DNA of 64,000 nucleotides, from contig CAZNJU010000001.1 in the NCBI GenBank assembly GCA_964573625.1, positions 256,661 to 320,660 of the forward strand, written 5' to 3'. The notes beneath the pieces were generated by a model. It saw nothing but the letters and a program-made list of their open reading frames with translations, was not told the origin of the DNA and made no database searches. Of this stretch, positions 1 through 64,000 are shown piece after piece. The DNA comes from Candidatus Woesearchaeota archaeon. Its GTDB lineage: Archaea > Nanobdellota > Nanobdellia > Pacearchaeales > GW2011-AR1. Numbering within the stretch: position 1 is the stretch's first letter; each line of letters opens with the position of its first letter. The position numbers and the translations under genes were made by a program.

Positions 1-205
1 TATTAAATGTTGGCGCAAAGAAGTCATGCCTTGAAAAGCAATCCTCTACTTTATGACCTAAAATACCTGCCTCGATAAAACGAGACTCGTATGAATGAGA
101 AAAATACGCATTCACTCCGAGATAAATTCCCGCAAAAACAATAAGAAGTAGTGCAAAAAAAGGTCCGAACATGACTATTTCGCCTCCAATACCTCTTTTA
201 TGCAT
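1..205 (-). CDS. pilin-like protein, partial (class III signal peptide; C-terminus beyond window)
   Basis: Minus-strand ATG at 203-205 gives MHKRG|IGGEIVMFGPFFALLLIVFAGIYLGV, a basic residue and Gly followed by a hydrophobic helix. This is the archaeal prepilin (PibD/FlaK-type) signal pattern. The reading frame runs off the window start. Confidence 0.4.
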   Translation of the reverse strand, partial: MHKRGIGGEIVMFGPFFALLLIVFAGIYLGVNAYFSHSYESRFIEAGILGHKVEDCFSRHDFFAPTFN

Positions 206-617
206 GAGCGTTTCCTCTCGAATAAATAGTAAACTGAAACGTATTTCCTACAAGACGAGCATTCCGTATCTCAACATCATTAAAAAAAGGAAATCTGCTA
301 ACACTATTTGAGTCTAAACGTACTTCAACCAGTCGATTTACATTGTCAATCGTGATTATCTGCTCTGGCGCAACCTTATGCTTTGAAGCTATATCTATCG
401 CTCGAGAAACATCTAAAGTTACTTCGCTCGTTGAACCAAGTGCATCAACGGTCAATCCGATTTCTTTAGCATAAAAATCTTGCCATAGTAGCGTACCATC
501 CTGAAAAGCTACTATATACATGAAAAGTCCAAGAAAAAAGACTGCAAACAAAATAATGTAAATCAAGTTACTTGCTAGAATAGTGTCAGAGTCCCCTCGC
601 TTATTCATAATCCTCAC
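198..617 (-). CDS. pilin-like protein with class III (type IV prepilin) signal peptide
   Basis: N-terminus MNKRG|DSDTILASNLIYIILFAVFFLGLF. It lies in tandem with other KRG-motif genes next to the FlaI/FlaJ homologs. Confidence 0.5.
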   Translation of the reverse strand: MRIMNKRGDSDTILASNLIYIILFAVFFLGLFMYIVAFQDGTLLWQDFYAKEIGLTVDALGSTSEVTLDVSRAIDIASKHKVAPEQIITIDNVNRLVEVRLDSNSVSRFPFFNDVEIRNARLVGNTFQFTIYSRGNAHA

Positions 618-638
618 TACTCAAATAACCATATAAAG

Positions 639-1256
639 CTAACGAAAAGTCGTAGAAATAGGAACACTCGGTTCTGAATGATATGCTGCACAACTGCTAT
701 AATCAAATTTAGAGTCTCCAGAAGCAGATAAAGAAATGGAAGAAGACCCTCTTGCAATAGATATTTCAGATAATAAGGAAGTTAATGGAATACAACTTCG
801 ATAAAAAGTTACAGTAGTCAGTGCAGGAGGTGCACCAGTACCTGCCGCCCCCAAATTAACCATTGAATCAAACGGACGCGAGGAAACATTTACTTTCTTT
901 TCAGACACCCGTTTACAAATCCCGCTTTTCTGACATACAACCGTGGAAGCAGAGCCCGGACAAATACAAACGCATCCTTGATTATAACATCGATCTGGTC
1001 TAGTTGAGTCATCGGCAGACCATCCAGCAAGATACCAACCACTTATCCCTTGAATAGTAACATTTGCAGTTACTCCTTCAGGAACTACTTGAGCCTTGGA
1101 AATTATTGAGTCAAGAACGACCTTCGCCTTATCATTTTCTTGATTTGTATTAAGATCATACAACTTCGCGAAAGCATAAACGAAAACAACAATACCTATT
1201 ACTGCAATAACTATACCAAGAACATTGTTCGTAAAAAAATCACCTTTTTTTTCCAT
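639..1256 (-). CDS. Cys-rich pilin-like protein (class III signal peptide)
   Basis: The likely true start is the internal Met giving MEKKG|DFFTNNVLGIVIAVIGIVVFVYAF. The mature part is Cys-rich (CYNQGCVCICPG...CQKSGIC). The track's N-terminal extension overlaps the upstream gene. Confidence 0.45.
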   Translation of the reverse strand: MEKKGDFFTNNVLGIVIAVIGIVVFVYAFAKLYDLNTNQENDKAKVVLDSIISKAQVVPEGVTANVTIQGISGWYLAGWSADDSTRPDRCYNQGCVCICPGSASTVVCQKSGICKRVSEKKVNVSSRPFDSMVNLGAAGTGAPPALTTVTFYRSCIPLTSLLSEISIARGSSSISLSASGDSKFDYSSCAAYHSEPSVPISTTFR

Positions 1257-1258
1257 AG

Positions 1259-2314
1259 TTACGGAATGCTCTGTACCCCTCCGGCACAAAGTGTGTTAAT
1301 ATCTCGTACGTTATAAGGTAACGTCTGGATCAGTGAGCACCCATGTCTAAATCGATCATCATTGCTTATTGATTCTTTAAGCACCGACTCTGACGCGACC
1401 ACTCCGCGACATTGAACGGCTGCGGCATATTCTCCTGCAAAAGCATTTGAAATACTATATGCTGCGATTCCTGCCTCTGCAAGTCCTAAAACTAGACCTG
1501 TCTTCAATCCCCCAGGAGCCTTAAGTTCAGTACCAAAAATACCATATGCCCAATTGGTCGCAACATCCTGCCATGCCTTAGGTTTATTCTGTGCAAACAC
1601 GATCGCCAGTTGATTACCTGAAGATATACCTTCAAGTCCCGTCTGAGAAACAGATATCTTCTTAGGATCATTTCCGCTCAAGTAAGAGTTAACTTGTTCA
1701 ACACTTGGATAACTATTAAATTGCATATCTGTAAATGCATCAAGATAACTAATGCGATAATCTGGCGGAAGCTTCTGTTGCTTCAAGTATTCTCCAAGGT
1801 TAACCTTTTCAGGAAGTTTCGCGGCTACCACATCATTTCCAAGAGCAACTCGTGTACATATGACGCATGTTGCCTTTCCAAGATCCGACTCGCTCAACCC
1901 AAAAGATTTCCAAGCAGAACCATATAGATCTAATTTACCAGTTCCCATCATCTTCCAACAATCATACATATTGTTAGCGAGCGTTTGCTCAATAGTGTTT
2001 CGCATCTGAGATTCATCTCCAGAAAGACGTATATTCTCTACATTACTCTCTCCAATAAACTGAGGACATTCGTTCTGCTTTCCAGACAAACTTATACAAA
2101 TTTTACTCGTTCGACACTTCAAAGGTAACGACGCCTGAGAAATATCGGGGGCGGTTGCCCTTGTTAAAACAGAAACGCGACATAGTTCGCTATCAGAAAC
2201 ATTCTGATTATTGAAAATAGTGTACAAAAAAACAAGCAAAATAATAAAGCCAACAAGAGCAAGTATCAAAACAGTAAGTTGTGTTGAAGTTATTTCCCCT
2301 CTTTTTGTCGTCAT
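1259..2314 (-). CDS. pilin-like protein (class III signal peptide), 351 aa
   Basis: N-terminus MTTKRG|EITSTQLTVLILALVGFIILLVF. It is part of the tandem pilin array. Confidence 0.5.
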   Translation of the reverse strand: MTTKRGEITSTQLTVLILALVGFIILLVFLYTIFNNQNVSDSELCRVSVLTRATAPDISQASLPLKCRTSKICISLSGKQNECPQFIGESNVENIRLSGDESQMRNTIEQTLANNMYDCWKMMGTGKLDLYGSAWKSFGLSESDLGKATCVICTRVALGNDVVAAKLPEKVNLGEYLKQQKLPPDYRISYLDAFTDMQFNSYPSVEQVNSYLSGNDPKKISVSQTGLEGISSGNQLAIVFAQNKPKAWQDVATNWAYGIFGTELKAPGGLKTGLVLGLAEAGIAAYSISNAFAGEYAAAVQCRGVVASESVLKESISNDDRFRHGCSLIQTLPYNVRDINTLCAGGVQSIP

Positions 2315-2482
2315 CTAAATCATAGAGTAAAGAGGTTTATAACGATTACGTAAACCTCTTATAAACAAGATAAATAGCAGAAAGTGCTGCAATAATGAAA
2401 AATATCCAAAGTATCCAGCCAGTTACTGAATCACCTACTTGTGCTTTTTTCATAATAAAAAATAGAAAACTATCTATTAAAC

Positions 2483-4096
2483 TTATGTATTTCGTAACGG
2501 AATATCGTTAAGCTTCTTGCCATTAAGAACATATAACTCTCCAAGGACATCCCATGTAAACGGCTCTTCAGGAGGTTCACTAATCAAATTATTTCGGAGT
2601 ATAATTCCGTTCTCAACTGTTCCCGCTGAACGAGTAGTGATAGTACCTGAAGTAGTCTCGAAGACAAGAAAATATTTAGAACCTTCAAAACTTGACATTC
2701 GTTTAACGTAAAGACCAGTATATATTCCAGAATAATACAAGCGAGTTATATCCGTATTCACGACCTCACGTGAAAAAAGAGAAAAATCCTTTTTAAGAAG
2801 CGCTTCTCTTTCCTGTGCCGCATTTTCATACATTCTAAAATCATTTCCAAGTTCATAGTACTTTGTCATAATCCCATCCACAAATAAATCCGTGTTCATG
2901 ATTTGACCGTTAGCATCGAGAGCCCCACTCTGTTGAAGAGTTTGTATAGAAATAATATTTGGTTTACCTTTGAATTCAAAAGTTATACTATCGAGCACTG
3001 GTTTTTTACCCCAGTAGCCTGTACCCAGTATTCCTGCGTATTTGCCATCTAATTTACGAGTCGCAAGCATCAAGCCATCATAGAAGTGATTTGTTTCTGA
3101 GCCTTGAAATATGTAGAAGTCTGATGCATGATCGCCAGTATATGTCCATTCATCTTTACCGGCATTCCAAGAATAAACATGTGGAGCACCATTAATTGAA
3201 AAATGAATAGATACGTCGCTCGCATCGCTAAAACGTATAGGATATGGATCAACCTGTTTCACACACGAAACAAATTTTTCTTCAGTTCCTTGTACAGGCA
3301 TGTTAAAGTCAATGTAAATATAGTTCTTTAGCTGTTTGACACGATATGCTTCCTGCATAGGAGACTTATCTTTAGTAAATGAAACTGAAACAAATTTTTC
3401 ACATTGGCCATTCTCAAGTAATTGGTCTCTCCACGAAGACAACTTAGAAATATATGGAGTATAACGTTTCAACTCGTCACTTGTAGCTTTTTCAATTCTG
3501 AAAGGTGCTGAATGTAAGACATAAAGCTCATCATTTGAGTTTACAAAAATTCTTGTTTTATACGTGCCAAGCTCATTAGAAGCCAGTTCATCAAGTGCAT
3601 AAACATAGGTACCCTTATCTGCAAAAGCCGCATTTCCCAGACCTTCAATGGAAACAGGTGTTCCCTGCGAATGATAGAACAGAGATGTCTTGCCTGCTAG
3701 AGGTACAGCGTGAAGAATTCTCCAAGGTTCAGGCAGTTCAAAGAAGTTTGCACTTTTTCTATCAGTATTAAAATAGAAATCAATAAGCTGCTCTCGTAAA
3801 GAAGAAGGTATATCATACGAACCTATAGAAGCAACGTTATTAGTTGTCTTAAGAGGTATCCAGGCGTTTCCGCTGAAATAAACTAAGCGTAAGTCATTAG
3901 AAAGATCTATCCCAACTGAAACAACATTCTCAGTCAAAGGATTAGCGCTAGAGTTATATCCAGGTATAAAATTATTAAAAAAGCTCCCTATCGATCCAAA
4001 TTTATCAGTGCTTGCAACAACGATAGCAACAAGAAGAACTGCTGCAATAATCAAAGTAATTATCACACCGCTCGAAAGTTCACCTTTACGGTTCAT
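2483..4096 (-). CDS. large pilin-like / pilus-associated protein (class III signal peptide), 537 aa
   Basis: N-terminus MNRKG|ELSSGVIITLIIAAVLLVAIVV followed by a large beta-rich extracellular domain. Confidence 0.5.
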   Translation of the reverse strand: MNRKGELSSGVIITLIIAAVLLVAIVVASTDKFGSIGSFFNNFIPGYNSSANPLTENVVSVGIDLSNDLRLVYFSGNAWIPLKTTNNVASIGSYDIPSSLREQLIDFYFNTDRKSANFFELPEPWRILHAVPLAGKTSLFYHSQGTPVSIEGLGNAAFADKGTYVYALDELASNELGTYKTRIFVNSNDELYVLHSAPFRIEKATSDELKRYTPYISKLSSWRDQLLENGQCEKFVSVSFTKDKSPMQEAYRVKQLKNYIYIDFNMPVQGTEEKFVSCVKQVDPYPIRFSDASDVSIHFSINGAPHVYSWNAGKDEWTYTGDHASDFYIFQGSETNHFYDGLMLATRKLDGKYAGILGTGYWGKKPVLDSITFEFKGKPNIISIQTLQQSGALDANGQIMNTDLFVDGIMTKYYELGNDFRMYENAAQEREALLKKDFSLFSREVVNTDITRLYYSGIYTGLYVKRMSSFEGSKYFLVFETTSGTITTRSAGTVENGIILRNNLISEPPEEPFTWDVLGELYVLNGKKLNDIPLRNT

Positions 4097-4248
4097 CGGA
4101 ACCTCATAAGATCTTTGAGATAGCTAATGAGTCCAGTCCCCTTCCCGCTTAATCCAACATAAATGAGTACAACAAGCACAAGAACAATAAGCGCAATAAT
4201 CCAGGGGATAAGAGTGTCCCAGACAATAAACCCTTTTTTCTTCATAGA
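4093..4248 (-). CDS. small pilin-like protein (51 aa) using internal Met of the 73-aa ORF
   Basis: An internal start gives MKKKG|FIVWDTLIPWIIALIVLVLVVLIYV, a class III-like signal. It overlaps the stop of the downstream pilin gene by 4 nt, which suggests the two are co-transcribed. Confidence 0.3.
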   Translation of the reverse strand, partial: SMKKKGFIVWDTLIPWIIALIVLVLVVLIYVGLSGKGTGLISYLKDLMRFR

Positions 4249-4329
4249 AATAAAGAGAAAAATGTTATTATAAATGTGCCGCATAGTGAACTTTATAACG
4301 TCTTTAGCCCTCACGTTTAAATAAAAAAG

Positions 4330-6480
4330 ATGGGTTCCACAGACGAGATTCTTGCAAAGTATAGTCAGAAAATTGAGTCAGAGATGTCCAACGATGAAGA
4401 AAGTTACTCACGAGAATACCTCTCATTCAAAGAAGATATGCTTCCTGAGCTTTCACGCTATCAACGTCTCGTAAATACGCTAAATTTCGTTAAAGTTCAT
4501 GCATCTCAAAAAGACGAAGCCCGTTTACAAAAATACTTGGACGTTGCACACCTTGCAGTAACCCCCTCTCAAGCAATAACCTTTGCAGCGCTCTCATTTA
4601 TTGCTTCATTACTATTAGTTGTTGCAATAACGGCATCACTTTTCTTCATTCAAGGAAAGGTTCAACTAATGTTTTTGTTTCTAGGAGTAATAGTTTCTCT
4701 TTTTGTTTTTTATTACACTTATTCATATCCTAAACGTCTGGCTAATGCGTGGAGATTGAAGGCATCTTCACAAATGGTTCCAGCAGTTTTATACGTCGTA
4801 GTATATATGAAACACACATCTAACCTTGAAAAAGCAATAGAGTTTGCAGCACAACATCTTGAAATACCTCTAGCTCTGGATTTTCGAAAAATATTCTGGG
4901 ATGTTGAAGTTGGTCGATTCTCAACACTTAAACAGTCACTCGACGTCTATCTTGAAAGTTGGAGAGATTATGCTCCAGAATTTGTTGAATCATTTCATCT
5001 TATAGAGTCAAGTCTCTACGAACCTTCCGAATCTAGACGTGTTCAAACATTAGAGAAAGCGCTACAAATTATTCTTGATGGAGTATATGAGAAAATGTTG
5101 AAATATTCTAGAGAAATTCGATCACCTCTTACGAACATATACATGTTAGGAATTATCCTTCCAACATTAGGGCTTGCACTTCTCCCGCTTCTATCAACAT
5201 TAATGGGTGGCGTTGTACAGTGGCAGCATATTTTCCTTCTTTTCAATGTGATTGTCCCATTTATGGTCTTTTATATGACTTCAGAAGTTCTACTTAAAAG
5301 ACCTGGAGGATATGGTGAAAGTTCAGTATTAGAAAAAAACCCAGATTACCCTAAGTTTATATCGAGAAAGCCCTGGGTTACAGCTTTTCTTATCTGCTTT
5401 CCACTTTTAATAATTGGACTCTTGCCATTTGTATTCCAAATGTCTTGGATGAATACGCTAGGATTCAAAAGCGATTATACTTTCCAAGAGCTTCATGTCC
5501 CTTTTCTGAGTGATTCAGGAATGAAAATATTTGATTTCAAACAAGTCAATGGTGCGACATCGGGACCATTCGGAGCCGGTGCTGCACTCCTAAGCCTTTG
5601 TGTGCCTCTCTCAATAGGATTATTCTTTTCGCTCGTATATAAGAAGAAGACAAAAGAACTCATTAAATCGAGAGAGAAGACAAAAGAACTTGAAAGAGAA
5701 TTCAATAATTCACTTTTCCAACTAGGTAATCGTCTCGGAGACGGTATGCCGGCTGAAATAGCTCTTATAAGAGTTGCAGCAGCAACACAGGGTCAAAAGA
5801 CTCAATCTTTCTTTGCCATAGCAAATGAAAATATACAACAATTAGGTATGTCAGTCGAGCAAGCAATTTTTAATCCTAAACGTGGAGCAATAATTTACTT
5901 CCCCTCCGCGCTAATTGCAACAAGCATGCGCATTCTAGTCGAATCCGTAAAGAAAGGATTAGAAGTTGCTGCCCGTTCTCTTATGTCTATATCAGAATAC
6001 GTAAAAAACATTCAAAAAATAGATGATCGTTTAAGAGATTTGCTTGCAGAGGTAGTTTCAGATATGAAATCAAACATGACTTTCCTTGCTCCCCTTCTTG
6101 CAGGAATTGTTGTTGGTCTATCTGCAATGATAACTATGATACTTAACACGCTTCAATTAACAAGTGAGCTCGGTGGGCAACAAGCGCTGGGAGGTTTTGC
6201 ATCTATTTCAAGCATCACTGCTCTCTTTGATGTAAGAACCATGATTCCCCCATACTTTATTCAGATTTCAATAGGGCTCTATATAGTTGAAATAATATTC
6301 ATTCTCACAGCCGCACTGGTTACAGTTGATGCCGGTAAAGATCCTCTAAGAGAGAAATATGAACTAGCGAGAAATCTTAAGCGTGGACTTGTTCTTTATA
6401 TTTCAACTGCCTTGCTTTCGATCGTGGCACTTACGTTGCTTGCAGCAATTGTTCTTCCAGGAATAGGTACTCCTGCTTAA
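4330..6480 (+). CDS. type IV pilus/archaellum assembly platform membrane protein (FlaJ/TadC/PilC family)
   Basis: A 716-aa polytopic membrane protein with two cytoplasmic helical domains separated by TM clusters. It sits immediately beside the FlaI-like ATPase and the pilin array. Confidence 0.5.
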   Translation: MGSTDEILAKYSQKIESEMSNDEESYSREYLSFKEDMLPELSRYQRLVNTLNFVKVHASQKDEARLQKYLDVAHLAVTPSQAITFAALSFIASLLLVVAITASLFFIQGKVQLMFLFLGVIVSLFVFYYTYSYPKRLANAWRLKASSQMVPAVLYVVVYMKHTSNLEKAIEFAAQHLEIPLALDFRKIFWDVEVGRFSTLKQSLDVYLESWRDYAPEFVESFHLIESSLYEPSESRRVQTLEKALQIILDGVYEKMLKYSREIRSPLTNIYMLGIILPTLGLALLPLLSTLMGGVVQWQHIFLLFNVIVPFMVFYMTSEVLLKRPGGYGESSVLEKNPDYPKFISRKPWVTAFLICFPLLIIGLLPFVFQMSWMNTLGFKSDYTFQELHVPFLSDSGMKIFDFKQVNGATSGPFGAGAALLSLCVPLSIGLFFSLVYKKKTKELIKSREKTKELEREFNNSLFQLGNRLGDGMPAEIALIRVAAATQGQKTQSFFAIANENIQQLGMSVEQAIFNPKRGAIIYFPSALIATSMRILVESVKKGLEVAARSLMSISEYVKNIQKIDDRLRDLLAEVVSDMKSNMTFLAPLLAGIVVGLSAMITMILNTLQLTSELGGQQALGGFASISSITALFDVRTMIPPYFIQISIGLYIVEIIFILTAALVTVDAGKDPLREKYELARNLKRGLVLYISTALLSIVALTLLAAIVLPGIGTPA

Positions 6481-8751
6481 TTAAGAGTTAACTTGTCCAA
6501 TGAGCCAGCGTTTCCATTCCATAAAAACAACATCGCTAATAGGTAATCCAAGTTCACGCGTGACCTTATCGCTTATCATATGGAAAGAATCATTAGATCT
6601 TTTTACAAATGAAGCTTCTAATAACGATGGCTTGTTCAATCGTTTAGCAGTTGCAACAAGTTCCTGATGAATTTGTCCACGTAAAATGATATTGTCCATT
6701 ATCGCATCCCAGTTCCCAGCCCATCCTTTAACACTACCAGCAATTGATTTGATGACTTCGCAATCTCCATTGAGCAGTTCATCAGTAGGTTCAAGTTCAT
6801 CTTTTTCAACATTATATCTCATCAAGTCAACAAATCCTTTCTCTTCAAGAGGATCTTTTGTCCAGTGTTTTCTAACTTCTGCAATCTGAACAACTCTTTT
6901 GATAGAGTGAAGCCCATCAGGGGTTTTAATAGGGTTAGCCACAATAACGATATCCGTTGCCTTGAAACTTGTTACAGGTACGCCTAAGTCATTAACAAGT
7001 CTGTCGAAGACCCCATAAGGCGAAGCTCCGTGGATCGTACCCGCGACGACGTTTGCTAGAGCCCCTACTCGCATTGCTTCATACAATGCTTTAGCCTCTG
7101 AGCTTCGCACCTCTCCAACAATTAACGCAGAATCTCCCAAGCGCAAGCTCGCACGTATACCCTCGGAAGCTTCGATCTCGGTTGTTGCTTCGACAAGAGC
7201 ACTTCGAACTTTCATACGCTGGATATTATATTCTAATTTTCTTAGAGAATCAACTGGAAGTTCAAGAGTATCCTCTATAACAAGAATACGGTATTTCGGC
7301 ATTATCTCAAGCATAAGGCTTCCCAAGAGAGAAGTTTTTCCTGAGCTACGTGTTCCAGCTACGAGCAAAGTGCGTGAGCCATCGATAAGGAAACTGAGTA
7401 ACCCTGCGGCAAAGGGATTGATCATTTTATTGTTAACAAATAAAGGGAGTGTCCAAGGATCATCACGTGGACGACGTATGGCATATGCAATTCCCTGTGG
7501 AGAGAGCGGGCGCTGTATTGCTGCAACTCTTGCGCGTACCTTTCCATAAAAAAGATCAGTATCTAGAATAGGATTTGCTTCATCAAGAGGTCTGCCCGAT
7601 TGTAATCGAAGTTTTGCAGCCCAAGATTCTGCATCCTCGTAACTAGGAATTACATTTGTAACACACTCTCCGTATGTTTGATGTCTAACAAAAATAGGGT
7701 TTTGTGCGAGAGGAGCATTTAGAAAAATATCTTGTAATTGTGAATCAAGAAGAAGAACTTCTATGAGTCCAAAGCCAATGGTTTGCCTAACCAAAATACG
7801 AGCAAGACGATTAAGTTCCTTATAAGCGAGTGGAATCCCTTTGCTTTGAGAGAGTTCAGTAAGTAAATCCCTCGCAACTGTAAAAAAAACAGCTCTTGTG
7901 CGTTCAGCGTCGCTAAACTCTTCAGCTTTTGGCTGATGTTCAATAAGGACACTTCTTCCCAAGTTGAGAAGCATATGATGCTCCTCGCTTAAAGCATATT
8001 CCGGAGGCATAATATGATAAACATACGTCGACGCGTCTTTTCGTTTAAGAATTGTAACTATTATTGCCTCTTCCTCGGAGTCAATTTCATACTGATCAAC
8101 AAGTTCTGCATGTTCAGGTAGTTGTGCAACAAGTCTTGTAAAAGTAAAATTAGGTAAAATATCTGGTCTGAAAATAGACTTATAGATGGACCTATCGCCA
8201 TAAGTAGTTGTATCGATAATATCACTAATCGACTTGATAAGGCGTGTCTGCTCAACAAGAGCACGAGTGCGTTCAAGAAAACGAACATATGCTATTGAAA
8301 ATCTAGAATCATTTTGAGTGAGGGAAATTAATCTCTTAAGTTCTATAAGTGCTGAAACCGGATCCTGTCTAAGAAGATTAACAAAAGTGCTCAATTGACT
8401 ATAAACTAAGCCTGAGTCTCCATAAAAAGCGAGTTTCTCTGGGGAAAGTATGCGCTCTTGTTTAACGAGATAAATATAGAGTTGTGCAAACTCAATAAGG
8501 AGAGAAAGCTGATCAAAAGAATAATGATAATTTCGTTGTTGCACAAGAATGAGTCTGGAAACTCCTGCATGATCCATAAGAGAATCTACAACTCTGGCCA
8601 TAACCTCTTGAAAATCAGCAAGAGAAGGCGTAAAGGGCGCTCCTAGATAATTAACATATAAGATAGTCTCTCCCTCTTTACGCTCAACCTCTGTACTATA
8701 CAGAGGAGAGTTTTGCTTAAATATCATTGAACATTCGTGCCAAAACGGCAT
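6481..8751 (-). CDS. type II/IV secretion-system ATPase (FlaI/VirB11/GspE family)
   Basis: Walker A VAGTRSSGKTSLLGSL, Walker B/Asp box YRILVIEDTLELP and a His-box-like GTIHGASPYGVFDRL. The gene is tail-to-tail with the platform gene and shares a ttaattaa stop. Confidence 0.8.
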   Translation of the reverse strand: MPFWHECSMIFKQNSPLYSTEVERKEGETILYVNYLGAPFTPSLADFQEVMARVVDSLMDHAGVSRLILVQQRNYHYSFDQLSLLIEFAQLYIYLVKQERILSPEKLAFYGDSGLVYSQLSTFVNLLRQDPVSALIELKRLISLTQNDSRFSIAYVRFLERTRALVEQTRLIKSISDIIDTTTYGDRSIYKSIFRPDILPNFTFTRLVAQLPEHAELVDQYEIDSEEEAIIVTILKRKDASTYVYHIMPPEYALSEEHHMLLNLGRSVLIEHQPKAEEFSDAERTRAVFFTVARDLLTELSQSKGIPLAYKELNRLARILVRQTIGFGLIEVLLLDSQLQDIFLNAPLAQNPIFVRHQTYGECVTNVIPSYEDAESWAAKLRLQSGRPLDEANPILDTDLFYGKVRARVAAIQRPLSPQGIAYAIRRPRDDPWTLPLFVNNKMINPFAAGLLSFLIDGSRTLLVAGTRSSGKTSLLGSLMLEIMPKYRILVIEDTLELPVDSLRKLEYNIQRMKVRSALVEATTEIEASEGIRASLRLGDSALIVGEVRSSEAKALYEAMRVGALANVVAGTIHGASPYGVFDRLVNDLGVPVTSFKATDIVIVANPIKTPDGLHSIKRVVQIAEVRKHWTKDPLEEKGFVDLMRYNVEKDELEPTDELLNGDCEVIKSIAGSVKGWAGNWDAIMDNIILRGQIHQELVATAKRLNKPSLLEASFVKRSNDSFHMISDKVTRELGLPISDVVFMEWKRWLIGQVNS

Positions 8752-8801
8752 TAAATAAATTGCTATAGATACAAAACTATTTTAAACCACCTTCCCCTCA
8801 A

Positions 8802-9116
8802 GTGTTAATGCCTGAAGATTACAATGCTCAACAATACGCCACAGATGCCGCAACACGTCTTCGTGACCTCGAAGAAAAACAACGTCTCCTAAAAGAGAGA
8901 ATTTTACTTATTGGTCAGAATATCGTTTCGGAACGAGAATCTCTTTTTCAAGATTTACAAATGATAAAGAAGACATTATTCGAGCTAAAAGAAGAACAAC
9001 TTAAAATGAAAGAATTTGTTCAGAGATTATCCGAGTCAGTAACTGAGTTGGCACGAAAAGAGGAGGTTCTGACAATTCAACGCCAACTGGACATCCTAAA
9101 ACCCCACATACGATGA
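8802..9116 (+). CDS. coiled-coil protein
   Basis: 104 aa with heptad-rich sequence (LRDLEEKQRLLKERILLIGQ...). Its stop overlaps the start of the next ORF. Confidence 0.35.
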   Translation: MLMPEDYNAQQYATDAATRLRDLEEKQRLLKERILLIGQNIVSERESLFQDLQMIKKTLFELKEEQLKMKEFVQRLSESVTELARKEEVLTIQRQLDILKPHIR

Positions 9117-9883
9117 GTGTTCTTGAAGAGGTGAGGCAACTAAAAGATCAAGGAATGACTGACGATCAGATAGTTCAGATGATGCGAGATAAGGGAGTCC
9201 AGTATAGAGACATTTCTGAAGCGCTTGCGCAAACACAGATTAAGGCTGCGGTAGAACAAAAAGACGAGCCACAGGTAGCCTATCAAGCAGGACAGCAAGT
9301 GCAAGATGAAAACATGCTACAACCCTCTCTTTTGGCTGATGCTCAAGTGCCGCAAGGAACACAGGCTCAATACGCTCAACAAGGACAGCAATATCAGCCC
9401 CAATACTATCCAGGTCAAGACCAACAAATGCCTCAAGCACAGAATTACCAATATCAGCCCCAGCAGCAACAAGAACAGCAATATGCTCCGACAGATGCTG
9501 GGCAACAAGACTATAACCAATATAGTTACCCGCAGAGTACAGAAATGATTTCAGAGATAGCTGAACAAATCGTAGCAGAAAAGATGTCAGATCTTAGAAA
9601 AAATATTGAGAAAGTGATTGACTTTAGAACTTCTGCTGAATCAAAAATACAATTCATTGACGAGCGTCTTAAAAGGCTTGAGAAAGTGATTGACACGCTC
9701 CAGAGCTCCGTTCTAAGAAAAGTAGGAGACTATGTAACTAACGTAGAAGACATTAAACGAGAGATTGTAGAAACTCAGAAGACGTTCTCAAAACTCGTAC
9801 CGGGAAGACATCATCCACAGCAAACACATCAGCATCCACATAATCAGCATAATCAACCCAAACACCACCCTCATAAAAAATAA
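9113..9883 (+). CDS. Gln-rich low-complexity protein with coiled-coil segment and His-rich C-terminal tail
   Basis: The central part is Q/Y/P-rich (QQGQQYQPQYYPGQDQQMPQAQNYQYQPQQQQEQQ). The C-terminus reads HHPQQTHQHPHNQHNQPKHHPHKK. Confidence 0.4.
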   Translation: MSVLEEVRQLKDQGMTDDQIVQMMRDKGVQYRDISEALAQTQIKAAVEQKDEPQVAYQAGQQVQDENMLQPSLLADAQVPQGTQAQYAQQGQQYQPQYYPGQDQQMPQAQNYQYQPQQQQEQQYAPTDAGQQDYNQYSYPQSTEMISEIAEQIVAEKMSDLRKNIEKVIDFRTSAESKIQFIDERLKRLEKVIDTLQSSVLRKVGDYVTNVEDIKREIVETQKTFSKLVPGRHHPQQTHQHPHNQHNQPKHHPHKK

Positions 9884-9885
9884 AC

Positions 9886-10386
9886 TTATTTCTTAACAAG
9901 AAGCCAGCTAATAACTGCGGTCACCACTATCAATATAATCGCACCCACAACAGGGCCAGAATAGAGCCAGTCAGTAAATAAATTGCCTTCATATCCTACA
10001 CCTGGAAGGTAAGGATAAATTACGTCTGAAAAGACTACAATCGCTGAGATGAAAAAGATAAGTACGAGCATGATAACTGCCGCAACCCCTATATTTTCCT
10101 GAAACTTATTAGGCACTTTTCCAGCAAATGAAACAATAAGTAACATAAAGAAAAGAGATATGAACAAAACAGCAAACCATGGCGTCACAACCTCAACATA
10201 TCTTCGAGCTCCCGCCGCGGAAATGAATAGCGTCGCAATAACAAAAGAGACAAAAATTATCATCCATTTATTATCTCCTAGTACTTTAGTCTTTAACAGA
10301 ACAAGAGAGATAACAAGGAATACCAGAAAGAAAGCAATAATTGGAGCAAAATAGGAAAAATAAGTCACAGAAACTTCAGCAACCAT
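9886..10386 (-). CDS. small polytopic membrane protein, paralog family (1 of 3 in tandem)
   Basis: Four or five predicted TM helices. It shares the N-terminal FLLVFxVIxxxLxKTxxLG pattern with the two following genes. Confidence 0.45.
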   Translation of the reverse strand: MVAEVSVTYFSYFAPIIAFFLVFLVISLVLLKTKVLGDNKWMIIFVSFVIATLFISAAGARRYVEVVTPWFAVLFISLFFMLLIVSFAGKVPNKFQENIGVAAVIMLVLIFFISAIVVFSDVIYPYLPGVGYEGNLFTDWLYSGPVVGAIILIVVTAVISWLLVKK

Positions 10387-10388
10387 AA

Positions 10389-10967
10389 TTAATCTTCCGG
10401 CCTAACAGCAAGGAATTGAGTACCATGCTCTGCACGTCGTTTAGCCTTCTCATCAGCACTGTCTGGTTTGAGTAAAAGTGGTGCAATAATCAGCACAAGA
10501 ATTACCACAAAAATAATAGTTGTCCAGTTGTCCTGCCACCAAGAGGAGCCAAACCAGTCGAATTGATTCAAAGTTACAACTGCAATGATAATCGCGACTC
10601 CCAAACCGCCCCACATAAGAGTGTTACTAAAATTAGAAAAATTACCCTTTGTAATGAACAAGCCCATAAGAATTACTACCATGACTACAATAGCAATACC
10701 TATTCCAAAGTTAGGAAATACTGTTGTGAAAAACTGACTAACAATAGGTGCTCGAATAGCCAACAAAGCAATAGCTACTGAGATAATCACATTGATCCCT
10801 CGATTCCCACCCAAGACACGTGTAGAACTCAAAATACCAAAAACTACTGCAAAAATAAGCAAAGCAGGAAGGAAAAAATCAAAGATGCCTGCGTTCTCCC
10901 ATTGAAAATAAAGCTGTTGCAAGGATAACGTCTCTAAAAAGACAGAATGTAGCAGAGTACTTATCAT
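10389..10967 (-). CDS. small polytopic membrane protein, paralog family (2 of 3)
   Basis: Similar topology and N-terminal motif (LLIFAVVFGILSSTRVLGGNRG). Confidence 0.45.
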   Translation of the reverse strand: MISTLLHSVFLETLSLQQLYFQWENAGIFDFFLPALLIFAVVFGILSSTRVLGGNRGINVIISVAIALLAIRAPIVSQFFTTVFPNFGIGIAIVVMVVILMGLFITKGNFSNFSNTLMWGGLGVAIIIAVVTLNQFDWFGSSWWQDNWTTIIFVVILVLIIAPLLLKPDSADEKAKRRAEHGTQFLAVRPED

Positions 10968-11011
10968 AAGTTAAAATACAATAAACCCATTTAAATATGT
11001 TTCTCTAAGTT

Positions 11012-11518
11012 TTACTTTTTCTCAGCCGGTTTATCTGAGCCACTACTCATGGCAACATACAAAACCACAACAACAAGACCTACAAAAATGATATTTGTAA
11101 CAAGGGTACTATTATCACTTGAACTATACCACCAATCATAAATATAGCTCCAAGTTCCGGTAGCTACCAGTAAAGTTAAGACAACACCAAGTGCTGCCAA
11201 CACACCAATGGCAATCATAACTCGTGAATGCATTTTAAAGGATCCTGCTCCAAAAGACATCCCATATAGAATCATAAACACTAAGATAGCTACGACTGAG
11301 ATAGCCAGGAAGGGAATCAATGAAGTTATGATATTAGTAGCGTAACCAAAAGAAACAACAAGCAGTCCAATAACGAGCGCGACAATAGCATCTATTTGCT
11401 TTTTACCTTTCCCAAGAATCTCAGTCTTCTGAAGAATTGCAAAGATAACTACAAACACTAGCAAGAAAGGTAAGATAACCTCAGTAAACAGAGGGCTTGA
11501 AAGAATAGTCTGTACCAT
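11012..11518 (-). CDS. small polytopic membrane protein, paralog family (3 of 3)
   Basis: N-terminal motif FLLVFVVIFAILQKTEILGKGKK, with the same length and topology as the neighbours. Confidence 0.45.
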   Translation of the reverse strand: MVQTILSSPLFTEVILPFLLVFVVIFAILQKTEILGKGKKQIDAIVALVIGLLVVSFGYATNIITSLIPFLAISVVAILVFMILYGMSFGAGSFKMHSRVMIAIGVLAALGVVLTLLVATGTWSYIYDWWYSSSDNSTLVTNIIFVGLVVVVLYVAMSSGSDKPAEKK

Positions 11519-11561
11519 AATTAAAAAAGAGGTTAGATGTATTTAAAACTTTGCTGAAAAA

Positions 11562-11879
11562 TCAGTTAGAGGACAAATCAGCAGTATCAGAACCTGCAGG
11601 AACATCAATAGACGCTTCCTCTCGAACAGGCAAAGAAGCCTTATTGACAATGAATATGTCTCCAATAGATTTTACGAACTGGTGTGGAATAATAACTCCT
11701 CGAGCACCACCAAGAACACTCATGAAACCTCCACCAACGCGAATCTTCCATCCATCAATCTTATTGTCAACAAGGTTAACCTCTTCAATCTGACCAAAGT
11801 AATCGCCATCAGAGGTATAAACGTGCTTGCTCACCATTCCAGTCAATTTTTGAATACGTAACATGGCAAGAAAGTGCAT
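11562..11879 (-). CDS. PRC-barrel domain protein
   Basis: Reads VYTSDGDYFGQIEEVNLVDNKIDGWKIRVGGGFMSVLG, typical of PRC-barrel proteins. The start codon is uncertain. Confidence 0.45.
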   Translation of the reverse strand: MHFLAMLRIQKLTGMVSKHVYTSDGDYFGQIEEVNLVDNKIDGWKIRVGGGFMSVLGGARGVIIPHQFVKSIGDIFIVNKASLPVREEASIDVPAGSDTADLSSN

Positions 11880-11978
11880 CAGTCCCTATTTATAGTTTAC
11901 GTTTGTTGAGAATATATATTACAGATGTGAAAACAAGTTTACACAAATCTTTATATAAAGTTCGCCTCTCGTAAAAGA

Positions 11979-12623
11979 ATGAAAAAGCAAGAAATAATTT
12001 CGATTCTAGCAGCCGTTCTAGTATTTAGTATAGTATTGAGCTTTAGACAAATCGTGTTAGGAAACATCCTTTATGTCGGAACAGTGATTATTTTTTCAGT
12101 TATTGTAATATTCATAAACATTGGCGCGAAAAAATTGGCTGCCCGTTCTCTAGATTCAGACGTAGAGCACGATTTTTGGTATTGGCAAAGATACGGCCTA
12201 AAACCAGGAGACTACATGAAGAAGAAAATACCAGCAGGAGTTGCACTTCCTCTTATCCTTACCGCGATTTCATTAGGGTTCCTAAAGTGTATGACTTTTC
12301 TTACATATGAAACAACTGCTTTAAGACGCAGAGCGGTGAGAAGATTTGGATTTTACAGTTTTACAGAAATGACTGATTGGCACAACGCACTTATTGGTGC
12401 AGGCGGAATCATTGCCCTTCTGGCTCTCTCATTCATAACGTATTGGTCTCCATTTGTATTACTAGAAGGTCTCTGGAAGGTTAGTGCCTTTTACGCATTC
12501 TGGAATATGCTTCCTGTTTCAAGATTCGATGGAGCCCAGATTTTCTTCGGCTCTCGTGTTCTCTGGACAGCTCTTGCCCTTATAACTGCAGTATTTACTG
12601 CATATGCACTTATTCTAGTATAG
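11979..12623 (+). CDS. polytopic membrane protein, function unknown
   Basis: Six hydrophobic segments and no recognisable catalytic motif. Confidence 0.35.
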   Translation: MKKQEIISILAAVLVFSIVLSFRQIVLGNILYVGTVIIFSVIVIFINIGAKKLAARSLDSDVEHDFWYWQRYGLKPGDYMKKKIPAGVALPLILTAISLGFLKCMTFLTYETTALRRRAVRRFGFYSFTEMTDWHNALIGAGGIIALLALSFITYWSPFVLLEGLWKVSAFYAFWNMLPVSRFDGAQIFFGSRVLWTALALITAVFTAYALILV

Positions 12624-12657
12624 ATAAAGCCATAAACCCCTACGACATTCACAAGAA

Positions 12658-14184
12658 ATGATATCTATCGAGCCTAGAAAATACCAACAAGCCATCGTAG
12701 ACACTGCAAAAGAAGCTAATACTCTGGTAGTTCTTCCTACAGGAGTAGGTAAAACATTAATTGCGCTACTATTGGCGATACATCGTCTCGAAAAGTACGC
12801 TCCAAGCAAAGTACTTATGCTCGCACCCACGCGCCCGTTAGTTGAACAACACTTAGCTTCATTCAAAAAACAACTACCTGAATTGTTTGCAGAACTCAAC
12901 ATATTTACTGGAGAAATTCCTGCCTCAACAAGAAAAAAGCTTTGGGAAGAATCGGATATAATATTTTCAACTCCGCAATGCATCGCAAACGACCTTCAGA
13001 AAAGTCTCTATAGTTTGAGTGAAGTCTCTCTCTTGGTAATGGACGAGGCGCATAGGTGCCTTAAGAACTATGACTATACTAAAGTAGTGGATTATTATAA
13101 GAGACAGGCGGAAAACGAGAGAATTCTAGGCCTTACGGCTTCACCAGGTTCAGAGCATGAAACCATCCAGCAAATTTGCAATCACCTAAATATAAAAGAA
13201 GTTGAAGTGCGTTCACGCGAGTCGGAAGATGTCAAACCCTATTTACAAGAACTTGATTTTAAAAAAATAGAAGTTGAATTTCCAAAGGAATTTATCGAAA
13301 TTCGTGTTTTGTTAAAAAAAATATATGATAGCCTTACCTTTCAACTCAAGTCACGTAATTTGCTGTTTGGACCCGCGAATAAAATCACCCTTCTAAAACT
13401 ACAGAATAATCTTGCGCGGCAGGCTTCAAGCGGCAACGGAAATGCCATGTATGGCATGTCTCTTTGTGCACAAGCAATAAAGATTTCGCATGCGCTTGAG
13501 CTCTTAGAAACACAGACCGTTTCAGGGTTAAGGATCTATTTGCAAGGACTTATGAAACAAGCGGAAGAGCAAAAAAGCAGAGGAGTGCAAAGGCTCGTTA
13601 AAATGCCTGAATTTAACGCTGCATATCTTTCTCTTACCCAATTAGTAGCTAAAAAAACCGAGCACCCAAAGATAGAAACAGTCAGGAACATAATTGCTGA
13701 GCAAATGGCTGAAAAAGAAAACGCGAAATCGATAATCTTTACACAGTTCAGAGAAACTGCCTCTGTTCTAGTCAATACGCTAAATGAATTACCAGGTATT
13801 AAAGCTGCAATGTTCATAGGTCAAGCTAAAAAAGGAACAACGGGTTTATCTCAAAAAGAACAGCGAGAGATACTTGTTAAATTTACTTCTGGAGAAATAA
13901 ATACGCTTGTTGCAACATCTATAGGTGAAGAGGGACTAGATATCCCTGAAGTAAGTATGGTAATTTTTTATGAGCCCATACCGAGTGCAATACGAAAAAT
14001 ACAGCGTGCAGGAAGAACAGCGCGTCTTGCACCAGGAAGATTAATGATTTTAGTAACTAAAGATACTCGCGATGAGATACATCATTACGCTTCTGCTGCT
14101 CGTGAAAAACGCATGTATAAAGTCCTTGATGCTGTAAAGAAGGAACTTAAAAACAAACCGAAAACCTTAAAAGAATTTACATGA
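12658..14184 (+). CDS. hef: Hef/FANCM-type DEAH-box helicase (helicase part of Hef)
   Basis: Motif I LPTGVGKT, motif II MDEAHRC and motif VI QRAGRTAR. The N-terminal MISIEPRKYQ is the typical Hef start. The gene ends with ATGA overlapping the nuclease gene. Confidence 0.75.
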   Translation: MISIEPRKYQQAIVDTAKEANTLVVLPTGVGKTLIALLLAIHRLEKYAPSKVLMLAPTRPLVEQHLASFKKQLPELFAELNIFTGEIPASTRKKLWEESDIIFSTPQCIANDLQKSLYSLSEVSLLVMDEAHRCLKNYDYTKVVDYYKRQAENERILGLTASPGSEHETIQQICNHLNIKEVEVRSRESEDVKPYLQELDFKKIEVEFPKEFIEIRVLLKKIYDSLTFQLKSRNLLFGPANKITLLKLQNNLARQASSGNGNAMYGMSLCAQAIKISHALELLETQTVSGLRIYLQGLMKQAEEQKSRGVQRLVKMPEFNAAYLSLTQLVAKKTEHPKIETVRNIIAEQMAEKENAKSIIFTQFRETASVLVNTLNELPGIKAAMFIGQAKKGTTGLSQKEQREILVKFTSGEINTLVATSIGEEGLDIPEVSMVIFYEPIPSAIRKIQRAGRTARLAPGRLMILVTKDTRDEIHHYASAAREKRMYKVLDAVKKELKNKPKTLKEFT

Positions 14185-14843
14185 CTTTTTTTAACATATT
14201 CTCAGATAAGCCTATCAAAAGTAAAAGGAAAACTGTAATAATTGCCGATAACCGAGAGAAAAATTCATTAGTAATCTCTGAATTAATCAAGTTAAAATGT
14301 GATGTAAGCTTTAATCAGCTACCCGTTGGAGATTATTTAATCAATAAACATGTAATTGAAAGAAAAACCATCAATGATTTAAAAAGTTCTATTATAGACA
14401 AACGAATTATAACTCAGATCAAGGGATTAAAACAGGCTACTAGCCCAATTCTAATAATTGAAGGTGTTAACGATGAAATGTATCAAGGTATTATTCATGA
14501 AAATGCCTTTAGAGGATTTATTATTTCGCTCGTAACGAATCACAAGATCCCATTAGTTTATACTTTGGGGCCTGAAGACACTGCAAAGTATCTTGTCCGT
14601 TTAGATAACGGTGGCTCGATAAGTGCAAATTCATTACGTTTTGCCCGCCCTATGATGAGCCCTCAAGAACAAATGAGATTTATTATGGAAGGGTTTCCAG
14701 GCATAGGCCCCGCAACTTCAAAAAAACTGTTTGAGCAATTTGGAACAATTCAAGAAATAATGAATGCTCCTGAAGAATCTTTAAGAAAAAGTATAGGAGA
14801 AAAAGCTTCTATAATCTTAGAATTAAGATCAAAAAACTACTAA
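14181..14843 (+). CDS. XPF/ERCC4-family nuclease with C-terminal (HhH)2 (nuclease part of Hef)
   Basis: ERCC4 signature VGDYLINKHVIERKTINDL (GDx(n)ERKx3D) and a C-terminal HhH FPGIGPATSKKLFEQFGTIQEIM. Confidence 0.75.
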   Translation: MTFFNIFSDKPIKSKRKTVIIADNREKNSLVISELIKLKCDVSFNQLPVGDYLINKHVIERKTINDLKSSIIDKRIITQIKGLKQATSPILIIEGVNDEMYQGIIHENAFRGFIISLVTNHKIPLVYTLGPEDTAKYLVRLDNGGSISANSLRFARPMMSPQEQMRFIMEGFPGIGPATSKKLFEQFGTIQEIMNAPEESLRKSIGEKASIILELRSKNY

Positions 14844-15139
14844 GTTAAAATTCGTATACGTAATGCTCGAATTTCCATTTTACCATTATATTCATCGATT
14901 ATGCCTTTAACTAATATATTTTTACCACGGTAAGATTGGGTACATTCGCACAAAACACTTGTCCCATTAAGAGTAATGGTGTGATAATTTCCACGAACGC
15001 TCTCTTCAGTAACTGTTCCAGCGATGTAGATTACTTGTTTTAGATAATTGGAGTCTGTATCTGTTTGCAAGGGATGATTCATAAGAAAAATTAGAACAAA
15101 AATTCCTATCAGAGCTATTCCTAAACTGATTGCGCGCAC
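14840..15139 (-). CDS. small membrane-anchored protein with OB-fold-like domain
   Basis: An N-terminal TM helix followed by a ~70-aa beta-rich segment (GTVTEESVRGNYHTITLNG...ILVKGIIDEYNGKMEI). Confidence 0.3.
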   Translation of the reverse strand: MRAISLGIALIGIFVLIFLMNHPLQTDTDSNYLKQVIYIAGTVTEESVRGNYHTITLNGTSVLCECTQSYRGKNILVKGIIDEYNGKMEIRALRIRILT

Positions 15140-15152
15140 ATTTCTAAACGGG

Positions 15153-15182
15153 AAAGGTTTAAATTAACCTTTCGGTTAAAGG
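15153..15182 (+). promoter_or_regulatory. two overlapping palindromes containing TATA-like TTTAAATTA upstream of tyrS
   Basis: AAAGGTTtaaattAACCTTT spans 15153-15172 and CCTTTcggttAAAGG spans 15168-15182. Both lie in the divergent intergenic region 5 nt before the tyrS ATG. Confidence 0.35.
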
Positions 15183-15186
15183 AGAT

Positions 15187-16146
15187 ATGGATTTGCAAGA
15201 GAAGCTAAAGTTAGCTAAAGAGAATACCGAGGAAATAGTTACCGAAGAAGAACTACTTGAATTGTTCAAAAGAAAAAAAATTCCTATTGTGTATTGCGGA
15301 TATGAGCCTAATGGACCAATGCATCTGGGCCATATGGTCACAATTACAAAATTAATGATGCTTGAACAAGCCGGATGTAAAATAAAAATCCTATTGGCAG
15401 ATGTTCATGCACTTCTTAATAGAAAGGGCTCTGAAAAAGAAATCGCTCGTGAAGTCGATCAATGGAAAAAAACCATTAAAGCACTGGGCATGAAGGCTGA
15501 AATTGTTAAAGGAAGTGATTTCCAATTCGAGAAAGAATATCAGATTGACGTCATGAACCTTGCTCAAAAGGCGACTATCAATCGAGGAATTAAAAGTATG
15601 CAGGAAATCGCGAGAGATGCTGAAAATGCTACGATATCTCAATTATGGTATCCGCTCATGCAAGTTGCAGATATAAAAGCATTAAAGGTAGATATCGCAG
15701 TAGGTGGAATGGAACAAAGAAAAGTTCATATGATTGGAAAAGATCAATCGGCTACCCTAAATCATCAATTTGTGGCAATACATACACCATTAATAACCTC
15801 TCTCAAGGGTCCGGGAAGCAAAATGTCTAAATCTATACCTGGTTCGGGGATTTCAGTAGTAGATACTCAAGAGGAGATAAGAAAGGCTATTAACGAAGCC
15901 TACTGCCCTATTAAAATAATAGAAGATAATCCGGTTATCCAATTAGTACAATATATAATTTTTCCAAGAATAAAAAAAATAGATATCTTACGTCCTGCAA
16001 AATTTGGAGGAAATGTTTCATTCGAAAATATTCAAAAATTGAAAGAGAGCTATTCTGCAGGAGAGCTACATCCAGCTGATCTTAAGACTGCCGTAATAGA
16101 AAATCTTGAAAAGATAATTGCTCCGATAAGGAAAAAAATAAATTAA
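15187..16146 (+). CDS. tyrS: tyrosyl-tRNA synthetase (archaeal type)
   Basis: HIGH-like PNGPMHLGH and KMSKS. The sequence is colinear with archaeal TyrRS at about 320 aa. Confidence 0.85.
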   Translation: MDLQEKLKLAKENTEEIVTEEELLELFKRKKIPIVYCGYEPNGPMHLGHMVTITKLMMLEQAGCKIKILLADVHALLNRKGSEKEIAREVDQWKKTIKALGMKAEIVKGSDFQFEKEYQIDVMNLAQKATINRGIKSMQEIARDAENATISQLWYPLMQVADIKALKVDIAVGGMEQRKVHMIGKDQSATLNHQFVAIHTPLITSLKGPGSKMSKSIPGSGISVVDTQEEIRKAINEAYCPIKIIEDNPVIQLVQYIIFPRIKKIDILRPAKFGGNVSFENIQKLKESYSAGELHPADLKTAVIENLEKIIAPIRKKIN

Positions 16147-17048
16147 CTAGTCTGGAACTCTACAACATCTCTATCCTTCAAAGAGTGTCCAAGGCCCACC
16201 TTCTGATTCATGAATTTAGCACTTGGGCCAGTAACCTTTGTCTCTCGCACTCGAGAAGAGAACCCTTTCAGAATAGATTCTGCAACATCTCGAACAGTGC
16301 TCCCAATAGGGAGAACTACTGGAAAAGGACTAGGCTTCTTTCCAGGTTCTTTAGTATAAACTCGAATTACTTTCATACCTTTGAAAATATGTTCTTTGAG
16401 AACATTTAGACCGTCTTTCGTAACTGCAGATGTAAGGATATACGGAAGTCGTTTTGATTTGCAGCGCTCTTCTAACTTTCTCCGGCCGTTAGAATCAAGC
16501 AAATCTATTTTTGAAAGCACAACAAGCCGATTGCCTACGGATCGCGTTAAAACTTTTTCTATTTCGGGAAGATCTTCTATTTTTTCTATAACTTCTAAAA
16601 TACAGTCAGCAGTATTAACGAGGCCTATATCAAAATATGAATTTCCTAAGCTAGGTAAATCGACAATTTGGGCCTTAACTCCTTCATAGTCCATAGTGCC
16701 TAGTTCTGGTTGTTGAGTAGTATATGGAAACGTAGATATCGCTGGGCGTGCATTGGTAAGTGCTGCAAGAAGAGAAGACTTTCCAGAGTTAGGCTTGCCA
16801 ACGAGAGCCACCTGATATCCCTCTTTTTTGATTCCGGCCTTACCTTTACCCGTTTTTTTGCTCTTTTCTTTTTTTTCAAGAAACTTCTTAAGTCGCGTTT
16901 TAAGCTCTGCGAGCAGATTCTCGCTTCCCTTGTGCTTGGGCGCCGTTTTAATCATCTCTTCAAGAGCCATAATTCGTTCATCGAGGGTTTGAGCTGCAGC
17001 ATATTTCTTCTCAGCGTTTACATATTCGTATCCTGCATTAATAGGCAT
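16143..17048 (-). CDS. DRG/Obg-family GTP-binding protein with C-terminal TGS domain
   Basis: G1 VGKPNSGKSS, G2 FPYTT and a TGS-like IRVYTKEPGKKPSPFPVVLPIGSTVRDVAESI. The G3 and G4 motifs look degenerate (DLPS and SKID). Confidence 0.65.
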   Translation of the reverse strand: MPINAGYEYVNAEKKYAAAQTLDERIMALEEMIKTAPKHKGSENLLAELKTRLKKFLEKKEKSKKTGKGKAGIKKEGYQVALVGKPNSGKSSLLAALTNARPAISTFPYTTQQPELGTMDYEGVKAQIVDLPSLGNSYFDIGLVNTADCILEVIEKIEDLPEIEKVLTRSVGNRLVVLSKIDLLDSNGRRKLEERCKSKRLPYILTSAVTKDGLNVLKEHIFKGMKVIRVYTKEPGKKPSPFPVVLPIGSTVRDVAESILKGFSSRVRETKVTGPSAKFMNQKVGLGHSLKDRDVVEFQTS

Positions 17049-17098
17049 GTATCTAGAGATAAGAGATAGTTTATAAATTTCAGGAATTTGAAACCATA

Positions 17099-18292
17099 AT
17101 GAAGTTCATAAAAAAGAAGCTGAAAAATGGCATGACTGTGCTGTTCGAACAGAGGGAGCTTCCAGTAGTGTCTATAGGCATAGCGAATCCCTTCGGAGCA
17201 GCTTTTGAAGAGTCAAAGATAAAGGGGATTGCCCATTTCATTGAACATCTGGTTTTTACCGGAACTAAAACGAGGAATCATGAAGACATCTCTCGAGAAA
17301 TAGAGAAGAGAGGGGGCGTGTTGAATGCCTACACTGCAAACGAAGTAACCTGTTTTCTATTCAAGTTGCCTTCGGAACATTTGTTTGCAGGCCTGGATAT
17401 TTTACAAGATATTATGCAGAATCCTCTATTTAACAAAGACAAATTCGAAAAAGAAAAAAAAGTCATATTAGAAGAAATCAAAATGTATCATGATAATCCG
17501 CAAACATATGTTTTTGAAAAGATAGTTAACAATTTATATCGCGCTCCCTTTGGTGAGGGGGTAATCGGATCTGAAAAAACAATCAAAAGCCTAGAGAGAG
17601 ACTTTGTATATGACTACTATTCTAAAAATTATGATCCTCGAAATTATATTATAACAATTGTAGGAAAGGCAGACATCAAGAAAGTATGTGAATATTTAGA
17701 AAAAACCTTCAAGCCAGTAAATAATAAGAAAAATGCAGAGCCGTTAATAGAAAAAATAAATAGAGAGACTATTGAAGAACGGGAAGGAATTGATCAAGCA
17801 CATTTTCTCTTTGCAATGCATGCCCCATTGCCCAGTGATAAGGCGATGTATGCCTTAGAGGTTCTTGACGCCTATTTAGCAAACGGGATGTCTTCACACT
17901 TATTTCTCACTATCCGAGAAGAAAGAGGTCTTGCTTACAGCATACGTAGTTCAATCAATGCCGAGAAAAGACACGCATATTATACGATTTATGTGGGAAC
18001 TAGAAAAGAAGTAGTAAATGAGGTACGTGAATTAATCATTGAAGGTTTCAAAAAAATGGAAAAAATAACTGAGGCACAAGTTAAAGAAGCAAAAGAAAAG
18101 CTAATAGGCTTAAGAAAAATCTCTAAAGAAGAGAGTCTTTCTGTTATGAATGAATTATTGTCTGCTGAGCTGGTAGGCAACGTGGAAGATTATTATGCTC
18201 ACGAAAAAAAGATTAAGGAAGTTAAAATAGAAGATGTACGTAAGATCGCTAAATTGAGTTCGTTCAGCACTGCTTCAGTTATCCCAAAATAA
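17099..18292 (+). CDS. M16-family (pitrilysin-like) zinc peptidase
   Basis: Inverted zinc motif HFIEH (HxxEH) near the N-terminus. The 397-aa length matches single-chain M16B proteins. Confidence 0.65.
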   Translation: MKFIKKKLKNGMTVLFEQRELPVVSIGIANPFGAAFEESKIKGIAHFIEHLVFTGTKTRNHEDISREIEKRGGVLNAYTANEVTCFLFKLPSEHLFAGLDILQDIMQNPLFNKDKFEKEKKVILEEIKMYHDNPQTYVFEKIVNNLYRAPFGEGVIGSEKTIKSLERDFVYDYYSKNYDPRNYIITIVGKADIKKVCEYLEKTFKPVNNKKNAEPLIEKINRETIEEREGIDQAHFLFAMHAPLPSDKAMYALEVLDAYLANGMSSHLFLTIREERGLAYSIRSSINAEKRHAYYTIYVGTRKEVVNEVRELIIEGFKKMEKITEAQVKEAKEKLIGLRKISKEESLSVMNELLSAELVGNVEDYYAHEKKIKEVKIEDVRKIAKLSSFSTASVIPK

Positions 18293-18348
18293 GATTTTTT
18301 GATAAAATACTCTCCTAGAATATATTAAGAAATAAAACATGAAGTGCT

Positions 18349-19548
18349 GTGCTTATTGAACTAGTCGGAGGAGTTATTGCTGGATTGATTGTTGGAACAA
18401 TAACGGGCCTTCTTCCAGGAATACACATAAATTTAATTGCTGCGTTTATTGTATCCTCTTCAGCAATTCTAGAAAAGATTAATCCTCTTTCACTTGTAGC
18501 ATTTATTGTTTCTCTAGCAATAACACATACTTCGTTAGATTTTATCCCTTCGGTTTACTTGGGGGCACCAACTGACGAAACTGCTCTTTCGGTTCTCCCT
18601 GGTCACGAACTATTAAAGGAAGGTAAAGGTCATGAGGCAGTAATTATCGCATTATACGGAACAGTAGCAGGAATACTGATTGGGGCAATACTTCTTCCCT
18701 TTTTCCTAAGGTATTCCAAAATTTTCCAACAAGCAATTACAAATATATTGCCATTTATTTTGATAGGAATTTCATTATATGTAATTTTACGTGAAGAGAA
18801 ACCAATAATGGCTGGAGTTATTTTTAGTCTTGCAGGCATATTAGGAATAGTTTCTCTGAATCAACCAATAAATGAACCGCTTCTCCCTTTACTAACCGGT
18901 TTATTTGGAACTTCTGGAATGATTTTAAGTCTAAAAAACAACAATAAGCTTCCTCCTCAAATAAGTACGCCGCTCAATGAAATAAAAATCTCTAGAAAAG
19001 AATTAATTTCTGTGTTAATAGCTGCAATAGTTGCAGCACCCATCGGATCTTTTTTACCTGCTCTAGGTTCAGGATATGCTGCGCTTATTGGAAGTGAAGT
19101 GAGGGAATTATCAAGAAAGGCATTTTTATTCCTCAACGGGCTACTTAATACGACTATTATGATGATGAGCTTTGTAATGATATTCACATTGAATAAAGCA
19201 AGGACTGGTGCTGCTGCAGCAATTAGTGAACTGCTCACTAAGATAAGCATAAGCGACTTGACGATTATGCTTATTATCAGTACAATTACAATACTGTGTG
19301 CATTTATCCTTGGAGTATACCTTTCTAAAGTGAGTGCCAAGTTCATATCTCAGGTTTCTTACCCGGTTATTTCTGGAATGATTATTATTTTCGTAACTTT
19401 GTTAGTGGTAATTCTATCGGGATTTATAGGAGCACTAGTTTTAATGACTGCGACATCACTAGGAATATTTACAGTACGATCAAATGTAAAAAGAACAACT
19501 CTTATGGGCTGTTTAATTGTTCCAACAATTATATATTATCTTATCTAA
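18349..19548 (+). CDS. polytopic membrane protein, TctA/DUF112-like
   Basis: About ten TM helices and repeated GxxxGxLPG(I) motifs typical of the TctA family. The assignment is tentative. Confidence 0.4.
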   Translation: MLIELVGGVIAGLIVGTITGLLPGIHINLIAAFIVSSSAILEKINPLSLVAFIVSLAITHTSLDFIPSVYLGAPTDETALSVLPGHELLKEGKGHEAVIIALYGTVAGILIGAILLPFFLRYSKIFQQAITNILPFILIGISLYVILREEKPIMAGVIFSLAGILGIVSLNQPINEPLLPLLTGLFGTSGMILSLKNNNKLPPQISTPLNEIKISRKELISVLIAAIVAAPIGSFLPALGSGYAALIGSEVRELSRKAFLFLNGLLNTTIMMMSFVMIFTLNKARTGAAAAISELLTKISISDLTIMLIISTITILCAFILGVYLSKVSAKFISQVSYPVISGMIIIFVTLLVVILSGFIGALVLMTATSLGIFTVRSNVKRTTLMGCLIVPTIIYYLI

Positions 19549-22500
19549 AACCAACGTTTCAAAGCTTCTTGTTTTTCTTTCTCTTTTCCAAAAATTCCTT
19601 GAATGTCTTTTTCAGTTATCTCAAGACATTCAAGCAAATAAGGGCTTACATTGTACGTTCTAGCTAGATTAAGTGCCGAGGCAAGATACTTGATAATGCT
19701 TCCTTCAGAAATAGTGAAAATAAGTTTTCCGCCACATGCTGAACATTTGCCTGATAGAGGCACTCTTCTAAAGCTCTCATTGCATTCAACACATCTGAAC
19801 GCCTGCATAGAGAACTTTCTAAGGTTACCCCTGATATCTCTCATAAAATGTCTTTCAATAGTTAAACGTGCAACGTCTGTTAAGTCAACAGCACGTATCT
19901 TACTACATAACCTCATTTGAGAGTTGACTTTGTCTTGCATAGTCGGAAGCGTTTTGTAACTTGAACAAAGAGGTCCTCCGTTGATATTACTCACCTCATA
20001 AAAGTAATTAACATTATCAAACTCGTGCTCTCCTCCGATTCTGCCTCTAATTTGTTCCATTTTGAGAGTCATAGGGCTTTGCTCAAGTTCCGCAGCTTCA
20101 TAGAGTGCTAGTGGAACCGTCTTACTTACATCTAGGTCAAAAATCATATCATCTACTTCTCCTGCGCGCATACGTGTGTTAAGAACGAGCGGTGCATCTT
20201 GAGTTCCACCTCTGTGCGAAGGTAAGAATTTACGTGAAAAATTGATAAGTAGATCCATAAGAAGCATTACGGCAGCTTCATCACCATCGCAGTCTCGACG
20301 CATAGCTGCATGGATATAAGGTGAGGCGAGAAGAGCCTGTACTTTTGAAAATCCTATGATTCTTCCAACTACTGCTGCACAATTATGAGGTGCTATGCAT
20401 CCTAAAAGTTGTCCAACAAGATCTTCTTTTTTTGCAAGGTTAAAGAATCTAGGCAAATTATAAAGTCTGTCAAGTTCGTCATCAACGAATTTAGTGATAT
20501 TTAGAAAAACTGTATCTGCTCGCTCATCCGGGCTTTCGGGACAAGCTGGTAAAATTATATCGTGTGGAAATATTTCAAGAACTTGATTATCATTCTCCAG
20601 AGGTTTACCATTCACGTCTTTTTCATAACCCATTTTGAGTAATGTTTCAACCGACGTACCCACTTCTTTTGGTTTAAAATGAGTTATGGGCATTTCAGTC
20701 ATATCATACCTAATAGTTCCATCTTTGTTAACATGCAAATTATACTTTGCACGAAGCAATCCCTTGCCTAGATGCTCACAACTATGGTCTGCACTAGATG
20801 TTCCTCGAACGCCTTTTACTGCAGCAGGTATTTCCTCAATTCGAACCCCTGTAAGTTGCTTAGCTTTTTCAAAAAACGTCTTGATATCTACTCGCTGTTT
20901 AGAAAAGGGAAGACCCTTATTATGTTCGATACATACACTATCGTAAAGTCTATCACATTGAGGACAATAAAGTTTTTTCTTACAAGTCTCATGACACTGA
21001 TCACACACAGGATAAATTTTCTGCACATTACAAGTAGTACAGTGATAAAGAGGAAAGTCGCTACGTACTGTTCCAACTTCAACAGCTGCTTGAACGCTTC
21101 GTAATCTTCCGCCTTCAGTTCCAACTGGAAAGAGTACATGCGGGCTTCCTGTAAGTTTGCGTAGCTTAGCTTTTTCAGGACGACCCATACGTGCCCCGAT
21201 GAAAGTGCCTGCTTTATCTTTGATAGGTATTGACGACAGAGCGTTTATGATACTTAGCACATCGACTTCGGCAGGTATTTGAGAAATAAGTTTCTCAAAA
21301 GATTGTTCAAGGGAGTCATAAGTGGTGATTCCTAAATTAAAAAGGAGGGCTCGTGCAGATACCTCAGAAATAATTACATTTTCTAAAGATACTTCATGTG
21401 GACATCCTATAAGCTCCAAAACACGCTTACCTCGTGCAAAACGCTCGCGATCTACTTTGGTAAATGGAAGTACAAATCGAGAAGTGTATGTACCTCTTGA
21501 TATCCAGTCTATTAAAGCCATAAAATCGTCACGATCAATTTGACTCCAATAAAAAGTGTAAGACGGATGAAGGGCTATAGAATACTTCTTGGAAAGCTCG
21601 ATAGAGTTGTCCAATGAAGGCACTAGCTCGGAAGTGCCTCCTGCCTTAATGAGTTGTTCTAACCAATACTGCTCAACATATCCCGGTTTATCGAGTAAAT
21701 GATTTCGATTTCGATAGTCGCCATAAGGTACAAGTATGTCTCCTAAATAGATTATTTCAGCAAGCTCTGGGGCAAATTGCTTTGCTTGATCTGAGGTAGA
21801 CACATAGTGGACGCTTCCATCCAAAAGCTTGATAATTGGTCCATCAATACTGTCGCACACAGCAATAGTACACCCTTTAGTAGGTTTTTCTATTTTAAGT
21901 TGCGTTCCTACGGCAATGAAATTATCTGAAAGGACCATTGTAGCGGGATGGACTGCTAGAGTCGAGTAACCTGTATTACGAGCCCTTCCATATCGAAGCC
22001 TAAACGCTCCAGAATAGCTTGGATGTGCAAAAACAGGTCTCCCCGCAACGAGATCTTTGATATATGTTGCACTGGCGCCCGCTCCAACGGCTTTATTTTC
22101 TTTAATTTTCTTTTGCATTGCAACAAATCCCTCAAGCCAACCCCAGTCGCTCAGCAAAAATCCTTTTTCCTTAAGTTTAATCACTCGTGCAAGGATTTTA
22201 GGAGCTTTCTGTGCAATACCTTCTCCCATGACCAAGGCAAATCCGCTTCGAATATAGTTCGTTTCTATACGTGGAAGATCCTTGTAATTGTAAACCTCTC
22301 TATCTTCACTAGGGTCTCCGGTTAACTGAACAGGTAAGTATTTCATAAGTTCTTCTATTTCCTGTTCACTTGGCAAATATTGAAGATTGTTTATACGTTC
22401 ATGATATTCATAACATTCATGAATTCCTCGCTTCACTTCTTCCTGAGTAGGGTCATAACGAGCATATCCGAAGATTTCACGCAAATGATCAATGATTACT

Positions 22501-22985
22501 AACGAAAAAGCGGCTTCCGTTCCCCCGGCAGAACGAATCGGTCCCGAGAAGTAAGGTGCGAAGTAATCTTTTCCATCCATAGTTTTCTTAAGTTTAAGTT
22601 GAACAAAACCTTCAATAGGTGATGAAACCACTCCAAGAGTGAGATAAGCAATAGCTATACGTATTCCTGCCTCAATAGCTTCGAGATGACTTGCAAATTT
22701 ACAGTAAGTTTCCTTTGCAACTTCTTCCGCGACACGTAAAGCAACCGCAGGGTCAAGACTTCCGTATTGCTTCTCTAAATCTAGGATTCTTTTAACAAGT
22801 CGCGGATCAGCTATCTGAGGATATACTGCAGAAATAAGTCCTACTGCTCTTTCAGCAAGAGAAGTCGCCTGTGGAACTTCAATAGAAGAAACTGGATCTA
22901 TTCCTCTCTGTCTTGCCTGTTCAGCTAGAGCGTAACAACTTTTTACATTTTCGTTAAGAGATTCAAAATATTGGTTGATGTTCAT
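19545..22985 (-). CDS. polC: DNA polymerase II (PolD) large subunit DP2
   Basis: 1146 aa. The N-terminus aligns with archaeal DP2 (…RQRGIDPVSSIEVPQATSLAERA) and there are several Cys4 clusters (CTTCN…CDQC, CPQCD). No intein is apparent. Confidence 0.85.
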   Translation of the reverse strand: MNINQYFESLNENVKSCYALAEQARQRGIDPVSSIEVPQATSLAERAVGLISAVYPQIADPRLVKRILDLEKQYGSLDPAVALRVAEEVAKETYCKFASHLEAIEAGIRIAIAYLTLGVVSSPIEGFVQLKLKKTMDGKDYFAPYFSGPIRSAGGTEAAFSLVIIDHLREIFGYARYDPTQEEVKRGIHECYEYHERINNLQYLPSEQEIEELMKYLPVQLTGDPSEDREVYNYKDLPRIETNYIRSGFALVMGEGIAQKAPKILARVIKLKEKGFLLSDWGWLEGFVAMQKKIKENKAVGAGASATYIKDLVAGRPVFAHPSYSGAFRLRYGRARNTGYSTLAVHPATMVLSDNFIAVGTQLKIEKPTKGCTIAVCDSIDGPIIKLLDGSVHYVSTSDQAKQFAPELAEIIYLGDILVPYGDYRNRNHLLDKPGYVEQYWLEQLIKAGGTSELVPSLDNSIELSKKYSIALHPSYTFYWSQIDRDDFMALIDWISRGTYTSRFVLPFTKVDRERFARGKRVLELIGCPHEVSLENVIISEVSARALLFNLGITTYDSLEQSFEKLISQIPAEVDVLSIINALSSIPIKDKAGTFIGARMGRPEKAKLRKLTGSPHVLFPVGTEGGRLRSVQAAVEVGTVRSDFPLYHCTTCNVQKIYPVCDQCHETCKKKLYCPQCDRLYDSVCIEHNKGLPFSKQRVDIKTFFEKAKQLTGVRIEEIPAAVKGVRGTSSADHSCEHLGKGLLRAKYNLHVNKDGTIRYDMTEMPITHFKPKEVGTSVETLLKMGYEKDVNGKPLENDNQVLEIFPHDIILPACPESPDERADTVFLNITKFVDDELDRLYNLPRFFNLAKKEDLVGQLLGCIAPHNCAAVVGRIIGFSKVQALLASPYIHAAMRRDCDGDEAAVMLLMDLLINFSRKFLPSHRGGTQDAPLVLNTRMRAGEVDDMIFDLDVSKTVPLALYEAAELEQSPMTLKMEQIRGRIGGEHEFDNVNYFYEVSNINGGPLCSSYKTLPTMQDKVNSQMRLCSKIRAVDLTDVARLTIERHFMRDIRGNLRKFSMQAFRCVECNESFRRVPLSGKCSACGGKLIFTISEGSIIKYLASALNLARTYNVSPYLLECLEITEKDIQGIFGKEKEKQEALKRWF

Positions 22986-24526
22986 TGTGTAAAATCAAGA
23001 ACTTTAAGTTCGCGAGTCTTGACGTTGAACAAAGGAACTTTACAGGGATCAGGCACATTTCCAACCTTTTCTTCGAACTCTGTTTGAGCTTGCCAGCAAC
23101 TTCCCGTTATAATAATGGTCCCATTATAATTTTCGATATCTAGTCTGTGTACCTCTCCTGTGCATAAAACATCAGGTACTTCAGAAATAACAAGAGGATC
23201 ATGTTGAGCATTAGGAACATATACAATACTGGGACTAACTCCGTGTGTTGGAGCAAGATGTCTACGCTTAAGCATGTGTTTTACAGCTCGAGCCGGGCAG
23301 CGATGTGCTTTAGCAGCGCGTAGTTCATCAATTTCATTAATAAATGCATGAATGCTTGCTCCGTGATACATGAGTACTTTGAATTCTTTATCGCCTTCAG
23401 TAAGTTTAATCATTGAAGGATTCGAAACAAGAAAAAGATTAGGGAAAGCATAGAGCGCCTCTCCGTAAAAAGAATCAATCATTGGTTGAGGTTCAGCAAC
23501 ACGAACGGAATCGTGTTGTCCAGGACACATAAACATGGTTATATGTGGAGGCACCTGTTTAATATATGAAGCAAGCTTCGCGTATTGTTCTTTCAAACTC
23601 TTAAGGTTGAGCAGTCTTTCTTGTCCAGGAAAAACACCCACTCCATCTACATTATCTCCTACAAAAAAAATGTAACGTATAGACTTGGCAAGTTCATTTC
23701 CGCTATTGAGCCAATCAAGGAAGCGTTGAAATTCTGTTCCCAAATGCTTTTGGCTACCAACGTGTACATCTGAAACAAAGGCGATAGAATAATCTTCATC
23801 GAATCTTACTTTTTCCTTAAACGAATCAGGAAAAACAATATCGTGTACAAAAACAATTTCTCTGTTTCCAGAACCCTTTACAAGAACCACATCATCTAAT
23901 TGTAATTCACTTGCTTTTGAAAAACAGTCTGCATTTTGTTTGATAAGGGCCTTAACGCTCCCTGTTAAATCCTCAAAAGTAATTATTATATTTTTGTTGG
24001 GAGTTGTTCTTTTATCTGTAACAATTCCAATAAAGGAAAATCGTTGCCTATCTCCCGCAATTTTATTTAAGGATACTAAATTTTGTAAATCCCCTCGTTG
24101 CATAAGAATGCGTTGTAATTGTTGATAACGAGATCTAAAGTGTCCTACAAAATCAGCAATTTCTATCTTTTTATGGTTCTTGGTGTCAGTATAATATATT
24201 TGAAAGGGTAAATTTTCCTTCTTATCTTGACTGATCGGTGCAACAGAAGTTGATTTTTGAATTTCAACAGTAATTCCCATTTTGATAAAAACCGTTTCAA
24301 CTTGTTGCTTCATTTCTCCAGGCAAGCTTTTAACAACGTTTAGAACATATTCTGCATTCTTTGTCAAACTAGATGAAGTAATCATCTTCTGTCCCGAGAC
24401 TTTTTCCAAATTGTTTAAGAGATTCTTCGCAATCTCTGCGTCTGAAAAAGAGGTAAGTAAATCAAACAGATCTTTCTCTAAGAATAATCCTCTCTGTCTA
24501 ATAAATGCAATCGTGTCTTGATTCAT
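22982..24526 (-). CDS. polB: DNA polymerase II (PolD) small subunit DP1 (calcineurin-like phosphoesterase)
   Basis: Mre11-like metallophosphatase motifs (DVHVGS, GDNVDGVG, GQHD) and an N-terminal OB domain. Its stop overlaps the start of DP2. Confidence 0.85.
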   Translation of the reverse strand: MNQDTIAFIRQRGLFLEKDLFDLLTSFSDAEIAKNLLNNLEKVSGQKMITSSSLTKNAEYVLNVVKSLPGEMKQQVETVFIKMGITVEIQKSTSVAPISQDKKENLPFQIYYTDTKNHKKIEIADFVGHFRSRYQQLQRILMQRGDLQNLVSLNKIAGDRQRFSFIGIVTDKRTTPNKNIIITFEDLTGSVKALIKQNADCFSKASELQLDDVVLVKGSGNREIVFVHDIVFPDSFKEKVRFDEDYSIAFVSDVHVGSQKHLGTEFQRFLDWLNSGNELAKSIRYIFFVGDNVDGVGVFPGQERLLNLKSLKEQYAKLASYIKQVPPHITMFMCPGQHDSVRVAEPQPMIDSFYGEALYAFPNLFLVSNPSMIKLTEGDKEFKVLMYHGASIHAFINEIDELRAAKAHRCPARAVKHMLKRRHLAPTHGVSPSIVYVPNAQHDPLVISEVPDVLCTGEVHRLDIENYNGTIIITGSCWQAQTEFEEKVGNVPDPCKVPLFNVKTRELKVLDFTQ

Positions 24527-25728
24527 AGGTCTAAAGAAGTCCTCAAAATCTCCTTTGATTTTGCCATAAGAGGGGTTGGAATCATGAGTTTGATTTCTCT
24601 TGTTCTACCCTGCCTTCCTTTACTTACTACTTGCGCATTAATTATTCCTAACATATCGAATTCTGCCAATATATCTGAAACGCGCCGCTGTGTTAATACT
24701 TCATTTCGTGTACGTTCACAAACCTCTTGATATTTATTATAAATATCTCCTGTGTATAGTCTGTTTTCTCCTGCTGATTCGGTAAGTTGAATAATTGAAA
24801 AGAGTACGAGTTGAAACTGCTTAGGTTCATTCTCAATAATATCCAACATTTTATCACGCTCTATTTTTTTATTAGCCTCATCTATATGTTTCAATCCTAC
24901 TACTGCGCTATTTTCCCTATCGGCAAGCTCTCCAGCAACTCGTAACAAGTCAAGCGCCCTACGAGCATCTCCATGTTCACGAGCAGCAAACGCAGCGCAT
25001 TTAGATATAACTCCTTCTTCAAGAACACCCTCTGTAAATGCCTGTAAAGCTCGTTCCTTCAGTATATCTTGTAACTGTAAAGCATTATAGGGTGGAAAAA
25101 CAAGCTCTTCTTCTCCTAATGAACTGCGAACCCTAGGATCTAGTTCATCCATAAAAGTAAGACTATTACTTATACCTACTATACTAATTTGAGCATTCTT
25201 TAGTTCGGAATTGAGACGTGTTAAGGTATAAAGAAAACTGTCTGATATTTTTTTAACAGCTTGATCTATTTCGTCAAGTACTATAAGAACAATCTGCTTT
25301 CTATTATCAATAAGTTCTACAAATTTATTATAAACACTATCTGTAGGAAGTCCTGTCGCGGGAACGCTTCCTCCTAAATTATGAATAAGTTCTGCTAAAA
25401 TACGATATTCCGTGTCTGCTACTTTCTTTAACTTACAATTTACGTAAACTACTTTTAAAGATTGGCCACCGCTGTCTTTGACCCTCTTAGTGAGTTCGTT
25501 ACTTACGTACTGTACAGATAAAGTCTTACCTGTGCCTGTTTTACCATAAACGAATAAATTACTTACCCGTTCTGTTCTAAGTGCTGGAGCAAGAATAGAA
25601 GCTACTAATTCAATTTGATCATCTCTATGTGGAATCGTTTCAGGGGTGTAATTTATTTGTAAAACACTCTTATTTTTGAACAAACTCTTGCCCGCAACAG
25701 AATCAAATATTTTTCCAAGTTCTGGCAT
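24523..25728 (-). CDS. cdc6: Orc1/Cdc6 replication initiator
   Basis: AAA+ Walker A YGKTGTGKT, Walker B VLDEID and a C-terminal winged-helix domain. It is the first gene of the cdc6-polD operon, directly beside the AT-rich region. Confidence 0.85.
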   Translation of the reverse strand: MPELGKIFDSVAGKSLFKNKSVLQINYTPETIPHRDDQIELVASILAPALRTERVSNLFVYGKTGTGKTLSVQYVSNELTKRVKDSGGQSLKVVYVNCKLKKVADTEYRILAELIHNLGGSVPATGLPTDSVYNKFVELIDNRKQIVLIVLDEIDQAVKKISDSFLYTLTRLNSELKNAQISIVGISNSLTFMDELDPRVRSSLGEEELVFPPYNALQLQDILKERALQAFTEGVLEEGVISKCAAFAAREHGDARRALDLLRVAGELADRENSAVVGLKHIDEANKKIERDKMLDIIENEPKQFQLVLFSIIQLTESAGENRLYTGDIYNKYQEVCERTRNEVLTQRRVSDILAEFDMLGIINAQVVSKGRQGRTREIKLMIPTPLMAKSKEILRTSLDL

Positions 25729-26088
25729 GATACACCTCTTTCTGAAAGAGTATCCATTAGATTATAAACTTATTGTCACTGAAACCTCTATTTCCTATGG
25801 AAATAGCTCTAATTTCATACTTTATAAAAAAGGAGACTGACACCAACGTTTCCACTGGAAAATAATAAAAATAAAAATAAAAATATATCTATTATATACT
25901 ATATTATATATATTATAATATATAAATATTTAAAAGTAAAAAATAGAAAAAAAGAAAAGTAAATTTGTTTTTAAATCTTAGTATATATTCCATACGAAAT
26001 CATGGGGTGAGGGTGTTGTATATGAATAATCGTATAGCTATTAACAATTATACAAAACTTTAAATACCTCCTCCGCTGTTTTTCTAGA
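25729..26088. other. putative chromosomal replication origin (oriC): ORB-like dyads + AT-rich DUE + G-string ORB
   Basis: The dyads TTTCCtatGGAAA (25791-25805) and TTTCCACTGGAAA (25849-25862) match the Pyrococcus/Sulfolobus mini-ORB core TTCCAGTGGAAA. They are followed by about 120 bp of almost pure A/T (25860-25985). After that comes TTCCAtacGAAAtcatGGGGTGAGGGTG (25989-26016), a degenerate dyad plus a G-string as in full ORB elements. The region is adjacent to cdc6. Confidence 0.6.
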
Positions 26089-26349
26089 ATGGCATTAGAA
26101 AAGAGACCACTTAAGCATGTTCTTGGTAAACTCGTAGTTACTAAAGAAGGTAAGCGTTTAGGTCTTGTAAAAGACGTTACATTTGAAACAAGAACAGGAG
26201 AACTGCTTCAATTACTCTTAAAAGATGCAACGATATATACTAAAAACCTGAATTTAGAGGTTTCTCAGGATAAAGACACAGTAGTTCCTTATAATTCTAT
26301 TATTGCAATAGGCGATTTCGTGGTTGTTTCTGAAGAAGATCTTACATAA
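26089..26349 (+). CDS. PRC-barrel domain protein
   Basis: Reads LGKLVVTKEGKRLGLVKDVTFETRTGELLQLLL and is 86 aa long. Confidence 0.5.
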   Translation: MALEKRPLKHVLGKLVVTKEGKRLGLVKDVTFETRTGELLQLLLKDATIYTKNLNLEVSQDKDTVVPYNSIIAIGDFVVVSEEDLT

Positions 26350-26356
26350 TAATACT

Positions 26357-26779
26357 ATGAAAATAATTGGATTTAATTACACTAAAATTAGTGCTGAAAA
26401 GGCTCATAGAGTTGTGAATGCAACAGTTAACACCAATATCGAATTTTTGAATGTTGAAAAAGAATCTATGAATCTCTTAAAAGACGCAGAGCCCTTAAAA
26501 ATAACTTTCAAATACAACTTAACCTACGAAGGAAAAGAAAAAAAGCCAGAAAAACAAGGTGAAATTATGTTCGAAGGATATATTATTATAGCCGCAACAA
26601 AAGACGAAGTTAAAAATATAAATAAGGCATGGAAAAATAAAGAATTTCCAATTAGTTTGAAAATTCCACTTTTTAATATTATATTAAAGAAATGTACTCC
26701 AAAAGCAATCTACTTACAAGACGAAATAAGCCTTCCGTCGCATGTTCCAGTCCCTCGTTTATCTCCTAAACAGGAATAA
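26357..26779 (+). CDS. hypothetical protein
   Basis: The start is trimmed to the Met of MKIIGFNYTKIS to avoid overlap with the upstream gene. There are no recognisable motifs. Confidence 0.3.
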   Translation: MKIIGFNYTKISAEKAHRVVNATVNTNIEFLNVEKESMNLLKDAEPLKITFKYNLTYEGKEKKPEKQGEIMFEGYIIIAATKDEVKNINKAWKNKEFPISLKIPLFNIILKKCTPKAIYLQDEISLPSHVPVPRLSPKQE

Positions 26780-26781
26780 TT

Positions 26782-27477
26782 CTAAATTCGTTCAAGAGGC
26801 CCAAAATCTAAGGCCTGCCCATCATCGCTAACAACTATTGCTCTAAACTTTCCAAAAGCAAAATTCCACGGATTACGCACAGGTTGTTCTCTAACATCAC
26901 TTCCCTCACTACCAGGAAAAAAACTTGGAACAATAATAATTTTTTTCTTTTTGTACGTCCCCTGAAGAAAACACTTATATTTTTCTATTTTGGAACCATC
27001 TATGAATGTAATGGCAGGGTGAAAATGACCCAATACCCATGTTTTTACGGAATCATCATATAATGCTGGAAAGTCTCGGTCGCCGTGCATAAATATGTAA
27101 TCTTCCCAAGTATAATAATCTACAAGAGTAACTGAAAGTTCTCGCACAAGTGGCTCAAGTAATGCATCGTGGTTTCCTTTAACAATCACCACTTTCTTAG
27201 CTCGTTTACCACATATTGTAAGCAGTTTGGTTATCTCTTGTCGTTCTTCCCATAAAATTGTTCCAATAGCATGCTTCAAATCCCCTAAAATAACGATTGT
27301 ATCAATAAAATCAACACGTTTCAATACATCTTCCAATTCAGTTACAATATTTTCATAAATTTTAGTAGGAATCATAAACCCAGACTTCCAGAGCGCCTCA
27401 TTATATCCTAAGTGAAGATCCCCAATTACCAATACTTTCTTATCTAACAATAACGTCTTTCCAATAAATTCAATCAT
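26782..27477 (-). CDS. metallophosphoesterase (MPE), calcineurin-like
   Basis: Motifs LVIGDLHLG, GDL, GNHD and GHFH. Its start overlaps the stop of the Lhr-like helicase gene. Confidence 0.7.
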   Translation of the reverse strand: MIEFIGKTLLLDKKVLVIGDLHLGYNEALWKSGFMIPTKIYENIVTELEDVLKRVDFIDTIVILGDLKHAIGTILWEERQEITKLLTICGKRAKKVVIVKGNHDALLEPLVRELSVTLVDYYTWEDYIFMHGDRDFPALYDDSVKTWVLGHFHPAITFIDGSKIEKYKCFLQGTYKKKKIIIVPSFFPGSEGSDVREQPVRNPWNFAFGKFRAIVVSDDGQALDFGPLERI

Positions 27478-30098
27478 TTTTTATCAATTACTTTTAACTG
27501 CAATTGATGCATTCTCTTGAGGAAATTAGCACGATCTTCCATACTAATAAGATCAGTGTGACTCTGTAATAATAAGGTTAATCCAAAGGGAGAAACCATT
27601 GGAACACGCATAGTTTTTACAGATACTCTCTTTCGTTCAATCCACTCAAGAACAACTTTTGCTTGAGGAACATCCATAAGATCTTCAAATACTTCTCTTC
27701 GAGCCTCTTGCAAAATAGGAAATTCATCGCTCAGTTGCTTAACGCTTGTTAGCAGAAAACTCGAATGAACCTGCTGTTTTCCAACCGATTTCGATCTACC
27801 TTTGTAATTTCTCAAAATCATAAGGCTTCGAGAGGCACAATGTCTAAATCGTCTCTTCAAAACGTCCGTCTTTTCAATAGCTTCTTTCACAATAAGTTCA
27901 ACATTCTTAGACGTCACATATTCAATTATCTTTTTTTCATCGAGTTTTTCAGCACTAATAAAGAAACCATTATCATTAATTCCTAACTCAACGTCACGAT
28001 GTCTAAGACGTGCAGCGGCAAAGGCATATGCACGTGACAGAACATCATTAACACGTCTTCCATACATAGAATGAAAGAAAAGATATTCTTTATCAGAAAC
28101 AAATTTTTCAACTAACAGTGTTTGAGAATCCGGAATCATGGAAAACTGGTGCTGTTCAAGCATGTACTGATAAATCGTATGAGCTATTTCCGGAGAACAT
28201 TCAAGGTATTCTTCCAAGAAAGCAAGACTCTCCTTTCGATTATCTATTCTTTCACGTACAAGTCCGCGCAATCTCCCAATGTCACATGCTAACTCAAAAG
28301 TAAGAGGTAATTGTTCTGAAAACCAGCTTGGAACAGTTGGCTGTCGCGAAACATCTGCTTGCACGTAAGCTTTCATTCCACGTGAAAACAAGTATTGATA
28401 CTTGGCTCCACCCAATACAAATACGTCCCCACGTTTCAAACGCTCAAGAAACGCCTCATCTATTGAACCAACCCCCTCACCTCTTCGACCACCCTTACCA
28501 ATGACGACTTCCACATACCCTTCTTCAGGAATAGTTCCAATATTAGTCATATAAATAATGCGTGCAAGTTTTCCTTTCTTTCCAATGTCTCCTGTCTTAG
28601 CGTCATACCATATCTTAGCATATACATGTCTATGTTCAAGGGCATAATCTCCTGCCAAATAGCTAACAATCGAGAAAAACGCCTCTCGACTTAAGTTTCG
28701 ATAGCAGTAACTCTTACGAATTACTTTAAGCATAGCATCAGCATTCCATACACGTTGAATAGCCATCCCAAATATATGTTGTGAAAGCACATCAAGCGCA
28801 TTTTGAGGTATAGTAATCGTGTCAATCTTCTTATCTCGCATGTTTTTCATAAGAGCAGCACATTCAACCAGATCGTCACGATCAAGAACGATAAACCGGC
28901 CTTTCGGATTCTCATGAAGTTTATGTCCTGCACGCCCAATACGTTGTAAAGCTCGCGCAACACCCTTAGGCGAACGCAACAACACAACAAGGTCGATACT
29001 CCCAATGTCTATACCTAATTCTAAGCTAGTCGAACTAACAACTACCTTCAATTCACCCTTTCTCAATCGTTCTTCTATCTCAAATCTTCGAGCTTTATTC
29101 ATTGAGCTATGATGTGCCCCTATCAAGCCCGTGTATTTTCCAGGGAAATGCAAGTCAAGGTAGTGAATTATCTTTTCAGTAGCATTTCGAGTGTTAGTAA
29201 ATATAAGCGTAGTCTTATGTTCCTGAATTAAATCGTGTAAAATATGATACAGTCTTCTCTGTTGTTCGGGGGCATCGGTCTCCAGCAGATCACGCGAGGG
29301 GCTAATAAGTCCAACATCTATTTTTTTTAATAATTTAACTTCTGCAATAAGACACTCACGTTCACTACCCACCAAAAATCGAGCAATTTCATCCAAAGGA
29401 GCAATGGTAGCGCTCAATCCAACCCGCACAGGATCAATTACACTAATCTCTGCAAGTCTTTCAAGCGTCAGTGTCAAGTGTACGCCTCGCTTATTAGCCA
29501 TCGCATGAATCTCATCTACAATAATAAACTCAAGAGCTTGCAAATTTTTACCAAATATAGGAGCACTCAATACAATTGCAAGACTCTCAGGGGTCGTAAT
29601 AAAAATATGAGGTATCTTGCGTGCTTGTTTCGCTCGTTCACCAGGAGTCGTATCTCCTGTTCTCAATCCAACCCGAATCTCTTGCAAGGTAATCTTCTTC
29701 TTCTCAGCTAATTCGGTTATTTCCTTGAGTGGTTGAACCAAATTAACAGCGATATCATTGCTCAAAGCCTTAAGCGGAGAGATGTAAACGGCATAAATCT
29801 TATTTTCAAGCTCATTTTTACTCGCGAGCTCTACCAAATAGTTGATAATAGCCAAAAAAGCAGTCAGCGTCTTAGTTCCTCCGGTAGGTGCACTCACAAG
29901 AATATTTTTTCTATCGTGAATGTACTTAACAGCGTGCAATTGTGTAGGCGAGAACGCTTTGAATTTACCAAAGAACCACTCTCGCACCAACGGATGCAGT
30001 AGCTCTTTAAGCGCCCTTTCATCGGCAGGTTCAACGTAGGATACGAGGTTCTGTTGCATGGTATGAAAAGCTCCGTGAAGAATAACAATCCGAGCCAA
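27474..30098 (-). CDS. lhr: Lhr-family (Lhr-core) ATP-dependent DEAH-box helicase
   Basis: Motif I SAPTGGTKTLTAFL, motif II DEIHAMANKRG and motif VI-like RIGRAGH. A C-terminal domain of about 400 aa as in Lhr-core brings the total to 874 aa. Confidence 0.7.
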   Translation of the reverse strand: MARIVILHGAFHTMQQNLVSYVEPADERALKELLHPLVREWFFGKFKAFSPTQLHAVKYIHDRKNILVSAPTGGTKTLTAFLAIINYLVELASKNELENKIYAVYISPLKALSNDIAVNLVQPLKEITELAEKKKITLQEIRVGLRTGDTTPGERAKQARKIPHIFITTPESLAIVLSAPIFGKNLQALEFIIVDEIHAMANKRGVHLTLTLERLAEISVIDPVRVGLSATIAPLDEIARFLVGSERECLIAEVKLLKKIDVGLISPSRDLLETDAPEQQRRLYHILHDLIQEHKTTLIFTNTRNATEKIIHYLDLHFPGKYTGLIGAHHSSMNKARRFEIEERLRKGELKVVVSSTSLELGIDIGSIDLVVLLRSPKGVARALQRIGRAGHKLHENPKGRFIVLDRDDLVECAALMKNMRDKKIDTITIPQNALDVLSQHIFGMAIQRVWNADAMLKVIRKSYCYRNLSREAFFSIVSYLAGDYALEHRHVYAKIWYDAKTGDIGKKGKLARIIYMTNIGTIPEEGYVEVVIGKGGRRGEGVGSIDEAFLERLKRGDVFVLGGAKYQYLFSRGMKAYVQADVSRQPTVPSWFSEQLPLTFELACDIGRLRGLVRERIDNRKESLAFLEEYLECSPEIAHTIYQYMLEQHQFSMIPDSQTLLVEKFVSDKEYLFFHSMYGRRVNDVLSRAYAFAAARLRHRDVELGINDNGFFISAEKLDEKKIIEYVTSKNVELIVKEAIEKTDVLKRRFRHCASRSLMILRNYKGRSKSVGKQQVHSSFLLTSVKQLSDEFPILQEARREVFEDLMDVPQAKVVLEWIERKRVSVKTMRVPMVSPFGLTLLLQSHTDLISMEDRANFLKRMHQLQLKVIDKK

Positions 30099-30144
30099 CC
30101 TATCGGTTACCCGATCTTTTTAATAGTTTCGGTCAAATTAATTT

Positions 30145-30891
30145 TTAATCTTGTCTTTTGTACTGTAGGAGCGTCACACCTAGTTTACTGGCGGGACGAA
30201 TTAAAGGAGTCGAAGACGAATGAAACCTCCAACCAAGCACTCTTTCAGACTCGCTATACATTTTCTTACCCCTAAATCGTTTCGCATCATGGGTAAAACC
30301 AGGGATTTCGACTTTCCTTAGGCGACTAATAGGCACCTCCGTGATTAAAGAAAAGATTCCTCCCCGAGTTAAACGATTACAAGTTTCTTTCACTAAATCA
30401 TTAAATTCCTTTTCTATAGAAGGAAATTCAGCGTATTCTGGATAATTTCCAATTAAAGGTACTGCTGGGAAAAAGAAATAGGCACTTTCAAAAGCACCCA
30501 ATGAAGAAAGGTCAAATCCTCTGCCAAGGTATTCTTGAACAACCTTCATCCTCTTCGAATCATAACCTGCAATATCACCATGAAGGGCAACCAATTCATC
30601 TAAACCGGCATCTATTTTTTGATCGATACCAAATGGAAAAGGTTCAACTACCACTACTTCTCTCGCACCTGCTCTTAAAAAATCGGCAGAACTGACCATT
30701 TCTAATGGACCAATATCTAAAACTCTTTTATCTTTAATCTGGGAAGGATTAACAACCTTGTTGAATAAAGTTGAGTCGTAAATTCCCATTTGGCCTTCCA
30801 AGTAAGGTTTGGTTTTTCTCGTTAAAATGAGGTCTCCAGTCATAGTAAACAGCCTAGAAAGGTGCTCTTCTAGTAATTCTATCATGGTCAT
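30145..30891 (-). CDS. hypothetical protein (weak Rossmann-like VLDIGP segment)
   Basis: 248 aa with no clear family. A methyltransferase assignment is not supportable. Confidence 0.3.
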   Translation of the reverse strand: MTMIELLEEHLSRLFTMTGDLILTRKTKPYLEGQMGIYDSTLFNKVVNPSQIKDKRVLDIGPLEMVSSADFLRAGAREVVVVEPFPFGIDQKIDAGLDELVALHGDIAGYDSKRMKVVQEYLGRGFDLSSLGAFESAYFFFPAVPLIGNYPEYAEFPSIEKEFNDLVKETCNRLTRGGIFSLITEVPISRLRKVEIPGFTHDAKRFRGKKMYSESERVLGWRFHSSSTPLIRPASKLGVTLLQYKRQD

Positions 30892-30955
30892 GACGATACT
30901 GAAGGAGTTTTAAACATTTCCCTATATTTATATAAGTAAATCTCTAAGAAAAGAC

Positions 30956-31258
30956 ATGCCTTCAGTATCGTCAAAAACAAAGGACCGCATCTCAGAACAA
31001 ATATTAGCTTACTTATTCTCCCAATCGCCCGAGCCTCGCTACACAGTTCATATTGCATCATCAATCGCCCGAGACGAAGAGTTCACAAAAGCACTTCTTC
31101 TTGACTTAGAAAAGCGCAAGCTAGTAGTAAAAGTAACAAAGAGTTCTCAAGGCTTCGACTACCTTCGTCGTCAACGCTGGCGTCTCTCAGATGCAGCCTT
31201 CTCAGCATATAATCAGATGTCTAAGCAGAGATCTACGACTTTCATCGATGAAGAGTAA
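30956..31258 (+). CDS. hypothetical small protein, possible winged-helix DNA binding
   Basis: 100 aa with a basic C-terminal half and a predicted helix-turn-helix. Confidence 0.3.
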   Translation: MPSVSSKTKDRISEQILAYLFSQSPEPRYTVHIASSIARDEEFTKALLLDLEKRKLVVKVTKSSQGFDYLRRQRWRLSDAAFSAYNQMSKQRSTTFIDEE

Positions 31259-31264
31259 TCAATT

Positions 31265-31801
31265 TTAACGACTAGACCAGTCATAAACAGAACTAATAAT
31301 TGCTTGTCCTTCCAAAAAAGCATGTGCATGCCACATAAGAAAAGGTTCTATTTCTTTCGGTGCTTCCTTTAGATAGGGTGCTTTCGACTCTGCTTCCCAC
31401 ACATTATCGAATAGTCTAGTAAGGGGATGACCTTTGTTCTTATAGATTTGGCGTACCATATCCGTGCCATTGAAACTTTTCCGGGTTTTTAACACCAGAT
31501 CAATATCCTCTTGTCCAATAATGGGTAAACAAGATTCTTCTCTTAAATCTAATTCATAAAAAGCAGCTAGTAAAACAGAACTTCCACCATAATAAGACAT
31601 TGCAGCACATAATCGAGAAAGACCCTCCTCATGACCTTCTAATTTTTTGCGTTGTAGTACGTTCGACGAAACTTGGGATATATGAGCATTATAATCTTCC
31701 TGACAACGTACACGAAAAAGTATACTCTTTGGGAGTTGAGAGACCCCAGCAATACTAATTAACTGATCTACGGCCTTAGAGGATATTTCAAGTTGACTCA
31801 T
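31265..31801 (-). CDS. hypothetical protein
   Basis: 178 aa with no recognisable motif. Confidence 0.3.
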   Translation of the reverse strand: MSQLEISSKAVDQLISIAGVSQLPKSILFRVRCQEDYNAHISQVSSNVLQRKKLEGHEEGLSRLCAAMSYYGGSSVLLAAFYELDLREESCLPIIGQEDIDLVLKTRKSFNGTDMVRQIYKNKGHPLTRLFDNVWEAESKAPYLKEAPKEIEPFLMWHAHAFLEGQAIISSVYDWSSR

Positions 31802-31873
31802 AAAATAAGCAAGTCAAATCCTATTTAAATCTAACCACAACAATCCTTATAATATCCAAAAATATCAAAAGAT

Positions 31874-32503
31874 ATGGATCCTATAAAAGAAGCATTTCTA
31901 AAAGCAAAGCAAGATATACAGTTTTTGAATGAAAAAATAGACAAATTAACCCAAGAACTAGAAGAATTAAAGCGAACTCTAAATACATCATATCAGTCAG
32001 TTCAGCCAACCAACCAACAGATGATTCCAACACATCAACACCCTCTAGAACACTTAAAAAGCTCAAAAACAAGCTTCTCCACTGGAAATGAAGGGGTTCC
32101 AACCAACCAACCAACAATCCAACCAACCAACCAACGCACTGGAAATGAAGGGGTTCCCGATAAGATCAGCCATCTTGAACGAGTTTCAGAGATCCTAGGA
32201 TCTCTCGATGCATTAAAGAAAGAAGTTCGCATTAAATTTAAGAAGCTTACCCAGCAAGAAATGGCTATATACGGAGCAATTTACCAGCTTCAAGAGCAAG
32301 GAAATATCGTCGATTACACCTTATTAGCCTCAAAACTCAAATTATCAGAGATTTCAATACGTGACTATATTCGAAAAATAGCTACCAAGGGCATCCCTCT
32401 CAACAAAGAAAAAGTCGATAATAAAAAAATTAGGCTCACAATTCCAGAGGATTTGCGCCGAGTAGCAACCCTAGAAACGATTTTAGCTCTCCGCGAGCTA
32501 TAA
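31874..32503 (+). CDS. coiled-coil + C-terminal winged-HTH protein with internal 60-nt direct repeat
   Basis: N-terminal heptads (LNEKIDKLTQELEELKRTL). The tandem repeat actggaaatgaaggggttcc(aa/cg)...ccaaccaaccaac encodes ...TGNEGVPTNQPTIQPTNQRTGNEGVP. The C-terminal wHTH reads QEMAIYGAIYQLQEQGNIVDYTLLASKLKLSEISIRDYIRKI. Confidence 0.45.
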   Translation: MDPIKEAFLKAKQDIQFLNEKIDKLTQELEELKRTLNTSYQSVQPTNQQMIPTHQHPLEHLKSSKTSFSTGNEGVPTNQPTIQPTNQRTGNEGVPDKISHLERVSEILGSLDALKKEVRIKFKKLTQQEMAIYGAIYQLQEQGNIVDYTLLASKLKLSEISIRDYIRKIATKGIPLNKEKVDNKKIRLTIPEDLRRVATLETILALREL

Positions 32504-32575
32504 ATATCACTCCTTTCGGTATACCGAATAAAATAGGGGCTTAGCTATACCTTTTCCTTTCAAACTGTTCTATCA

Positions 32576-32603
32576 AAATTCGTTTTAACGCGAACTTTTG
32601 ACA
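32576..32603. repeat. AAGTTCG-box repeat copy (inverted orientation)
   Basis: aaaattcgttttaacgcgaacttttgac; the reverse complement contains AAAGTTCGCGTTAAAACG. Confidence 0.4.
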
Positions 32604-32914
32604 CTCACTTTTTGATCACTCAGAATCATCGCTTATCAGCGTGGATGATCCCTCACTTTTTGCACAAAAAAGGGCCAACAGTACCCTCTTTTTGAATCAA
32701 AATCCAGTAAATATCACTCACTTTTCACTTCCTCCGCTATAGCTTGCTCATAATCCTCACTTTTCTCTTCTTTTTCCCCCTTTTTGAGGCGTTTTTCCTT
32801 GCCCTTAACTCTCACTTTTGCGTATTTTAGGAGTTTAATACGAACTTCTTCACTAATAAACACTCTCTTTTTCCCATTTCCCTCAGTTATCTCCTCAATC
32901 AAGCCCTCACTTTT
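32604..32914. repeat. six dispersed copies of CTCACTTTT
   Basis: Copies at 32604, 32652, 32717, 32756, 32811 and 32906. They span the intergenic region and the 3' end of the minus-strand wHTH gene. Confidence 0.45.
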
Positions 32915-33403
32915 CTGCTTTATAGCATTTATTTGTCCTCTAACCGTACTTCTCTCTTTTCCAAGTAGCCTGGCTAGATCCTCATAGCTCAACTTCAGGC
33001 CCTCTCCGGCATTCAATAGGGTAAAAATCAATAGTCTCTCATTAGCTGATAGTTGATTCAAAATAGCATATAAATTACCTGTTTGAACAGGTGTTTGAAC
33101 ATCTTCTTCAACATCTTCAACAGCTGTTTGTTTGTCTAAAACACCCGTTTTTTTAAACAGCTGTTTGTTTTTTGCCTCAAAATCAACTAAGCTTAAACCT
33201 TCACGGAGCGATTCAATCTCTTCACGAACCGTCGCTAAATCCAATTTTAGGCTGTTTATCTCATCAAACAGCTGTTTGTCATGAGTATCCAGGTGTTTAA
33301 TCCAGCTTCCAACTTTCTCAAGATCCTTTTTAACTCCAGAAAAACCATGTTTGGTTGCTTCCTCTAATTTCTTATCCTTGTTTCCGAAAATCCATCCAAA
33401 CAT
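32714..33403 (-). CDS. coiled-coil + winged-HTH protein (paralogous architecture to 31874..32503)
   Basis: The start is trimmed to MFGWIFGNKDKK, because the track's extension reads through the iteron array. It has the heptad segment LKLDLATVREEIESLREGL and the wHTH ERLLIFTLLNAGEGLKLSYEDLARLLGKERSTVRGQINAI. Confidence 0.45.
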   Translation of the reverse strand: MFGWIFGNKDKKLEEATKHGFSGVKKDLEKVGSWIKHLDTHDKQLFDEINSLKLDLATVREEIESLREGLSLVDFEAKNKQLFKKTGVLDKQTAVEDVEEDVQTPVQTGNLYAILNQLSANERLLIFTLLNAGEGLKLSYEDLARLLGKERSTVRGQINAIKQKSEGLIEEITEGNGKKRVFISEEVRIKLLKYAKVRVKGKEKRLKKGEKEEKSEDYEQAIAEEVKSE

Positions 33404-33720
33404 AAACACCTTAAAACCCCTGTATTTATAAACTTTACGCCTTTTTACACATTCCAACACATCCTCCAACACACCAAAAAAACACCCCTGTTTAAACAGG
33501 CAAACAGCCCATAAACACCCCTTTTTCAAAAGCAAACAGGCAAAAAACACCTTTAAACAGGGTCAAACACCCCTAGAATAATCGACGATAAAACAGCCCA
33601 ACAGCTGTTTAAACACTCTTGCCTCAATTATCAGTGAGGCGCGAAGCGCCGAACGCGCCCGACAACACAAAAAACACCTGTTTTTAGGGCAATTCACAAG
33701 ATATTTAAACTTCAGTACCC
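33404..33720. repeat. iteron-like array: interleaved AAACAG(G/C) and AAACACC(CCT) short direct repeats
   Basis: There are at least seven AAACAGG/AAACAGC units and at least six AAACACC units in about 300 bp. One copy forms the palindrome AAACAGCTGTTTAAAC. The region is non-coding and lies directly upstream of the wHTH gene. Confidence 0.55.
33622..33661. repeat. 40-bp GC-rich hairpin repeat, copy 1
   Basis: cctcaattatcagtGAGGCGCGAAGCGCCGAACGCGCCCg. The GGCGC-GAA-GCGCC stem-loop is embedded in AT-rich DNA. Confidence 0.55.
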
Positions 33721-33730
33721 TTAACAAAAC

Positions 33731-33892
33731 ATGGTATTAGTTTCAGTAGCCATTTCAGCCGTATTGGCCATCATTTTAGGCATTTTAATCCTCGTATTCC
33801 CAAGGCTATTACGTTGGGCCGTAGGATTTTATCTGCTCATTTTCGGAGTCCTGCAACTTCTAGCACAGGCGTACCCTTCTTTCTCCCCATAA
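33731..33892 (+). CDS. small membrane protein (53 aa), DUF3096-like; not in ORF track (<60 aa)
   Basis: MVLVSVAISAVLAIILGILILVFPRLLRWAVGFYLLIFGVLQLLAQAYPSFSP is an ATG..TAA frame of 54 codons. It has two TM helices with the ILGILILVFP...GxYLLIxGVLQLL pattern. Confidence 0.4.
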   Translation: MVLVSVAISAVLAIILGILILVFPRLLRWAVGFYLLIFGVLQLLAQAYPSFSP

Positions 33893-33952
33893 AAATTCCC
33901 CAACACAGGCCCCTTTAGAAAGGATTAAAAACCAATCAAAACACCCAAAACT

Positions 33953-34339
33953 ATGGAAACAGCAAAAAGAATTAATGAAAAACCATCTCCTTTAGTAATC
34001 GCTGCCGCAGCAGTTGGCGCACTAGGCCTCGTGACCTACGGATTCATCACCCAAAAGCCTGCCCCAGAAAGACCTTCTTTGACAGGCAAGGTTACCTATG
34101 AAAGTCCCTTAAGTTTCAGCGGAGGCTTCGCCTATAGTTGGAGAATTGAGACGCCCGAAGGAGATTCACGTCTTATCGGAACATCAGCAGACGTATATTC
34201 TCCCAAGACCAACCAACCAAAACCATTTGGCCTGGGCGATGAAGTAAAAATCGACCTCAGAGGACTCGATCAAACGTACGAGTACGGGCCAAGAATAACG
34301 GATCTAAAATATGCTTCTATAGTTTCAAAAAACAAGTAA
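33953..34339 (+). CDS. hypothetical exported/membrane-anchored protein
   Basis: An N-terminal hydrophobic segment (LVIAAAAVGALGLVTYGFI) and then a beta-rich domain. It is flanked by the two GC-rich hairpin repeats. Confidence 0.4.
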   Translation: METAKRINEKPSPLVIAAAAVGALGLVTYGFITQKPAPERPSLTGKVTYESPLSFSGGFAYSWRIETPEGDSRLIGTSADVYSPKTNQPKPFGLGDEVKIDLRGLDQTYEYGPRITDLKYASIVSKNK

Positions 34340-34347
34340 TAAAACTT

Positions 34348-34396
34348 CTCAGCTTCGCTTAAATCTTTCAGCACCCATTAAAGTTCGTGTTAAAGC
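34348..34396. repeat. AAGTTCG-box long repeat, copy A
   Basis: ctcagcttcgcttaaatctttcagcacccattaAAGTTCGTGTTAAAgc is about 80% identical to 35417-35466. Confidence 0.5.
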
Positions 34397-34418
34397 CCGC
34401 GAACCCTAAGGAAATATG

Positions 34419-34458
34419 CCTCAATTAAGAGTGAGGCGCGAAGCGCCGAACGCGCCCG
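34419..34458. repeat. 40-bp GC-rich hairpin repeat, copy 2
   Basis: cctcaattaagagtGAGGCGCGAAGCGCCGAACGCGCCCg matches copy 1 at 37 of 40 positions. Confidence 0.55.
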
Positions 34459-34502
34459 GCAACGAGTAGAAAAGGTTAAAAACTATAAATCGATCAAAAA
34501 TC

Positions 34503-34886
34503 ATGCACTCACAAACTAAAACAGGCACAGTAACCCTAGAAGGCAAGACCTTCGAAGTAGAGTTGAATAGGCATCATATCGGTAGAACCTATGGAGAGTG
34601 TGAAAAAGATTGTCCAGCAGGATGGCATATGCCTACCTATCAGCTTTTGCAAGAAATAAGAAATTCAGCAGATAGAGACAAATTTAATTTACTTGAAACC
34701 TCAGAATATGTTCAACAGCCAGATGTTCTCTCAAAAGAAAGAGGGTTAGTTGCAGGGTTTGTTGCGAGTTCGGACGGGGCTATTCTTAGTTGCGCCGCGG
34801 ATCCTAAGACCGCCGATTCGGTACTTGGGGTGCGCTATGTGCGTAAACTTTCTGGAGACCCCATTCCTCGGCACGAGAATTGGTAA
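34503..34886 (+). CDS. hypothetical protein
   Basis: 127 aa with noticeably higher GC than the flanking genes. Confidence 0.35.
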   Translation: MHSQTKTGTVTLEGKTFEVELNRHHIGRTYGECEKDCPAGWHMPTYQLLQEIRNSADRDKFNLLETSEYVQQPDVLSKERGLVAGFVASSDGAILSCAADPKTADSVLGVRYVRKLSGDPIPRHENW

Positions 34887-34950
34887 AATAAGAGTTCGTA
34901 TAAGGTATATTAAGCGAAGTTTTAGAGGGTTTTTAGACAATAATGCGAAC

Positions 34951-35352
34951 TTATTTCTTCAGAATAGGCGGGATTGGTAAGTTTTTCAAGGCTTTTTCTC
35001 CGAATAGGCCTATAAGAAGTCCCCTAAGTCCCCTCTTTGAATCTCGATAATTTGAGTATGCTATTTGATAAGCAATATTTAGTTCCGTTCCTAGTTGAGT
35101 AAACTCCTGTAGTCTCTTAAGCATTTGCTTAGTGCCTCCATAGGTCAGGATGTGGTGGAGAAACTCTTCATGAAATCTCTTAATTTGAAAGTATTCCAAG
35201 TGTAATTTTTTAATTTCTTCAGCTTTTTCTTTCCAGAATTTTAGCCATTTTTCCACATCAAAATCCACCTCCTGATTTCTAAGGCTTAGAAACGGATAAT
35301 ACCTTCCTCGAAAAATTACAGATCCATCACCTAACTCTTCATATTCCTTCAT
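34951..35352 (-). CDS. hypothetical protein
   Basis: 133 aa, basic and helical. Confidence 0.35.
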   Translation of the reverse strand: MKEYEELGDGSVIFRGRYYPFLSLRNQEVDFDVEKWLKFWKEKAEEIKKLHLEYFQIKRFHEEFLHHILTYGGTKQMLKRLQEFTQLGTELNIAYQIAYSNYRDSKRGLRGLLIGLFGEKALKNLPIPPILKK

Positions 35353-35416
35353 CCGTTTATGGGGCGTACATGATTTTTAATCATTTCTATAGTCTGCAAT
35401 ACATGCTAAAACTTTC

Positions 35417-35466
35417 TGCTCTCGCTTAAACCTTTCAGCATACAGTATAAGTTCGTTTTAATAAGA
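35417..35466. repeat. AAGTTCG-box long repeat, copy B (plus short copy at 35517-35540)
   Basis: ctgctctcgcttaaacctttcagcatacagtaTAAGTTCGTTTTAATaag. A second short box, aataAAGTTCGTTTTAATtaaagc, lies 50 bp downstream. Confidence 0.5.
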
Positions 35467-35542
35467 AAAACGGTATGCTAGAACTTGTAAGCGTTAATGA
35501 TAATTTTAAGCAGATAATAAAGTTCGTTTTAATTAAAGCAGG

Positions 35543-35935
35543 TTAACTGTTTCTAAAATATAGGAACGTTCGCTCGACCAAACGACCTTCATCGAATCGA
35601 ACGACTCCATTAAGTTGAGCCATACTAAACTCTGGAGTAATTTCGTACTTTGCAAGATATGTCCAAACAGGGTTCTTTCCCCAACCTCTCCCTTTACGAG
35701 AACTGGTCGGTTCACCTATTTCGTTTCTAATTATGCTTCGATCTCGTGCCTCTAGAGAAATTCCTGTTTCTTTAAAATAATAGGCTCCCGATTCAGAGGC
35801 ATCTACACTTGGAAGTCCAATAGCTGCCCGATCACGTAATTGTTTGAGCTTCTCTATAATCTCAGTTGAAGGCATACCCGAGACTAATGTTAATCCTTCC
35901 AATTCAATAATTCCAGGTGTTCGTACCAATGACAT
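35543..35935 (-). CDS. hypothetical protein
   Basis: 130 aa with no motif. Confidence 0.35.
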   Translation of the reverse strand: MSLVRTPGIIELEGLTLVSGMPSTEIIEKLKQLRDRAAIGLPSVDASESGAYYFKETGISLEARDRSIIRNEIGEPTSSRKGRGWGKNPVWTYLAKYEITPEFSMAQLNGVVRFDEGRLVERTFLYFRNS

Positions 35936-36019
35936 GAATTATTCTCTATACCTTCCTTTTTAAGTGTTTCCAAATCCGCTTAGAGATATATTTTTATAGA
36001 CACTCTTAGCTTAAATTAT

Positions 36020-36781
36020 ATGATAAAATCCCCAATGAAAAGACGGGCAGCCAAACTAGGAGTACGCGCAGCGACCTATTATGCGGTAGGCTTTCCTGCC
36101 ACGGTCGCAACAACCTGGCTTGCAGCTGCTATGTATCCAATCGATGGACAACCGAACATGGTCGGAGTAAACACTTCAAAGTCTTCACAACGAATTCAAC
36201 GGCAATATTGTTTTGGATCAGATTCAGGAGATGTTCTTGTAGAAATTCGCGGCGGGCCGTTCAATACAGAAGTCGCACTCTGTCCGACCGGAGCAAATCC
36301 TTCAGGTCTTGTTTACAGTGCAACCATTCGAAAGCAGTATCCCTTGGTTAATCAATCTATAGTGGATACAAGGTTGTTACCTTCATGGGCTACCCTTCCC
36401 GACAATCTTCCCCAAGATAATTTGATTACAACAGGAGCATGGGGTTGGCCCCTTCGAGCGTTGAAAGGTGTCGAGCGAGACCGATTCGTATATACTTCTG
36501 GTTCGCCTAATCCCTTTGTGCGTCCGCATCTCGAAGATTATGTAACACCTTCTTGGCCAACAATGGGATTAGATATTCGCATGCTTCCTACAAAACCGAT
36601 ACCTACGGGACTAGCACTTGATGCGGCAGTTCACGGTGCAGCACTCGCCATACCTCAAATGTCTTTTGCAGCACTCGCATTACTTCGTAAACAATTTAGA
36701 AAACGAAATGGAGCTTGTCTCAAGTGCGGGTATGATATTACTAGTGTAATGATATGTCCTGAGTGTGGGACCAGGTGCTAA
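36020..36781 (+). CDS. hypothetical protein with N-terminal hydrophobic segment and C-terminal C4 zinc ribbon
   Basis: The C-terminus reads CLKCGYDITSVMICPECGTRC. The gene is Pro-rich and its GC is clearly above the window average. Confidence 0.4.
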   Translation: MIKSPMKRRAAKLGVRAATYYAVGFPATVATTWLAAAMYPIDGQPNMVGVNTSKSSQRIQRQYCFGSDSGDVLVEIRGGPFNTEVALCPTGANPSGLVYSATIRKQYPLVNQSIVDTRLLPSWATLPDNLPQDNLITTGAWGWPLRALKGVERDRFVYTSGSPNPFVRPHLEDYVTPSWPTMGLDIRMLPTKPIPTGLALDAAVHGAALAIPQMSFAALALLRKQFRKRNGACLKCGYDITSVMICPECGTRC

Positions 36782-36842
36782 TCATTCTAAAAAATAATTC
36801 AAATAAAATAAGGTATTCTATCTCAAAATTTATAAATCGTAT

Positions 36843-37322
36843 ATGAGGACTAGTTTTATGAAACATCGAATCTGGAATACAAAACCTCTGCCGAGTTTCG
36901 AAGAAAGACTATCTTTTGCACGTTGGAATAAAAAAGGCAATTGCATTGGCACTGCCTTTTTTTTGGCAGGAATGATTAGACAGGAAGGCATAATCTATCC
37001 AGATAAAGCCTACAGACAGTTTCTAGTTGACCTTCCACGGGTAAACTCTCCAGAGTTATATGGGCTTATCGCCTGGCAGCAAGCATTACACACTTCAAAA
37101 ACCATCAAAACTCCATGCGTCTGGACTGCCCATCTTGGGTTGGTAACTTCAATAGATCCGCTCTTGGTCGCTCATCGTCCTGGTCTCCGGAATTTCTTCG
37201 AAGAAGATGCACCTTTTGAAAGACCTAATACGGTGTACGGTAGCCAGGCAGGTAAACGTAATTTTCTAAGATATTATCGAACACCTTTACAAGAAGAAAT
37301 GTTTACACGTAAGCATGGTTAA
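36843..37322 (+). CDS. hypothetical protein (conserved Cys...His pair; possible thiol hydrolase fold)
   Basis: NKKGNCIGTAFFLAG and a downstream VWTAHLGLV. The fold assignment is speculative. Confidence 0.3.
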   Translation: MRTSFMKHRIWNTKPLPSFEERLSFARWNKKGNCIGTAFFLAGMIRQEGIIYPDKAYRQFLVDLPRVNSPELYGLIAWQQALHTSKTIKTPCVWTAHLGLVTSIDPLLVAHRPGLRNFFEEDAPFERPNTVYGSQAGKRNFLRYYRTPLQEEMFTRKHG

Positions 37323-37387
37323 TGAAATATCGTTAAGTAAATCAACAAACTGAGCCTCTGAGAATCTTTCTTTATTTTTTATTCTTT

Positions 37388-37927
37388 TCATGACATATCG
37401 TTTCTTAAGATTGCTCTGCAGGATTTGTAATATCCTTCAAAATCATTTAGGATTGTTTCAGCAGGTATTTTGTTGGCTTTGGTAAATTCCGCCATCCAAT
37501 CAGCAGTAGTCTGTAGATTTCCATGCGGGTTTAGATGTGCTATAACTTGTCCCCTAAATGATTTAAGTATCTTACGATAATATTCAGGTATCTCTGGTAG
37601 ACCGCTAACTCCTTGATTCATCATTTTTTCAATTACCTCATAAAATGAGCAAACTTCCATGATTACGTATTGCCAAAGCATGGCACTTGGAGAGACCTTA
37701 CCACTTTGAGCAGAAACACGATTTGCTGGAGAAACAAGTTGTGAATGATTCGAGTTAATTACCTTCATATAATCAAGCAAAACATGAACTTTAACATAAG
37801 CAAAATTTAATCGATCATACTTTTTCATAGGTCTAGAATTGTAATAATCTATAACTTCTTGATCTGTCATGTTTCTCAGCTTTTCAGCGAGTTCTTTTTC
37901 CTCTGAACTCTGTTCAGTAGTCATCAA
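37388..37927 (-). CDS. hypothetical protein
   Basis: 179 aa and all-alpha. Confidence 0.35.
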   Translation of the reverse strand: MMTTEQSSEEKELAEKLRNMTDQEVIDYYNSRPMKKYDRLNFAYVKVHVLLDYMKVINSNHSQLVSPANRVSAQSGKVSPSAMLWQYVIMEVCSFYEVIEKMMNQGVSGLPEIPEYYRKILKSFRGQVIAHLNPHGNLQTTADWMAEFTKANKIPAETILNDFEGYYKSCRAILRNDMS

Positions 37928-38024
37928 AAGTTATGTCCTTTCCTCTATTTAGTTTTTACTGTTTTGTATGTGACAAGAAAAACACAAAGGGTAAGCTTGT
38001 TAAGATTAGATAACTGAATTTCTA

Positions 38025-38567
38025 TCAGTTAACTTCAGCTACAACTGCCGGAGGCACTAGGCCGACGAATCTAAACTCATCCATGCCTTTTCGATGTCGT
38101 CCCTTGCATTTCATAGGATCTATACGTTCAAAAGAATATCCTTTAGGCAATGCATACACGTCTGCTCTCTTACGGCGAGACGAAACTCGGTTTATTTTTT
38201 CTATAAAACTGACTTCAAGACCATCCATTCCTGGTCTACCTTCTCTGAAACCGAATTCATAAGCCTTGTCAAAAGGTCGACGTAATTCGTCACCTGACAA
38301 TTCTAGGTATTGTGCCGATGTAAGAGCACCCTCAGCCCATATGTTTGATTGCGGAAGAGCTATCGTTACAAATTCAGCATAAGTAATGTTTGTTCCGAAA
38401 CCAGGAAGAAGATTTGTAAGAACCAACGGAGGATGCACTTGTCTTTTCCCTTCAATAGAATATCCTATATGTAAAGGCCATTCCTTAATCTGCTCAAGAA
38501 CACTTTCAAATTGACCACGCGCGGCGTGATGTGCAAGTCCTATATCAAAGAAAACCCTGTTGAGCAT
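38025..38567 (-). CDS. hypothetical protein
   Basis: 180 aa with no motif assignable. Confidence 0.35.
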   Translation of the reverse strand: MLNRVFFDIGLAHHAARGQFESVLEQIKEWPLHIGYSIEGKRQVHPPLVLTNLLPGFGTNITYAEFVTIALPQSNIWAEGALTSAQYLELSGDELRRPFDKAYEFGFREGRPGMDGLEVSFIEKINRVSSRRKRADVYALPKGYSFERIDPMKCKGRHRKGMDEFRFVGLVPPAVVAEVN

Positions 38568-38646
38568 ATTCTCTTTTCTTTCTGCTGGTTTTTAACTATT
38601 TGTATAATATTCTTCAAAGATAAAATAACGCATTAATCTAGAAATC

Positions 38647-39066
38647 CTATCTTGAAAACCGTGTAAAATCTTCTAGATCGCAAGCATTGTCTCGAGCATA
38701 AGAGATAGCATCACCTATCGCGAGCCCATGAACATATCTTACTCCAGATTCGAGCGAACGAGATTGAGCTACCTCTCTGCGATTCACACGTAAAGAAAAT
38801 AGCGTACCTTGATTATTTAGTGCAATAACATGATACGGCTGACTCTCAGTACCTTTTTCATTAAACCAGGAATATCTGATGACTTTCGGACTATATTTTT
38901 CCTCTATAACAATTATTTTTCGATCAGAAGTTTTCGGAGGAGCGTAATGGCGAGGAGGGCGAATGTTATGATTATGAATAGTCTTAGGTCTCCTTTTGAG
39001 CCTACTGATTTGTTCCTGAGTTTCTGTTCTCTTGCCCTTAGGCAAGTCTAAGACATCGAAAATCAC
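38647..39066 (-). CDS. hypothetical protein
   Basis: 139 aa and basic. Confidence 0.35.
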   Translation of the reverse strand: MIFDVLDLPKGKRTETQEQISRLKRRPKTIHNHNIRPPRHYAPPKTSDRKIIVIEEKYSPKVIRYSWFNEKGTESQPYHVIALNNQGTLFSLRVNRREVAQSRSLESGVRYVHGLAIGDAISYARDNACDLEDFTRFSR

Positions 39067-39118
39067 GCTAATAAAACCGAATGTTGTTATTTAAATTTAT
39101 CCAATTGAAAAATAGAAA

Positions 39119-39538
39119 TTAATGCCAGACAGTAAGAATGGCGCTACCAATAAGGAAGGTGACAAAGTAGTATCCAATATTAAGCGCGTACAGTTTCCAT
39201 GACTTGCCTTCCCAAAGAACCATTCCAAGTGACGTCGTAGCTATAAATCCAAGCCAGCACATGAATCCGATAAACATGCCGTCAAATAATTTGGAGGCAT
39301 TTGCATAAATAACTACATGCGCAAGTACATAGAAAAGAACAAAGGTAGAAACAAGATTAATAAGTATAACTTTAGCCATTCCCTTTGGTTTGTCGCCTTT
39401 AGGAGATATTTTAGCTAGTTTCATCCACATATTTCCAAAGAAGAGCGGGGAATACCAGAGCCATCCAATGATGAATGCAATAACGGTAGAAACAACAATA
39501 GGAAGATAATTGACAGGTACGGGAAACATCATAACCAT
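39119..39538 (-). CDS. DUF1761-like membrane protein
   Basis: Reads GWLWYSPLFFGNMWMKLA with four TM helices. Confidence 0.45.
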   Translation of the reverse strand: MVMMFPVPVNYLPIVVSTVIAFIIGWLWYSPLFFGNMWMKLAKISPKGDKPKGMAKVILINLVSTFVLFYVLAHVVIYANASKLFDGMFIGFMCWLGFIATTSLGMVLWEGKSWKLYALNIGYYFVTFLIGSAILTVWH

Positions 39539-39562
39539 AAAAGTTCTTTTTTATTTATAAAA

Positions 39563-40135
39563 CTATCTTCTTCTACGTCTTCCCAAACTTATTCCCACGA
39601 GTCCTCCAATAGCAAACACACTCGGCACAGGCACATTGGCTGAATTATATGTCGCGTATGTTTTCATGAACGTCTCGCTTCCATCAGGAAATCGTGAAAG
39701 AGATTCATCATACAACCCATGTGCATTCCCGTTAGGCACGTTTCCGGTATTGCCTGGCCAGTTCCCATATGAAAAACCATCTATAACTACGTTATTGAAT
39801 ATATCATACAACTCTATTCTCCCATCGTTGTTTTGCATGCCATCAGGATTAAGGATCATGAGTCGTTGCCCTGGATTAAGAAATCCAAATGAACTTAGCG
39901 ATAATCCACTCGGAGTAGTATCTATTAAATTAAGTTCAATACCATACAGGTTGAATGGTTGCGTCCCAGGGTTGTATATTTCAAACCATTCATCAGAAGG
40001 AGTTACCTGTTTATCATGATTCCAATCTTGTTGAGGATCAACAACTATCTCATTAATTCTAATAGTATCTCCTTTGACAGGGTTTGTAGCAGCAATAAGA
40101 CCTGTAAGACCTAAAGAGATTGCTCGTCCACGCAT
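39563..40135 (-). CDS. lamin-tail-domain (LTD) surface protein with PEP-CTERM-like C-terminal sorting signal
   Basis: An N-terminal signal peptide and an LTD-like core (INEIVVDPQ...WFEIYNPG...IEL). The C-terminus is VPVPSVFAIGGLVGISLGRRRRR, a Pro-rich motif followed by a TM helix and an Arg cluster. Confidence 0.5.
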   Translation of the reverse strand: MRGRAISLGLTGLIAATNPVKGDTIRINEIVVDPQQDWNHDKQVTPSDEWFEIYNPGTQPFNLYGIELNLIDTTPSGLSLSSFGFLNPGQRLMILNPDGMQNNDGRIELYDIFNNVVIDGFSYGNWPGNTGNVPNGNAHGLYDESLSRFPDGSETFMKTYATYNSANVPVPSVFAIGGLVGISLGRRRRR

Positions 40136-40221
40136 ATACCTTTGAAATATTAAATCTATAATTATTTTACTTGCATAAATAATAAACTATTTGTAAAATA
40201 TTATCCTTTTTTATGAAAAGA

Positions 40222-40704
40222 TTACTCTTTCGTAAAATCTCCAACACACAAAGCCAACTTGTCCAGGATTTTTTTAACATCAGCAGTGGCAACACGCGCA
40301 GAATGCGTCCGAAGACCAATATTGAACGAACTTTCAGTATTATTGTAAACACCCACACCAACAAGTAACTGGATGCGTTCCTTATGTCCGAATGGAGGCA
40401 CAGCCCCTACTTCACACCCAGTTTTCTCAAAGACTTCTTCATGTGTTGCCATCCGAATGTCTTTTTTCCATCCCAGTTTAAGTGCAACTTTCTTAGTGTC
40501 GACTTTACAATCAGCAGGAACGTCAACCACAACAAAATCAGTTCCGTTAGTGAACACAATCGCCTTTATTCCTTCTTTCATGCTAAATCCACGGGTTTCA
40601 GCAGCCTGCGCACTTGTTATGACTGGAGCATGTTCTAAGTATTTAGCGCGCACATTATGCTCTTTAAAAATAGACTTTATTCGAGCAACTTCTTCGATTC
40701 CCAT
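40222..40704 (-). CDS. YbaK/ProX-family aminoacyl-tRNA deacylase domain protein
   Basis: Reads KAIVFTNGTDFVVVDVPADCKVDTKKV...GAVPPFGH, typical of the YbaK/ProX trans-editing fold. Confidence 0.55.
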   Translation of the reverse strand: MGIEEVARIKSIFKEHNVRAKYLEHAPVITSAQAAETRGFSMKEGIKAIVFTNGTDFVVVDVPADCKVDTKKVALKLGWKKDIRMATHEEVFEKTGCEVGAVPPFGHKERIQLLVGVGVYNNTESSFNIGLRTHSARVATADVKKILDKLALCVGDFTKE

Positions 40705-40794
40705 AAACGGGCAGCATATTTCTCATTAAATAGTTTACTTGAACTAGATTGTATCTTTCACTAGCTTTTTAAAAGAAGATCAATAGGAAAAGAG

Positions 40795-41163
40795 ATGGCC
40801 GAACTAAACAGCGAGCAAAAAAAAGAAGTTAAGAAAGAAATAAACAAGCAAGTAGCTGAAGCCAAAAAAGAAATTGAAAAAGAAGAGCTTCGCATCCACA
40901 AACAGCTGTTGGAAAAAGCAACAAGAACGGCATCACTATTCGGACAAGAATTTCGCCAACAGACTGCGGCAGCGATTATTGCGGCGTTTGGTTTCCTTAT
41001 AGCCTTAGCATGGAAAGACCTTATTGTGAAGATTGTTGAGCAGTTTACCGCAAGTAATATTCTCACACAATACCCCTATTTTGCCGAACTGTTTTCAGCG
41101 ATTATTGTTACAGGAATTTCAGTGATAGGTATAGTAATAATTTCTAGATGGGCAAAGAAGTGA
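40795..41163 (+). CDS. small membrane protein with N-terminal coiled coil
   Basis: 122 aa with two TM helices. Confidence 0.35.
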   Translation: MAELNSEQKKEVKKEINKQVAEAKKEIEKEELRIHKQLLEKATRTASLFGQEFRQQTAAAIIAAFGFLIALAWKDLIVKIVEQFTASNILTQYPYFAELFSAIIVTGISVIGIVIISRWAKK

Positions 41164-41184
41164 TTAAAAAAGATAACTCGCACG

Positions 41185-41655
41185 TTAATGGTGATGTTCT
41201 GATTCTTTGAGGGTTTCATTTATTCCAATTATCTTAATCTTGAAGATAAGTGTTTTTCCTGCAAGAGGATGATTAAGATCAATAGTGATTATATTTGCAT
41301 CAGCAGCAACAATGTGCACAGGAACAGCCTGTCCATCAGGTGTTCGCATCATAAGAGTCATACCGGCCTTTGGTTTTTGATTTCGAGGAAGGGTAATTTC
41401 AGAAGCAGATATCTCTCTCTTGAGTTGTTCATCATATTCGCCATATGCCTCGGCAGCAGGAATCGTAATCTCCTTTTCTTCATCCTTTGCCATTCCAATA
41501 ACGGCATTATCAAACCCAGGTATTACTTGCCCAGCCCCTGCTTCGAACTCAAGAGGGTGTGAATGATCTCCATGACTGGAACTGTCAAAGACCTCTCCGG
41601 TTTCAAAGCGCCCCTCATAATCAACCGCTACCTTATCTCCTTTCTTTACAGTCAT
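41185..41655 (-). CDS. FKBP-type peptidyl-prolyl cis-trans isomerase (SlyD-like, with IF insert)
   Basis: Reads GDKVAVDYEGRFETGEVFDSS...LEFEAGAGQVIPGFDNAVIGM with a C-terminal HHH. Confidence 0.7.
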   Translation of the reverse strand: MTVKKGDKVAVDYEGRFETGEVFDSSSHGDHSHPLEFEAGAGQVIPGFDNAVIGMAKDEEKEITIPAAEAYGEYDEQLKREISASEITLPRNQKPKAGMTLMMRTPDGQAVPVHIVAADANIITIDLNHPLAGKTLIFKIKIIGINETLKESEHHH

Positions 41656-41805
41656 TCTTCTTCTACCTCTGATTCAAGAACATCTTCAAGGAGATCGCTG
41701 TCTAAGACAGTGGTCTCTCCATCATCCACATCGTCTTTTGGAATATAGGTAATAATTCGTTTGCTCATATCGCTCTCTGAAAATATGTCTTTAAGAACCT
41801 TGCGG

Positions 41806-42318
41806 TTATGCCTTTAGGGAAACAAGAAACCCCTTAATGGTCTCACGAAGAGTCCTATCTACATTTTTACTATTCGCTTTTCCATTAAGGACTATGTCTT
41901 TGATATAGCCAGGCAGTGATTTGTGTATTTCTTTAGCATGTGAGGAGAGAGGTTTAGTATGAATTATCAGAGATCTTTTAGGCAACAGTGAAACAAACGA
42001 TTGAAGAGATGACCCTCGCGAACGAGCCCAATCAAAAGGAGGATCAATAAGAACGTACGCCGCAGGTTTTATCTTATTAGAACCGAGCGCTTGGAGAGCA
42101 ATAAGAGCGCCAAGCTCAGTTCCAATGACAATAGCATCACCACTCAGCCTTTTCTGCAATATTGCTACCTCAGAATCTACATCGATATCGTGAGATGAAT
42201 TCCAATGATCATAGTGGTGTAATGAAACACCTTGCACGATATCGTGCAAAGAAAAACCTACGTCTTCAAGCCACTGTTTATTAGAGCGGTCAGCACGTGG
42301 AAGGAGAATAACCTGCAC
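41806..42318 (-). CDS. hypothetical protein (possible alpha/beta-hydrolase-like)
   Basis: 170 aa. The assignment is weak. Confidence 0.3.
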   Translation of the reverse strand: MQVILLPRADRSNKQWLEDVGFSLHDIVQGVSLHHYDHWNSSHDIDVDSEVAILQKRLSGDAIVIGTELGALIALQALGSNKIKPAAYVLIDPPFDWARSRGSSLQSFVSLLPKRSLIIHTKPLSSHAKEIHKSLPGYIKDIVLNGKANSKNVDRTLRETIKGFLVSLKA

Positions 42319-42351
42319 AATATAGAATACGTTTCAAAGATATAAAGATAT

Positions 42352-42546
42352 CTATTGCTGAGAAGATATGACCCAAGCAATCCAAATTATGAGATAGACA
42401 GCCATTACAAACAGACCAAGTCGTGTAAACGTGCTAATATGCAGTAGAAGCCCAGCCCCTATAAAAACTAAAGCGATTACAAATGCCCAGAATGTTGGAT
42501 TGATTCGAATTACTTTCTTTTGAAGATCGACAAAACGATTACGCAT
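42352..42546 (-). CDS. small membrane protein (start trimmed to avoid overlap)
   Basis: MRNRFVDLQKK... with two TM helices. The longer track ORF overlaps the metalloprotease start. Confidence 0.3.
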   Translation of the reverse strand: MRNRFVDLQKKVIRINPTFWAFVIALVFIGAGLLLHISTFTRLGLFVMAVYLIIWIAWVISSQQ

Positions 42547-42595
42547 AGAGTAACGTGATAAGAATATATTTAAGGATAGCGATACCATTTCATAC

Positions 42596-43693
42596 ATGCA
42601 TTTCAAATGGCCGCTTTTGGGCTTCGTAGGGCTCACACTCTTCAGTTTTACCCTTCTTGCAATCATTCATACGGATACTTCTACCACTCTAAGCCCCGGA
42701 GATAATCAACTCGAAGCGTGTAAAACTCTTACGTATCATGGAGAACACAAGATAAACCTTGTTTTCTTCGGAGATGGAAAGACAGTTAAGAAATATATGG
42801 ATTATTTTTTTTCGGTAAAGCCGTTTACAACCAGGCAAGAAGACTTCAATGTCTATTACATCGATGATTACAAGCCAACCTGTACGAGGTATAGAGGCAT
42901 TGCATTGCTGTGTTACAATAAAGAAGTCATTGAAAAAGCAGGTTCTTGTCCTTCTGCCGATGCAATTCTAGTACTCTCTTCAGACAAGGAAAGTATTCGC
43001 AGTTCAGCATATCTGGGTGTTGGATCACTTAATACAAATCACCCTTATTCCGTTTTTGCACATGAATTCGGACACCTCTTCGGCAATTTTGCAGAAGAAT
43101 ATAGAACAGAAACACTTCCGGCAAATCAACAAAACTGCAAAGCGAGTCAATCAGATTTCACGTCACCTGTAGATGGAATATATCAAGAATGCTCAAAACA
43201 ATCCTATTATCGCTCCATAGAGAGCGGATTTATGCGTTCTCTCGAAGCAACACAGTACGGGCAGTACAACGAACATCTTCTCGAAGCACAAATAGATAAC
43301 CATTACTCTCCATTAAAAGCAACCGGGTTCGCATCACAGGAACAAGAGAATTGTGCCGCAGAATCGTACTATCTTGCAGAGGCAAAGTACGACGGCACAT
43401 TAACACCGATTGATACGTATATTACAAATGGTTGCGCTCAAAATCAGCAAGCAGGATCATTCTCATATACTGGATCAGATGGCCGAGAAGTTTCAACATT
43501 TGAACCAATTTTATTTACAGATGGTCCAGGCAAAGAGACGATCGATGGCGAAGATTTCAAAGACCCTGATCTACCAGTTTACATCCCCCTTCCGCTTTCA
43601 ACACCTCCACAACTTAGTTTTCATGATGATGAAGGAAATTTTATTGGACAAATGGCATTGAGTGATGCAGGAGCACGGTTATGCAAAATATGA
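42596..43693 (+). CDS. secreted zinc metalloprotease (HEXXH...E gluzincin-like)
   Basis: Signal peptide MHFKWPLLGFVGLTLFSFTLLAI, active-site motif VFAHEFGHLFGNFAEEY and several Cys. Confidence 0.55.
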   Translation: MHFKWPLLGFVGLTLFSFTLLAIIHTDTSTTLSPGDNQLEACKTLTYHGEHKINLVFFGDGKTVKKYMDYFFSVKPFTTRQEDFNVYYIDDYKPTCTRYRGIALLCYNKEVIEKAGSCPSADAILVLSSDKESIRSSAYLGVGSLNTNHPYSVFAHEFGHLFGNFAEEYRTETLPANQQNCKASQSDFTSPVDGIYQECSKQSYYRSIESGFMRSLEATQYGQYNEHLLEAQIDNHYSPLKATGFASQEQENCAAESYYLAEAKYDGTLTPIDTYITNGCAQNQQAGSFSYTGSDGREVSTFEPILFTDGPGKETIDGEDFKDPDLPVYIPLPLSTPPQLSFHDDEGNFIGQMALSDAGARLCKI

Positions 43694-44127
43694 GCAGACG
43701 CGGAATGTCCACAGTCGTTTCAACAGTACTTGTTATAGCAATAAGTGTGATACTTGCAGTTATCATTGGATACGGAATTAAGCAGTTCACAGAAGTCTCT
43801 CTAGGTCCGGCTACTGCGTGCACACAACTAGCGATAAATCCGTCTTTCTCAATCCAGAAAGTATGTTATAACTCTGCACGAAAAGATCTCGAGATAACGG
43901 TTCATCGCTCGTTTGATGATAGAAGTACTGAAGGATTTTATATTTCGACTCAAACATCTTCAGGCGCGTCTGGAAAATGGTCATGTACAGACGCTTGTGG
44001 AACATGCACTCTCCTTTCAAATGGAGAAACAAAAACATACTACTTCGGCTTAGACGAAATGCCTTTGTATGCCGGTCTAGAATCTAACGGGTGCTCTCTC
44101 GAACAGAAGCCTGTTGAGAACTGCTAA
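43681..44127 (+). CDS. pilin-like protein (class III signal peptide)
   Basis: MSRRG|MSTVVSTVLVIAISVILAVIIGYGI, then a Cys-containing beta domain. Confidence 0.45.
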   Translation: MQNMSRRGMSTVVSTVLVIAISVILAVIIGYGIKQFTEVSLGPATACTQLAINPSFSIQKVCYNSARKDLEITVHRSFDDRSTEGFYISTQTSSGASGKWSCTDACGTCTLLSNGETKTYYFGLDEMPLYAGLESNGCSLEQKPVENC

Positions 44128-44314
44128 TCAGTCCTAAAATTAGTTTAGAAGGAGAGGCCTGAGCACCGAGCGAATCAACGGTTTGTTGAGTCTGCGCAGG
44201 TTGAGGTTCTGAATCTGATTCTTCATGTGTCGAGAGTGCAAAAATAAGCGCAGTTATAACGAGGAACAGAATAATTACCCAAACGATGAGCCCTATAAAA
44301 CCATTTCGATTCAT
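44084..44314 (-). CDS. small class III-signal-peptide-like protein
   Basis: MNRNG|FIGLIVWVIILFLVITALIFA. It overlaps the 3' end of the previous gene, so only one of the two frames may be real. Confidence 0.25.
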   Translation of the reverse strand: MNRNGFIGLIVWVIILFLVITALIFALSTHEESDSEPQPAQTQQTVDSLGAQASPSKLILGLISSSQQASVRESTR

Positions 44315-44391
44315 AAAACTACATAAATGTGCAATTTAAATACATTCTGAAGAGGCAACAACCTTAAATAGAAATAGCTCCCTCAATTCTA

Positions 44392-45198
44392 ATGGAGCAT
44401 GTTGAACTATTCAAAACCGAGCTAAAACTACGCGGCTTCTCTCCATTAACTATACGTAACTATTCTTTTTTTGTCGAAAAATTTCTTAAATTCACCAATA
44501 AAGACGCTTCACAAGTCGACGAGAACGATGCACGCGCATATCTAGCTTCTCTTTTCGAATCAAAATCTAAGAACACCATTATGCTCGCGGCAGCATCTCT
44601 CAAATTCTTTTATGCTGAAGTCTTAAAGAAGCCAACAGTAGCGATAAAAGCACCCAAAAAAGACAAACAGCTTCCAGAAGTATTGACAAAAGAGGAAGTT
44701 CGCAAGATGATTGATCTCTCTGAGACTCTCAAGTCACGCCTTATAATTTCATTGCTCTATTCATCAGGTCTCCGGGTTTCCGAACTCGTTCATCTCAAAC
44801 CAGAAAATCTTAACATCAATGAAAGTATGGGTTGGGTTCGTAGAGGAAAAGGCGCAAAAGACAGACGTTTCATTCTATCGGAAACACTTTCAAAAGATCT
44901 TGATGCGTACGTCAAAAGAAATCCGGGGCCATACGTCTTCTCAAAGAAAGAAGATCCCCTCACAACTCGAAATATTCAGAAAATCGTGAAAAAAATAAAA
45001 GAAAAAGCAGGAATAAATAAGAAAGTAACTCCTCACACACTAAGGCATAGCTTCGCAACCCATCTTCTCGAAGCAGGTACGGATATTCGACTTATTCAAA
45101 CGCTTCTTGGCCACGCGTCTCTAAATACTACTCAATTGTACACACATGTTTCAGCTGATCAGTTGAGAAAAGTTCAGAACCCTTTGGACGGATTGTAA
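44392..45198 (+). CDS. xerA: tyrosine recombinase, XerA/XerCD-like
   Basis: An N-terminal SAM-like domain and a C-terminal catalytic region with R...HxxR...Y (TPHTLRHSFATHLLEAGTDIRLIQTLLGHASLNTTQLYTHV). Confidence 0.7.
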   Translation: MEHVELFKTELKLRGFSPLTIRNYSFFVEKFLKFTNKDASQVDENDARAYLASLFESKSKNTIMLAAASLKFFYAEVLKKPTVAIKAPKKDKQLPEVLTKEEVRKMIDLSETLKSRLIISLLYSSGLRVSELVHLKPENLNINESMGWVRRGKGAKDRRFILSETLSKDLDAYVKRNPGPYVFSKKEDPLTTRNIQKIVKKIKEKAGINKKVTPHTLRHSFATHLLEAGTDIRLIQTLLGHASLNTTQLYTHVSADQLRKVQNPLDGL

Positions 45199-45254
45199 TT
45201 AAAAAATTACACCATTAAAAACTCCAAATTACATTTATTCTATAAATTAAAAAA

Positions 45255-45662
45255 TTAACGATAAGACTTCTGTCTCTTAGAACGTGCTTTTGAGTCGCCT
45301 GGCTTGTAAGCTTCCTTTCTTCGTGTGTCTGCTACAAGCAACGAACGATCGTATTTGAGGAATGCTTTCTTGAGTTCTGCAGAATGAGTAAATTTAACAA
45401 TAGCTTTAGCAACCGCAAGTCGTGCTGCTTGAATTTGACCTTCTTTTCCGCCGCCAAGTGTTCGGATTTCAATGTTAAATGGAAATGATTCTAGCACTGA
45501 AGTAGCAATAACGACAGGCTCACGTAATGCAAGACGATGGAACAAAGGTAGAGCAGTGTATGGTTGCTTATTATACGAAATCTTACCAGTACCGTTGCTG
45601 ATTTTAGCTTTAGCAACCGCAGTCTTTCGCTTTCCAGATACAACCATTATTTTCTCGCTCAT
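45255..45662 (-). CDS. rps9: ribosomal protein uS9
   Basis: GKRKTAVAKA...GGGKEGQIQAARLAVAKAI...KSYR at the C-terminus. Confidence 0.85.
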   Translation of the reverse strand: MSEKIMVVSGKRKTAVAKAKISNGTGKISYNKQPYTALPLFHRLALREPVVIATSVLESFPFNIEIRTLGGGKEGQIQAARLAVAKAIVKFTHSAELKKAFLKYDRSLLVADTRRKEAYKPGDSKARSKRQKSYR

Positions 45663-46060
45663 ATGTATTTGACTATCTCCTGTAATGTTGAAACTCGGAT
45701 ATTCTTTTCTTTACCTGACTTTATTTTCTTCACATCAGCATATTCAGCAGGGACTTCATTGTAACACATAACAAGATCAAATGCTCGTTCTCCGCGTCCT
45801 TGTTTATACGGCAACATACCTCGTATAGTACGTTTGACAATTCTCTCAGGTGACTTAGGGAAATGAGGACCATTAAGTGCAGAACCGCCTTTCTTTCGTA
45901 GAGTCATATATTCACTAGCAACCATCTTACTATTTCCTGAGATAACAACGTATTTGCAATTGACAACAACTATCTTTTTTCCAAGTAGTGCTTGCTTTGC
46001 TACATAGCTTGCAAGTCGTCCAAGCAATGCATTTGATCCGTCAACAACTATTTCGCTCAT
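45659..46060 (-). CDS. rpl13: ribosomal protein uL13
   Basis: IVVDGSNALLGRLASYVAKQALLGKKIVVVNCKYVVISG. Confidence 0.85.
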   Translation of the reverse strand: MSEIVVDGSNALLGRLASYVAKQALLGKKIVVVNCKYVVISGNSKMVASEYMTLRKKGGSALNGPHFPKSPERIVKRTIRGMLPYKQGRGERAFDLVMCYNEVPAEYADVKKIKSGKEKNIRVSTLQEIVKYI

Positions 46061-46422
46061 GCTAATTTGACTCCTGTTGCTTTAGTGTTTTTTTGAATTT
46101 CTTCATGAATAGTTACCATTTCAGCTTTCGCTTTCTTTAATTTATCTCGTGCACTCTCAGAATAACTTAGAGCACAAACACGTACTTTCTTTGAGATGTC
46201 TCCAGAACCAAGAACTTTACCAACGACAACGATGGTATCTCCTTCCTTTGACATCTTATCAATTTCAGAGAGGTTGACAGAAGTATGCATTCGAGTTGAA
46301 CCTGAAAGTCGCTGTGCAACCTTTCTCCAACCCGTATGAGCTTTAGCAAGATTGATAGTAGCCACTAGTGAGGAATTCGTTTTCCTTTTCGTTCTTTCTC
46401 GTATGTGTGTTTTGCTTATCAT
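46057..46422 (-). CDS. rpl18e: ribosomal protein L18e
   Basis: The start is trimmed to MISKTHIRERTKRK, because the track's N-terminal extension overlaps the tRNA-Leu gene. The typical L18e motif GDTIVVVGKVLGSG is present. Confidence 0.7.
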   Translation of the reverse strand: MISKTHIRERTKRKTNSSLVATINLAKAHTGWRKVAQRLSGSTRMHTSVNLSEIDKMSKEGDTIVVVGKVLGSGDISKKVRVCALSYSESARDKLKKAKAEMVTIHEEIQKNTKATGVKLA

Positions 46423-46436
46423 TTTTCTTCCGTTGA

Positions 46437-46520
46437 TGCGGGGAGTAGGAATCGAACCTACGCAGGCTCTACGCCACTGCCACCTCAAGGCAGCCCGTTT
46501 GACCGCTCCGGCATCCCCGC
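46437..46520 (-). tRNA. tRNA-Leu (anticodon GAG), class II with long variable arm
   Basis: The reverse complement is gcggggatgccggagcggtcaaacgggCTGCCttGAGgtGGCAGtggcgtagagcctgcgtaggttcgattcctactccccgc+a. The 7-bp acceptor, D-arm, anticodon stem/loop and T-arm all fold. Confidence 0.8.
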
Positions 46521-46524
46521 GTTA

Positions 46525-47223
46525 TTACTTGAAGGCTTTTTCAAACGCTTCAACGTTATCGCCGAGTACGCGCAATGCACGAAGTACAATTTCCTTGGCT
46601 GGCAGTTGTCCAAATGATTCTACAATGAAGAGAATCTCCTTGGATTGTTTAAGTGCCTGAGCGTCAAGTTGAGTTATTTCTTCAACAATAGATTCGTTAA
46701 GATCACAAACAATTCCATCTTTACCTTTTTCAGGTTTTACAAGCCCTCGTGACTGGCTTACAAGTTTCTCAACATGACTGTTCTTTGAGGAGACTTCATA
46801 CAAATGTCGATAGTAGCACAATCCAGGAGTATATTTCTCATGATCGCTTCCCTTTCCAAGACGAGCGGTAGCGATTACTTCAATTTCCTGATCTTTTTCA
46901 AGAAGTGTAAGAGGAATAGTTGGATGAACAACACTTACTCCACCTTTAAAGTCGGACGCATATACAGTACCTGGACCAGTCTTAACGAGTTTAAGCTCAA
47001 TTTCAGTTTTCTCATTCATTCCTGTTTCCATCTTAAGCGGAACAAGTCCAATTCGATGGGCCAAGAATTCGTCATACAAAGCAGAGTCATTCTTGAAAAT
47101 TTCAACCTCATCAATAGCAAGGACCTGAATCTCATTAACGCTTCTTCGTATGGCATTTGCGAGGCTTTCACTAGCTTCAATGCGCATAACCATTCGTTCA
47201 GGGCTCTGTTCTATAATTTCCAT
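46525..47223 (-). CDS. rpoD: DNA-directed RNA polymerase subunit D (Rpo3)
   Basis: MEIIEQSPERMVMRIEASESLANAIRR. The position between S11 and L18e is as in other archaea. Confidence 0.75.
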   Translation of the reverse strand: MEIIEQSPERMVMRIEASESLANAIRRSVNEIQVLAIDEVEIFKNDSALYDEFLAHRIGLVPLKMETGMNEKTEIELKLVKTGPGTVYASDFKGGVSVVHPTIPLTLLEKDQEIEVIATARLGKGSDHEKYTPGLCYYRHLYEVSSKNSHVEKLVSQSRGLVKPEKGKDGIVCDLNESIVEEITQLDAQALKQSKEILFIVESFGQLPAKEIVLRALRVLGDNVEAFEKAFK

Positions 47224-47247
47224 TGCAAGAGTATGAGCGAGAGTCTT

Positions 47248-47715
47248 TTAAACTCTTCGACCTCGTTTGCCTCCTTTCTTCTTAGGACCGCCACGTGGGA
47301 CGCGGGTGGTTTCGATAATACTAATTATTTTGAATCCTTCCTTAGCAAGGGTCTTTACTGCAGCATGTCCACCTGGACCAGCACCAATTGAATTTGTTTG
47401 AGCACGAGTTCTGATATATAGACTTGTCAATCCAAGATCTCTTGCGCGTTCAGCAGCTCGTTTTGCGACGAACATTGCAGTAGTTGGATTAGCCTTTAAT
47501 CTGCTTTGCTTAGTAACCATTCCACCGCTAACACGTGAGATAGTGTTTCCCGCCAGATCAGTTATGTGCACAATCGTATTATTGAATGATGTGTAAATAT
47601 AAGCGATTCCAGCACGCTCTTCCTTTTCAGAAATTACAGGCCCTTCCATTTCAGGCATGACTTTCGTTTCGGCAGTTTCTTCCTTCTTTACTTCTTCAGT
47701 CTTATGTTCGCTCAT
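47248..47715 (-). CDS. rps11: ribosomal protein uS11
   Basis: GIAYIYTSFNNTIVHITDLAGN...TPFAA-like core and a C-terminal basic tail. Confidence 0.85.
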   Translation of the reverse strand: MSEHKTEEVKKEETAETKVMPEMEGPVISEKEERAGIAYIYTSFNNTIVHITDLAGNTISRVSGGMVTKQSRLKANPTTAMFVAKRAAERARDLGLTSLYIRTRAQTNSIGAGPGGHAAVKTLAKEGFKIISIIETTRVPRGGPKKKGGKRGRRV

Positions 47716-48197
47716 TGTGCAGCCTCCGCAGGAACTGGTTTAGCCTTAGGTGTTGTAGCTCGAATAGTGATAATATTTTCTTCATTAACCTGTACAATAT
47801 ATCCAGGAGCGCTAACAACTTTTCCACCAATTGAAACTCGCTTATGAGAAATCATTTGACGCGCTTGCTTAGGTGTTGTAGCAAGTCCCTTCTTAATAAG
47901 GATCATTCCAAGGCGTCTCTGGAAAAGATTTTCTTTAGTAAGTGCAAGAACATCAGCAATCGACTTAACTTCCAAGCCTACTTTGTTAAGTTTAGCGAAA
48001 AACATTTGTTGATCTTTATTATCAGCAGTGATAAGCTTTTTGGCTCGAGTTCTGAGGTATCTGACGCGTGATTCTGTTTTCCAAATTTCTCGCTTATTCT
48101 TCAAACCATATTTTTCAACAAGCTTATTTTCCTCAGAGATTCTATCAATGTCGTACAATTTTCGAGGCCAGGAGAACTTCTTATGCTTTCTTATCAT
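47712..48197 (-). CDS. rps4: ribosomal protein uS4
   Basis: KLYDIDRISEENKLVEKYGLKNKREIWK and the S4 domain ...RRLGMILIKKGLATT. Confidence 0.85.
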   Translation of the reverse strand: MIRKHKKFSWPRKLYDIDRISEENKLVEKYGLKNKREIWKTESRVRYLRTRAKKLITADNKDQQMFFAKLNKVGLEVKSIADVLALTKENLFQRRLGMILIKKGLATTPKQARQMISHKRVSIGGKVVSAPGYIVQVNEENIITIRATTPKAKPVPAEAAQ

Positions 48198-48705
48198 TCT
48201 TCTTTACCCCCACTGCCTTTCTTTTCGCTCTGAAGTGGCTTCTCGTGCGCTGACCGCGTACAGGTTGCCCTGCAGCATGTCGCATACCTTTGTAGCTCTT
48301 CATCTTCTTCATGCGTTTTATATCGAATTCTTTGACAATATCCAAGTCGTTCGTCAGAAGGTGCTTGTGTTCACCAGCATCAAGATCAGATCTTCGATTC
48401 ATCATGTAAACAGGAAGCTTAAGATTTTTGAGTTCGTGTTCAATCTTACCAATCAACTCTTTTCCAAGATCAGAAACTTTCATTCGCTTGTCTAGTTTTA
48501 GATTATAACAAATAATATTTGCAACGGCCCAAGAAACGCCCTTAACTTTAGTCAATCCAACATACACATTTTTGCTTGCAGGGATGTCTTGACCAAAAAT
48601 TCTTACAAGTGCCTCGCTATGTTCTTCCTGAGGTCTTTTTTTAACAGCTTCAGGCTGTTGCTCAGGTTGTTTATTCTTTGTTTGTTTTTGTTCTTTCTTT
48701 TCCAT
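48181..48705 (-). CDS. rps13: ribosomal protein uS13
   Basis: ALVRIFGQDIPASKNVYVGLTKVKGVS...GQRTRSHFR. Confidence 0.85.
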   Translation of the reverse strand: MEKKEQKQTKNKQPEQQPEAVKKRPQEEHSEALVRIFGQDIPASKNVYVGLTKVKGVSWAVANIICYNLKLDKRMKVSDLGKELIGKIEHELKNLKLPVYMMNRRSDLDAGEHKHLLTNDLDIVKEFDIKRMKKMKSYKGMRHAAGQPVRGQRTRSHFRAKRKAVGVKKNDKKA

Positions 48706-48706
48706 A

Positions 48707-49246
48707 TTATCCTATAAAGAGTCTATGCCGCTGGTCTTCCGTAATCTCTTCCATGAGTCTTTTCTCAATGGCTTTTCGAGGATCTGGAATACCATTCGCG
48801 CGCTGCCGAATATCGTCGAACGACTCAAACGGCTTCTGCTCGCGTGCAGTAAGGATCTCTTGCATATGTTTTTTTCCGAAACCAGGAAGCAATTCAAGCT
48901 GATGTAATCGGGTGTTAATGGCTCGAGCGTTGTTAAAGAACATGACAAATTCTTTCTCTCGCTCCCCAACAACCTTCACAAGGAAGTCTTGAAGTTGGAT
49001 CTTCGCTGTTTCTGTAAGCTTTGCGTATGAAAGCCTACCTACGATGTAGTATACCTTATCTCTCTTTTCGGGACCTATATAAACCTTTTCTTGTGTCGTA
49101 AACGTTGCGCCTCTAACGGGAGACAATTCAAGAAGTGTTAAATGCGTTTCACCGATAGCCTGAACTACAGGCGTTCGTCTACCTTCTAGAGGATACCCAT
49201 ACGGTAAGTAATCTAGAACAATTGCATGATCGTCTTTCTTTCTCAT
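48707..49246 (-). CDS. DUF655-family RNA-binding protein (conserved archaeal partner of L21e/RpoF)
   Basis: DHAIVLDYLPYG at the N-terminus and a C-terminal HhH-like segment. Its position after rpoF is conserved. Confidence 0.6.
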   Translation of the reverse strand: MRKKDDHAIVLDYLPYGYPLEGRRTPVVQAIGETHLTLLELSPVRGATFTTQEKVYIGPEKRDKVYYIVGRLSYAKLTETAKIQLQDFLVKVVGEREKEFVMFFNNARAINTRLHQLELLPGFGKKHMQEILTAREQKPFESFDDIRQRANGIPDPRKAIEKRLMEEITEDQRHRLFIG

Positions 49247-49248
49247 GT

Positions 49249-49548
49249 TCAGTAGTTTTTGACAATGTCAAGGACGGCATTGGTTTCGCTCTCTTCAAAA
49301 GAGACGTCATGGAATATCTTGTGAACTTGCTCGCTGTCACGAGGTAGAAAGTCTACAATTTTCGCAATATGTTCTTCGCTGATCTTCACATTTGCAAGCG
49401 CTCTAATTTCATCAGCAAGTTTATGCGCTTTTTCCTGAGAAAGATTTCCAAATTTTTTCAAGTAGTCTTCAAGAGCTTTCTTTTCGCTCACATCGCCAGC
49501 TAGGTGCTGTACTTCAGCAAGGGTTAAAGGTTTCATTGATAATATCAT
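49249..49548 (-). CDS. rpoF: RNA polymerase subunit F (Rpo4)-like
   Basis: About 100 aa, acidic and helical. It lies between L21e and DUF655 as in the conserved archaeal cluster. Confidence 0.5.
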   Translation of the reverse strand: MILSMKPLTLAEVQHLAGDVSEKKALEDYLKKFGNLSQEKAHKLADEIRALANVKISEEHIAKIVDFLPRDSEQVHKIFHDVSFEESETNAVLDIVKNY

Positions 49549-49805
49549 TGGGTTACAGTTATCTTCTTAAGATGAATAGGTTTGACCGTAAAATGCTTGG
49601 TAGCATTATAGTCTTTTACTGAAACAACATAGGCTGCTCCACGCTTCTCAATAACAACGCCTGTTTTGCCTTGCATACGCTTAGGAAAAGAGGTTTTAAA
49701 GCTCAAATCTCGAACAAGCGCGACTGAGTCTCCAGCTTTTAGGGGCTGAAAGTAGCGACTGAATGCAATTTTCCCGCGTTCACTTAGTTTTTTCCGTTTT
49801 AACAT
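49545..49805 (-). CDS. rpl21e: ribosomal protein L21e
   Basis: KGDSVALVRDLSFKTSFPKRMQGKTGVVIEKRGAAYVV. Confidence 0.8.
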   Translation of the reverse strand: MLKRKKLSERGKIAFSRYFQPLKAGDSVALVRDLSFKTSFPKRMQGKTGVVIEKRGAAYVVSVKDYNATKHFTVKPIHLKKITVTQ

Positions 49806-50080
49806 AGCAATACCTCAGAACACTACTTTAAAAAGCTTTCCTCAAGAATTATTCGCCGACAGAGCCTTGGAACAAGTCGCCCTTTTCTTTAGCGCTATCC
49901 ATATTAGTCTTAATAGCATTGAACATTTTATCTCCCCAGATACCATGACCGCATCGGTCACAGACTTCAAATGCACGATCATCGCTTATCGCGCTCTTAC
50001 AAAATCCACATTTCTTCACCATTTTTATTCCTCTTTCTTTTGGTACATTTATTATTTATAAATGTTTATGTGTCCGATCG

Positions 50081-51292
50081 CTATTCATATCTAAGTGCTT
50101 TAACCGGTCGCACTTTGGAAGCTTGCCACGCAGGTAATACTCCTGAAACTGCACCGACAACAAATGCAAATGCAAGGCATCCTACAAAGAGATACCACGG
50201 AGCCGCGGCCTGAAGAAGATCAGTTCCTAAAATGCTGTTAGCAATTAATGAAATAAGTTCGCTGATTCCCCAACCCAGTAATACTCCGATAGTCCCTCCA
50301 AGCATTCCAAGCAACCCGGATTCAATAAGAAATATGATGAGAATATCTGCATTTCGAGCACCAACTGCTTTCATCACTCCAATCTCCTTTGTTCTTTCTA
50401 ACACCGAAGTATACATCGTATTCATAATCCCCACACCTCCAACAATAAGTGATATTCCTGCAACAGCTGTGAGGAAAAGAGTAATGATGTCTAAGATAGA
50501 TCCGAAACTATTGAGCAATTCTTCAGGAGTCAATATCGCGAAATCTTTAGTATCTTCAGTAACTCCTCGTGTAGAGAGAAGTTTTTTCTCAACACGCTTA
50601 GCAACTTCCTTGACATCTGCACCCGGATTGATTTGAACAATTACTTGATCAACACGATCGGTATTATTATAGAGCGTTTTAAAGTCGTCAAGAGACATGT
50701 AAATGAGCTTATCATCGACGGGATTTCCAATAGTCTTCAATATTCCTTTAACTTTGAAAGATACGCCATTAATCAAAATGTTATTTCCTTCAGAAATCGG
50801 AATTTTAAACACTGTGCCTTCGCCATATTTACTTCCAAGCATTACTTTTCCAACGTCGCCCCTCTGCAGAAGTTTTCCTTGAGACGCCTCATAAGAACCA
50901 GCTTCTTCGAGTACTTTTGATTTATCAAGGGGATACCCTATGACTTGCAAGAATCTTTTCTCGCTTCTAAAAGTAACTTCGGCATTTCCAACCGCATCAT
51001 ACGAAATATCTTTCACGCCAGAAACTCGTTCAATGGTATTTATGTCAGAAATGGTAAGCTCAGCAGCCCCACCGCTTCCAGGTCCTGCAATTTGCCCGCC
51101 AGGCTGAATGAAAAATTTGTCTGTTCCAAACGCTCTAAACTCTTCAGTTACAGCGTTCTGCAATCCGACAGACATGCTTACCAAAACGAAAATAGTGGCT
51201 ATCGAAATGAAAATACCTAACATAGTTAACCACGATCGGAGTTTTCGTTTCTTCAAATTGCGTATTCCTAAAACAATGTAATCACGAATCAT
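50081..51292 (-). CDS. ABC transporter permease, FtsX/MacB-like (4 TM, large extracytoplasmic loop)
   Basis: TM1, a periplasmic domain of about 220 aa, then three C-terminal TM helices with the conserved TMYTSVLERTKEIGVMKAVGA segment. Confidence 0.75.
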   Translation of the reverse strand: MIRDYIVLGIRNLKKRKLRSWLTMLGIFISIATIFVLVSMSVGLQNAVTEEFRAFGTDKFFIQPGGQIAGPGSGGAAELTISDINTIERVSGVKDISYDAVGNAEVTFRSEKRFLQVIGYPLDKSKVLEEAGSYEASQGKLLQRGDVGKVMLGSKYGEGTVFKIPISEGNNILINGVSFKVKGILKTIGNPVDDKLIYMSLDDFKTLYNNTDRVDQVIVQINPGADVKEVAKRVEKKLLSTRGVTEDTKDFAILTPEELLNSFGSILDIITLFLTAVAGISLIVGGVGIMNTMYTSVLERTKEIGVMKAVGARNADILIIFLIESGLLGMLGGTIGVLLGWGISELISLIANSILGTDLLQAAAPWYLFVGCLAFAFVVGAVSGVLPAWQASKVRPVKALRYE

Positions 51293-52503
51293 CTTCTAAA
51301 TGCCTCCACAGGTTTCAATCGAGCTGCTTGAAGAGAAGGCAGTAATCCGGAGAGCACTCCAATGAGGAATGAGAAAAGAATGACTCCAAAAACGAGCGGC
51401 CACGAAATAGTTATGGCTAGCAAATTGCTTCCGAGCGCCTTTGCTGCAAGTGACGAAATACCGAATGCGATGAAGAGACCCATAGCAGAGCCAATAATTC
51501 CCCCCACGAGGCCTAATAAACCAGATTCAATGACAAAAATAAGAAGTACTCTCGAGTTTCGAGCACCAACCGCTTTCATCACTCCAATCTCCTTTGTTCT
51601 TTCTAACACAGAAGTGTACATCGTATTCATAATTCCTACACCTCCAACAATCAGCGAAATGAATGCGATTCCCACAACAATAACATTAATTACGGTTAAA
51701 ACGGTGTTGATTGTAGAGAGTGCCTGAATGGGTGTTTGAACCGTAAAATCTTCTTCATCAGGTTTTTCATTTCTGTCTCTGCGTAGTTTTTCCTCAATAG
51801 ATTTAGCTACCATCTCAACATTGTTTTTATTCTGAACACGAGCAACGATTAAGTCAAATTCGTCATCAAGATCAAGTAATTGCTTAAGATCTCTTTCACT
51901 CATCAAAATAGCCTGATTAATTTGGAAGCTTCCTGCAGGTTTTAAAATTCCTACAACTTCAAAATCCGTTCCTTGTAAAGTAACATGTCTTCCAACCGTT
52001 ATAGATCTTCCAAATGAGTCATCCGTAAAGCTGCTACCAAGAACAACTTTTCCAGCATCTCCAGCACGAAGCAATCGGCCTTTATCCGGTCGCAAATCCA
52101 TTATAGAATTGATAACATCAACTTTGGCTTGATCATCGGGAATAGTAACTACAAACTGAAATTGAGCTTTCTTATTATATTCCATTTTGAGTACACGGAG
52201 TAAACGCGGAATAACCATAGAAACACCTGGAACATTTGCGATAAGCTGTACATCGTGATCGGTTAATTTAGTGATTGCGGTGCTTCCCGGAGGTCCGAAA
52301 CTTGTCTGTGCATTCTGAATTACAAGTGTGTCAGCCGAAAGACTCGAAAATTGCGCAGTCACAGCACTCTGCAAACCCTGTCCTAATGAAATAAGTGCAA
52401 CTATCGTGGCGATGCCTATGAAAATACCTAACATCGTCAACCACGATCGCAAACCTCTATGCTTGAGATTTTGAACAGCTAATGAGAAATAATCACGAAT
52501 CAT
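51289..52503 (-). CDS. ABC transporter permease, FtsX/MacB-like (paralog)
   Basis: The same architecture, with an identical 21-residue block TMYTSVLERTKEIGVMKAVGARN. Confidence 0.75.
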   Translation of the reverse strand: MIRDYFSLAVQNLKHRGLRSWLTMLGIFIGIATIVALISLGQGLQSAVTAQFSSLSADTLVIQNAQTSFGPPGSTAITKLTDHDVQLIANVPGVSMVIPRLLRVLKMEYNKKAQFQFVVTIPDDQAKVDVINSIMDLRPDKGRLLRAGDAGKVVLGSSFTDDSFGRSITVGRHVTLQGTDFEVVGILKPAGSFQINQAILMSERDLKQLLDLDDEFDLIVARVQNKNNVEMVAKSIEEKLRRDRNEKPDEEDFTVQTPIQALSTINTVLTVINVIVVGIAFISLIVGGVGIMNTMYTSVLERTKEIGVMKAVGARNSRVLLIFVIESGLLGLVGGIIGSAMGLFIAFGISSLAAKALGSNLLAITISWPLVFGVILFSFLIGVLSGLLPSLQAARLKPVEAFRR

Positions 52504-52520
52504 AAAACGTCTTAACTATC

Positions 52521-53237
52521 TCACTTGGAAACAATTTTCCAAGTACCATTTATTTTTCTTTTAATATGCTCGACTTTCCCATCTTTTATTTGATAGACTG
52601 TGCGTACATACGCCAATGCTAACTCTGGAGAGTGTGTAACCATAATAATCGTCTTACCTTCTTTGTTAAGCTCCTGCAGAAATTTCATAACCATATTACC
52701 TGTTTTCGTATCAAGATTACCTGTAGGTTCGTCTGCAAGAATCACTTCTGGGTCATTTGCAAGCGCTCGAGCTATAGCGACACGCTGCTGTTGTCCGCCA
52801 GAAAGCTGATTAGGATAATAGTTAATTCTATCACCGAGATCAACTTTTCTCAAAAGTTTTTCAGCTCTATCTTCTCGTTCAGCTCTATCAATTCCTTGAA
52901 AAAGCATAGGTAACATCACGTTTTCTTTAGCAGTTAAATTGGGAATAAGATTGAAACTTTGAAAGATAAATCCAATTTTCTTTCCACGTATCTGCGCGAG
53001 ATCTGATTCGCTAAGCATTTCGATATTGATATTATCCAGGAAAATGGATCCCTTTGTAGCAAGATCTAAACTTCCTACAAGATTCATAGCAGTAGACTTT
53101 CCAGAGCCAGATGGACCCATAATAGCTACAAAATCTCCTTGTTCAATAGAAATGTTCATTCCATCAACAGCTTTGACGGTAGTGTCTCCCATCTCATAAT
53201 ATTTTGAGACGTTTTTTAATTGTATAATATCAGCCAT
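52521..53237 (-). CDS. ABC transporter ATP-binding protein (MacB/LolD/FtsE-like)
   Basis: Walker [10 protein letters not shown], signature [15 protein letters not shown] and Walker [12 protein letters not shown]. Confidence 0.85.
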
Positions 53238-53335
53238 ATATTTTCGTAGAGCGCTTCGCTTATAATCCTTTGTTTATCGAATCAATCGACAGTTATGAGG
53301 GCAACATTTAAAAGAGGTTTTATCATTAGGACTTT

Positions 53336-54211
53336 ATGAAAGGAAAAGTCTTATTTGTTTGTTTAGCCTTTATCTCATTGGTAAGTTTGCTCCAAGTAGC
53401 TTCTGCTTTATGTGAACCTCGCGTCTCATTGCTTAATCAGGATCCGTACCCAGCTATTCCTGGAGATTATGCTAGAATTGTGTTTCAGGTTACCGGGGTC
53501 GACAATCCAGAATGCGACACAGTTAATTTCATGCTTCAACAAGATTACCCTATAAGTCTTGATCCTGGAGCAAGCCCCTTTGTAAGTCTTAAAGGCGGAG
53601 CATATTTACTCGATTATGGGACATTTTTTCTAGTTCCTTACAAAGTAAGAATAGATCAAGACGCCTTAGATGGCAATTACACCTTAAAAGTCAATTATGG
53701 TTCAAACAATAATCCTGTCTCTCTTTATCGCACAAGCAGCTTTGATTTGATAGTCAATGATACTCATACGGACTTCGATGTGTTTGTGGATAGTTATTCA
53801 GACACAACAAAAAGTCTCACGTTAAACATTGTAAATATTGGTAAAAATGATGCAAACGCTCTAACTGTTAAACTTCCTACACAAGATGGCCTAAATGTGA
53901 CTGCCGGAAGCGATAAGACCGTCGGTAAGTTGAGCGCAACAGATGATACAACGGTTACTTTTACAGCAATTCCTTCCGGAACTAGTTCTCTTAAAGTTAG
54001 TCTTTATTACACGGATTTAATCGGAAAGCGACGCCAAGTCGATAAGATAGTTCCCTTCACAGCTAGTTCATACGCGAGTACAGAAACTGCTAAATCAAAC
54101 CTAGGGATCTACTTTTACTTGTTAATTCTCACTTGGGTTGTAGTTGCAGGATATTGGTTCTTCATTGTTCGAAGACGAAAAAAGAAGAAATTCGATTCTC
54201 TAAGAAAGTAG
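53336..54211 (+). CDS. cell-surface protein with CARDB-like beta domains, signal peptide and C-terminal TM anchor
   Basis: A signal peptide ending in ...SLLQVASALC, two beta-sandwich-like segments (LTLNIVNIGKNDANALTVKL) and a C-terminal LLILTWVVVAGYWFFIVRRRKKKK. Confidence 0.45.
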   Translation: MKGKVLFVCLAFISLVSLLQVASALCEPRVSLLNQDPYPAIPGDYARIVFQVTGVDNPECDTVNFMLQQDYPISLDPGASPFVSLKGGAYLLDYGTFFLVPYKVRIDQDALDGNYTLKVNYGSNNNPVSLYRTSSFDLIVNDTHTDFDVFVDSYSDTTKSLTLNIVNIGKNDANALTVKLPTQDGLNVTAGSDKTVGKLSATDDTTVTFTAIPSGTSSLKVSLYYTDLIGKRRQVDKIVPFTASSYASTETAKSNLGIYFYLLILTWVVVAGYWFFIVRRRKKKKFDSLRK

Positions 54212-54266
54212 ACCTTTTCGTTACTACTGAACAAAGGTTTAAATATAGGAATTTTATTCTAAAATC

Positions 54267-55208
54267 ATGAGCGCTAAGCAACGAGTTATAAAATATCAGA
54301 ATTCTTCAGGCAGTTTTAACTTTACACGATATAAAATTCACAACAAAATCTCAGGGACAATTACCGAGTACTTGGGAGAAGTCGCTACCAATGGAAAGGA
54401 CTACCACGGAAGCAGAAAACTGACAGACCGCCATGCGATAATTCAACAAAAACTCAATGAATTTGCAAATCGAACGTATTCCAACGAAACTGAAAAATCG
54501 GAAGCACTCCAAGAGCTTGATCGTGTTTCAGAAGTCCTCTCAATGACGTTATATAGGAATAGTTCCATGAAGAGCAAGAAATACGCGCATCTTCTTCAAG
54601 AAACTAAAGAAAAAATTACATCAATTACTCAACTATTGCGACCTGTTCAAAACTCTTCTCTTGAAGAAAGCATTTCTCCACTAGCAGACTCTGGAACGTC
54701 TACTTACATTCCTCAGATCTCGGGTCCTGCACCCATGTTTGTCCAGTTGAACAACGCACTCCAGACACGCCGAGAACTTGGTAATTCAATCCCTATTTCC
54801 CCCGAATTGCAGTCAAAATGGAATTTGTTAAATGCTTCTTACCAACGAGCACAGTTGGAAGGAAAAATAAAACATCCTCTCAATCATCAATATGATGTAG
54901 GTATGGCCCTCCTGGCCTTTAGTGGTAAAACTCAAGAAGAACACGTTAAGCAATATGAAAAAAAACCGGTTACCGTTGCCTCAAACTCACGATTTGTAAT
55001 CAAAAGACCAGCCCTCAGATTAGCAGGAGTAGCCGCAGGAGTAATTATGACTTTGAGCGGAGTTATTGCTGGTCTCTCACTAACTCCTCAGTCCTCAAGT
55101 AAACCAACGGCAAAAGACAGAACACCCTTTATCCAAACGCCTGCTCCAACAGGTAGAGCTGATCAGTATAACTCTAATTCTTCAAAAGCAACGCTATCTC
55201 TAAAATAA
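54267..55208 (+). CDS. hypothetical protein with C-terminal TM segment
   Basis: 313 aa with a hydrophobic stretch LAGVAAGVIMTLSGVIAGLSL near the C-terminus. Confidence 0.3.
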   Translation: MSAKQRVIKYQNSSGSFNFTRYKIHNKISGTITEYLGEVATNGKDYHGSRKLTDRHAIIQQKLNEFANRTYSNETEKSEALQELDRVSEVLSMTLYRNSSMKSKKYAHLLQETKEKITSITQLLRPVQNSSLEESISPLADSGTSTYIPQISGPAPMFVQLNNALQTRRELGNSIPISPELQSKWNLLNASYQRAQLEGKIKHPLNHQYDVGMALLAFSGKTQEEHVKQYEKKPVTVASNSRFVIKRPALRLAGVAAGVIMTLSGVIAGLSLTPQSSSKPTAKDRTPFIQTPAPTGRADQYNSNSSKATLSLK

Positions 55209-55250
55209 TAACACCTTAACATTTAAAAACCCCGAAACGCCACTACTACC

Positions 55251-55448
55251 ATGATTATACCTGTTCGATGTTTCAGTTGCGGTAAACCTATCGCGCATCT
55301 TTGGGAAGAATACAAGCGACGCACGCAGGCTGGCGAAGAAGCCGGAAAAGTTCTTACTGATCTTGGTCTTACCAGATACTGCTGCAGAGCTGCATTACTA
55401 GGCCATGCTGATATGTTGCCTGAAATTACTAAGTTCAAGAAATCTTAA
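55251..55448 (+). CDS. rpoN: RNA polymerase subunit N (Rpo10)
   Basis: MIIPVRCFSCGKPI...RYCCRAALLGH. The zinc-binding CxxC...CC motif is typical of Rpb10/RpoN. Confidence 0.8.
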   Translation: MIIPVRCFSCGKPIAHLWEEYKRRTQAGEEAGKVLTDLGLTRYCCRAALLGHADMLPEITKFKKS

Positions 55449-55639
55449 ATAAATTATAAATATCCTGTTCTCTTTGTTCCTACATGAGAGAGGAAATCTA
55501 TCAACCATTATCTAGCGAAGATCTACGAGAGATCATAGGAAAGGCTAAGTCTGATTATCTAACAAGTCCCGAATACCTTGCTAGACAAGTACAAAGAAAA
55601 GAAATGCAGAAAAGATTAGAACCTTACAGAGATCGAAGT

Positions 55640-55912
55640 TTAAATCGACTTATTGTGACTGATTAATCTTAATTTATTAACAAATTCACATCTTGCACAA
55701 GTTATCATTACATGAGTTTTAGTTACTCTTCTATTGCTATTTGATAAGTCATTATAGCATTTCTTGCAGAATCGCGCCCGATACTTTCCAATGCGTATCT
55801 TGTGCTGCATCGCGAGGCGTTTTATCTTTCTGATCTCTAAAGGTTGAAAAGAAGTCTTCTGAAAAAAAGCCTCGATAGTCTTCATTGCTTCTGTTTTAGA
55901 AGGTTTATTCAT
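55640..55912 (-). CDS. rnp4: RNase P protein subunit Rpp21/Rpr2
   Basis: A basic N-terminal helix and a zinc ribbon CKKC...CARC with about 90 aa, as in archaeal Rpr2. Confidence 0.6.
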   Translation of the reverse strand: MNKPSKTEAMKTIEAFFQKTSFQPLEIRKIKRLAMQHKIRIGKYRARFCKKCYNDLSNSNRRVTKTHVMITCARCEFVNKLRLISHNKSI

Positions 55913-56109
55913 AAGGAAAGAAAGTCAGTTCCCTATTAATAAGTGAGTATAACGAAGACAGCATCCGTGTTTCGCCTCTTGACGGAGACTACCGCACAAG
56001 ACGTCATCAGCTTGACTTCTGTGTTCGGAATGGGAACAGGTATTTCCTGATGACTGTGACCGTCTTCAATCCATCATCATACCAACCATTTAAAAAGGTT
56101 TCGTTACAC

Positions 56110-56682
56110 GAGCAAGACATGAACTATTCAATTATAGGAATAAATGGTCTACCCGGAGCAGGGAAATCCAAGCTTATTAAGAGATTACTTAGCCTTGAAG
56201 AATTCTCATCCTGGAAAGGAATTTCAACAGGCGATATTCTAAGAAAAGATCATGCTCGTCTATGGAAGGACGGCCTATTCGGAGGAAATTTTCAAAGATA
56301 TCTCGCAAGTCTAACTGATAAAGATATTCGAGAATTCAATGCAAAAATACGATGCATGACTGATAAAGGTCAATGGGTTATGGACTCAAGATATGTTATA
56401 GAAAATTGCAGAAGCCGTACAGACACAGCATATGTATTTTTGACTGCCCCATTGGAAGTACGTGTCCATAGAAAAGTGCAAGAATCAGAAGGCAAGTTGT
56501 CTCCGCATGAAGTACAACGAGATTTGCTTGGAAGAGAAGCGTGGGAACTTACAACGGGCAAGCGCTTGTATAATTACGATTACCGCGTTACTAAAGATTA
56601 TCATCTTGTATTAGATACAAGCAAGATGGGAATTAACGCTGAAGCGAAAGCTATTCTCTCTCTTGTCAATAGGAATCTTTAA
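56110..56682 (+). CDS. P-loop nucleotide kinase (cytidylate/adenylate-kinase-like)
   Basis: Start trimmed to MNYSIIGINGLPGAGKSKL (Walker A). It is about 190 aa. The specific substrate is not determinable. Confidence 0.4.
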   Translation, partial: EQDMNYSIIGINGLPGAGKSKLIKRLLSLEEFSSWKGISTGDILRKDHARLWKDGLFGGNFQRYLASLTDKDIREFNAKIRCMTDKGQWVMDSRYVIENCRSRTDTAYVFLTAPLEVRVHRKVQESEGKLSPHEVQRDLLGREAWELTTGKRLYNYDYRVTKDYHLVLDTSKMGINAEAKAILSLVNRNL

Positions 56683-56708
56683 AACTCTCTTTTTGTCTTT
56701 ATTTTAAC

Positions 56709-56792
56709 GCGGGGATGCCGGAGCGGTCAAACGGGACAGACTCAAGATCTGTTGGCTTAGCGCCTTCAGAGGTTCGAATCCTCTTCCCCGCA
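56709..56792 (+). tRNA. tRNA-Leu (anticodon CAA), class II
   Basis: gcggggatgccggagcggtcaaacgggACAGActCAAgaTCTGTtggcttagcgccttcagaggttcgaatcctcttccccgc+a. The first 27 nt are identical to the tRNA-Leu(GAG) at 46437-46520. Confidence 0.8.
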
Positions 56793-56793
56793 T

Positions 56794-57075
56794 GTGGTTA
56801 TAGTTGTTGAAGACCTACGGCTTCATCTGTCGAGAGAAGGAATACTCCTTGATGATGTCTCTCTGATAGAAGCTGTACGTTTCAAAGGAATTTATTCTAT
56901 TGCGGAAGTTAGAGAAATAATGCTAGATACCGCTGCTCTAAAGACGAGACAACTAGAGAAAATTATTGTTGGGATGACTGACATAATTCCCAAAGGCACA
57001 CACTCGTATTTTATCAAATTGAGTAATAAGAAACAATACGTATGGCCTGCCTGGTATTCAATGAATAGGTTTTAA
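56794..57075 (+). CDS. hypothetical protein
   Basis: 93 aa with no motif. Confidence 0.25.
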   Translation: MVIVVEDLRLHLSREGILLDDVSLIEAVRFKGIYSIAEVREIMLDTAALKTRQLEKIIVGMTDIIPKGTHSYFIKLSNKKQYVWPAWYSMNRF

Positions 57076-57100
57076 ACATCTAATCCTGTACAATTTATAT

Positions 57101-57175
57101 GCGCCCGTAGCTCAGCCCGGATAGAGCAATGGGGTCCTAACCCGGAGGTCGTAGGTTCAAATCCTATCGGGCGCG
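57101..57175 (+). tRNA. tRNA-Arg (anticodon CCU)
   Basis: The 7-bp acceptor gcgcccg/cgggcgc, D-arm gctc...gagc, anticodon loop gtCCTaa and T-arm gtagg-ttcaaat-cctat all fold. There is one mismatch at the top of the anticodon stem. Confidence 0.7.
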
Positions 57176-57218
57176 CTCTGCAAAGCTTTAAAACTCCCTA
57201 GTAGATAATTCCCGTAAG

Positions 57219-57305
57219 CGCGGTTAGTTTAATGGCAAAACATCTGGTTTCCAAAATCGCTCTCTAAGCACTTGAAAACACCAGAGGTCACGGGTTCGAT
57301 TCCCG
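57219..57305 (+). tRNA. tRNA-Gly (anticodon UCC) with ~26-nt intron at canonical 37/38 position
   Basis: Exon 1 is gcgcggtta-gttt-aatggca-aaac-a-tctgg-ttTCCa, the intron is aaatcgctctctaagcacttgaaaac and exon 2 is a-ccaga-ggtc-acggg-ttcgatt-cccgt-accgcgc-a. Removing the intron restores the anticodon stem tctgg/ccaga. Confidence 0.65.
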
Positions 57306-57345
57306 TACCGCGCAGTTTACTCTTCGAGCATAATTCACAGATTAT

Positions 57346-57897
57346 CTAAGCAGTCTTCTTCCGATTTGAAATTGATAAGATTATCAGCAAGGCAAATGCG
57401 CTCAAAGCCATAACAGGAATAGTAATGTAGCCATATGTAAGGACAAACACTTTAGAGCAGGATGCCGAATAATTTCCGACAGCAGAACAAGGGATATTTA
57501 TCAGAGGTTTTGGAGCTGCTTGTATATAATAGTGAAACAGAGAAATGGCTCCGCCAATTATGGACAAAGGCAAACTATATTTCCAAATCTCTTTTTTGTC
57601 TTTTGTTATGAAAGCAGTCAAAAATAAGAAAACCTGAGAATACATGAAAATTCGCTCATACCAACATAATCTGCACGGTTCATAATGCAATATATCAGAG
57701 AAGTACAAGCTTCCAAGCATCGAAGTTAGGGCAATAATAAATGCAAAGAAAACAGCTCGATTACCTACCCACTTGAATAGAAACGAACGACTTTCAATCA
57801 TCTTTAGTTTCAATCCAATGCTTTCTAAAACATACAGTACTATGATTATGTCACTTAAAATGGTAAGAATGGAAAGAGCATTGGTTACTGCAGTCAT
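57346..57897 (-). CDS. disulfide bond formation protein DsbB/BdbC family
   Basis: Four TM helices, the CRLCWYERI motif (CxxCWxQR-type) and a second Cys pair CSAVGNYSASC in the periplasmic loop. Confidence 0.6.
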   Translation of the reverse strand: MTAVTNALSILTILSDIIIVLYVLESIGLKLKMIESRSFLFKWVGNRAVFFAFIIALTSMLGSLYFSDILHYEPCRLCWYERIFMYSQVFLFLTAFITKDKKEIWKYSLPLSIIGGAISLFHYYIQAAPKPLINIPCSAVGNYSASCSKVFVLTYGYITIPVMALSAFALLIILSISNRKKTA

Positions 57898-58073
57898 AAC
57901 TCCTAGAAATAATTAGAATATATAAGGTATTCGATGAAGAAAGCGTTATATGTCTATTCTTTAAATGACCTAAATTTGCTCAAGAGGAGCAACAACTAAT
58001 AGAGTCAGAGCAATATAGGTATCGAAGAAAGAATTTATAAACAAACTTTCGGACACGTTATTATCGCTATACT

Positions 58074-58964
58074 ATGACAGAACAACATCACCAACGTAAG
58101 AGAAACTGGTACGATAAGTCATACAAACTTTTACTTATTGCACCGGCTGTATTGTTCACACTATCTATTATTTACTTAGTTCATTTCTATGGGGTCAATG
58201 GAGACATTATCTACAAAGACGTATCTATAACGGGAGGGACGACAATAACGGTATACAATGAGGCAAATATCAAAGACGTTGAAAATGCCCTTAAATCAGA
58301 ATTTTCAGATATTGTTGTAAACGGTATTTCTGACTTGAGGACTGGAAAACAACTTGGCTTTTTCGTTGAGACGTCAGCAGGTGTAGATCAAGTTAAGGCC
58401 GCGCTTGAGAAATATCTCGGATATACTTTGACTCCTAAGAATTCCTCCATCGAATTTACAGGATCAGCACTATCGTCAAGTTTCTACCAGCAATTACGAT
58501 TTGCAGTCATTATTTCATTTGTATTGATGGCTATCGTAGTCTTTATCATTTTTAGAACTCCTATTAGAAGTCTCTCCATTATTATCGCAGGACTTGCAGA
58601 CATACTCATGACTATTGTAGTTATAGATATTTTACACATTCGTCTTTCAACGGCAGGTATTGTTGCACTCCTCATGCTTATCGGTTATTCAGTAGATGCA
58701 GATATTTTACTTACAACAAGAGTTGTGAAACATAAAGAGGGTACTCTCAATCATAGAATTTATGGAGCATTTAAAACAGGAATAACGATGACCCTGACAG
58801 CAATCGCTGCTGTTGCGGTCGCGCTCCTCATGACTCATTCAATCTCATCAGTTCTGTCACAAATGTTCACGATAATTCTTATCGGCTTAGGATTTGATAT
58901 ATTCAACTGTTGGGTAACGAACGCATCTCTCTTAAAATGGTACGGGGAGGCTAGGAGCATATGA
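58074..58964 (+). CDS. secF: protein-export membrane protein SecF
   Basis: An N-terminal TM helix, a periplasmic domain and a C-terminal RND-like five-TM bundle (IISFVLMAIVVFIIFRTP...LIGYSVDADIL). Confidence 0.7.
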   Translation: MTEQHHQRKRNWYDKSYKLLLIAPAVLFTLSIIYLVHFYGVNGDIIYKDVSITGGTTITVYNEANIKDVENALKSEFSDIVVNGISDLRTGKQLGFFVETSAGVDQVKAALEKYLGYTLTPKNSSIEFTGSALSSSFYQQLRFAVIISFVLMAIVVFIIFRTPIRSLSIIIAGLADILMTIVVIDILHIRLSTAGIVALLMLIGYSVDADILLTTRVVKHKEGTLNHRIYGAFKTGITMTLTAIAAVAVALLMTHSISSVLSQMFTIILIGLGFDIFNCWVTNASLLKWYGEARSI

Positions 58965-60484
58965 AAATTACTTTTAGAGTCTGGATACTTATAATTGCCC
59001 TCATATTTTCATTACTCGCTATTCGACCTTCATTTGAATCTGGAGTGCTTGTAAAGTCCATAGATCGCAATTCAGAGTTGTTCACTCAAGGCATACGCCA
59101 AGGAGATATAATTAAAGAGATAAATGGTCAACCGGTGACAGACATTCAATCATATGCATCTGCCATGGACTATCTTTCTAACATTACTTCGCCTACTCGT
59201 GTTGACATCACTACTAAAAATTCAGAGTATCTAGCCTTCTTAAACCAGACTCCTGATTTAGTTGTCCAGAAAGTTCCCCGAACGCGTCTCAAAACAGGTC
59301 TTGACATCCAAGGAGGAGCCCGCGCGCTTGTCAAACCAGAAGCACAAATTACAGACGCTCAACTACAGGACCTTATAGATGTGAGCAATAATAGATTCAA
59401 CGTTTTCGGAATTTCAGATGTTAAAATTCGTGCGGTGACGGATCTCGCAGGAGACAAGTTCATGCTTGTCGAAGTTGCAGGCGCAACACCTTCAGATCTA
59501 CAAGATCTCATAGCAAAGCAAGGGAAATTTGAAGCAAAAATAGGCAACAAGACAGTATTTCAGGGGGGGAATGAAGATATCACTTCAGTATGTAGAAACG
59601 ACGCAAGTTGTGCAGGCATTCGTCAATGTTTCCAGTCTCAGACAGGTTATACATGTACGTTTGCATTTACAATCTATTTGAGCGAGACCGCCGCAAAGAG
59701 ACATGCAGAGATAACTAAGAATGAGGAGTTAGACATTGCAAGTGGAGGATTATATCTCAAGAATAATTTAACGCTTGTGCTCGATGGAGTTTCCGTAGAA
59801 GAATTACTAATTAATCGTGATTTAAAGGGACAGGTAGCCACGCAAATTTCAATTCAAGGTTCGGGACAGGGTAAAACCCAACAAGAGGCATTTGATGACG
59901 CAAAGCAATCAATGCATAAACTACAGACTATTCTGATAACCGGCAGCATACCTTACAAGCTCGAGATAGTCAAATTGGATACGATCTCTCCTTTACTCGG
60001 TGAGCAATTTATTAAAACAATTATTCTAACCGGTCTCGCAGCAATTACTGCAGTAGGGATTATTGTATTTGTGCGTTACAGAAAAATAAAAGAATCATTT
60101 GCAGTGTTATTCACTTCATTCTCTGAAATTGTCATCATCTTGGGAGTTGCAGCATTAATTGGCTGGAACCTTGATCTTGCGTCCATCGCAGGTATTCTTG
60201 CAACTATTGGAACAGGGGTCGATCAGCAAATAATTATTTTGGATGAAGCTCGAAGAGGTGCAGAATCATCATTGCGCCAGAAAATGAAGCACGCTATCTT
60301 TATTGTTATGTCGGCATACGCTACTTCACTCGTTTCACTATTGCCATTATATTGGGCAGGCGCAGGATTGTTTAAGGGATTCGCTATAACTTCCATTATT
60401 GGGATCACTGCAGGAGTATTCATCAGTAGACCTGCCTTTGCAGATATGATCAAAGGTCTTGAAGAAAAGGAGCAAACTAAATAA
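58961..60484 (+). CDS. secD: protein-export membrane protein SecD
   Basis: GLDIQGG (the SecD GLDLxGG motif), a large periplasmic domain and a C-terminal six-TM bundle. It is translationally coupled to secF. Confidence 0.7.
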   Translation: MKITFRVWILIIALIFSLLAIRPSFESGVLVKSIDRNSELFTQGIRQGDIIKEINGQPVTDIQSYASAMDYLSNITSPTRVDITTKNSEYLAFLNQTPDLVVQKVPRTRLKTGLDIQGGARALVKPEAQITDAQLQDLIDVSNNRFNVFGISDVKIRAVTDLAGDKFMLVEVAGATPSDLQDLIAKQGKFEAKIGNKTVFQGGNEDITSVCRNDASCAGIRQCFQSQTGYTCTFAFTIYLSETAAKRHAEITKNEELDIASGGLYLKNNLTLVLDGVSVEELLINRDLKGQVATQISIQGSGQGKTQQEAFDDAKQSMHKLQTILITGSIPYKLEIVKLDTISPLLGEQFIKTIILTGLAAITAVGIIVFVRYRKIKESFAVLFTSFSEIVIILGVAALIGWNLDLASIAGILATIGTGVDQQIIILDEARRGAESSLRQKMKHAIFIVMSAYATSLVSLLPLYWAGAGLFKGFAITSIIGITAGVFISRPAFADMIKGLEEKEQTK

Positions 60485-60923
60485 TATGCTCCCACGATGG
60501 CACATTCTGCTCGGCGGAGTTTTCACACTTGTTATTTGGCTTGTTGCTCCAACCATCAATATATTTTATCTTTTGCTCGTTTTCCTCTCTTCTTTCCTCA
60601 TTGATTTTGACCACTATGTTAACGCAGCCATAAGAAATAAGAAACTATCTCTAAGTCAGGCTTTTGAATATCATCGAGAGCTAGAAAAGAAAGAAAAGCG
60701 CGAGCAAAAACAGGGTATTTTCGTTAAAGGAGATTTTCATCTCTTCCACACTGTCGAATTTCACATTCTTATTGGAATTTTGTCCTTCTTCTGGGCACCA
60801 TTCTTCTATATCTTTATAGGGATGATATTTCATTCATTGCTTGACGTTGCGTCATTACTTTATGTTGGAAGATTTTACAGAAGAGACTATTTCTTCTTCA
60901 ATTGGTTATTTAATAAATTCTAA
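60459..60923 (+). CDS. membrane protein, His-rich motifs (possible membrane-bound metal-dependent hydrolase)
   Basis: Three or four TM helices and DFDHY / HLFHTVEFH motifs. The assignment is tentative. Confidence 0.3.
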   Translation: MKKRSKLNNMLPRWHILLGGVFTLVIWLVAPTINIFYLLLVFLSSFLIDFDHYVNAAIRNKKLSLSQAFEYHRELEKKEKREQKQGIFVKGDFHLFHTVEFHILIGILSFFWAPFFYIFIGMIFHSLLDVASLLYVGRFYRRDYFFFNWLFNKF

Positions 60924-61195
60924 AGAAAACTTACAACGCCTTTAGCGATAAGCAAGAACGTACACATCCAGATCAGAAAGCTTGGCAAAGTAAAAACTAA
61001 TGAAAGGAGCAATGATAGTGATGCGACAAGATCTATTATGCTCAGCATATCTCCTGAAAGAATAAATAATCCTTTAAGGAAAAGCAAGCCAGCGCAAAAA
61101 AGAACCAATCCCAAAAAAGGATGAATTTGAAATATCAATGTCAGAAGCGTAGCTCCCGCAATTAAATCAATGAGTCCGAGTATTCTAACGAGCAT
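60920..61195 (-). CDS. small membrane protein
   Basis: 91 aa with three TM helices. Confidence 0.3.
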   Translation of the reverse strand: MLVRILGLIDLIAGATLLTLIFQIHPFLGLVLFCAGLLFLKGLFILSGDMLSIIDLVASLSLLLSLVFTLPSFLIWMCTFLLIAKGVVSFL

Positions 61196-61250
61196 ACAAT
61201 CTGGAATATCGGCATTATAAAAGCTTTATTAGAAACGTTTAACTACTTAT

Positions 61251-63044
61251 TTGCGATCTCTCGATATGGAAAGTACATCGGCAAAAAAAAGCTGGTACGA
61301 TCGAGCAATCGACTTTGCTTTTTCATCTGATCCTCGTAGATATCTTATTTTATTCATAATATTAGGATTTATGCTGCGTCTCATCGTGGCTAACAATGTA
61401 GCCCCTCTAGCCGATGAAATGATTCACGGAACAAATGCAATAAACATCATTAGTTCCGGCGTAATTAATGCACAAAACGAAGCTCCGGCATGGCTTTATC
61501 TAACTGACATTTTTTATCGTATTTTCGGAGTGCATTCTTTTTCGGCACGGTTTCTGTCAATACTTTTTGGAACTTTGACGATTTTAGTAGTATACTTATT
61601 GGGCAAACAACTATTCAATGAAAAAATAGGTCTAACAGCCGCATTCCTTATGGCTATATCTGCCTATTACATTCGTTACACTCTTATGGAAATGGATCAG
61701 GCCATGATGTTTTTCGTCCTTCTCGCACTATATTATTTTCTGAAAGAAATTGAAGCACATAAAAAAATACCTTACATCAGCGGAATTCTAATGGGAATTG
61801 CGCTCCTTATCAAGCCCATAACGCTTCCATTTATTGTTTCGTTCGGAGTATGTTTCTTCATAGCTCTCTATAAATCGGGAAACAGAGCAACTTTCTTCAA
61901 CAAAAATAAGATTAGAATTTGCTATGTTCTTCTTACGCTATTCTTGTTTGCAACTCCTATACTATCCTATAACTATATCTTATATCATCAAAAAGGAATA
62001 ACTGACGTCATATTCTCTCGTTTCCTAGGAATCAATCAAGATATTTACGCCGGCTTGCAAGGATATGACAAATCTTTTGTACTGAGTGAAGTTGTTTCGT
62101 TAGGTATTCCTGCACTGTTTAATGCGTATTGGAGTCTAGATCCTGCTATTTTTATCTTAGGTCTTCTTGGACTCGTTTTATTAATCACAACAACAAAATA
62201 TCGCAAAGCACGTATTCTGCTATGGTTCAATATAGTTCCATTAATTTTTCTGCTTGGAACGTCATTGCTCCAAACACATCTTTCTGTTTTTGTTCCTACA
62301 TTCTGTCTCCTCGCAGCATTTTTCATAGTAGGTACTACAGATTACTTTTCATCAGGAGAGAATATGAAAAAACTAATGTATGGGCTATTGATATTAGTGT
62401 TAATAGTCAATATCTATCTCCTTCTCCCAAACCTTACGAGCAAGGCCGCAATGTTTAAGTTACGAGACTATTCGATAAACAACATCGGGACAAACGACTT
62501 AGTGGTAGTCGATTCACGAGTTTACAGAGGGAGAATAGCCTGGACGTTAAACGATAAAGCCTATTTAGAGTCTACAAATCTTCAAGAATTACTCGAGCTT
62601 AATGAGAACCTATCGGGTGCAAAAATCCCCACGATTATTTATTTCGTCGAATGCGTTTCTGATGATTGTGGTTGGGGAACTATCAAAGATCAGCAAGAGT
62701 TCAATAAAAGCATGGAAGGAATTGTAGGCCTCTTCAAACAATCAAGTCAGGAAATTGTAACGTTCAATGGAGGAGGAGGATACGATGAGGAAACAGGAAA
62801 ACCTACTCTCCGCGTCTATAAAGGAATGATTAGCCTCAATCCTTCAGTGTTGCAAGCAGTATACAGTACACACGATTGGTTCTATTATCCTGTACGCTGG
62901 GAGAAGGGAGATTGGTACGACAAATACGTTCCAGAAGGATTTTTCCAAACAGTCTTTAATTTAATTGGAAAGTTATTCTTATGGCTCGCCATCATTCTCT
63001 CATTCGTTTATGCCTATAAGGTGTTCAAGGAAACGTTTAGTTAA
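61251..63044 (+). CDS. GT-C fold glycosyltransferase (PMT/ArnT-like, family 39/83)
   Basis: Eleven or more N-terminal TM helices with a DE motif in the first loop (LADEMIHG), and a C-terminal soluble domain of about 200 aa. Confidence 0.5.
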   Translation: MRSLDMESTSAKKSWYDRAIDFAFSSDPRRYLILFIILGFMLRLIVANNVAPLADEMIHGTNAINIISSGVINAQNEAPAWLYLTDIFYRIFGVHSFSARFLSILFGTLTILVVYLLGKQLFNEKIGLTAAFLMAISAYYIRYTLMEMDQAMMFFVLLALYYFLKEIEAHKKIPYISGILMGIALLIKPITLPFIVSFGVCFFIALYKSGNRATFFNKNKIRICYVLLTLFLFATPILSYNYILYHQKGITDVIFSRFLGINQDIYAGLQGYDKSFVLSEVVSLGIPALFNAYWSLDPAIFILGLLGLVLLITTTKYRKARILLWFNIVPLIFLLGTSLLQTHLSVFVPTFCLLAAFFIVGTTDYFSSGENMKKLMYGLLILVLIVNIYLLLPNLTSKAAMFKLRDYSINNIGTNDLVVVDSRVYRGRIAWTLNDKAYLESTNLQELLELNENLSGAKIPTIIYFVECVSDDCGWGTIKDQQEFNKSMEGIVGLFKQSSQEIVTFNGGGGYDEETGKPTLRVYKGMISLNPSVLQAVYSTHDWFYYPVRWEKGDWYDKYVPEGFFQTVFNLIGKLFLWLAIILSFVYAYKVFKETFS

Positions 63045-64000
63045 TCAACAATTTTATACGTATCAAAATAGTCTCTAGCTTTTTTCCACTCTTCAACAGG
63101 CTTTTGTTGGATTATTAAATTAGCCACAACACGAGCCATATCCAGACAATGATCAGCATTATTATAGTTAAAAAGACCTAACCTTCCAACACTATACAAA
63201 TTTGAAATATCATCGAGAGAATCAAATACTTCTGCTAATCTTTTCTTACAGTCTATAGAATAAACGGGATATACTCTTCCCGCGCGCCGGGTTATAAACT
63301 CATACACCTCATTTTCCTTGATAAGTCCTGCCTTTTCAAGATCTTTTACGACACGTGAGCGTATTTCTTCGTCGGAAGCAGCATATGTGCTATCTCCAAA
63401 ATCACAGGTTATTTCAGCAGTGAGTACGGTCTTGTCATCCGGACAAGTCATAGCGCTAAAGCTCTTCTGTTCAGCTACACGATTAAAACAAAATTCCTTT
63501 TCAGGGAAGAAAATCCAATTATCTTTCAATGCGATTTTCTTATTAAGGAAGACATAGGCAATAACCAGTGATCTAAACTTCAAGCTCTTTGCAGCATCAA
63601 TAGTTAATTTTGAAACAGAAGGTGAAATCAGGCTAGGTAATTCGGTTATTGCTAATGAAGAGATAAGCACATCACAAGACAATTTCTTTTTCTGTTTTCC
63701 TTGTGTAATTTCGATAGACTTAACTTGCCCCTTAGAAACAAGTATCTTGGAAGGAACTGTGGAAAGAAGGATTTTTCCTTTTTTTGCGATGATTTTATTT
63801 GCCAGCTTATCACACATTACCCCATATCCTTTCGTAGGATAAAGAAACGTTTCTGCGCTGACACTTTTCTTATTTTTAACAAGAGCGGTTTTTAACACAT
63901 CAAATATATTACTCACAGGAGATCTTCTTTGAGCAAGTTCGACGCTCAATTCTCTAGGGTTGCCCCAAACTTTCTCGGCAAAACCCTTAAAGATGATTTC
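63041..64000 (-). CDS. FAD-dependent oxidoreductase, UDP-galactopyranose-mutase-like (N-terminus beyond window)
   Basis: The frame stays open to the window edge (…EIIFKGFAEKVWGNPREL…). It has a YxxKxWG-type motif and a C-terminal GRLGLFNYNNADHCLDMA resembling the UGM GRLxxYxYxxMD. Confidence 0.4.
   Translation of the reverse strand, partial: EIIFKGFAEKVWGNPRELSVELAQRRSPVSNIFDVLKTALVKNKKSVSAETFLYPTKGYGVMCDKLANKIIAKKGKILLSTVPSKILVSKGQVKSIEITQGKQKKKLSCDVLISSLAITELPSLISPSVSKLTIDAAKSLKFRSLVIAYVFLNKKIALKDNWIFFPEKEFCFNRVAEQKSFSAMTCPDDKTVLTAEITCDFGDSTYAASDEEIRSRVVKDLEKAGLIKENEVYEFITRRAGRVYPVYSIDCKKRLAEVFDSLDDISNLYSVGRLGLFNYNNADHCLDMARVVANLIIQQKPVEEWKKARDYFDTYKIVD

What the first reader, a model, noticed from the sequence alone, without database searches (positions are those of the whole stretch)
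1..8751. Type IV pilus-like locus with six tandem class III-signal-peptide genes of very different sizes, including a Cys-rich one
Six consecutive minus-strand genes all begin with a basic residue, Gly and a hydrophobic helix (KRG/KKG|…), as expected for PibD-processed prepilins. Their mature domains range from about 30 aa to over 500 aa, and one is Cys-rich. The locus sits beside a 716-aa FlaJ/TadC-like platform and a long (756 aa) FlaI-like ATPase. These last two are tail-to-tail and share a ttaattaa stop. No prepilin peptidase is encoded in the window. The large pilin-like proteins could be tip adhesins of the kind DPANN-type episymbionts use for host attachment.
Basis: partly seen in the sequence, partly recalled or inferred. 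Interest (0 to 1): 0.6.

Follow-up and report, generated by a model that had tools for sequence, protein, structure and literature searches.

The report
Type IV pilus-like operon, DPANN archaeon
This is one end of a large, strongly conserved type IV pilus-like gene cluster in a tiny, probably host-dependent DPANN archaeon; standard annotation misses most of it, which matters because a groundwater study has stated that such pilus systems are missing from DPANN genomes.

Summary
The window carries seven tandem minus-strand genes with class III-like N-termini (the seventh is cut at base 1). An identical contig extends the series to at least ten. In 23 related Pacearchaeota/Woesearchaeota-labelled genomes the same ordered series ends in an A24 prepilin peptidase, so the "missing" peptidase most likely lies just beyond the left edge.

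The 756-aa protein is a competent TadA/FlaI/GspE-type ATPase. The 716-aa membrane protein has no direct Pfam, NCBIfam or PDB sequence hit. It is nevertheless a divergent two-domain T2SSF platform, shown by family members that hit T2SSF, fold matches to PilC/EpsF/OutF and an internal repeat.

Across 323 relatives the N-termini read N-K-[KR]-G|[E/Q/D], followed by about 20 hydrophobic residues. Among ORFs of at least 100 aa, 61% inside the cluster carry this motif against 5% elsewhere.

No pilin-like protein matches a known family. The 351-aa protein has ten invariant cysteines and no detectable fold relative. The 537-aa protein evolves fastest.

Best reading: a lineage-specific type IV filament machine, probably for adhesion. 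Host attachment is inferred, not shown. It is a new variant of a known kind and of moderate interest.

The parts
1..205 (-). Seventh pilin-like gene, truncated by the window edge (MHKRG|IGGEIVMFGPFFALLLIVFAG...; 148 aa, 4 Cys, in full)
   Evidence: Read directly. Full length on the identical contig L081. Ortholog group present in 31 relatives.
198..608 (-). 136-aa pilin-like gene (MNKRG|DSDTILASNLIYIILFAVFFLGLF...), no Cys
   Evidence: strict class III-like rule met. Orthologs in 20 relatives at the same operon position. No Pfam or NCBIfam hit.
639..1256 (-). 205-aa Cys-rich pilin-like gene (MEKKG|DFFTNNVLGIVIAVIGIVVF...), 8 Cys including the CxxxxCxCxC cluster
   Evidence: In 27 homologs C90, C95, C97 and C108 are invariant and C99 and C114 nearly so. 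The profile finds only weak, non-significant N-terminal hits to geopilin and archaellin.
1259..2314 (-). 351-aa pilin-like gene (MTTKRG|EITSTQLTVLILALVGFIILLVF...). It has a conserved extracellular domain with 10 invariant Cys and an Ala/Gly-rich hydrophobic loop (about 255-300).
   Evidence: 53 homologs. Alignment A3 shows G at -1 conserved >=90% and 10 invariant Cys. AF2 model: pLDDT 76.9, pTM 0.76, N-terminal helix 10-36 plus an alpha/beta domain, residues 262-294 below pLDDT 50. No fold match in PDB or BFVD. No PDB profile hit.
2346..2453 (-). 35-aa gene (MKKA|QVGDSVTGWILWIFFIIAALSAIYLVYKRFT); the mature product would be essentially one hydrophobic helix
   Evidence: Small ORFs with the same features sit at the same position in many relatives. 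Not called by the Logan gene caller.
2483..4096 (-). 537-aa pilin-like gene (MNRKG|ELSSGVIITLIIAAVLLVAIVVAS...), the fastest-evolving and most length-variable position of the operon
   Evidence: Only itself was found in the 5.8-billion-protein search. It is 22-28% identical to the position-2 genes of 7 relatives (230-772 aa). It is 43% identical in a relative whose platform is 87% identical. No Pfam or PDB hit.
4093..4245 (-). 50-aa first gene of the pilin operon (MKKKG|FIVWDTLIPWIIALIVLVLVVLIYVGLSGKG...), a helix-only, Flp/EpdE-like candidate subunit. Its stop overlaps the 537-aa gene's start by 4 nt.
   Evidence: Homologs of 47-65 aa in 38 relatives, at the first position in 34 of them, median 46% identity.
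4246..4329 (.). 84-bp AT-rich divergent intergenic region between the pilin operon and the platform gene (presumed promoters)
   Evidence: Sequence read. Promoter function is inferred and was not tested.
4330..6480 (+). 716-aa polytopic platform protein, a divergent two-domain T2SSF (GspF/PilC/TadBC/FlaJ) family member
   Evidence: No direct Pfam, NCBIfam or PDB hit. 19 of 40 full-length family members hit Pfam T2SSF, best 3.2e-10. The best PDB hit of the family profile is the EpsF cytoplasmic domain, E 0.08. The AF2 model (pLDDT 71) matches OutF, PilC and EpsF cytoplasmic domains at probability 0.97-1.00, TM 0.62-0.69. The N- and C-halves align, P 7e-4. About 9 hydrophobic segments.
6481..8751 (-). 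756-aa (or 748-aa from M9 at 8727) secretion ATPase of the TadA/FlaI/GspE2 type, with about 215 extra N-terminal residues
   Evidence: Pfam T2SSE 1.8e-14. PDB: afGspE 1.5e-28, CpaF 9e-23, FlaI 1.3e-16. NCBIfam: TadA 5.9e-38, FlaI 3.4e-36, all below equivalog cut-offs. Walker A GTRSSGKT (466), Asp box IEDTLE (492), Walker B GEVR (546), His box TIH (572). 61-74% identical in 80 relatives.

Best explanation
The window holds the proximal two-thirds of a lineage-specific type IV filament (T4P-like) assembly cluster of a Pacearchaeota/Woesearchaeota-type DPANN archaeon.

Proposed mechanism, marked as shown or inferred:
1. Shown: the cluster encodes a catalytically intact TadA/FlaI-type ATPase and a two-domain T2SSF platform. 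It also encodes at least 10 tandem proteins whose N-termini follow M-N-K-[KR]-G|[E/Q/D]-x5-(about 20 hydrophobic residues). In relatives a dedicated FlaK/PibD-like A24 aspartic peptidase is the last gene.
2. Inferred from the established T4P pathway: the precursors insert N-in/C-out. The peptidase removes the 4-10-residue leader after the conserved Gly/Ala. The ATPase-platform motor then extracts the subunits from the membrane and stacks their hydrophobic N-terminal helices into a surface filament.
3. Inferred: one short or N-terminally highly conserved subunit forms the shaft. Candidates are the 50-aa first gene, the tenth gene with its conserved QEG(L/V)TLTTL(L/I)LIV helix, or the unlinked canonical pilin at 43681-44127.
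4. Inferred: the conserved-order, disulfide-rich globular subunits (136, 148, 205 and 351 aa, and others) act as a minor-pilin initiation or tip complex.
5. Inferred: the hypervariable second gene (537 aa here, 180-772 aa in relatives) is the specificity or adhesin subunit.
6. Inferred: the most probable role is adhesion to a surface or a host cell.
For: - ATPase family and motifs.
- Platform is T2SSF by transitive Pfam hits (19/40 members), by local fold matches only to PilC, EpsF and OutF cytoplasmic domains at probability 0.97-1.00, and by an internal repeat in the T2SSF register.
- Position-specific N-terminal conservation in 323 proteins: -4 N 46%, -3 K/R 84%, -1 G 79% / A 17%, +1 E/Q/D 46%. 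The -4, -3 and +1 positions were not imposed by the search rule.
- G at -1 is >=90% conserved in the 351-aa family, which was collected independently of the rule.
- Motif enrichment inside the cluster: 61% against 5%, p = 7e-84.
- Each protein has exactly one strong hydrophobic segment, at its N-terminus.
- Tight operon packing with 4- and 8-nt overlaps.
- An A24 peptidase sits 150-300 bp after the last pilin-like gene on the same strand in 23 relatives. It has invariant QD and FAGGD motifs.
- Gene order is conserved over 80 genomes.
- Rate gradient in close relatives: ATPase/platform 87-88%, 351 aa 70%, 136 aa 62%, 205 aa 50%, 537 aa 43-60%.
- Even Cys counts fit extracellular disulfides.
- Size-fractionation data suggest Pacearchaeota are unusually strongly host-attached (He et al., 10.1101/2020.05.14.094862).
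Against: - No pilin-like protein hits any Pfam, NCBIfam or PDB pilin or archaellin family.
- A profile of their N-termini finds only generic transmembrane helices in the PDB.
- A different protein in the same window does match the archaeal pilin N-terminal model.
- Cleavage, assembly and expression are all untested.
- The peptidase was not seen in the source genome itself.
- The 35-aa product has basic residues at both ends and could be a membrane-resident accessory protein rather than a filament subunit.
- Nothing in the data identifies a host or shows adhesion.
- Which subunit forms the shaft is unresolved.
Confidence: 0.72

Rival explanations
1. The cluster builds a short pseudopilus or bindosome-like envelope assembly rather than a long pilus. 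The same ATPase, platform and peptidase would assemble a stub. That stub would either display the globular, disulfide-rich subunits in the cell envelope or push proteins out, as in a type II secretion system or the Sulfolobus bindosome.
For: At least seven of the ten subunits carry sizeable globular domains, and the ten occur in fixed order like the T2SS GspG-K or ComG sets. No unambiguous abundant major pilin is identifiable. The ATPase also matches BasE, at 8.7e-15.
Against: The BasE score (54 bits) is far below those for TadA and FlaI (125-131 bits). None of the subunits hits a substrate-binding-protein family. Helix-only short subunits, as in Flp/Epd pili, are present.
Confidence: 0.17
2. 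The cluster is a DNA-uptake (competence-type) filament used by a nucleotide-auxotrophic symbiont to scavenge extracellular DNA.
For: Groundwater surveys report type IV pilin-like genes and competence genes together in ultra-small prokaryotes (PMC9938205). The multi-minor-pilin architecture resembles ComG operons (my knowledge of the ComG system, not tested here).
Against: No ComEC/DprA-like gene or DNA-binding domain was detected in the window genes I scanned. This covers only part of the genome. No subunit shows a known DNA-receptor pilin fold.
Confidence: 0.07
3. The N-termini are ordinary signal anchors or Sec signal peptides, and the genes merely happen to lie next to an ATPase-platform pair.
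For: The N-terminal profile matches generic transmembrane helices only. Single sequences contain possible signal peptidase I sites after the helix, such as VAS|T in the 537-aa protein and AFA|K in the 205-aa protein (read).
Against: The N-K-[KR]-G motif lies at a fixed short distance from Met, with 79% Gly at -1 and acidic or Gln residues at +1. G at -1 is >=90% conserved in an independently collected family. The putative signal peptidase I sites are not conserved. An in-operon A24 peptidase is present in relatives. The motif is 29-fold enriched inside the cluster.
Confidence: 0.03
4. The cluster is an archaellum (a motility apparatus).
For: The ATPase matches the NCBIfam FlaI model at 3.4e-36, and the peptidase matches the FlaK model weakly.
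Against: Both scores are far below the equivalog cut-offs (125 against 550, and 37-41 against 330). No archaellin domain was found, and no Pfam or NCBIfam family matched any protein scanned in or beside the cluster. No FlaF, FlaG, FlaH or FlaX/CDE model was searched for specifically.
Confidence: 0.01

Closest known systems
Epd pilus of Methanococcus maripaludis (archaeal TFF 'system 1' of Makarova et al. 2016 and Sivabalasarma & Albers 2026)
   Same: A large single cluster of about 11 genes with one ATPase, several different pilin-like genes and a dedicated prepilin peptidase. It includes a short pilin lacking a globular domain. Some substrates have Gln at +1. System 1 is reported in some DPANN.
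   Different: System 1 has two separate platform genes; here there is one 716-aa two-domain protein. Only 17% of substrates have Gln at +1. I saw no hit to curated class III or pilin N-terminal models. The peptidase resembles FlaK weakly; no EppA model was available to compare. The pilin globular domains match nothing known.
Bacterial Tad/Flp pilus (TadA/CpaF, TadB-TadC, TadV, Flp, TadE/F)
   Same: The best-scoring NCBIfam model for the ATPase is the TadA family, and CpaF is the second-best PDB relative. JGI annotators name platform homologs 'TadB'. It has helix-only short subunits plus larger pseudopilins. The peptidase is not fused to a methyltransferase domain (from my knowledge of TadV; not tested here).
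   Different: The organism is an archaeon, and the platform is a single fused protein. There is no Flp-family hit among the Pfam results. The ATPase carries about 215 extra N-terminal residues and scores far below the TadA cut-off (131 against 373 bits).
Archaeal adhesion pili and archaellum (Aap, Ups, PilA systems; FlaI/FlaJ/FlaK)
   Same: The same core triad of ATPase, polytopic platform and A24 peptidase, with class III-type leaders cleaved after Gly/Ala preceded by Lys/Arg (PMC4371748).
   Different: None of the in-locus subunits matches the archaellin/pilin N-terminal model TIGR02537, which the unlinked 148-aa protein at 43681-44127 does match. No hit to archaellum accessory families was seen. 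There are ten subunit genes instead of one to three.
Modular or minor type IV pilins and tip adhesins (S. sanguinis PilB, PMC8179133; PilY1-like adhesins of subsystem 4A)
   Same: A pilin-type N-terminus is joined to a large extra domain, and the gene sits inside the pilus operon (abstract).
   Different: No sequence or fold similarity to any of them was detected. The adhesin role here is inference only.
Type IV pili of CPR/Saccharibacteria episymbionts
   Same: A functional analogy: ultra-small, host-dependent cells with conserved T4P, shown experimentally to drive host binding (PMC9894109 and PMC11623550, abstracts).
   Different: Those are bacterial T4aP machinery (PilB/C/T, PilA). The resemblance here is one of lifestyle logic, not family membership.

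Membership tests
Type IV filament (T4P/TFF) superfamily | Secretion ATPase of the T2SSE/VirB11 family with Walker A, Asp box, Walker B and His box | tested here: met
   Pfam T2SSE 53.6 bits against a cut-off of 24.9. PDB relatives afGspE, CpaF and FlaI. All four motifs found.
Type IV filament (T4P/TFF) superfamily | Polytopic platform protein with T2SSF (GspF/PilC/TadB-C/FlaJ) domains | tested here: met
   Direct Pfam, NCBIfam and PDB searches were negative. The feature is met indirectly. 19/40 full-length family members hit PF00482, best 3.2e-10. The only high-probability (0.97-1.00) fold matches are the PilC, EpsF and OutF cytoplasmic domains. The N- and C-halves align in the T2SSF register, P 7e-4.
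Type IV filament (T4P/TFF) superfamily | Prepilin peptidase of family A24 with two catalytic Asp residues | tested here: inconclusive
   Absent from the window and from the 1.8-kb extension L081. Present as the last operon gene in 23 syntenic relatives (Pfam A24 1e-9 to 7e-14, invariant QD and FAGGD). The source genome beyond the window could not be fetched.
Type IV filament (T4P/TFF) superfamily | Subunits with a class III signal peptide: a short basic leader, Gly/Ala at -1, then a hydrophobic helix of about 20 residues | tested here: met
   Motif statistics. G at -1 is >=90% conserved in alignment A3. This is a sequence-pattern test only. FlaFind and PilFind themselves were not available, and my rule follows my recollection of the FlaFind pattern.
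Type IV filament (T4P/TFF) superfamily | Actual cleavage by the peptidase and polymerisation into a filament | not testable with these tools
   This needs biochemistry, proteomics or imaging.
Archaellum | Archaellin subunits (archaellin/pilin N-terminal domain) plus FlaF/G/H and FlaX or FlaCDE | tested here: not met
   No archaellin or arch_flag_Nterm hit for any in-locus protein, and no Pfam or NCBIfam family matched any scanned neighbouring protein that would indicate an archaellum accessory. The FlaI model scores 125 bits against a cut-off of 550.
Epd pilus / archaeal TFF system 1 | Two separate platform genes (EpdJ and EpdK) | tested here: not met
   A single 716-aa platform gene in the window and in 70 relatives.
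Epd pilus / archaeal TFF system 1 | EppA-type peptidase with substrates that require Gln at +1 (QxSxE motif) | tested here: not met
   Gln at +1 in only 17% of 323 substrates; Glu 17%, Asp 12%. The peptidase's only NCBIfam hit is the FlaK model, and it is weak.
Bacterial Tad/Flp pilus | TadA-family ATPase at equivalog level and Flp-family pilin | tested here: not met
   The TadA model is the best NCBIfam hit but scores 130.9 bits against a cut-off of 373. No Flp-family hit for the 50-aa or 35-aa products.
Sulfolobus bindosome (Bas) | BasE/BasF machinery plus substrate-binding proteins carrying class III signals | tested here: not met
   BasE scores 54 bits against a cut-off of 1000. No substrate-binding-protein family hit in any subunit.

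The most novel reading that the evidence does not exclude
This cluster is the conserved host-contact organelle of Pacearchaeota-type DPANN archaea. The hypervariable second gene (537 aa here) would set host specificity. The invariant 10-Cys, 351-aa subunit would use its Ala/Gly-rich hydrophobic hairpin-like loop, which resembles viral fusion peptides in composition (37% Ala+Gly, Kyte-Doolittle about 1.6), to engage or insert into the host membrane. In that reading the pilus-like machine establishes the physical bridge to the host rather than merely sticking to it.
Probability: 0.12. Interest if true: 0.85.

Novelty: new variant of a known kind. Interest (0 to 1): 0.5.

Why it matters
Pacearchaeota are among the most metabolically reduced archaea known. 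Size-fractionation data suggest they are unusually firmly host-attached, yet neither their hosts nor their attachment machinery are known.

[quoted passage not shown] This cluster shows that premise fails for this lineage. Relatives of the ATPase were found in 359 stretches of the species-representative genomes scanned. Where the flanks are long enough, the cluster forms a complete set of ATPase, platform, about 10 subunits and a peptidase.

It is easy to overlook. The platform and all subunits lack Pfam and NCBIfam hits, and the two smallest genes are not even called.

The cluster also supplies concrete candidates for experiments:
- a hypervariable 180-772-aa subunit;
- an invariant disulfide-rich subunit whose fold has no detectable relative.

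These could be used in host-range prediction, binding assays, antibody or cryo-ET labelling, and metaproteomic searches for mature N-termini.

Tried and rejected
I ran no further search on a single-sequence prediction. The second job went to the platform.
- Homolog search for the 537-aa protein: only itself was found. Homologs exist but are too diverged for the word index.
- Profiles of the 537-aa, 351-aa and 205-aa families and of 80 pilin-like N-termini against PDB sequences: nothing significant. The N-terminal profile finds generic transmembrane helices (PsbJ, ACE2 transmembrane helix, designed helices), with geopilin and archaellin only at E 0.1-0.7.
- Fetching the 760-kb source contig to see the rest of the operon: the look-ups returned only short Logan contigs. 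An exact-match scan of JGI metagenomes with a 50-mer from the tenth gene found nothing.
- Assigning the ATPase to a Makarova clade or TFF subsystem: no reference sequences were available. Model scores (TadA about equal to FlaI, both well above BasE) do not decide it.
- Neighbouring conserved genes (two coiled-coil proteins, three small membrane paralogs, a PRC barrel, an M50-like protein): considered as possible accessories. They belong to a synteny block that also includes a Hef-like helicase, so linkage alone is not evidence.
- Archaellum, bindosome and Sec-signal readings were considered and rejected (see rival explanations).


Full report
**Observation.**
On the minus strand, in transcription order:

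| Gene | Coordinates | N-terminus |
|---|---|---|
| 50 aa | 4093-4245 | MKKKG\|FIVWDTLIPWIIALIVLVLVV |
| 537 aa | 2483-4096 | MNRKG\|ELSSGVIITLIIAAVLLVA |
| 35 aa | 2346-2453 | MKKA\|QVGDSVTGWILWIFFIIAAL |
| 351 aa | 1259-2314 | MTTKRG\|EITSTQLTVLILALVGF |
| 205 aa | 639-1256 | MEKKG\|DFFTNNVLGIVIAVIGIVVF |
| 136 aa | 198-608 | MNKRG\|DSDTILASNLIYIILFAV |

- Junctions are operon-like: 4- and 8-nt overlaps and gaps of 2-31 nt.
- The platform (4330-6480, +) and the ATPase (6481-8751, -) converge. Their stop codons abut inside ttaattaa.
- Each pilin-like protein has exactly one strong hydrophobic segment, at its N-terminus.
- The window is archaeal: it has an intron-containing tRNA, PolD, and Cdc6/Orc1.

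**The locus continues beyond the window.**
- A Logan contig identical to the left end of the window (L081) completes the seventh gene at 148 aa.
- It adds three more genes with the same kind of N-terminus: 224 aa (MKRG|QIDQILTSVIVLFVV), 155 aa (MLNRKG|HIATWLILVGTLVL) and >=75 aa (..GKRG|QEGVTLTTLILIVIGVIV).
- I could not obtain the 760-kb source contig.

**Relatives.**
- A scan of one genome per GTDB species with the ATPase found 359 stretches that encode a relative. The best 80 are 61-74% identical over the full length. All are labelled Pacearchaeota, Woesearchaeota, Nanoarchaeota or 'archaeon', except two records that are probably mis-binned.
- In these loci the genes after the platform follow the same order as in the window:
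  1. a protein of about 50 aa;
  2. a large variable protein (180-772 aa);
  3. a protein of about 36 aa;
  4. the 351-aa family;
  5. the Cys-rich 205-aa family;
  6. the 136-aa family;
  7. the 148-aa family;
  8. three further pilin-like proteins.
- In 25 loci the flank reaches a protein of about 275 aa. Four that I scanned hit Pfam Peptidase_A24 at 1e-9 to 7e-14, and two hit the NCBIfam FlaK model weakly.
- In 23 of those loci this peptidase gene is on the same strand, 150-300 bp after the last pilin-like gene. QD and FAGGD are at least 90% conserved across the 18 aligned full-length copies.
- The window itself has no relative of this peptidase. It is best explained by the window cutting the operon.

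**Are the N-termini class III signals?**
- FlaFind was not available. I used a rule that follows my recollection of its pattern ([KR][GA][ALIFQMVED][ILMVTAS] plus a hydrophobic stretch) and a relaxed version ([KR][GAS] plus a hydrophobic stretch).
- In the window the strict rule hits five of the six complete genes, and the relaxed rule hits the sixth. The truncated seventh runs off the window and was not scanned. Outside the locus the strict rule hits four ORFs. One, at 43681-44127, is a canonical pilin; two look spurious.
- I aligned 323 proteins from the relatives at the predicted cleavage site:

| Position | Residues |
|---|---|
| -4 | Asn 46% |
| -3 | Lys/Arg 84% |
| -1 | Gly 79%, Ala 17% |
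| +1 | Glu 17%, Gln 17%, Asp 12% |
| +7 to +25 | hydrophobic |

- The -4, -3 and +1 preferences, and the dominance of Gly over Ala and Ser, were not imposed by the rule.
- In the 351-aa family, collected by sequence search independently of the rule, Gly at -1 is conserved in at least 90% of 49 sequences and the following E/D-[LIV]-[ST]-S-x-Q is well conserved.
- Among ORFs of at least 100 aa, 236/387 inside the cluster carry the motif against 28/556 elsewhere in the same loci (odds ratio 29, p = 7e-84).
- The evidence has limits:
  - No in-locus protein matches a curated pilin or archaellin N-terminal model.
  - A profile of 80 N-termini retrieves only generic membrane helices from the PDB.
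  - The call therefore rests on motif, context and the in-operon peptidase, not on homology to known pilins.

**ATPase.**
- Pfam T2SSE at 1.8e-14.
- Best solved relatives are A. fulgidus GspE (1.5e-28), CpaF (9e-23) and FlaI (1.3e-16), with VirB11 and PilT far behind.
- Best NCBIfam models are TadA (131 bits) and FlaI (125 bits), both far below the equivalog cut-offs.
- Walker A, Asp box, Walker B and His box are all intact.
- Similarity to afGspE starts at residue 216, so about 215 N-terminal residues are extra and unannotated. Homologs start at residue 9, so 8727 may be the real start.

**Platform.**
- The 716-aa protein has no Pfam, NCBIfam or PDB sequence hit, alone or as a 26-sequence profile. 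Some JGI records call its homologs 'TadB'.
- A profile search of 1.84 billion representatives found 1160 family members.
- Of 40 full-length members that are 22-42% identical to the window protein, 19 hit Pfam T2SSF (best 3.2e-10).
- The best PDB hit of that broader profile is the EpsF cytoplasmic domain (E 0.08), aligned on the conserved LFQLGNRL..G.P.E.A motif.
- An AF2 model (pLDDT 71) has global Foldseek E-values no better than 0.17. The only high-probability matches (0.97-1.00, TM 0.62-0.69, rmsd 3.1-3.7 A over 108-124 alignment columns) are the cytoplasmic domains of OutF, PilC and EpsF.
- The N- and C-halves align with each other in that same register (P 7e-4).
- About nine hydrophobic segments are predicted.
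- I conclude it is a divergent two-domain T2SSF platform.
- In 34 of 70 relatives the gene is co-directional with the ATPase and the pilin genes. In 36, as in this window, it is inverted.

**The subunits.**
- *351-aa family:* It has ten invariant cysteines. The AF2 model is reasonably confident (pLDDT 76.9, pTM 0.76): an N-terminal helix (10-36) followed by an alpha/beta domain. It has no Foldseek match in the PDB or BFVD (best E 0.27-0.6) and no profile hit. Residues 262-294 are below pLDDT 50. Across the family this stretch is 37% Ala+Gly and moderately hydrophobic (median Kyte-Doolittle 1.64).
- *205-aa family:* It keeps a C-x4-C-x-C-x-C cluster and two further cysteines.
- *Tenth family:* It has the best-conserved N-terminal helix and four conserved cysteines.
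- *50-aa and 35-aa products:* They would be little more than one helix after cleavage, as in Flp- and EpdE-type pilins. The Logan gene caller did not call either one.
- *537-aa protein:* It had no hit except itself among 5.8 billion proteins. It is 22-28% identical to the position-2 genes of seven relatives.
- *Rate comparison:* In one relative whose platform and ATPase are 87-88% identical, the 537-aa ortholog is 43% identical. In another close relative the 351-aa, 136-aa and 205-aa orthologs are 70%, 62% and 50% identical.
- The second position is thus the most plastic in length and sequence. This fits a specificity or adhesin role but does not prove one.

**Mechanism.**
From the established type IV pilus pathway, I infer the following:
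1. Sec-dependent insertion of the precursors.
2. Removal of the short basic leader by the A24 peptidase.
3. ATPase- and platform-driven polymerisation through the N-terminal helices.

Which protein forms the shaft is open. Candidates are the 50-aa first gene, the tenth gene (it is flanked by the largest intergenic spacers in relatives), and the unlinked 148-aa protein at 43681-44127. That last protein is the only one in the window to match the archaeal pilin N-terminal model TIGR02537. Unlinked major pilins are known in M. maripaludis and H. volcanii (PMC4371748).

**Comparison with known systems.**
- The closest known systems are the M. maripaludis Epd cluster (system 1) and the bacterial Tad/Flp pilus.
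- Shared features:
  - a many-gene cluster;
  - a dedicated peptidase;
  - helix-only short subunits;
  - an ATPase of TadA/FlaI type.
- Defining features of system 1 are not met. System 1 has two platform genes, and its substrates depend on Gln at +1.
- Equivalog-level membership of TadA, FlaI and BasE fails.
- The archaellum is excluded for lack of archaellins and of any hit to accessory families.
- Neither Makarova et al. 2016 (no mention of DPANN lineages apart from a single figure-legend mention of Nanoarchaeota) nor the 2026 MacSyFinder survey describes this Pacearchaeota-type cluster. I could not check their supplementary tables.
- He et al. state that type IV pilus components are 'missing in DPANN genomes' and report Pacearchaeota as strongly host-attached. 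Other MAG studies do note FlaIJK-type genes in other DPANN.

**Verdict.**
- It is a new, lineage-specific variant of a known kind of machine. Its platform and subunits are unusually divergent and mostly invisible to annotation.
- Host attachment remains a reasonable but untested inference.

Noticed in passing
window 43681-44127 (+), with 42596-43693 (+): A 148-aa protein (MQNMSRRG|MSTVVSTVLVIAISVILAVIIG...) is the only one in the window that matches the curated archaellin/type IV pilin N-terminal model (TIGR02537, 24 bits, cut-off 20). Its start overlaps by 13 nt the end of a 365-aa protein with weak zinc-metalloprotease hits (M64/reprolysin-like). It could be an unlinked major subunit assembled by the locus studied here.
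   Followed up: partly
window 8802-9116 (+) and 9113-9883 (+): Two coiled-coil proteins (104 aa, and 256 aa with a Gln/Pro-rich middle) lie divergently next to the ATPase start. They keep that position in 73 of the 74 relatives where a homolog was found. They have no Pfam hit. Whether they belong to the pilus system or merely to a conserved synteny block is unknown.
   Followed up: partly
window 9886-11518 (-), 11562-11879 (-), 11979-12623 (+): Three paralogous small polytopic membrane proteins (166, 192 and 168 aa), a PRC-barrel protein and an M50-like membrane protein are syntenic with the locus in most relatives. The M50-like protein keeps the C-terminal NxxPxxxxDG-like motif but has no obvious HExxH (seen by reading the sequence).
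   Followed up: partly
window 4330-6480 compared with loci L001-L080: The platform gene is inverted relative to the ATPase and pilin genes in 36 relatives (as in this window) and co-directional in 34. A single-gene inversion therefore separates two sub-lineages.
   Followed up: partly
window 4093-4245 and 2346-2453; locus L082: The 50-aa and 35-aa genes were not called by the gene caller on the identical Logan contig, although both are conserved by position and features across relatives. Such mini-subunits are probably missing from many MAG annotations.
   Followed up: partly
window 57218-57314 (+): Rfam detects a tRNA of 97 nt (60.6 bits) that ARAGORN does not report. It is presumably intron-containing, as is common in archaea. 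It lies next to tRNA-Leu, tRNA-Arg and a 5S rRNA gene (55953-56067).
   Followed up: no
window 8727-8751: The ATPase ORF begins at 8751, but nearly all homologs align from its residue 9 (MIFKQNSPLY). The start codon in use may therefore be the ATG at 8727, giving 748 aa.
   Followed up: partly
loci L027 and L051: Two records that carry this archaeal cluster are labelled as bacteria ('Candidatus Paceibacterota bacterium', 'Bacillota bacterium'). They are most likely binning or labelling errors in public MAGs.
   Followed up: no
locus L055, about 10132-11065: In one relative the A24 peptidase gene directly follows the platform with no pilin-like genes between them. The pilin block can therefore be relocated or lost.
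   Followed up: no

What the first reader, a model, noticed from the sequence alone, without database searches (positions are those of the whole stretch)
25729..26088. Probable oriC: ORB dyads, long pure-AT DUE and a G-string ORB next to cdc6-polD operon
The two dyads TTTCCtatGGAAA and TTTCCACTGGAAA match the archaeal mini-ORB core and are followed by about 120 bp of A/T. On the far side lies TTCCAtacGAAA plus GGGGTGAGGGTG. The arrangement cdc6-polD(small)-polD(large) abutting oriC matches Pyrococcus.
Basis: partly seen in the sequence, partly recalled or inferred. Interest (0 to 1): 0.6.

Follow-up and report, generated by a model that had tools for sequence, protein, structure and literature searches.

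The report
Replication origin of a DPANN archaeon
The 360-bp gap beside the cdc6 gene is an ordinary archaeal chromosome replication origin in an uncultivated Pacearchaeota-type archaeon, and about 6 kb away a fourth, near-perfect initiator-binding site sits inside a protein-coding gene with its synonymous codon positions frozen across species.

Summary
The window 25729-26088 is the intergenic gap between orc1/cdc6 (followed by PolD DP1 and DP2) and a PRC-barrel gene.

It holds three full-length origin recognition boxes (ORBs). P1 and P2 lie on the minus strand and D on the plus strand. P2 and D are inverted around a 126-nt stretch that is 92.9% A+T, the least stable DNA in the window.

A weight matrix built only from relatives ranks these three sites as the top three of the 64 kb. 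The same layout, in the same positions and orientations, recurs upstream of cdc6 in about 70 Pacearchaeota/Nanoarchaeota genomes. The Cdc6 is an Orc1-1/ORC1 orthologue.

Base-composition skew within the window is uninformative. No experiment exists.

This is a new member of a well-known kind. Two details go beyond that:
- The unwinding element has a conserved, oriented internal structure: two promoter-like BRE/TATA boxes and a T-tract at fixed distance from D.
- A fourth ORB at 32077-32112 lies inside a conserved coiled-coil/winged-helix gene, always 1-8 kb from oriC, with synonymous codons frozen in 12 of 12 homologues.

The parts
24523..25728 (-). orc1/cdc6 initiator gene (401 aa)
   Evidence: Pfam Cdc6_C, Cdc6_lid and AAA. 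NCBIfam equivalog NF001625 scores 502 bits against a cutoff of 501. Best solved relatives are S. solfataricus Orc1-1 2QBY_A (1.4e-103) and A. pernix ORC1 2V1U (3.9e-95).
19545..24526 (-). PolD small subunit DP1 (22982-24526) and large subunit DP2 (19545-22985), in an operon-like arrangement with cdc6
   Evidence: Pfam DNA_pol_E_B/Metallophos for DP1 and PolC_DP2_N/central/cat for DP2. DP1 follows cdc6 in 77 of 80 related loci.
25761..25773 (-). cdc6 BRE/TATA promoter element (ATAAGTTTATAAT); the SD GAGGTG lies at 25733-25738
   Evidence: The consensus GATAAGTTTATAAT is conserved at a fixed offset after P1 in relatives. Coordinates. The TATA starts 40 nt before the ATG.
25777..25802 (-). ORB P1 (TTCCATAGGAAATAGAGGTTTCAGTG), promoter-proximal, 74 nt before the cdc6 start
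   Evidence: Top hit of the window with the P1 matrix built from relatives (30.8 bits). Relatives carry it at about -77 in the same orientation.
25835..25860 (-). ORB P2 (TTCCAGTGGAAACGTTGGTGTCAGTC), bordering the DUE on the cdc6 side
   Evidence: 28.5 bits with the P2 matrix. Three mismatches to the published common ORB motif. The relatives' consensus is TTCCAnnGGAAAYnAnGGTGTGnG.
25862..25987 (.). Duplex unwinding element (DUE), 126 nt, 92.9% A+T
   Evidence: Most AT-rich and least stable segment of the 64 kb. In 24 loci (the window plus 23 relatives) the P2-D interval is a median 161.5 nt and 84% AT, with a 60-nt core of about 97% AT.
25920..25935 (-). Palindromic TATA-like box inside the DUE (TTTTAAATATTTATAT), followed by a (TATAT/TATTA)n run at 25883-25924
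   Evidence: The only match of the window at one mismatch or fewer. Exact in about 25 of 70 loci, at a fixed 55 +/- 2 nt from the D dyad. 57 matches in 50 kb of origin zones against 10 in 573 kb elsewhere.
25936..25959 (-). T/C-rich tract on the cdc6-sense strand (CTTTTCTTTTTTTCTATTTTTTAC)
   Evidence: In D-anchored stacks of 37 loci, positions +31 to +50 are 65-68% T. Coordinates.
25967..25981 (-). BRE/TATA-like element next to D (CTAAGATTTAAAAAC), pointing towards cdc6
   Evidence: TTTAWAWA starts 11-13 nt from the D dyad in 20 of 37 loci and within 40 nt in 29 of 37, preceded by a purine-rich stretch. It has the same form as this genome's gene promoters, for example AACAAAGGTTTAAATATAGG, whose TATA starts 29 nt before start codons.
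25988..26015 (+). ORB D (TTCCATACGAAATCATGGGGTGAGGGTG), inverted relative to P1 and P2, with a strong G-string at 26004-26015
   Evidence: 38.8 bits with the D matrix, top of the window. The relatives' consensus is TTCCATAMGAAAYCAWGGGGTGAGrG, at -265 to -555 from cdc6 (mostly -290 to -420) on the opposite strand. TCCA/GAAA/GGGGT are in the register of the published common motif.
26054..26349 (+). Divergent PRC-barrel gene (26089-26349) with its BRE/TATA (26054-26068); probably leaderless
   Evidence: Pfam PRC. A PRC-barrel gene lies divergent from cdc6 in 64 of 80 loci. TATA at -30.
32077..32112 (+). Remote ORB embedded in the coding sequence of ORF209 (31874-32503), encoding S-T-G-N-E-G-V-P-T-N; a partial second copy lies at 32135-32157
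   Evidence: Exact match to the published common ORB motif. Fourth-best hit of the window with the oriC-derived matrix. Synonymous codons are frozen in 12 of 12 homologues. The gene always lies 1-8 kb from oriC, on the PRC-barrel side, with the ORB on the same strand as D.

Best explanation
The region is the chromosomal replication origin (oriC1-type) of a Pacearchaeota/Nanoarchaeota (DPANN) archaeon.

Shown by sequence:
- Three Orc1-type recognition boxes lie next to the orc1/cdc6 gene.
- P2 and D face each other across an easily melted AT-rich element, with their dyads (the winged-helix half) towards the DUE and their G-strings (the AAA+/ISM half) pointing outwards.
- P1 lies 58 nt (55 nt edge to edge) beyond P2, and its end is 3 nt from the cdc6 BRE/TATA.

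Inferred from Sulfolobus, Aeropyrum and Pyrococcus:
- ATP-bound Orc1/Cdc6 monomers bind each box with fixed polarity and bend the DNA.
- The P2- and D-bound molecules recruit MCM to the intervening DUE, where melting and bidirectional synthesis begin.
- P1-bound Orc1 additionally represses or tunes the cdc6-polD operon. Spacing between P1 and P2 in steps of one helical turn suggests the two bound proteins act on the same DNA face.

More tentative inferences:
- Two conserved, cdc6-directed promoter-like boxes and a T-tract inside the DUE may recruit TBP/TFB or drive transcription that helps opening.
- A fourth, high-quality ORB inside a conserved nearby gene may act as an extra-origin Orc1 site, either regulatory or titrating.
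For: A weight matrix built from relatives, with the window left out, puts the three sites first, second and third among about 128,000 positions (27-32 bits; the next is 20.6).

The DUE is the least stable DNA in the window.

Conservation:
- 80 related loci were fetched. About 70 have enough upstream sequence. They show P1 at about -77, P2 at about -155 and D at about -300 to -350, with fixed orientations and class-specific flanks that were not used for selection.
- An AT-rich DUE separates P2 and D in 24 of 24 testable loci.
- The order PRC-barrel / oriC / cdc6-DP1-DP2 is conserved.

P2-to-P1 spacing is quantised at about 58, 68, 78, 88 and 98 nt. The period is 10-10.5 nt, with mean resultant length R = 0.65.

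Literature definitions:
- An ORB is a dyad read by the winged helix plus a G-rich element read by the ISM. The ORB(-)/DUE/ORB(+) pattern is found in 67% of CDC6-type oriCs (10.64898/2026.08.15.744077).
- The common ORB motif is TCCA[CG]T[TG]GAAA[TC][GA]AAGGGGT (PMC4164010).
- TTCC and GAA are the invariant cores in Pyrococcus (PMC1904270).
- Sulfolobus oriC1 has three ORBs, two of them inverted around the DUE (PMC12141716).

Third-codon-position GC skew (GC3 skew), corrected for gene strand, has its best step at 26.1-26.3 kb (t = -4.0; 15 of 1000 permutations reach it).
Against: There is no experimental evidence: no binding data, marker frequency or initiation-point mapping.

The raw cumulative GC, RY, MK and AT curves have no turning point at 25.9 kb within the window. 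The corrected GC3 step has the unusual polarity, with the presumed leading strand C-rich, and it is not antisymmetric. Skew is therefore neutral at best. Only 18 of 224 RefSeq archaeal genomes show a bacterial-type skew (10.1101/808410).

Only 64 kb of a roughly 760-kb contig was seen, so other cdc6 genes or origins cannot be excluded.

Some archaea replicate without their oriC and Cdc6 (T. kodakarensis, PMC5663688).

Only P2 lies within three mismatches of the published common motif. P1 and D differ in the dyad spacer and tail.
Confidence: 0.85

Rival explanations
1. The region is only a regulatory region. The ORBs are operators through which Orc1/Cdc6 auto-regulates the cdc6-polD operon and the divergent PRC-barrel gene. 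The AT-rich DNA is simply a divergent promoter region. Replication starts elsewhere or without a fixed origin.
For: P1 ends 3 nt from the cdc6 BRE/TATA. The DUE contains two conserved elements indistinguishable from this genome's own promoters. Orc1 paralogues act as transcription factors in Sulfolobales (PMC9738581). T. kodakarensis replicates without oriC and Cdc6 (PMC5663688).
Against: An inverted ORB pair around the single least stable segment of the window is the origin signature, not a layout that an operator needs. D and P2 lie 140-270 nt from the cdc6 promoter, and D is 38 nt from the PRC promoter element. The architecture matches experimentally proven origins. Regulation and origin function are not mutually exclusive.
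Confidence: 0.08
2. It is a true oriC-type locus, but a dormant or minor one. The bulk of replication starts from another origin on the unseen part of the chromosome, or by recombination-dependent initiation.
For: Only 64 kb of about 760 kb was seen. There is no clear skew inversion in the window. Dormant origins exist in haloarchaea (PMC4595724).
Against: Strong purifying conservation of all three boxes, their spacing and the DUE substructure across dozens of species argues for continued use. Small DPANN genomes with a skew pattern have a single cdc6-adjacent origin (Ca. Forterrea, PMC5905446).
Confidence: 0.06
3. The repeats are a chance clustering of short palindromes in an AT-rich intergenic region.
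For: The core motif is short (12 nt), and AT-rich DNA produces many imperfect inverted repeats (one search lists 37).
Against: No shuffle out of 100 reaches the observed counts. A matrix built from other species picks exactly these three sites. The sites are conserved in position and orientation in about 70 genomes.
Confidence: 0.01

Closest known systems
Thermococcales oriC (Pyrococcus abyssi/furiosus): oriC-cdc6-dp1-dp2 cluster
   Same: The origin lies directly upstream of a single cdc6 gene that is followed by the two PolD subunit genes. The ORBs have invariant TTCC and GAA cores. Two long ORBs are inverted around AT-rich DNA (PMC1904270).
   Different: The organism is a mesophilic-type, low-GC DPANN archaeon. 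There are only three boxes, not many 13-bp mini-ORBs. There is no ORB cluster inside dp1 (the best dp1 hit is 8-10 bits). The extra coding-embedded ORB lies in a different gene, ORF209, on the other side of the origin.
Sulfolobus/Saccharolobus oriC1 (Orc1-1; ORB1-3, ucm/UBP)
   Same: The initiator is orthologous (2QBY_A, 1.4e-103). There are three ORBs, two inverted around the DUE and individually essential in Sulfolobus (PMC12141716). There is a conserved sequence motif inside the DUE.
   Different: The DUE-internal motif here is TTTWTAAATATTTATAT plus a BRE/TATA-like box and a T-tract. It is not the ucm ATTATACAAAC. The only ucm-like site in the region lies outside the DUE and is at chance level. 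No UBP homologue was tested.
Aeropyrum pernix oriC1 ORBs bound by ORC1 (structure 2V1U)
   Same: The initiator is orthologous (3.9e-95). The box is built as a dyad followed, after about 4 nt, by a G-string. The recalled ORB4 sequence, CTCCACAGGAAACGGAGGGGT, is from memory and was not checked against a paper.
   Different: The G-strings of P1 and P2 are degenerate (GGTTT, GGTGT). The composition is AT-rich.
Haloarchaeal oriC1 with G-string ORBs
   Same: Inverted ORBs ending in G-strings lie next to cdc6 and flank an AT-rich DUE (PMC1868953, PMC3528665).
   Different: There is no extended halophile-specific G-string, and the neighbouring genes differ.
Initiator-binding clusters outside the origin: Thermococcales dp1 ORB cluster; E. 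coli datA/DARS (conceptual)
   Same: A high-quality initiator box lies a few kb from oriC, inside a gene, and is conserved across the lineage (PMC1904270).
   Different: Here it is a single box (sometimes with a partial second copy) in a winged-helix protein gene. It is recognised only from frozen synonymous sites. Binding and function are untested. The datA analogy is from general knowledge only.

Membership tests
Archaeal Orc1/Cdc6-dependent replication origin (oriC1 type) | Lies in an intergenic region directly adjacent to an orc1/cdc6 initiator gene | tested here: met
   The gap 25729-26088 abuts cdc6 at 24523-25728.
Archaeal Orc1/Cdc6-dependent replication origin (oriC1 type) | Two or more ORB elements with a dyad core (TCCA...GAAA) and a G-rich tail in the canonical register | tested here: met
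   There are three elements. D has TCCA/GAAA/GGGGT in the exact register of the common motif. P2 has three mismatches to it. P1 and D differ in the dyad spacer and tail.
Archaeal Orc1/Cdc6-dependent replication origin (oriC1 type) | ORBs in inverted orientation flanking an AT-rich duplex unwinding element (ORB(-)/DUE/ORB(+)) | tested here: met
   P2 (minus strand) and D (plus strand) flank 126 nt of 92.9% AT, the least stable DNA in the window. The pattern is defined.
Archaeal Orc1/Cdc6-dependent replication origin (oriC1 type) | Architecture conserved in related genomes | tested here: met
   About 70 loci have the same three classes, positions and orientations.
Archaeal Orc1/Cdc6-dependent replication origin (oriC1 type) | Coincides with an extreme of the compositional disparity curves | tested here: inconclusive
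   There is no turning point in the raw curves within 64 kb. Strand-corrected GC3 skew steps at 26.1-26.3 kb (15 of 1000 permutations) but with atypical polarity. The full contig is not available.
Archaeal Orc1/Cdc6-dependent replication origin (oriC1 type) | Bound by Orc1/Cdc6 and used as the initiation site (ChIP, footprint, marker frequency, initiation-point mapping, ARS assay) | not testable with these tools
   No read-depth or wet-lab data are accessible.
Thermococcales-type origin region | Gene order oriC-cdc6-dp1-dp2 | tested here: met
   Conserved in 74 of the 76 related loci long enough to show it.
Thermococcales-type origin region | Second ORB/mini-ORB cluster inside dp1, and multiple 13-bp mini-ORBs in oriC | tested here: not met
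   The best dp1 site scores 8-10 bits against 27-32 for the oriC boxes. No further TTCC...GAAA cores occur in the gap.
Sulfolobales-type origin with ucm/UBP | ucm motif ATTATACAAAC inside the DUE | tested here: not met
   The only one-mismatch site in the region (26047-26057) lies outside the DUE. Three matches in the window compare with 2.2 expected.

The most novel reading that the evidence does not exclude
Origin control in these small-genome DPANN archaea may use elements not described for any archaeal origin.

(a) An ultra-conserved, canonical ORB is embedded in the coding sequence of a conserved coiled-coil/winged-helix gene 1-8 kb from oriC. It is kept by nucleotide-level selection; the peptide S-T-G-N-x-G-V-P in a disordered linker is largely its passenger. 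It may act as an extra-origin Orc1 site, for example a datA-like titration or ATPase-control site, or a cell-cycle switch for that gene.

(b) Two conserved promoter-type BRE/TATA boxes inside the unwinding element, at fixed distance from the distal ORB, may mean that TBP/TFB binding or transcription from within the DUE helps to open or time the origin.
Probability: 0.3. Interest if true: 0.65.

Novelty: new member of a known kind. Interest (0 to 1): 0.42.

Why it matters
Nothing is known experimentally about how DPANN archaea, which are tiny, mostly uncultivated and probably symbiotic, start DNA replication.

This locus and its roughly 70 relatives give a precise and testable origin model for a whole order:
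- Three boxes of distinct sequence class.
- Helically phased spacing between P1 and P2.
- A structured unwinding element.

That model is useful for growth-rate estimates from metagenomic read depth, for checking genome assemblies, and for designing shuttle vectors.

The embedded ORB with frozen synonymous sites would be a clear case of a replication-protein site constraining a protein-coding sequence. It hints at origin-external control of the initiator in archaea, where no system of the datA or DARS type is known.

Tried and rejected
- Raw cumulative GC, RY, MK and AT disparity curves show no extreme at the locus. The RY maximum at 18.4 kb follows the gene-strand switch at the polD operon.
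- Rfam finds no RNA family in the gap at gathering threshold. It finds only 5S rRNA and tRNAs elsewhere.
- Retrieving the 760-kb parent contig through the exact Cdc6 sequence returned only an identical 2.6-kb contig from another run, L081. Full-genome skew was therefore impossible.
- A Pyrococcus-like ORB cluster in dp1 is absent.
- The Sulfolobus ucm motif is absent from the DUE.
- I considered that the ORB inside ORF209 is a by-product of a conserved peptide. Any ORB translates to S-x-G-N-x-G-V in one frame, and a six-frame peptide search recovers the oriC P2 boxes. I rejected this as the sole cause because synonymous sites are frozen only there.
- I considered that ORF209 belongs to a mobile element or virus. 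The 30-nt pattern has no match in 2.9 million viral contigs, and the gene sits in conserved chromosomal synteny.
- The literature searches found no description of a Pacearchaeota origin. There is only an automated survey that covers Nanobdellota and a skew-based origin in a Diapherotrite.

Full report
**Observation**

- TTTCCTATGGAAA at 25791-25803.
- TTTCCACTGGAAA at 25849-25861.
- An A/T-rich run at 25862-25987.
- TTCCATACGAAA at 25988-25999.
- GGGGTGAGGGTG at 26004-26015.

The stated range is exactly the gap between two divergent genes. On the minus strand lies a 401-aa protein with Cdc6_C, Cdc6_lid and AAA domains. It is followed by PolD DP1 and DP2. On the plus strand lies an 86-aa PRC-barrel protein.

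TTCCNNNGGAAA matches 5 times in 64 kb against 0.77 expected, and 4 of those matches are here (two palindromic sites read on both strands). A pattern covering all three cores matches 3 times against 0.14 expected, all here.

The A/T run is not pure. It has 9 G/C in 126 nt (92.9% AT). It is still the most AT-rich and least stable DNA of the window, about 6 sd from the mean.

**The boxes are full ORBs**

The two 'dyads' belong to a 26-nt direct repeat, and the third element is its inverted copy.

Read in their own 5'-3' sense, the three are:
- P1: TTCCATAGGAAATAGAGGTTTCAGTG.
- P2: TTCCAGTGGAAACGTTGGTGTCAGTC.
- D: TTCCATACGAAATCATGGGGTGAGGGTG.

The published 'common' archaeal ORB motif is TCCA[CG]T[TG]GAAA[TC][GA]AAGGGGT (PMC4164010). 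In Pyrococcus the invariant cores are TTCC and GAA (PMC1904270). D has TCCA, GAAA and GGGGT in exactly that register. P2 is three mismatches from the motif. P1 has a weak tail.

On the plus strand the order is P1(-), P2(-), DUE, D(+). The dyads therefore face the DUE and the G-strings point outwards. This is the ORB(-)/DUE/ORB(+) pattern reported for 67% of CDC6-type origins in complete genomes. In that description the dyad is read by the winged helix and the G-rich part by the ISM of the AAA+ domain (10.64898/2026.08.15.744077).

**Organism and initiator**

The closest named Cdc6 relatives are from Pacearchaeota and Nanoarchaeota metagenome-assembled genomes. The identical protein occurs on a 760-kb contig.

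The best solved relatives are the two initiators crystallised on ORB DNA:
- S. solfataricus Orc1-1 (2QBY_A, 1.4e-103).
- A. pernix ORC1 (2V1U, 3.9e-95).

Paralogues score far lower. NCBIfam's equivalog model for ORC1-type replication protein is just passed (502 bits against a cutoff of 501).

**Comparative test**

I fetched 80 related genomic loci with Cdc6 identity of 67-82%.

Upstream of cdc6 the same three classes recur at about -77 (P1), about -155 (P2) and about -300 to -350 (D, opposite strand). The flanks were not used for selecting the sites, and they are class-specific:
- P1: ...GGAAATAGAGGTT, then GATAAGTTTATAAT (the cdc6 BRE/TATA).
- P2: ...GGAAAYnAnGGTGTGnG.
- D: TTCCATAMGAAAYCAWGGGGTGAGrG.

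A weight matrix built from relatives only ranks the window's three sites first, second and third of about 128,000 positions. Each class-specific matrix except P2's puts its own site first.

The P2-D interval is AT-rich in 24 of 24 testable loci, with median values of 161.5 nt and 84% AT.

Synteny is conserved. A PRC-barrel gene is found, always divergent from cdc6, in 64 of 80 loci. DP1 is found downstream in 77 of 80.

P2-to-P1 spacing clusters at about 58, 68, 78, 88 and 98 nt. The best period is 10-10.5 nt, with mean resultant length R = 0.65. The species are related, so the nominal p-value is inflated. The window belongs to the 58-nt class.

**Skew**

The raw cumulative GC, RY, MK and AT curves show no extreme at the locus.

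A gene-level regression of third-position GC skew on gene strand and side has its best breakpoint at 26.1-26.3 kb, with t = -4.0. Of 1000 gene-order permutations, 15 reach this value. The polarity is atypical, with the presumed leading strand C-rich, and the effect is not antisymmetric.

I treat this as inconclusive. Bacterial-type skew is seen in only 18 of 224 RefSeq archaeal genomes. It is, however, reported for one DPANN genome whose origin is next to cdc6.

**Structure inside the unwinding element**

An alignment of the gap with four other loci shows a block invariant within the DUE. One of those loci, L081, is identical to the window.

Read in the cdc6 direction from D, relatives share:
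1. A BRE/TATA-like element (aaaGGTTTAAAWA). It starts 11-13 nt from the D dyad in 20 of 37 loci. It has the same form as this genome's gene promoters, whose TATA starts 29 nt before start codons, implying leaderless mRNAs.
2. About 20 variable, purine-rich nt.
3. A T-rich tract, 65-68% T.
4. A palindromic box, TTTWTAAATATTTATAT, at a fixed 55 +/- 2 nt from the D dyad, followed by a (TATAT/TATTA)n run.

The box (one mismatch or fewer) occurs 57 times in 50 kb of origin zones and 10 times in 573 kb elsewhere. It occurs once in the window, at 25920-25932.

The box is not the Sulfolobus ucm ATTATACAAAC.

The function is unknown. The most economical reading is TBP/TFB sites, or promoters firing towards cdc6 from within the DUE. 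No start codon follows them.

**A fourth ORB inside a gene**

The only other strong ORB in the window is 32077-32102 (20.6 bits). It is an exact match to the published common motif. A two-mismatch partial copy lies 57 nt downstream. Both lie in ORF209 (31874-32503) and encode (S/R)TGNEGVP.

The gene family has at least 2,908 members, mostly Nanoarchaeota 'hypothetical' or 'HTH' proteins. Of the top 120 hits, 114 carry S[TIS]GNxGVPT[DN].

The gene sits in conserved synteny on the PRC-barrel side of oriC, with the ORB on the same strand as D. It lies 1.1-7.8 kb from cdc6 in each of the seven loci (the window included) whose sequence reaches cdc6.

In two 20-kb loci the embedded site outscores the oriC boxes themselves: 26.6 and 26.4 bits against 20.6 and 18.3.

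I compared 12 genes whose products are 38-57% identical to the window's:
- In the motif, the codons are S=TCC 12/12, G=GGA 12/12, G=GGG 12/12, P=CCA 12/12, V=GTT 11/12, T=ACA 11/12, R=AGG 6/6, and N/D=AAC/GAC 12/12.
- Elsewhere in the same genes, invariant L, S, P, R and T columns use three to five codons.

The 30-nt pattern occurs exactly once in each homologue-bearing locus. It occurs nowhere else in the 92 loci held, and not at all in 2.9 million viral contigs.

AlphaFold (pLDDT 82) places the motif in a disordered linker between an N-terminal helix and a C-terminal MarR-like winged helix. The winged-helix assignment is supported by Pfam HTH_11, HTH_36 and DnaD_N hits in about half of the members.

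Conservation therefore acts on the DNA. The precedent is the Cdc6-bound ORB cluster inside Thermococcales dp1. Binding was not tested here.

**Verdict**

The finding is a genuine origin of an established type, in a lineage where origins have only been called automatically. It is a new member of a known kind, and I have high confidence in the assignment.

The structured DUE and the coding-embedded ORB are the parts that a specialist would not have predicted, and they are directly testable.

Noticed in passing
window 32077-32112 (+) and 32135-32157 (+), inside ORF209 31874-32503; also L024, L082-L092: A canonical ORB is embedded in the coding sequence of a conserved coiled-coil/winged-helix gene lying 1-8 kb from oriC. 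Synonymous codons are frozen in 12 of 12 homologues (TCC, GGA, GGG, CCA), while other invariant residues of the same genes use 3-5 codons. The encoded peptide lies in a predicted disordered linker.
   Followed up: yes
window 25920-25981 (-); origin zones of L002-L080: The unwinding element has a conserved, oriented substructure: a BRE/TATA-like box 11-13 nt from ORB D, a T-rich tract, and a palindromic TTTWTAAATATTTATAT box at a fixed 55 nt from D. Both boxes look like this genome's own promoters and point towards cdc6, with no ORF behind them.
   Followed up: yes
L018, L024, L029, L031, L033-L042, L047, L053, L067, L069, L074, L077 (DUE, about 100-125 nt from D): Many relatives carry a further conserved motif, (T)AGTTCGTATTAAT, at the P2-side end of the DUE, often about 40 nt before P2. 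The window's shorter DUE lacks it.
   Followed up: partly
window 25777-25860; 48 related loci: The spacing between ORBs P2 and P1 is quantised at about 58, 68, 78, 88 and 98 nt (period 10-10.5 nt). This suggests helical phasing of two bound initiators. The window has the 58-nt variant.
   Followed up: yes
window 26089-26349 (+): The gene divergent from cdc6 across the origin is a PRC-barrel protein, conserved there in 64 of 80 loci. PRC-barrel proteins (CdpB) are reported as archaeal cell-division factors (10.1101/2023.03.28.534520). A replication operon and a possible division gene may therefore share the origin region. Orthology to CdpB was not tested.
   Followed up: partly
window, gene upstream regions (e.g. 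15158-15186, 54238-54266): Among 51 genes with an upstream gap of at least 35 nt, 26 have a TTTAWAW match in the 70 nt before the start codon. The match starts 26-30 nt before the start codon in 16 of them (-29 in 9). Most mRNAs of this organism are therefore probably leaderless. cdc6 is an exception, with a roughly 11-nt leader carrying GAGGTG.
   Followed up: partly
L091 1-6400 (NCBI JABKBV010000002.1, labelled Methanococcoides sp. SA1): In this Nanoarchaeota-like contig a bacterial-type DNA polymerase III alpha gene (PHP, DNA_pol3_alpha) lies next to PolD DP2. A 695-aa protein with an NT5C hit occupies the usual DP1 position beside cdc6. The species label looks like a binning error.
   Followed up: no
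window 57218-57314 (+): Rfam calls a 97-nt tRNA here that ARAGORN does not report. It is probably an intron-containing tRNA. A 5S rRNA gene lies at 55953-56067 (-).
   Followed up: no
window 32000-34000: This stretch has the strongest negative GC skew of the window (-0.31 to -0.32). It lies just after ORF209, over a minus-strand HTH_38 protein gene (32714-33550). In relatives a XerA-like integrase lies 3.5-7 kb beyond the ORF209 homologue. I did not check whether this stretch is a variable island.
   Followed up: no

Follow-up and report, generated by a model that had tools for sequence, protein, structure and literature searches.

The 64,000-nt stretch analysed here (the window) belongs to a tiny DPANN archaeon and includes its replication origin, with oriC (25.8-26.0 kb) and cdc6 about 7 kb to the left of the block at 30.9-39.1 kb and XerA, the sole tyrosine recombinase seen, 5 kb from it. 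The block comprises 14 ORFs over 30956-39066, or 15 when 30145-30891 is added (Table 1), and among the ORFs of 30956-39066 the DUF3096 micro-protein alone passes the Pfam threshold. The original prediction had described some 15 consecutive small orphan ORFs of no recognisable family; the number and the scarcity of Pfam matches hold, but the want of a family does not make a gene an orphan: homologues were found for all seven genes of 34951-39066 in a library of 1.8 billion proteins. Its individual calls were borne out for the DUF3096-like protein, for the zinc-ribbon protein (36020-36781, whose paired CxxC motifs were read from the sequence), for the Cys/His protein (36843-37322, with invariant Cys34/His97 and an NlpC/P60 fold), and for the two coiled-coil winged-helix paralogs, ccHTH209 and ccHTH229, which are distantly related to each other (hhalign 96%) and in which nothing beyond a generic winged helix was recognised.

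Table 1. Features of the locus in window coordinates; L202 is a close relative
Feature	Position	Strand	Remarks
Variable single-gene slot between Lhr and wHTH100	30145-30891	-	248 aa, without Pfam match
wHTH100, small winged-helix protein, conserved anchor	30956-31258	+	Matched by tblastn
Variable single-gene slot between wHTH100 and ccHTH209	31265-31801	-	178 aa
ccHTH209, conserved anchor	31874-32503	+	Coiled coil, low-complexity linker, C-terminal winged helix
Overlapping inverted M2 pair (AAGTTCGYNTTAA)	32576-32597		Between the convergent 3' ends of the ccHTH genes
ccHTH229, conserved anchor	32714-33403	-	Coiled coil and ArsR/MarR-like winged helix; divergent from the array
M4 repeats (AACACCCCTGTTTAAACAG units, 32-nt tandem)	33477-33551		Upstream of ccHTH229; TRF score 101
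M3 copy 1	33620-33666	+	Hairpin 33634-33654; CM R1 score 69.7 bits
DUF3096 membrane micro-protein, first array gene	33731-33892	+	Pfam E 2.7e-11; synteny in at least 22 relatives
Array gene	33953-34339	+	128 aa, N-terminal hydrophobic segment; seen only in L202 (83%)
Complete junction module	34340-34502	+	M1 34357-34373; M2 34381-34393; M3 copy 2 34417-34463 (hairpin 34431-34451); BRE/TATA-like promoter motif 34470-34483
Cassette gene	34503-34886	+	127 aa; unrelated 104-aa ORF in L202; 52% homologue within the L033 array
Conserved junction spacer	34887-34956		Inverted M2-like pair 34892-34903 / 34942-34955
Cassette gene	34951-35352	-	133 aa; unrelated 105-aa ORF in L202; homologue family at 35-48% identity
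Conserved junction spacer without M3	35403-35535	+	M1-like; M1 35424-35440; M2 35449-35461 and 35520-35532
Cassette gene	35543-35935	-	130 aa; missing from L202; 44% homologue in the corresponding array of a different MAG, L211
Cassette gene	36020-36781	+	253 aa, Ala/Gly/Pro-rich, C-terminal CxxC-N11-CxxC; missing from L202
Cassette gene	36843-37322	+	159 aa; divergent NlpC/P60-superfamily Cys-His hydrolase
Cassette gene	37388-37927	-	179 aa; clean presence/absence against L202 (687 nt in the window, 6 nt in L202); homologue family at 30-57% identity
Two co-directional genes	38025-39066	-	180 and 139 aa; seen only in very close relatives (68-88%)
Right end of variable zone: DUF1761, lamin-tail-domain protein, YbaK-like, DUF5654	39119-41655		Pfam
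FKBP, conserved right anchor	41185-41655		On the far side of the array in at least 11 relatives

The window proteins are collinear across approximately 45 genome loci and many metagenome loci, and conservation is concentrated in the left 3 kb (30956-33892), whose gene order beside Lhr is the same in approximately 45 related Pacearchaeota/Woesearchaeota genomes and recurs on many metagenome contigs. The wHTH100 gene adjoins Lhr in every one of the 47 Lhr loci in which it was matched (48-66% identity), and ccHTH209 occupies the same position in 45-46 related loci. Two slots, one just before this stretch and one within it, vary by single genes: 30145-30891 has a homologue at the same position in L033 (41%) and L202 (63%, partial) alone, the other ~45 syntenic loci being without one, whereas 31265-31801 has a homologue in none of the related loci searched and is replaced in L202 by an unrelated 166-aa ORF. 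The right 5 kb (33953-39066) is the variable part, in which single genes are replaced or missing relative to a relative of ~88% nucleotide identity, and the distance from DUF3096 to FKBP ranges from 2.1 to 7.3 kb among relatives. Thus, of the accessory island originally proposed, 33953-39066 and the two slots are indeed accessory, but they do not form one 8.2-kb block.

Within the variable part, 36020-36781 looks, from its matches, like a candidate horizontal acquisition from bacteria: a full-length homologue (35%) lies on contigs of 70% GC amid bacterial-type genes, and another adjoins a DUF1501 gene. The supposed convergent pair at 37388-39066 actually consists of three co-directional minus-strand ORFs, and nothing found there points to a toxin or defence module; PADLOC, PHROG and Pfam searches of 38025-39066 returned no match.

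The genes are separated by junction modules built from three motifs, M1 (GCTTAAAYCTTTCAGCA), M2 (AAGTTCGTWTTAA) and M3. M2 has 6 matches against 0.79 expected, every one inside 31967-35532, and the 26-mer of M3 occurs twice against 0 expected, these being the only two M3 matches of a covariance model (CM) search of the window. The predicted repeat families are therefore real and far above chance, but they are conserved across the lineage and are not specific to an island. The fourth, M4, is a candidate operator or promoter of ccHTH229, as GTGTTTAAACAG stands within 400 nt upstream of that gene in 33 of 43 relatives. The stretch from 35.5 to 39.1 kb is without junction motifs; turnover there may proceed by ordinary insertions and deletions.

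The first M3 copy folds as GT-GA-GGCGC-GAA-GCGCC-GA-AC between the conserved flanks TGCCTCAATTA and GCGCCCGACAAC. Alignment of 139 distinct copies gives the consensus NN-GA-GGCGC-GAA-GCGCC-GA-N'N', with tandem G.A pairs around a GCGAAGC mini-hairpin core; AGCCWCAATAA and GCGCC-CGAC flank it, and M3 directly abuts the BRE/TATA of the following gene. GCGNAGC is an ultra-stable DNA mini-hairpin (PMC13037366). The outer pairs covary: pair -3:15 is UA in 85 copies, GC in 13, CG in 11 and AU in 4, and pair -4:16 is GC in 73 and AU in 26. Changes on both sides fall in 55 cells, against 15.7 +/- 3.2 in shuffles (0/500), the covariation value is 0.162 for the M3 pairing against at most 0.033 for slid controls, and 5 of the 7 pairs covary in the CM alignment. 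The compensated variants are polyphyletic, several occurring within single genomes.

Distinct copies of M3 number more than 139. The Lhr loci hold 45 M3 copies at up to 4 mismatches, and M3 is found on more than 120 metagenome stretches, ~90 of which are of low GC with the full element. It is absent at the 15-mer level from 12 of 38 related loci and from several junctions, such as the two spacers listed in Table 1. Nor is it strictly tied to the locus, because a few long metagenome contigs (L114, L184 and L104) carry it with no anchor genes nearby. No match to M3 was found in Rfam, viral contigs or the searchable literature. Judged by sequence, M3 is a previously undescribed, very stable hairpin and a lineage-wide cis element.

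Close relatives reveal how the array changes. Between the window and L202, identity runs up to ...CGGCAAC and stops precisely at 34463, where M3 has its 3' end, and the spacers 34887-34956 and 35403-35535 are 91% and 88% identical although the genes on either side differ or are not homologous. The differences between loci L176 and L079 include an 862-nt insertion bordered by a 12-nt direct repeat, and L009 and L033 differ by non-homologous segments with short junction islands between them. Breakpoints were mapped precisely in two close pairs and more loosely in the third, and in all such comparisons metagenome assemblies can be strain chimeras.

The locus thus combines a kept gene order, a conserved and covarying M3 in a single orientation at a fixed spacing from the next start codon, and gene-by-gene swaps between kept junctions. 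The best-supported account, to which we assign a probability of roughly 0.6, is a native cassette hotspot that is integron-like without being an integron, and not an integrated element. The window would hold the local copy of a chromosomal feature common to Pacearchaeota/Woesearchaeota-type DPANN archaea, in which a conserved anchor (Lhr, the small wHTH and the two paralogous coiled-coil wHTH proteins) about 7 kb from oriC/cdc6 leads into an array of small genes, all under promoters of their own; the array ends near FKBP, with XerA beyond it. It would contain membrane micro-proteins, genes restricted to the lineage and one or more genes that look bacterial in origin, together with toxin-antitoxin-like pairs in relatives. 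Recombination at the junction modules would drive cassette turnover, the most likely route being homologous exchange between the junctions of co-occurring strains, as no other DNA is conserved to the degree needed. The junction would also punctuate expression, closing the unit before it and setting the place or the activity of the promoter after it; the hairpin would be its protein-recognised portion, with the neighbouring ccHTH proteins as obvious putative binders, and the M4 repeats would be the control site of ccHTH229 itself.

Three alternative roles for M3 were weighed. It could be an attC-like or IS200/REP-like site, recognised as a folded single strand on the lagging-strand template by a site-specific recombinase (candidates being the nearby, conserved XerA, a HUH enzyme encoded elsewhere or some unknown protein), with cassettes inserted or excised at its 3' edge, which would amount to a new hairpin-guided cassette-capture system. 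The covarying hairpin with conserved single-stranded flanks, the breaks at the 3' edge and the insertion flanked by a direct repeat are consistent with such a role, as are the conserved position of XerA beyond the array and the abundance among cassettes of TA-like pairs and of small proteins of secreted or membrane type, as in integron cassettes. Moreover, in the CM search of genome loci 60 of 60 hits lie on the array side and on the strand opposite Lhr, which is the lagging-strand template for a fork from oriC. We nevertheless consider it unlikely: the array itself contains no recombinase, and XerA, which has no extra domain, exceeds the threshold for the housekeeping archaeal equivalog (267 bits, cutoff 220) but not that for integron integrases (204.6, cutoff 265). 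In addition, R''/R' core-site pairs are lacking, a ~9-pair stem falls short of what a mimic of a two-monomer recombination site would need, cassettes lie on both strands with their own promoters, and M3 is missing at many junctions.

A role as an operator or upstream activating site, bound as duplex DNA by ccHTH229, ccHTH209 or wHTH100, with gene turnover by ordinary indels in a permissive region, would account for the placement of M3 just upstream of the BRE/TATA (with a peak at 40-48 nt in its distance from the next ATG on that strand), for its inverted-repeat core, for the three adjoining conserved wHTH genes of ArsR/MarR-like fold and for its near confinement to the locus. However, dyad symmetry is interrupted by the invariant GA/GA positions, outside which complementarity persists through all four Watson-Crick combinations, and the occurrence of different compensated versions in one genome argues against factor-site co-evolution and for base pairing; M1, M2 and the junction-edge breaks are also left unexplained. 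We regard this explanation as doubtful.

Improbable, too, is that M3, with M1 and M2, acts in RNA, either as a small RNA or as a REP/BIME-like hairpin at the 3' end of the upstream cassette transcript, which it would terminate or stabilise. In favour, the hairpin with its GA positions lies on the sense strand, M2 occurs behind stop codons on either strand, and 75 of 121 M3 copies lie within 200 nt downstream of a same-strand gene, typically ~100-115 nt past the stop codon. Yet 28 of 121 are in divergent regions with no same-strand gene upstream, the sense strand has no U-run after the hairpin, no Rfam family matched, and the A-rich tract just upstream would put the transcription start inside the hairpin.

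Composition bears on the reading originally advanced, a foreign plasmid or virus remnant. The three genes singled out as GC-rich (33953-34339, 34503-34886 and 36020-36781) are indeed the top three of 70 in the window (GC 0.452, 0.448 and 0.467; z +1.9 to +2.6), but the excess resides mainly in codon positions 1 and 2, to which 36020-36781 owes its high GC, with GC3 z of +1.6, +1.1 and +0.3. Similarly, a tetranucleotide anomaly exists but is maximal (z +3.4) over the conserved 31.5-35.5 kb, whereas the variable 35-39 kb is host-typical, and the variable genes have the same promoter motif as core genes elsewhere in the window, with an identical 22-nt spacing. A remnant bringing its own module for regulation or replication, and possibly a toxin or defence pair, is very improbable, and largely refuted for 30.9-33.9 kb: the Pfam-blank genes, the GC-rich trio, the tetranucleotide deviation, the absence of the 33.9-39.1 kb content from most relatives and the bacterial-looking 36020-36781 speak for it, but the deviant part is the one with conserved gene order, the variable part is host-like, the repeats are lineage-wide, close relatives differ gene by gene and not as one block, and searches found no integrase, att site or repeat, or tRNA target at the flanks, no PHROG or PADLOC match and no viral-contig or plasmid relatives.

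Read as a native cassette hotspot, the locus is comparable to several known systems. Like integron cassette arrays and CALINs, archaeal ones included (Ghaly et al. 2022, PMC9668308), it holds small, mostly unknown or TA-type genes of varying content, between which a structured element recurs in a single orientation; a conserved, divergently transcribed gene stands at the head, and there is evidence of cross-domain gene gain. It differs in having no IntI (only the sub-cutoff XerA) and no core sites, in the sequence conservation and short 9-pair stem of M3, in cassettes with promoters of their own on either strand, and in a head gene encoding a wHTH protein instead of a recombinase. With bacterial REP/BIME elements and IS200/IS605-type hairpin ends (RAYT/TnpA substrates), M3 shares a GC-rich extragenic hairpin with conserved flanking bases that is strand-specific, intergenic and homogenised within the genome; however, it is concentrated at one locus and not genome-wide (2 copies in 64 kb), neither the window nor the related loci showed an HUH transposase, and the host is archaeal. 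Streamlined free-living bacteria have flexible genomic islands, of replacement or additive type, that likewise keep a fixed chromosomal position between conserved flanks, swap genes at strain level and resemble the host in composition, whereas here the exchange units are single genes delimited by a dedicated junction module, conserved order-wide and with a structured core. Finally, the centre of M3 is exactly the d(GCGAAGC) mini-hairpin (Hirao and colleagues; reviewed in PMC13037366) within GGCGC-GAA-GCGCC, to which M3 adds tandem G.A pairs, two covarying pairs, conserved flanks and a defined genomic position.

At 30.9-39.1 kb lies a conserved cassette hotspot, situated origin-side and equipped with a dedicated junction module. 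At a probability of roughly 0.6, we favor the joint reading, based on sequence, that the junctions are sites of cassette exchange and at the same time punctuate expression, with the hairpin of their 47-nt repeat, M3, being recognized by a protein. The source organism is a Pacearchaeota/Woesearchaeota-type DPANN archaeon: the window has a GC content of 38.6%, and its Lhr (27474-30098) finds its best relatives, at 67% to 77% identity, in MAGs so named. In DPANN archaea, which are host-dependent and very small in genome size, the gain and shuffling of accessory genes are poorly understood.

The window proteins were compared by tblastn with 80 Lhr loci (L-numbers denote loci and contigs), 58 of them archaeal, genome loci extending 10 kb to either side of Lhr; all relatives are metagenome assemblies, in which strain chimeras are possible. 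Approximately 45 genomes share the order DP1, Cdc6, the origin region, 26324, MPE, Lhr, the small winged-helix protein wHTH100 (30956-31258), and the coiled-coil plus winged-helix proteins ccHTH209 (31874-32503) and ccHTH229 (32714-33403), often followed by DUF5654 and then by DUF3096 (33731-33892), 2 to 7 kb of variable genes, and FKBP. Because this order is kept, the left 3 kb of the interval belong to the lineage core. Among the Lhr-locus flanks, no homologue of 31265-31801, 33953-34339, or 34951-39066 was found by tblastn, and homologues of 30145-30891 and 34503-34886 occur in L033 only. By sequence inspection, small families recur in the variable zones of relatives, their order being shuffled, and include small membrane proteins (DUF5654, DUF3096, and others), VapBC-, RelE/antitoxin-, and MazF/AbrB-like pairs, an HNH protein, and DUF2283. 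The equivalent array of another MAG, L211, includes a 44% homologue of 35543-35935 and repeats the order XerA ... FKBP, array, DUF3096, ccHTH229. Selfish nucleases are also seen at the equivalent locus of relatives, with a LAGLIDADG gene between ccHTH229 and ccHTH209 in L211 (10680-11111), and an HNH/zinc-ribbon protein (fam21; L007, L008, L055, L079, and others) recurs in arrays, usually with a small AbrB-like ORF as its partner.

Cassettes, the small genes between DUF3096 and FKBP, differ between close relatives one at a time. The 7.2-kb contig L202, found via a near-identical homologue of 38647-39066, is 97.8% identical to the window in ccHTH229 and approximately 88% identical in its backbone (nucleotide level) and differs from it as listed in the table, while the spacers 34887-34956 and 35403-35535 and both M3 copies are kept at 88% to 100% identity. 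One break between the two lies exactly behind ...GCGCCCGGCAAC, the 3' end of M3. In L176 versus L079, replacement begins a few bases past M3 and stops at GTTCG, in the junction motif M2, and an 862-nt insertion lies between 12-nt direct repeats; in a third pair, L009 and L033, nonhomologous segments are separated by short conserved junction islands. Breakpoints were resolved in few pairs, with L021/L046, L035/L036, and L117/L168 too diverged for placing them.

Annotated features of the window and genes that differ in the related contig L202
Feature	Position	Strand	Basis or state
PolD DP2	19545-22985		Pfam
DP1 (PolD)	22982-24526		Pfam
Orc1/Cdc6	24523-25728	minus	Pfam
Probable oriC	25729-26088		Intergenic, directly upstream of orc1/cdc6, with PolD DP1 and DP2 behind
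PRC-barrel protein	26089-26349		Pfam
Metallophosphoesterase	26782-27477		Pfam
Gene	31265-31801		L202: unrelated 166-aa ORF
Gene	34503-34886		L202: unrelated 104-aa ORF
Gene	34951-35352		L202: unrelated 105-aa ORF
Two genes	35543-36781		L202: one 143-aa ORF
Gene	37388-37927		L202: absent (687 nt vs 6 nt)
FKBP	41185-41655		Pfam; right flank
Archaeal XerA	44392-45198	plus	Pfam; ribosomal proteins also on right flank

The junctions have a recurrent layout. In the largest class of M3 copies, 40 to 48 nt separate the end of M3 from the next same-strand ATG, a spacing that puts M3 directly upstream of a BRE/TATA-like motif. A same-strand gene ends at most 200 nt upstream (typically approximately 100 to 115 nt) of 75 of the 121 copies, and 28, including copy 1 of the window, are located in divergent regions. 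The reading of M3 as an RNA 3'-end element appears unlikely to us. Many junctions carry M1 (GCTTAAAYCTTTCAGCA, often doubled) and M2 (AAGTTCGTWTTAA) upstream of M3, and in L046, two paralogous VapBC-like operons have little DNA in common except M3. The 6 to 7 hits of M2 in the 64-kb window are all confined to 32.0-35.5 kb, which rules it out as a general terminator. Two of them are within coding sequence, inside the ccHTH genes (32223-32235 and 32835-32847), where M2 encodes EVRIK at nonequivalent positions of both paralogs; this may be a coincidence or a binding site. The supposed fourth repeat family, AAAGGNTTAAAAA, precedes the ATG by 22 nt in island genes and equally in core genes at 11.5, 15.2, 53.2, and 54.3 kb and, because of the same distance at core genes, is the general promoter motif; "TAGAAAGGATTAAAAAC" was likewise rejected as a separate family, being the organism's ordinary promoter motif.

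Covariation identifies M3 as a hairpin. Its alignment has an invariant part, GA-GGCGC-GAA-GCGCC-GA, and two covarying positions outside it, with pair -3:15 occurring as U-A (85), G-C (13), C-G (11), A-U (4), or wobble (7), and pair -4:16 as G-C (73), A-U (26), or G-U (7). Double-sided changes amount to 55 cells compared to 15.7 ± 3.2 after shuffling (0/500 shuffles), slid controls collapse, and in the model-fitted alignment, both-sided changes are present at 5 of 7 pairs. The invariant GA/GA positions are consistent, on general grounds of nucleic acid structure, with tandem sheared G.A pairs. Compensatory support is absent for the competing stem GGCGCG/YGCGCC, preferred by RNAalifold, and the upstream GCCTCA/TGAGGC stem of the window copies is, by inspection, not kept in the commoner GCCACA variants. 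The mini-hairpin GCGAAGC, identical to the center of M3, is extremely stable as DNA (PMC13037366). In its purine-rich, stable form, the hairpin lies on the strand that is sense for the array genes; this strand would be the lagging-strand template for a fork coming from oriC at 25.8-26.0 kb. Diverged copies in L001 (317-379) and L026 (6823-6884) have altered stems that still pair (GA-GCGCC-GAA-GGCGC-GA and GA-GGCC-GAA-GGCC-GA) and retain the GAA loop and GA flanks. Differently compensated copies coexist within single genomes (L079, L211, and L176), on which ground factor-site coevolution was rejected as the source of the covariation; with variant types also dispersed across the ccHTH229 tree, coevolution with one DNA-binding protein is unlikely. 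That M3 acts as a duplex operator is a reading to which we accord a low probability.

The element is widespread in the lineage. The 22-nt core of the GC-rich M3 (33620-33666 and 34417-34463 in the window) recurs exactly in nine related loci and, when up to 4 mismatches are allowed, at 45 sites, and the M3 pattern was found in at least 120 metagenomic stretches, approximately 90 of which are low-GC with the full element, many with ccHTH229 or Lhr nearby, and in none of 2.9 million viral contigs. Across the 64-kb window, a covariance model built on 139 distinct copies recovers just these two, at 69.7 and 67.4 bits (next match 14 bits); applied to the 58 archaeal loci, it yields 60 hits, 60/60 on the array side and on the strand opposite Lhr. 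Of the 38 loci with sufficient flank, 26 have one or more near-canonical copies, and the model detects diverged copies in several more. M3 was also seen on long low-GC contigs where none of the 30 neighboring proteins of the window is detectable (L114 at 1988, L184 at 2614 and 4967, and L104 at 6103); it therefore occurs in other contexts or more distant lineages as well. The core string had no match in the searchable literature, and Rfam 15 gave nothing at gathering scores for M3, M1, or M2, with chance-level hits only at E up to 10.

The intergenic region before cdc6 is probably the replication origin, with ORB-type dyads (TTTCCACTGGAAA at 25849-25861 and ATTTCCTATGGAAAT at 25790-25804) and a 30%-GC AT-repeat tract (25864-25958), and the hotspot accordingly lies 5 to 13 kb to one side of this probable origin. 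An ORB-type dyad of the window origin is also present in L009, at approximately 14.7 kb. M3 itself was ruled out as an origin recognition box, since the true ORB-like dyads and AT-rich stretch adjoin cdc6 at 25790-25958 and M3 is unrelated in sequence to ORB (dyads of the TTCCA-N-TGGAAA type) and has a single orientation only. The XerA on the right flank (268 aa) scores 267 bits against NF040815 (cutoff 220), making it a XerA equivalog, and 204.6 bits against the integron integrase model TIGR02249, which is below the cutoff of 265 and split in two stretches. Its position past FKBP and the array is conserved in L003, L098, L176, and L211. A 97-nt Rfam tRNA match at 57218-57314 (+), not reported by ARAGORN, adjoins tRNA-Leu and tRNA-Arg, with 5S rRNA nearby (55953-56067), and is probably an intron-containing tRNA.

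The family of ccHTH229 comprises 2,162 detected proteins, and none of the 120 homologues listed has a Pfam domain; ccHTH229 belongs to no curated sequence family, its Pfam HTH matches are all subthreshold, and PDB sequence searches with both ccHTH proteins returned only noise. Its AF2 model (pLDDT 71), a 70-residue helix followed by a disordered linker, a winged helix, and a C-terminal helix, predicts a winged helix-turn-helix fold as in ArsR/SmtB/MarR-like DNA-binding proteins. The motif M4 (GTGTTTAAACAG) makes up the tandem repeat at 33477-33551; in 33 of 43 relatives, it lies within the 400 nt that precede ccHTH229. Two repeats lie in the coding region of ccHTH209 (32098-32135 and 32080-32157), one a CCAA-rich tandem repeat and the other an exact direct repeat of 21 nt; they encode a repeated TGNEGVPTNQPT linker that varies in length among relatives (209 to 280 aa).

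The seven proteins of 34951-39066 were concatenated and searched against 1.8 billion representatives, yielding near-identical relatives (83% to 100%) for all seven; 34951, 36020, 36843, and 37388 belong to families at 30% to 57% identity, and 38025 and 38647 have close relatives only. The product of 36843-37322 (+), a sequence orphan, is confidently predicted to be an NlpC/P60-type (clan CA) Cys-His hydrolase, its model (pLDDT 88.8) displaying an NlpC/P60-type papain-like fold in which C34 and H97 are invariant. An episymbiotic archaeon could use such a protein against the wall of a host cell or as a toxin. The Ala/Gly/Pro-rich product of 36020-36781 (+) ends in a CxxCGYD...CPECG motif, and an exact-protein look-up gave no record. 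Full-length homologues are on 70%-GC contigs amid bacterial-type genes, another adjoining a DUF1501 gene, and this setting suggests transfer from bacteria to DPANN archaea.

Under the favored reading, cassettes would be exchanged at the junctions, most simply by homologous exchange between strains, and the junctions would punctuate expression, with some protein recognizing the M3 hairpin. A folded-strand recombination site is an improbable alternative: the hairpin geometry, single orientation, homogenization within genomes, and position at cassette boundaries speak for it, but recombinase association and attC core sites are absent, and the cassettes bear promoters, on both strands. We regard as similarly doubtful the broader proposal that Pacearchaeota-type DPANN possess an origin-proximal, integron-independent gene-capture platform, in which the sequence-conserved single-strand M3 hairpin would mark cassette boundaries as the substrate of a recombination activity (candidates being XerA, the coiled-coil wHTH pair, or an unlinked enzyme). 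If true, such a platform would be a dedicated route for tiny genomes to sample genes, bacterial ones included.

The original prediction had been a foreign island of genes without recognizable families. Its ORF set was borne out by ORF calling and its repeats are real; among the 14 ORFs at 30956-39066, only DUF3096 exceeds the Pfam threshold, but homologues exist for every protein of 34951-39066. The three genes singled out as GC-rich do have the highest GC of 70 (z +1.9 to +2.6), but their third-position excess is small (z +1.6, +1.1, and +0.3), and the excess of 36020-36781 stems from its amino acid composition. Tetra- and dinucleotide usage deviates by up to z +3.4, peaking at 31.5-35.5 kb, whereas 35-39 kb is window-typical (z -0.4 to -1.2). 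The "convergent pair" at 37388-39066, proposed as a possible toxin or defense module, is in fact three co-directional genes (139 to 180 aa) without a match in PADLOC or Pfam, and 37388-37927 is independently present or absent in comparison with L202. Nor is there a single foreign block: 30956-33892 is present in approximately 45 relatives, and the remainder differs gene by gene, with no whole-block empty site. Pfam finds no recombinase within 30.1-41.7 kb, XerA being the sole Phage_integrase protein; no tRNA target adjoins the borders (all tRNAs of the window lie at 46.4 or 56.7-57.3 kb), no direct repeat was seen to span the borders (the repeats present are internal junction motifs), and across the region, PHROGs yielded only two marginal matches of unknown function and PADLOC no match of substance, with no relatives on viral contigs (IMG/VR) and no plasmid match in PLSDB. 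The plasmid or virus reading fails because gene order is conserved, repeats are lineage-wide, promoters and composition are host-like, and border signals and mobile-element relatives are absent.

The locus is a fixed origin-adjacent site of single-gene exchange between strains, with a bacterial-type gene and a wall-hydrolase-like enzyme among the genes concerned, and the exchange is framed by an order-wide conserved junction module, the core of which is an undescribed structured element with covariation support. It offers testable objects in the 21-nt hairpin, three uncharacterized conserved wHTH proteins, and the neighboring XerA, through which one could ask whether archaea have cassette systems besides integrons or a new kind of expression punctuation. 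Compared with integrons and CALINs, it has no IntI with the integron-specific extra domain, only XerA, and a simple scan for attC pairs (R'' RYYYAAC ... R' GTTRRRY, complementary, 57 to 141 nt apart) gave 0 in 33.4-39.2 kb, whereas the variable cassette array, the structured repeats between cassettes, and their uniform orientation are shared features.
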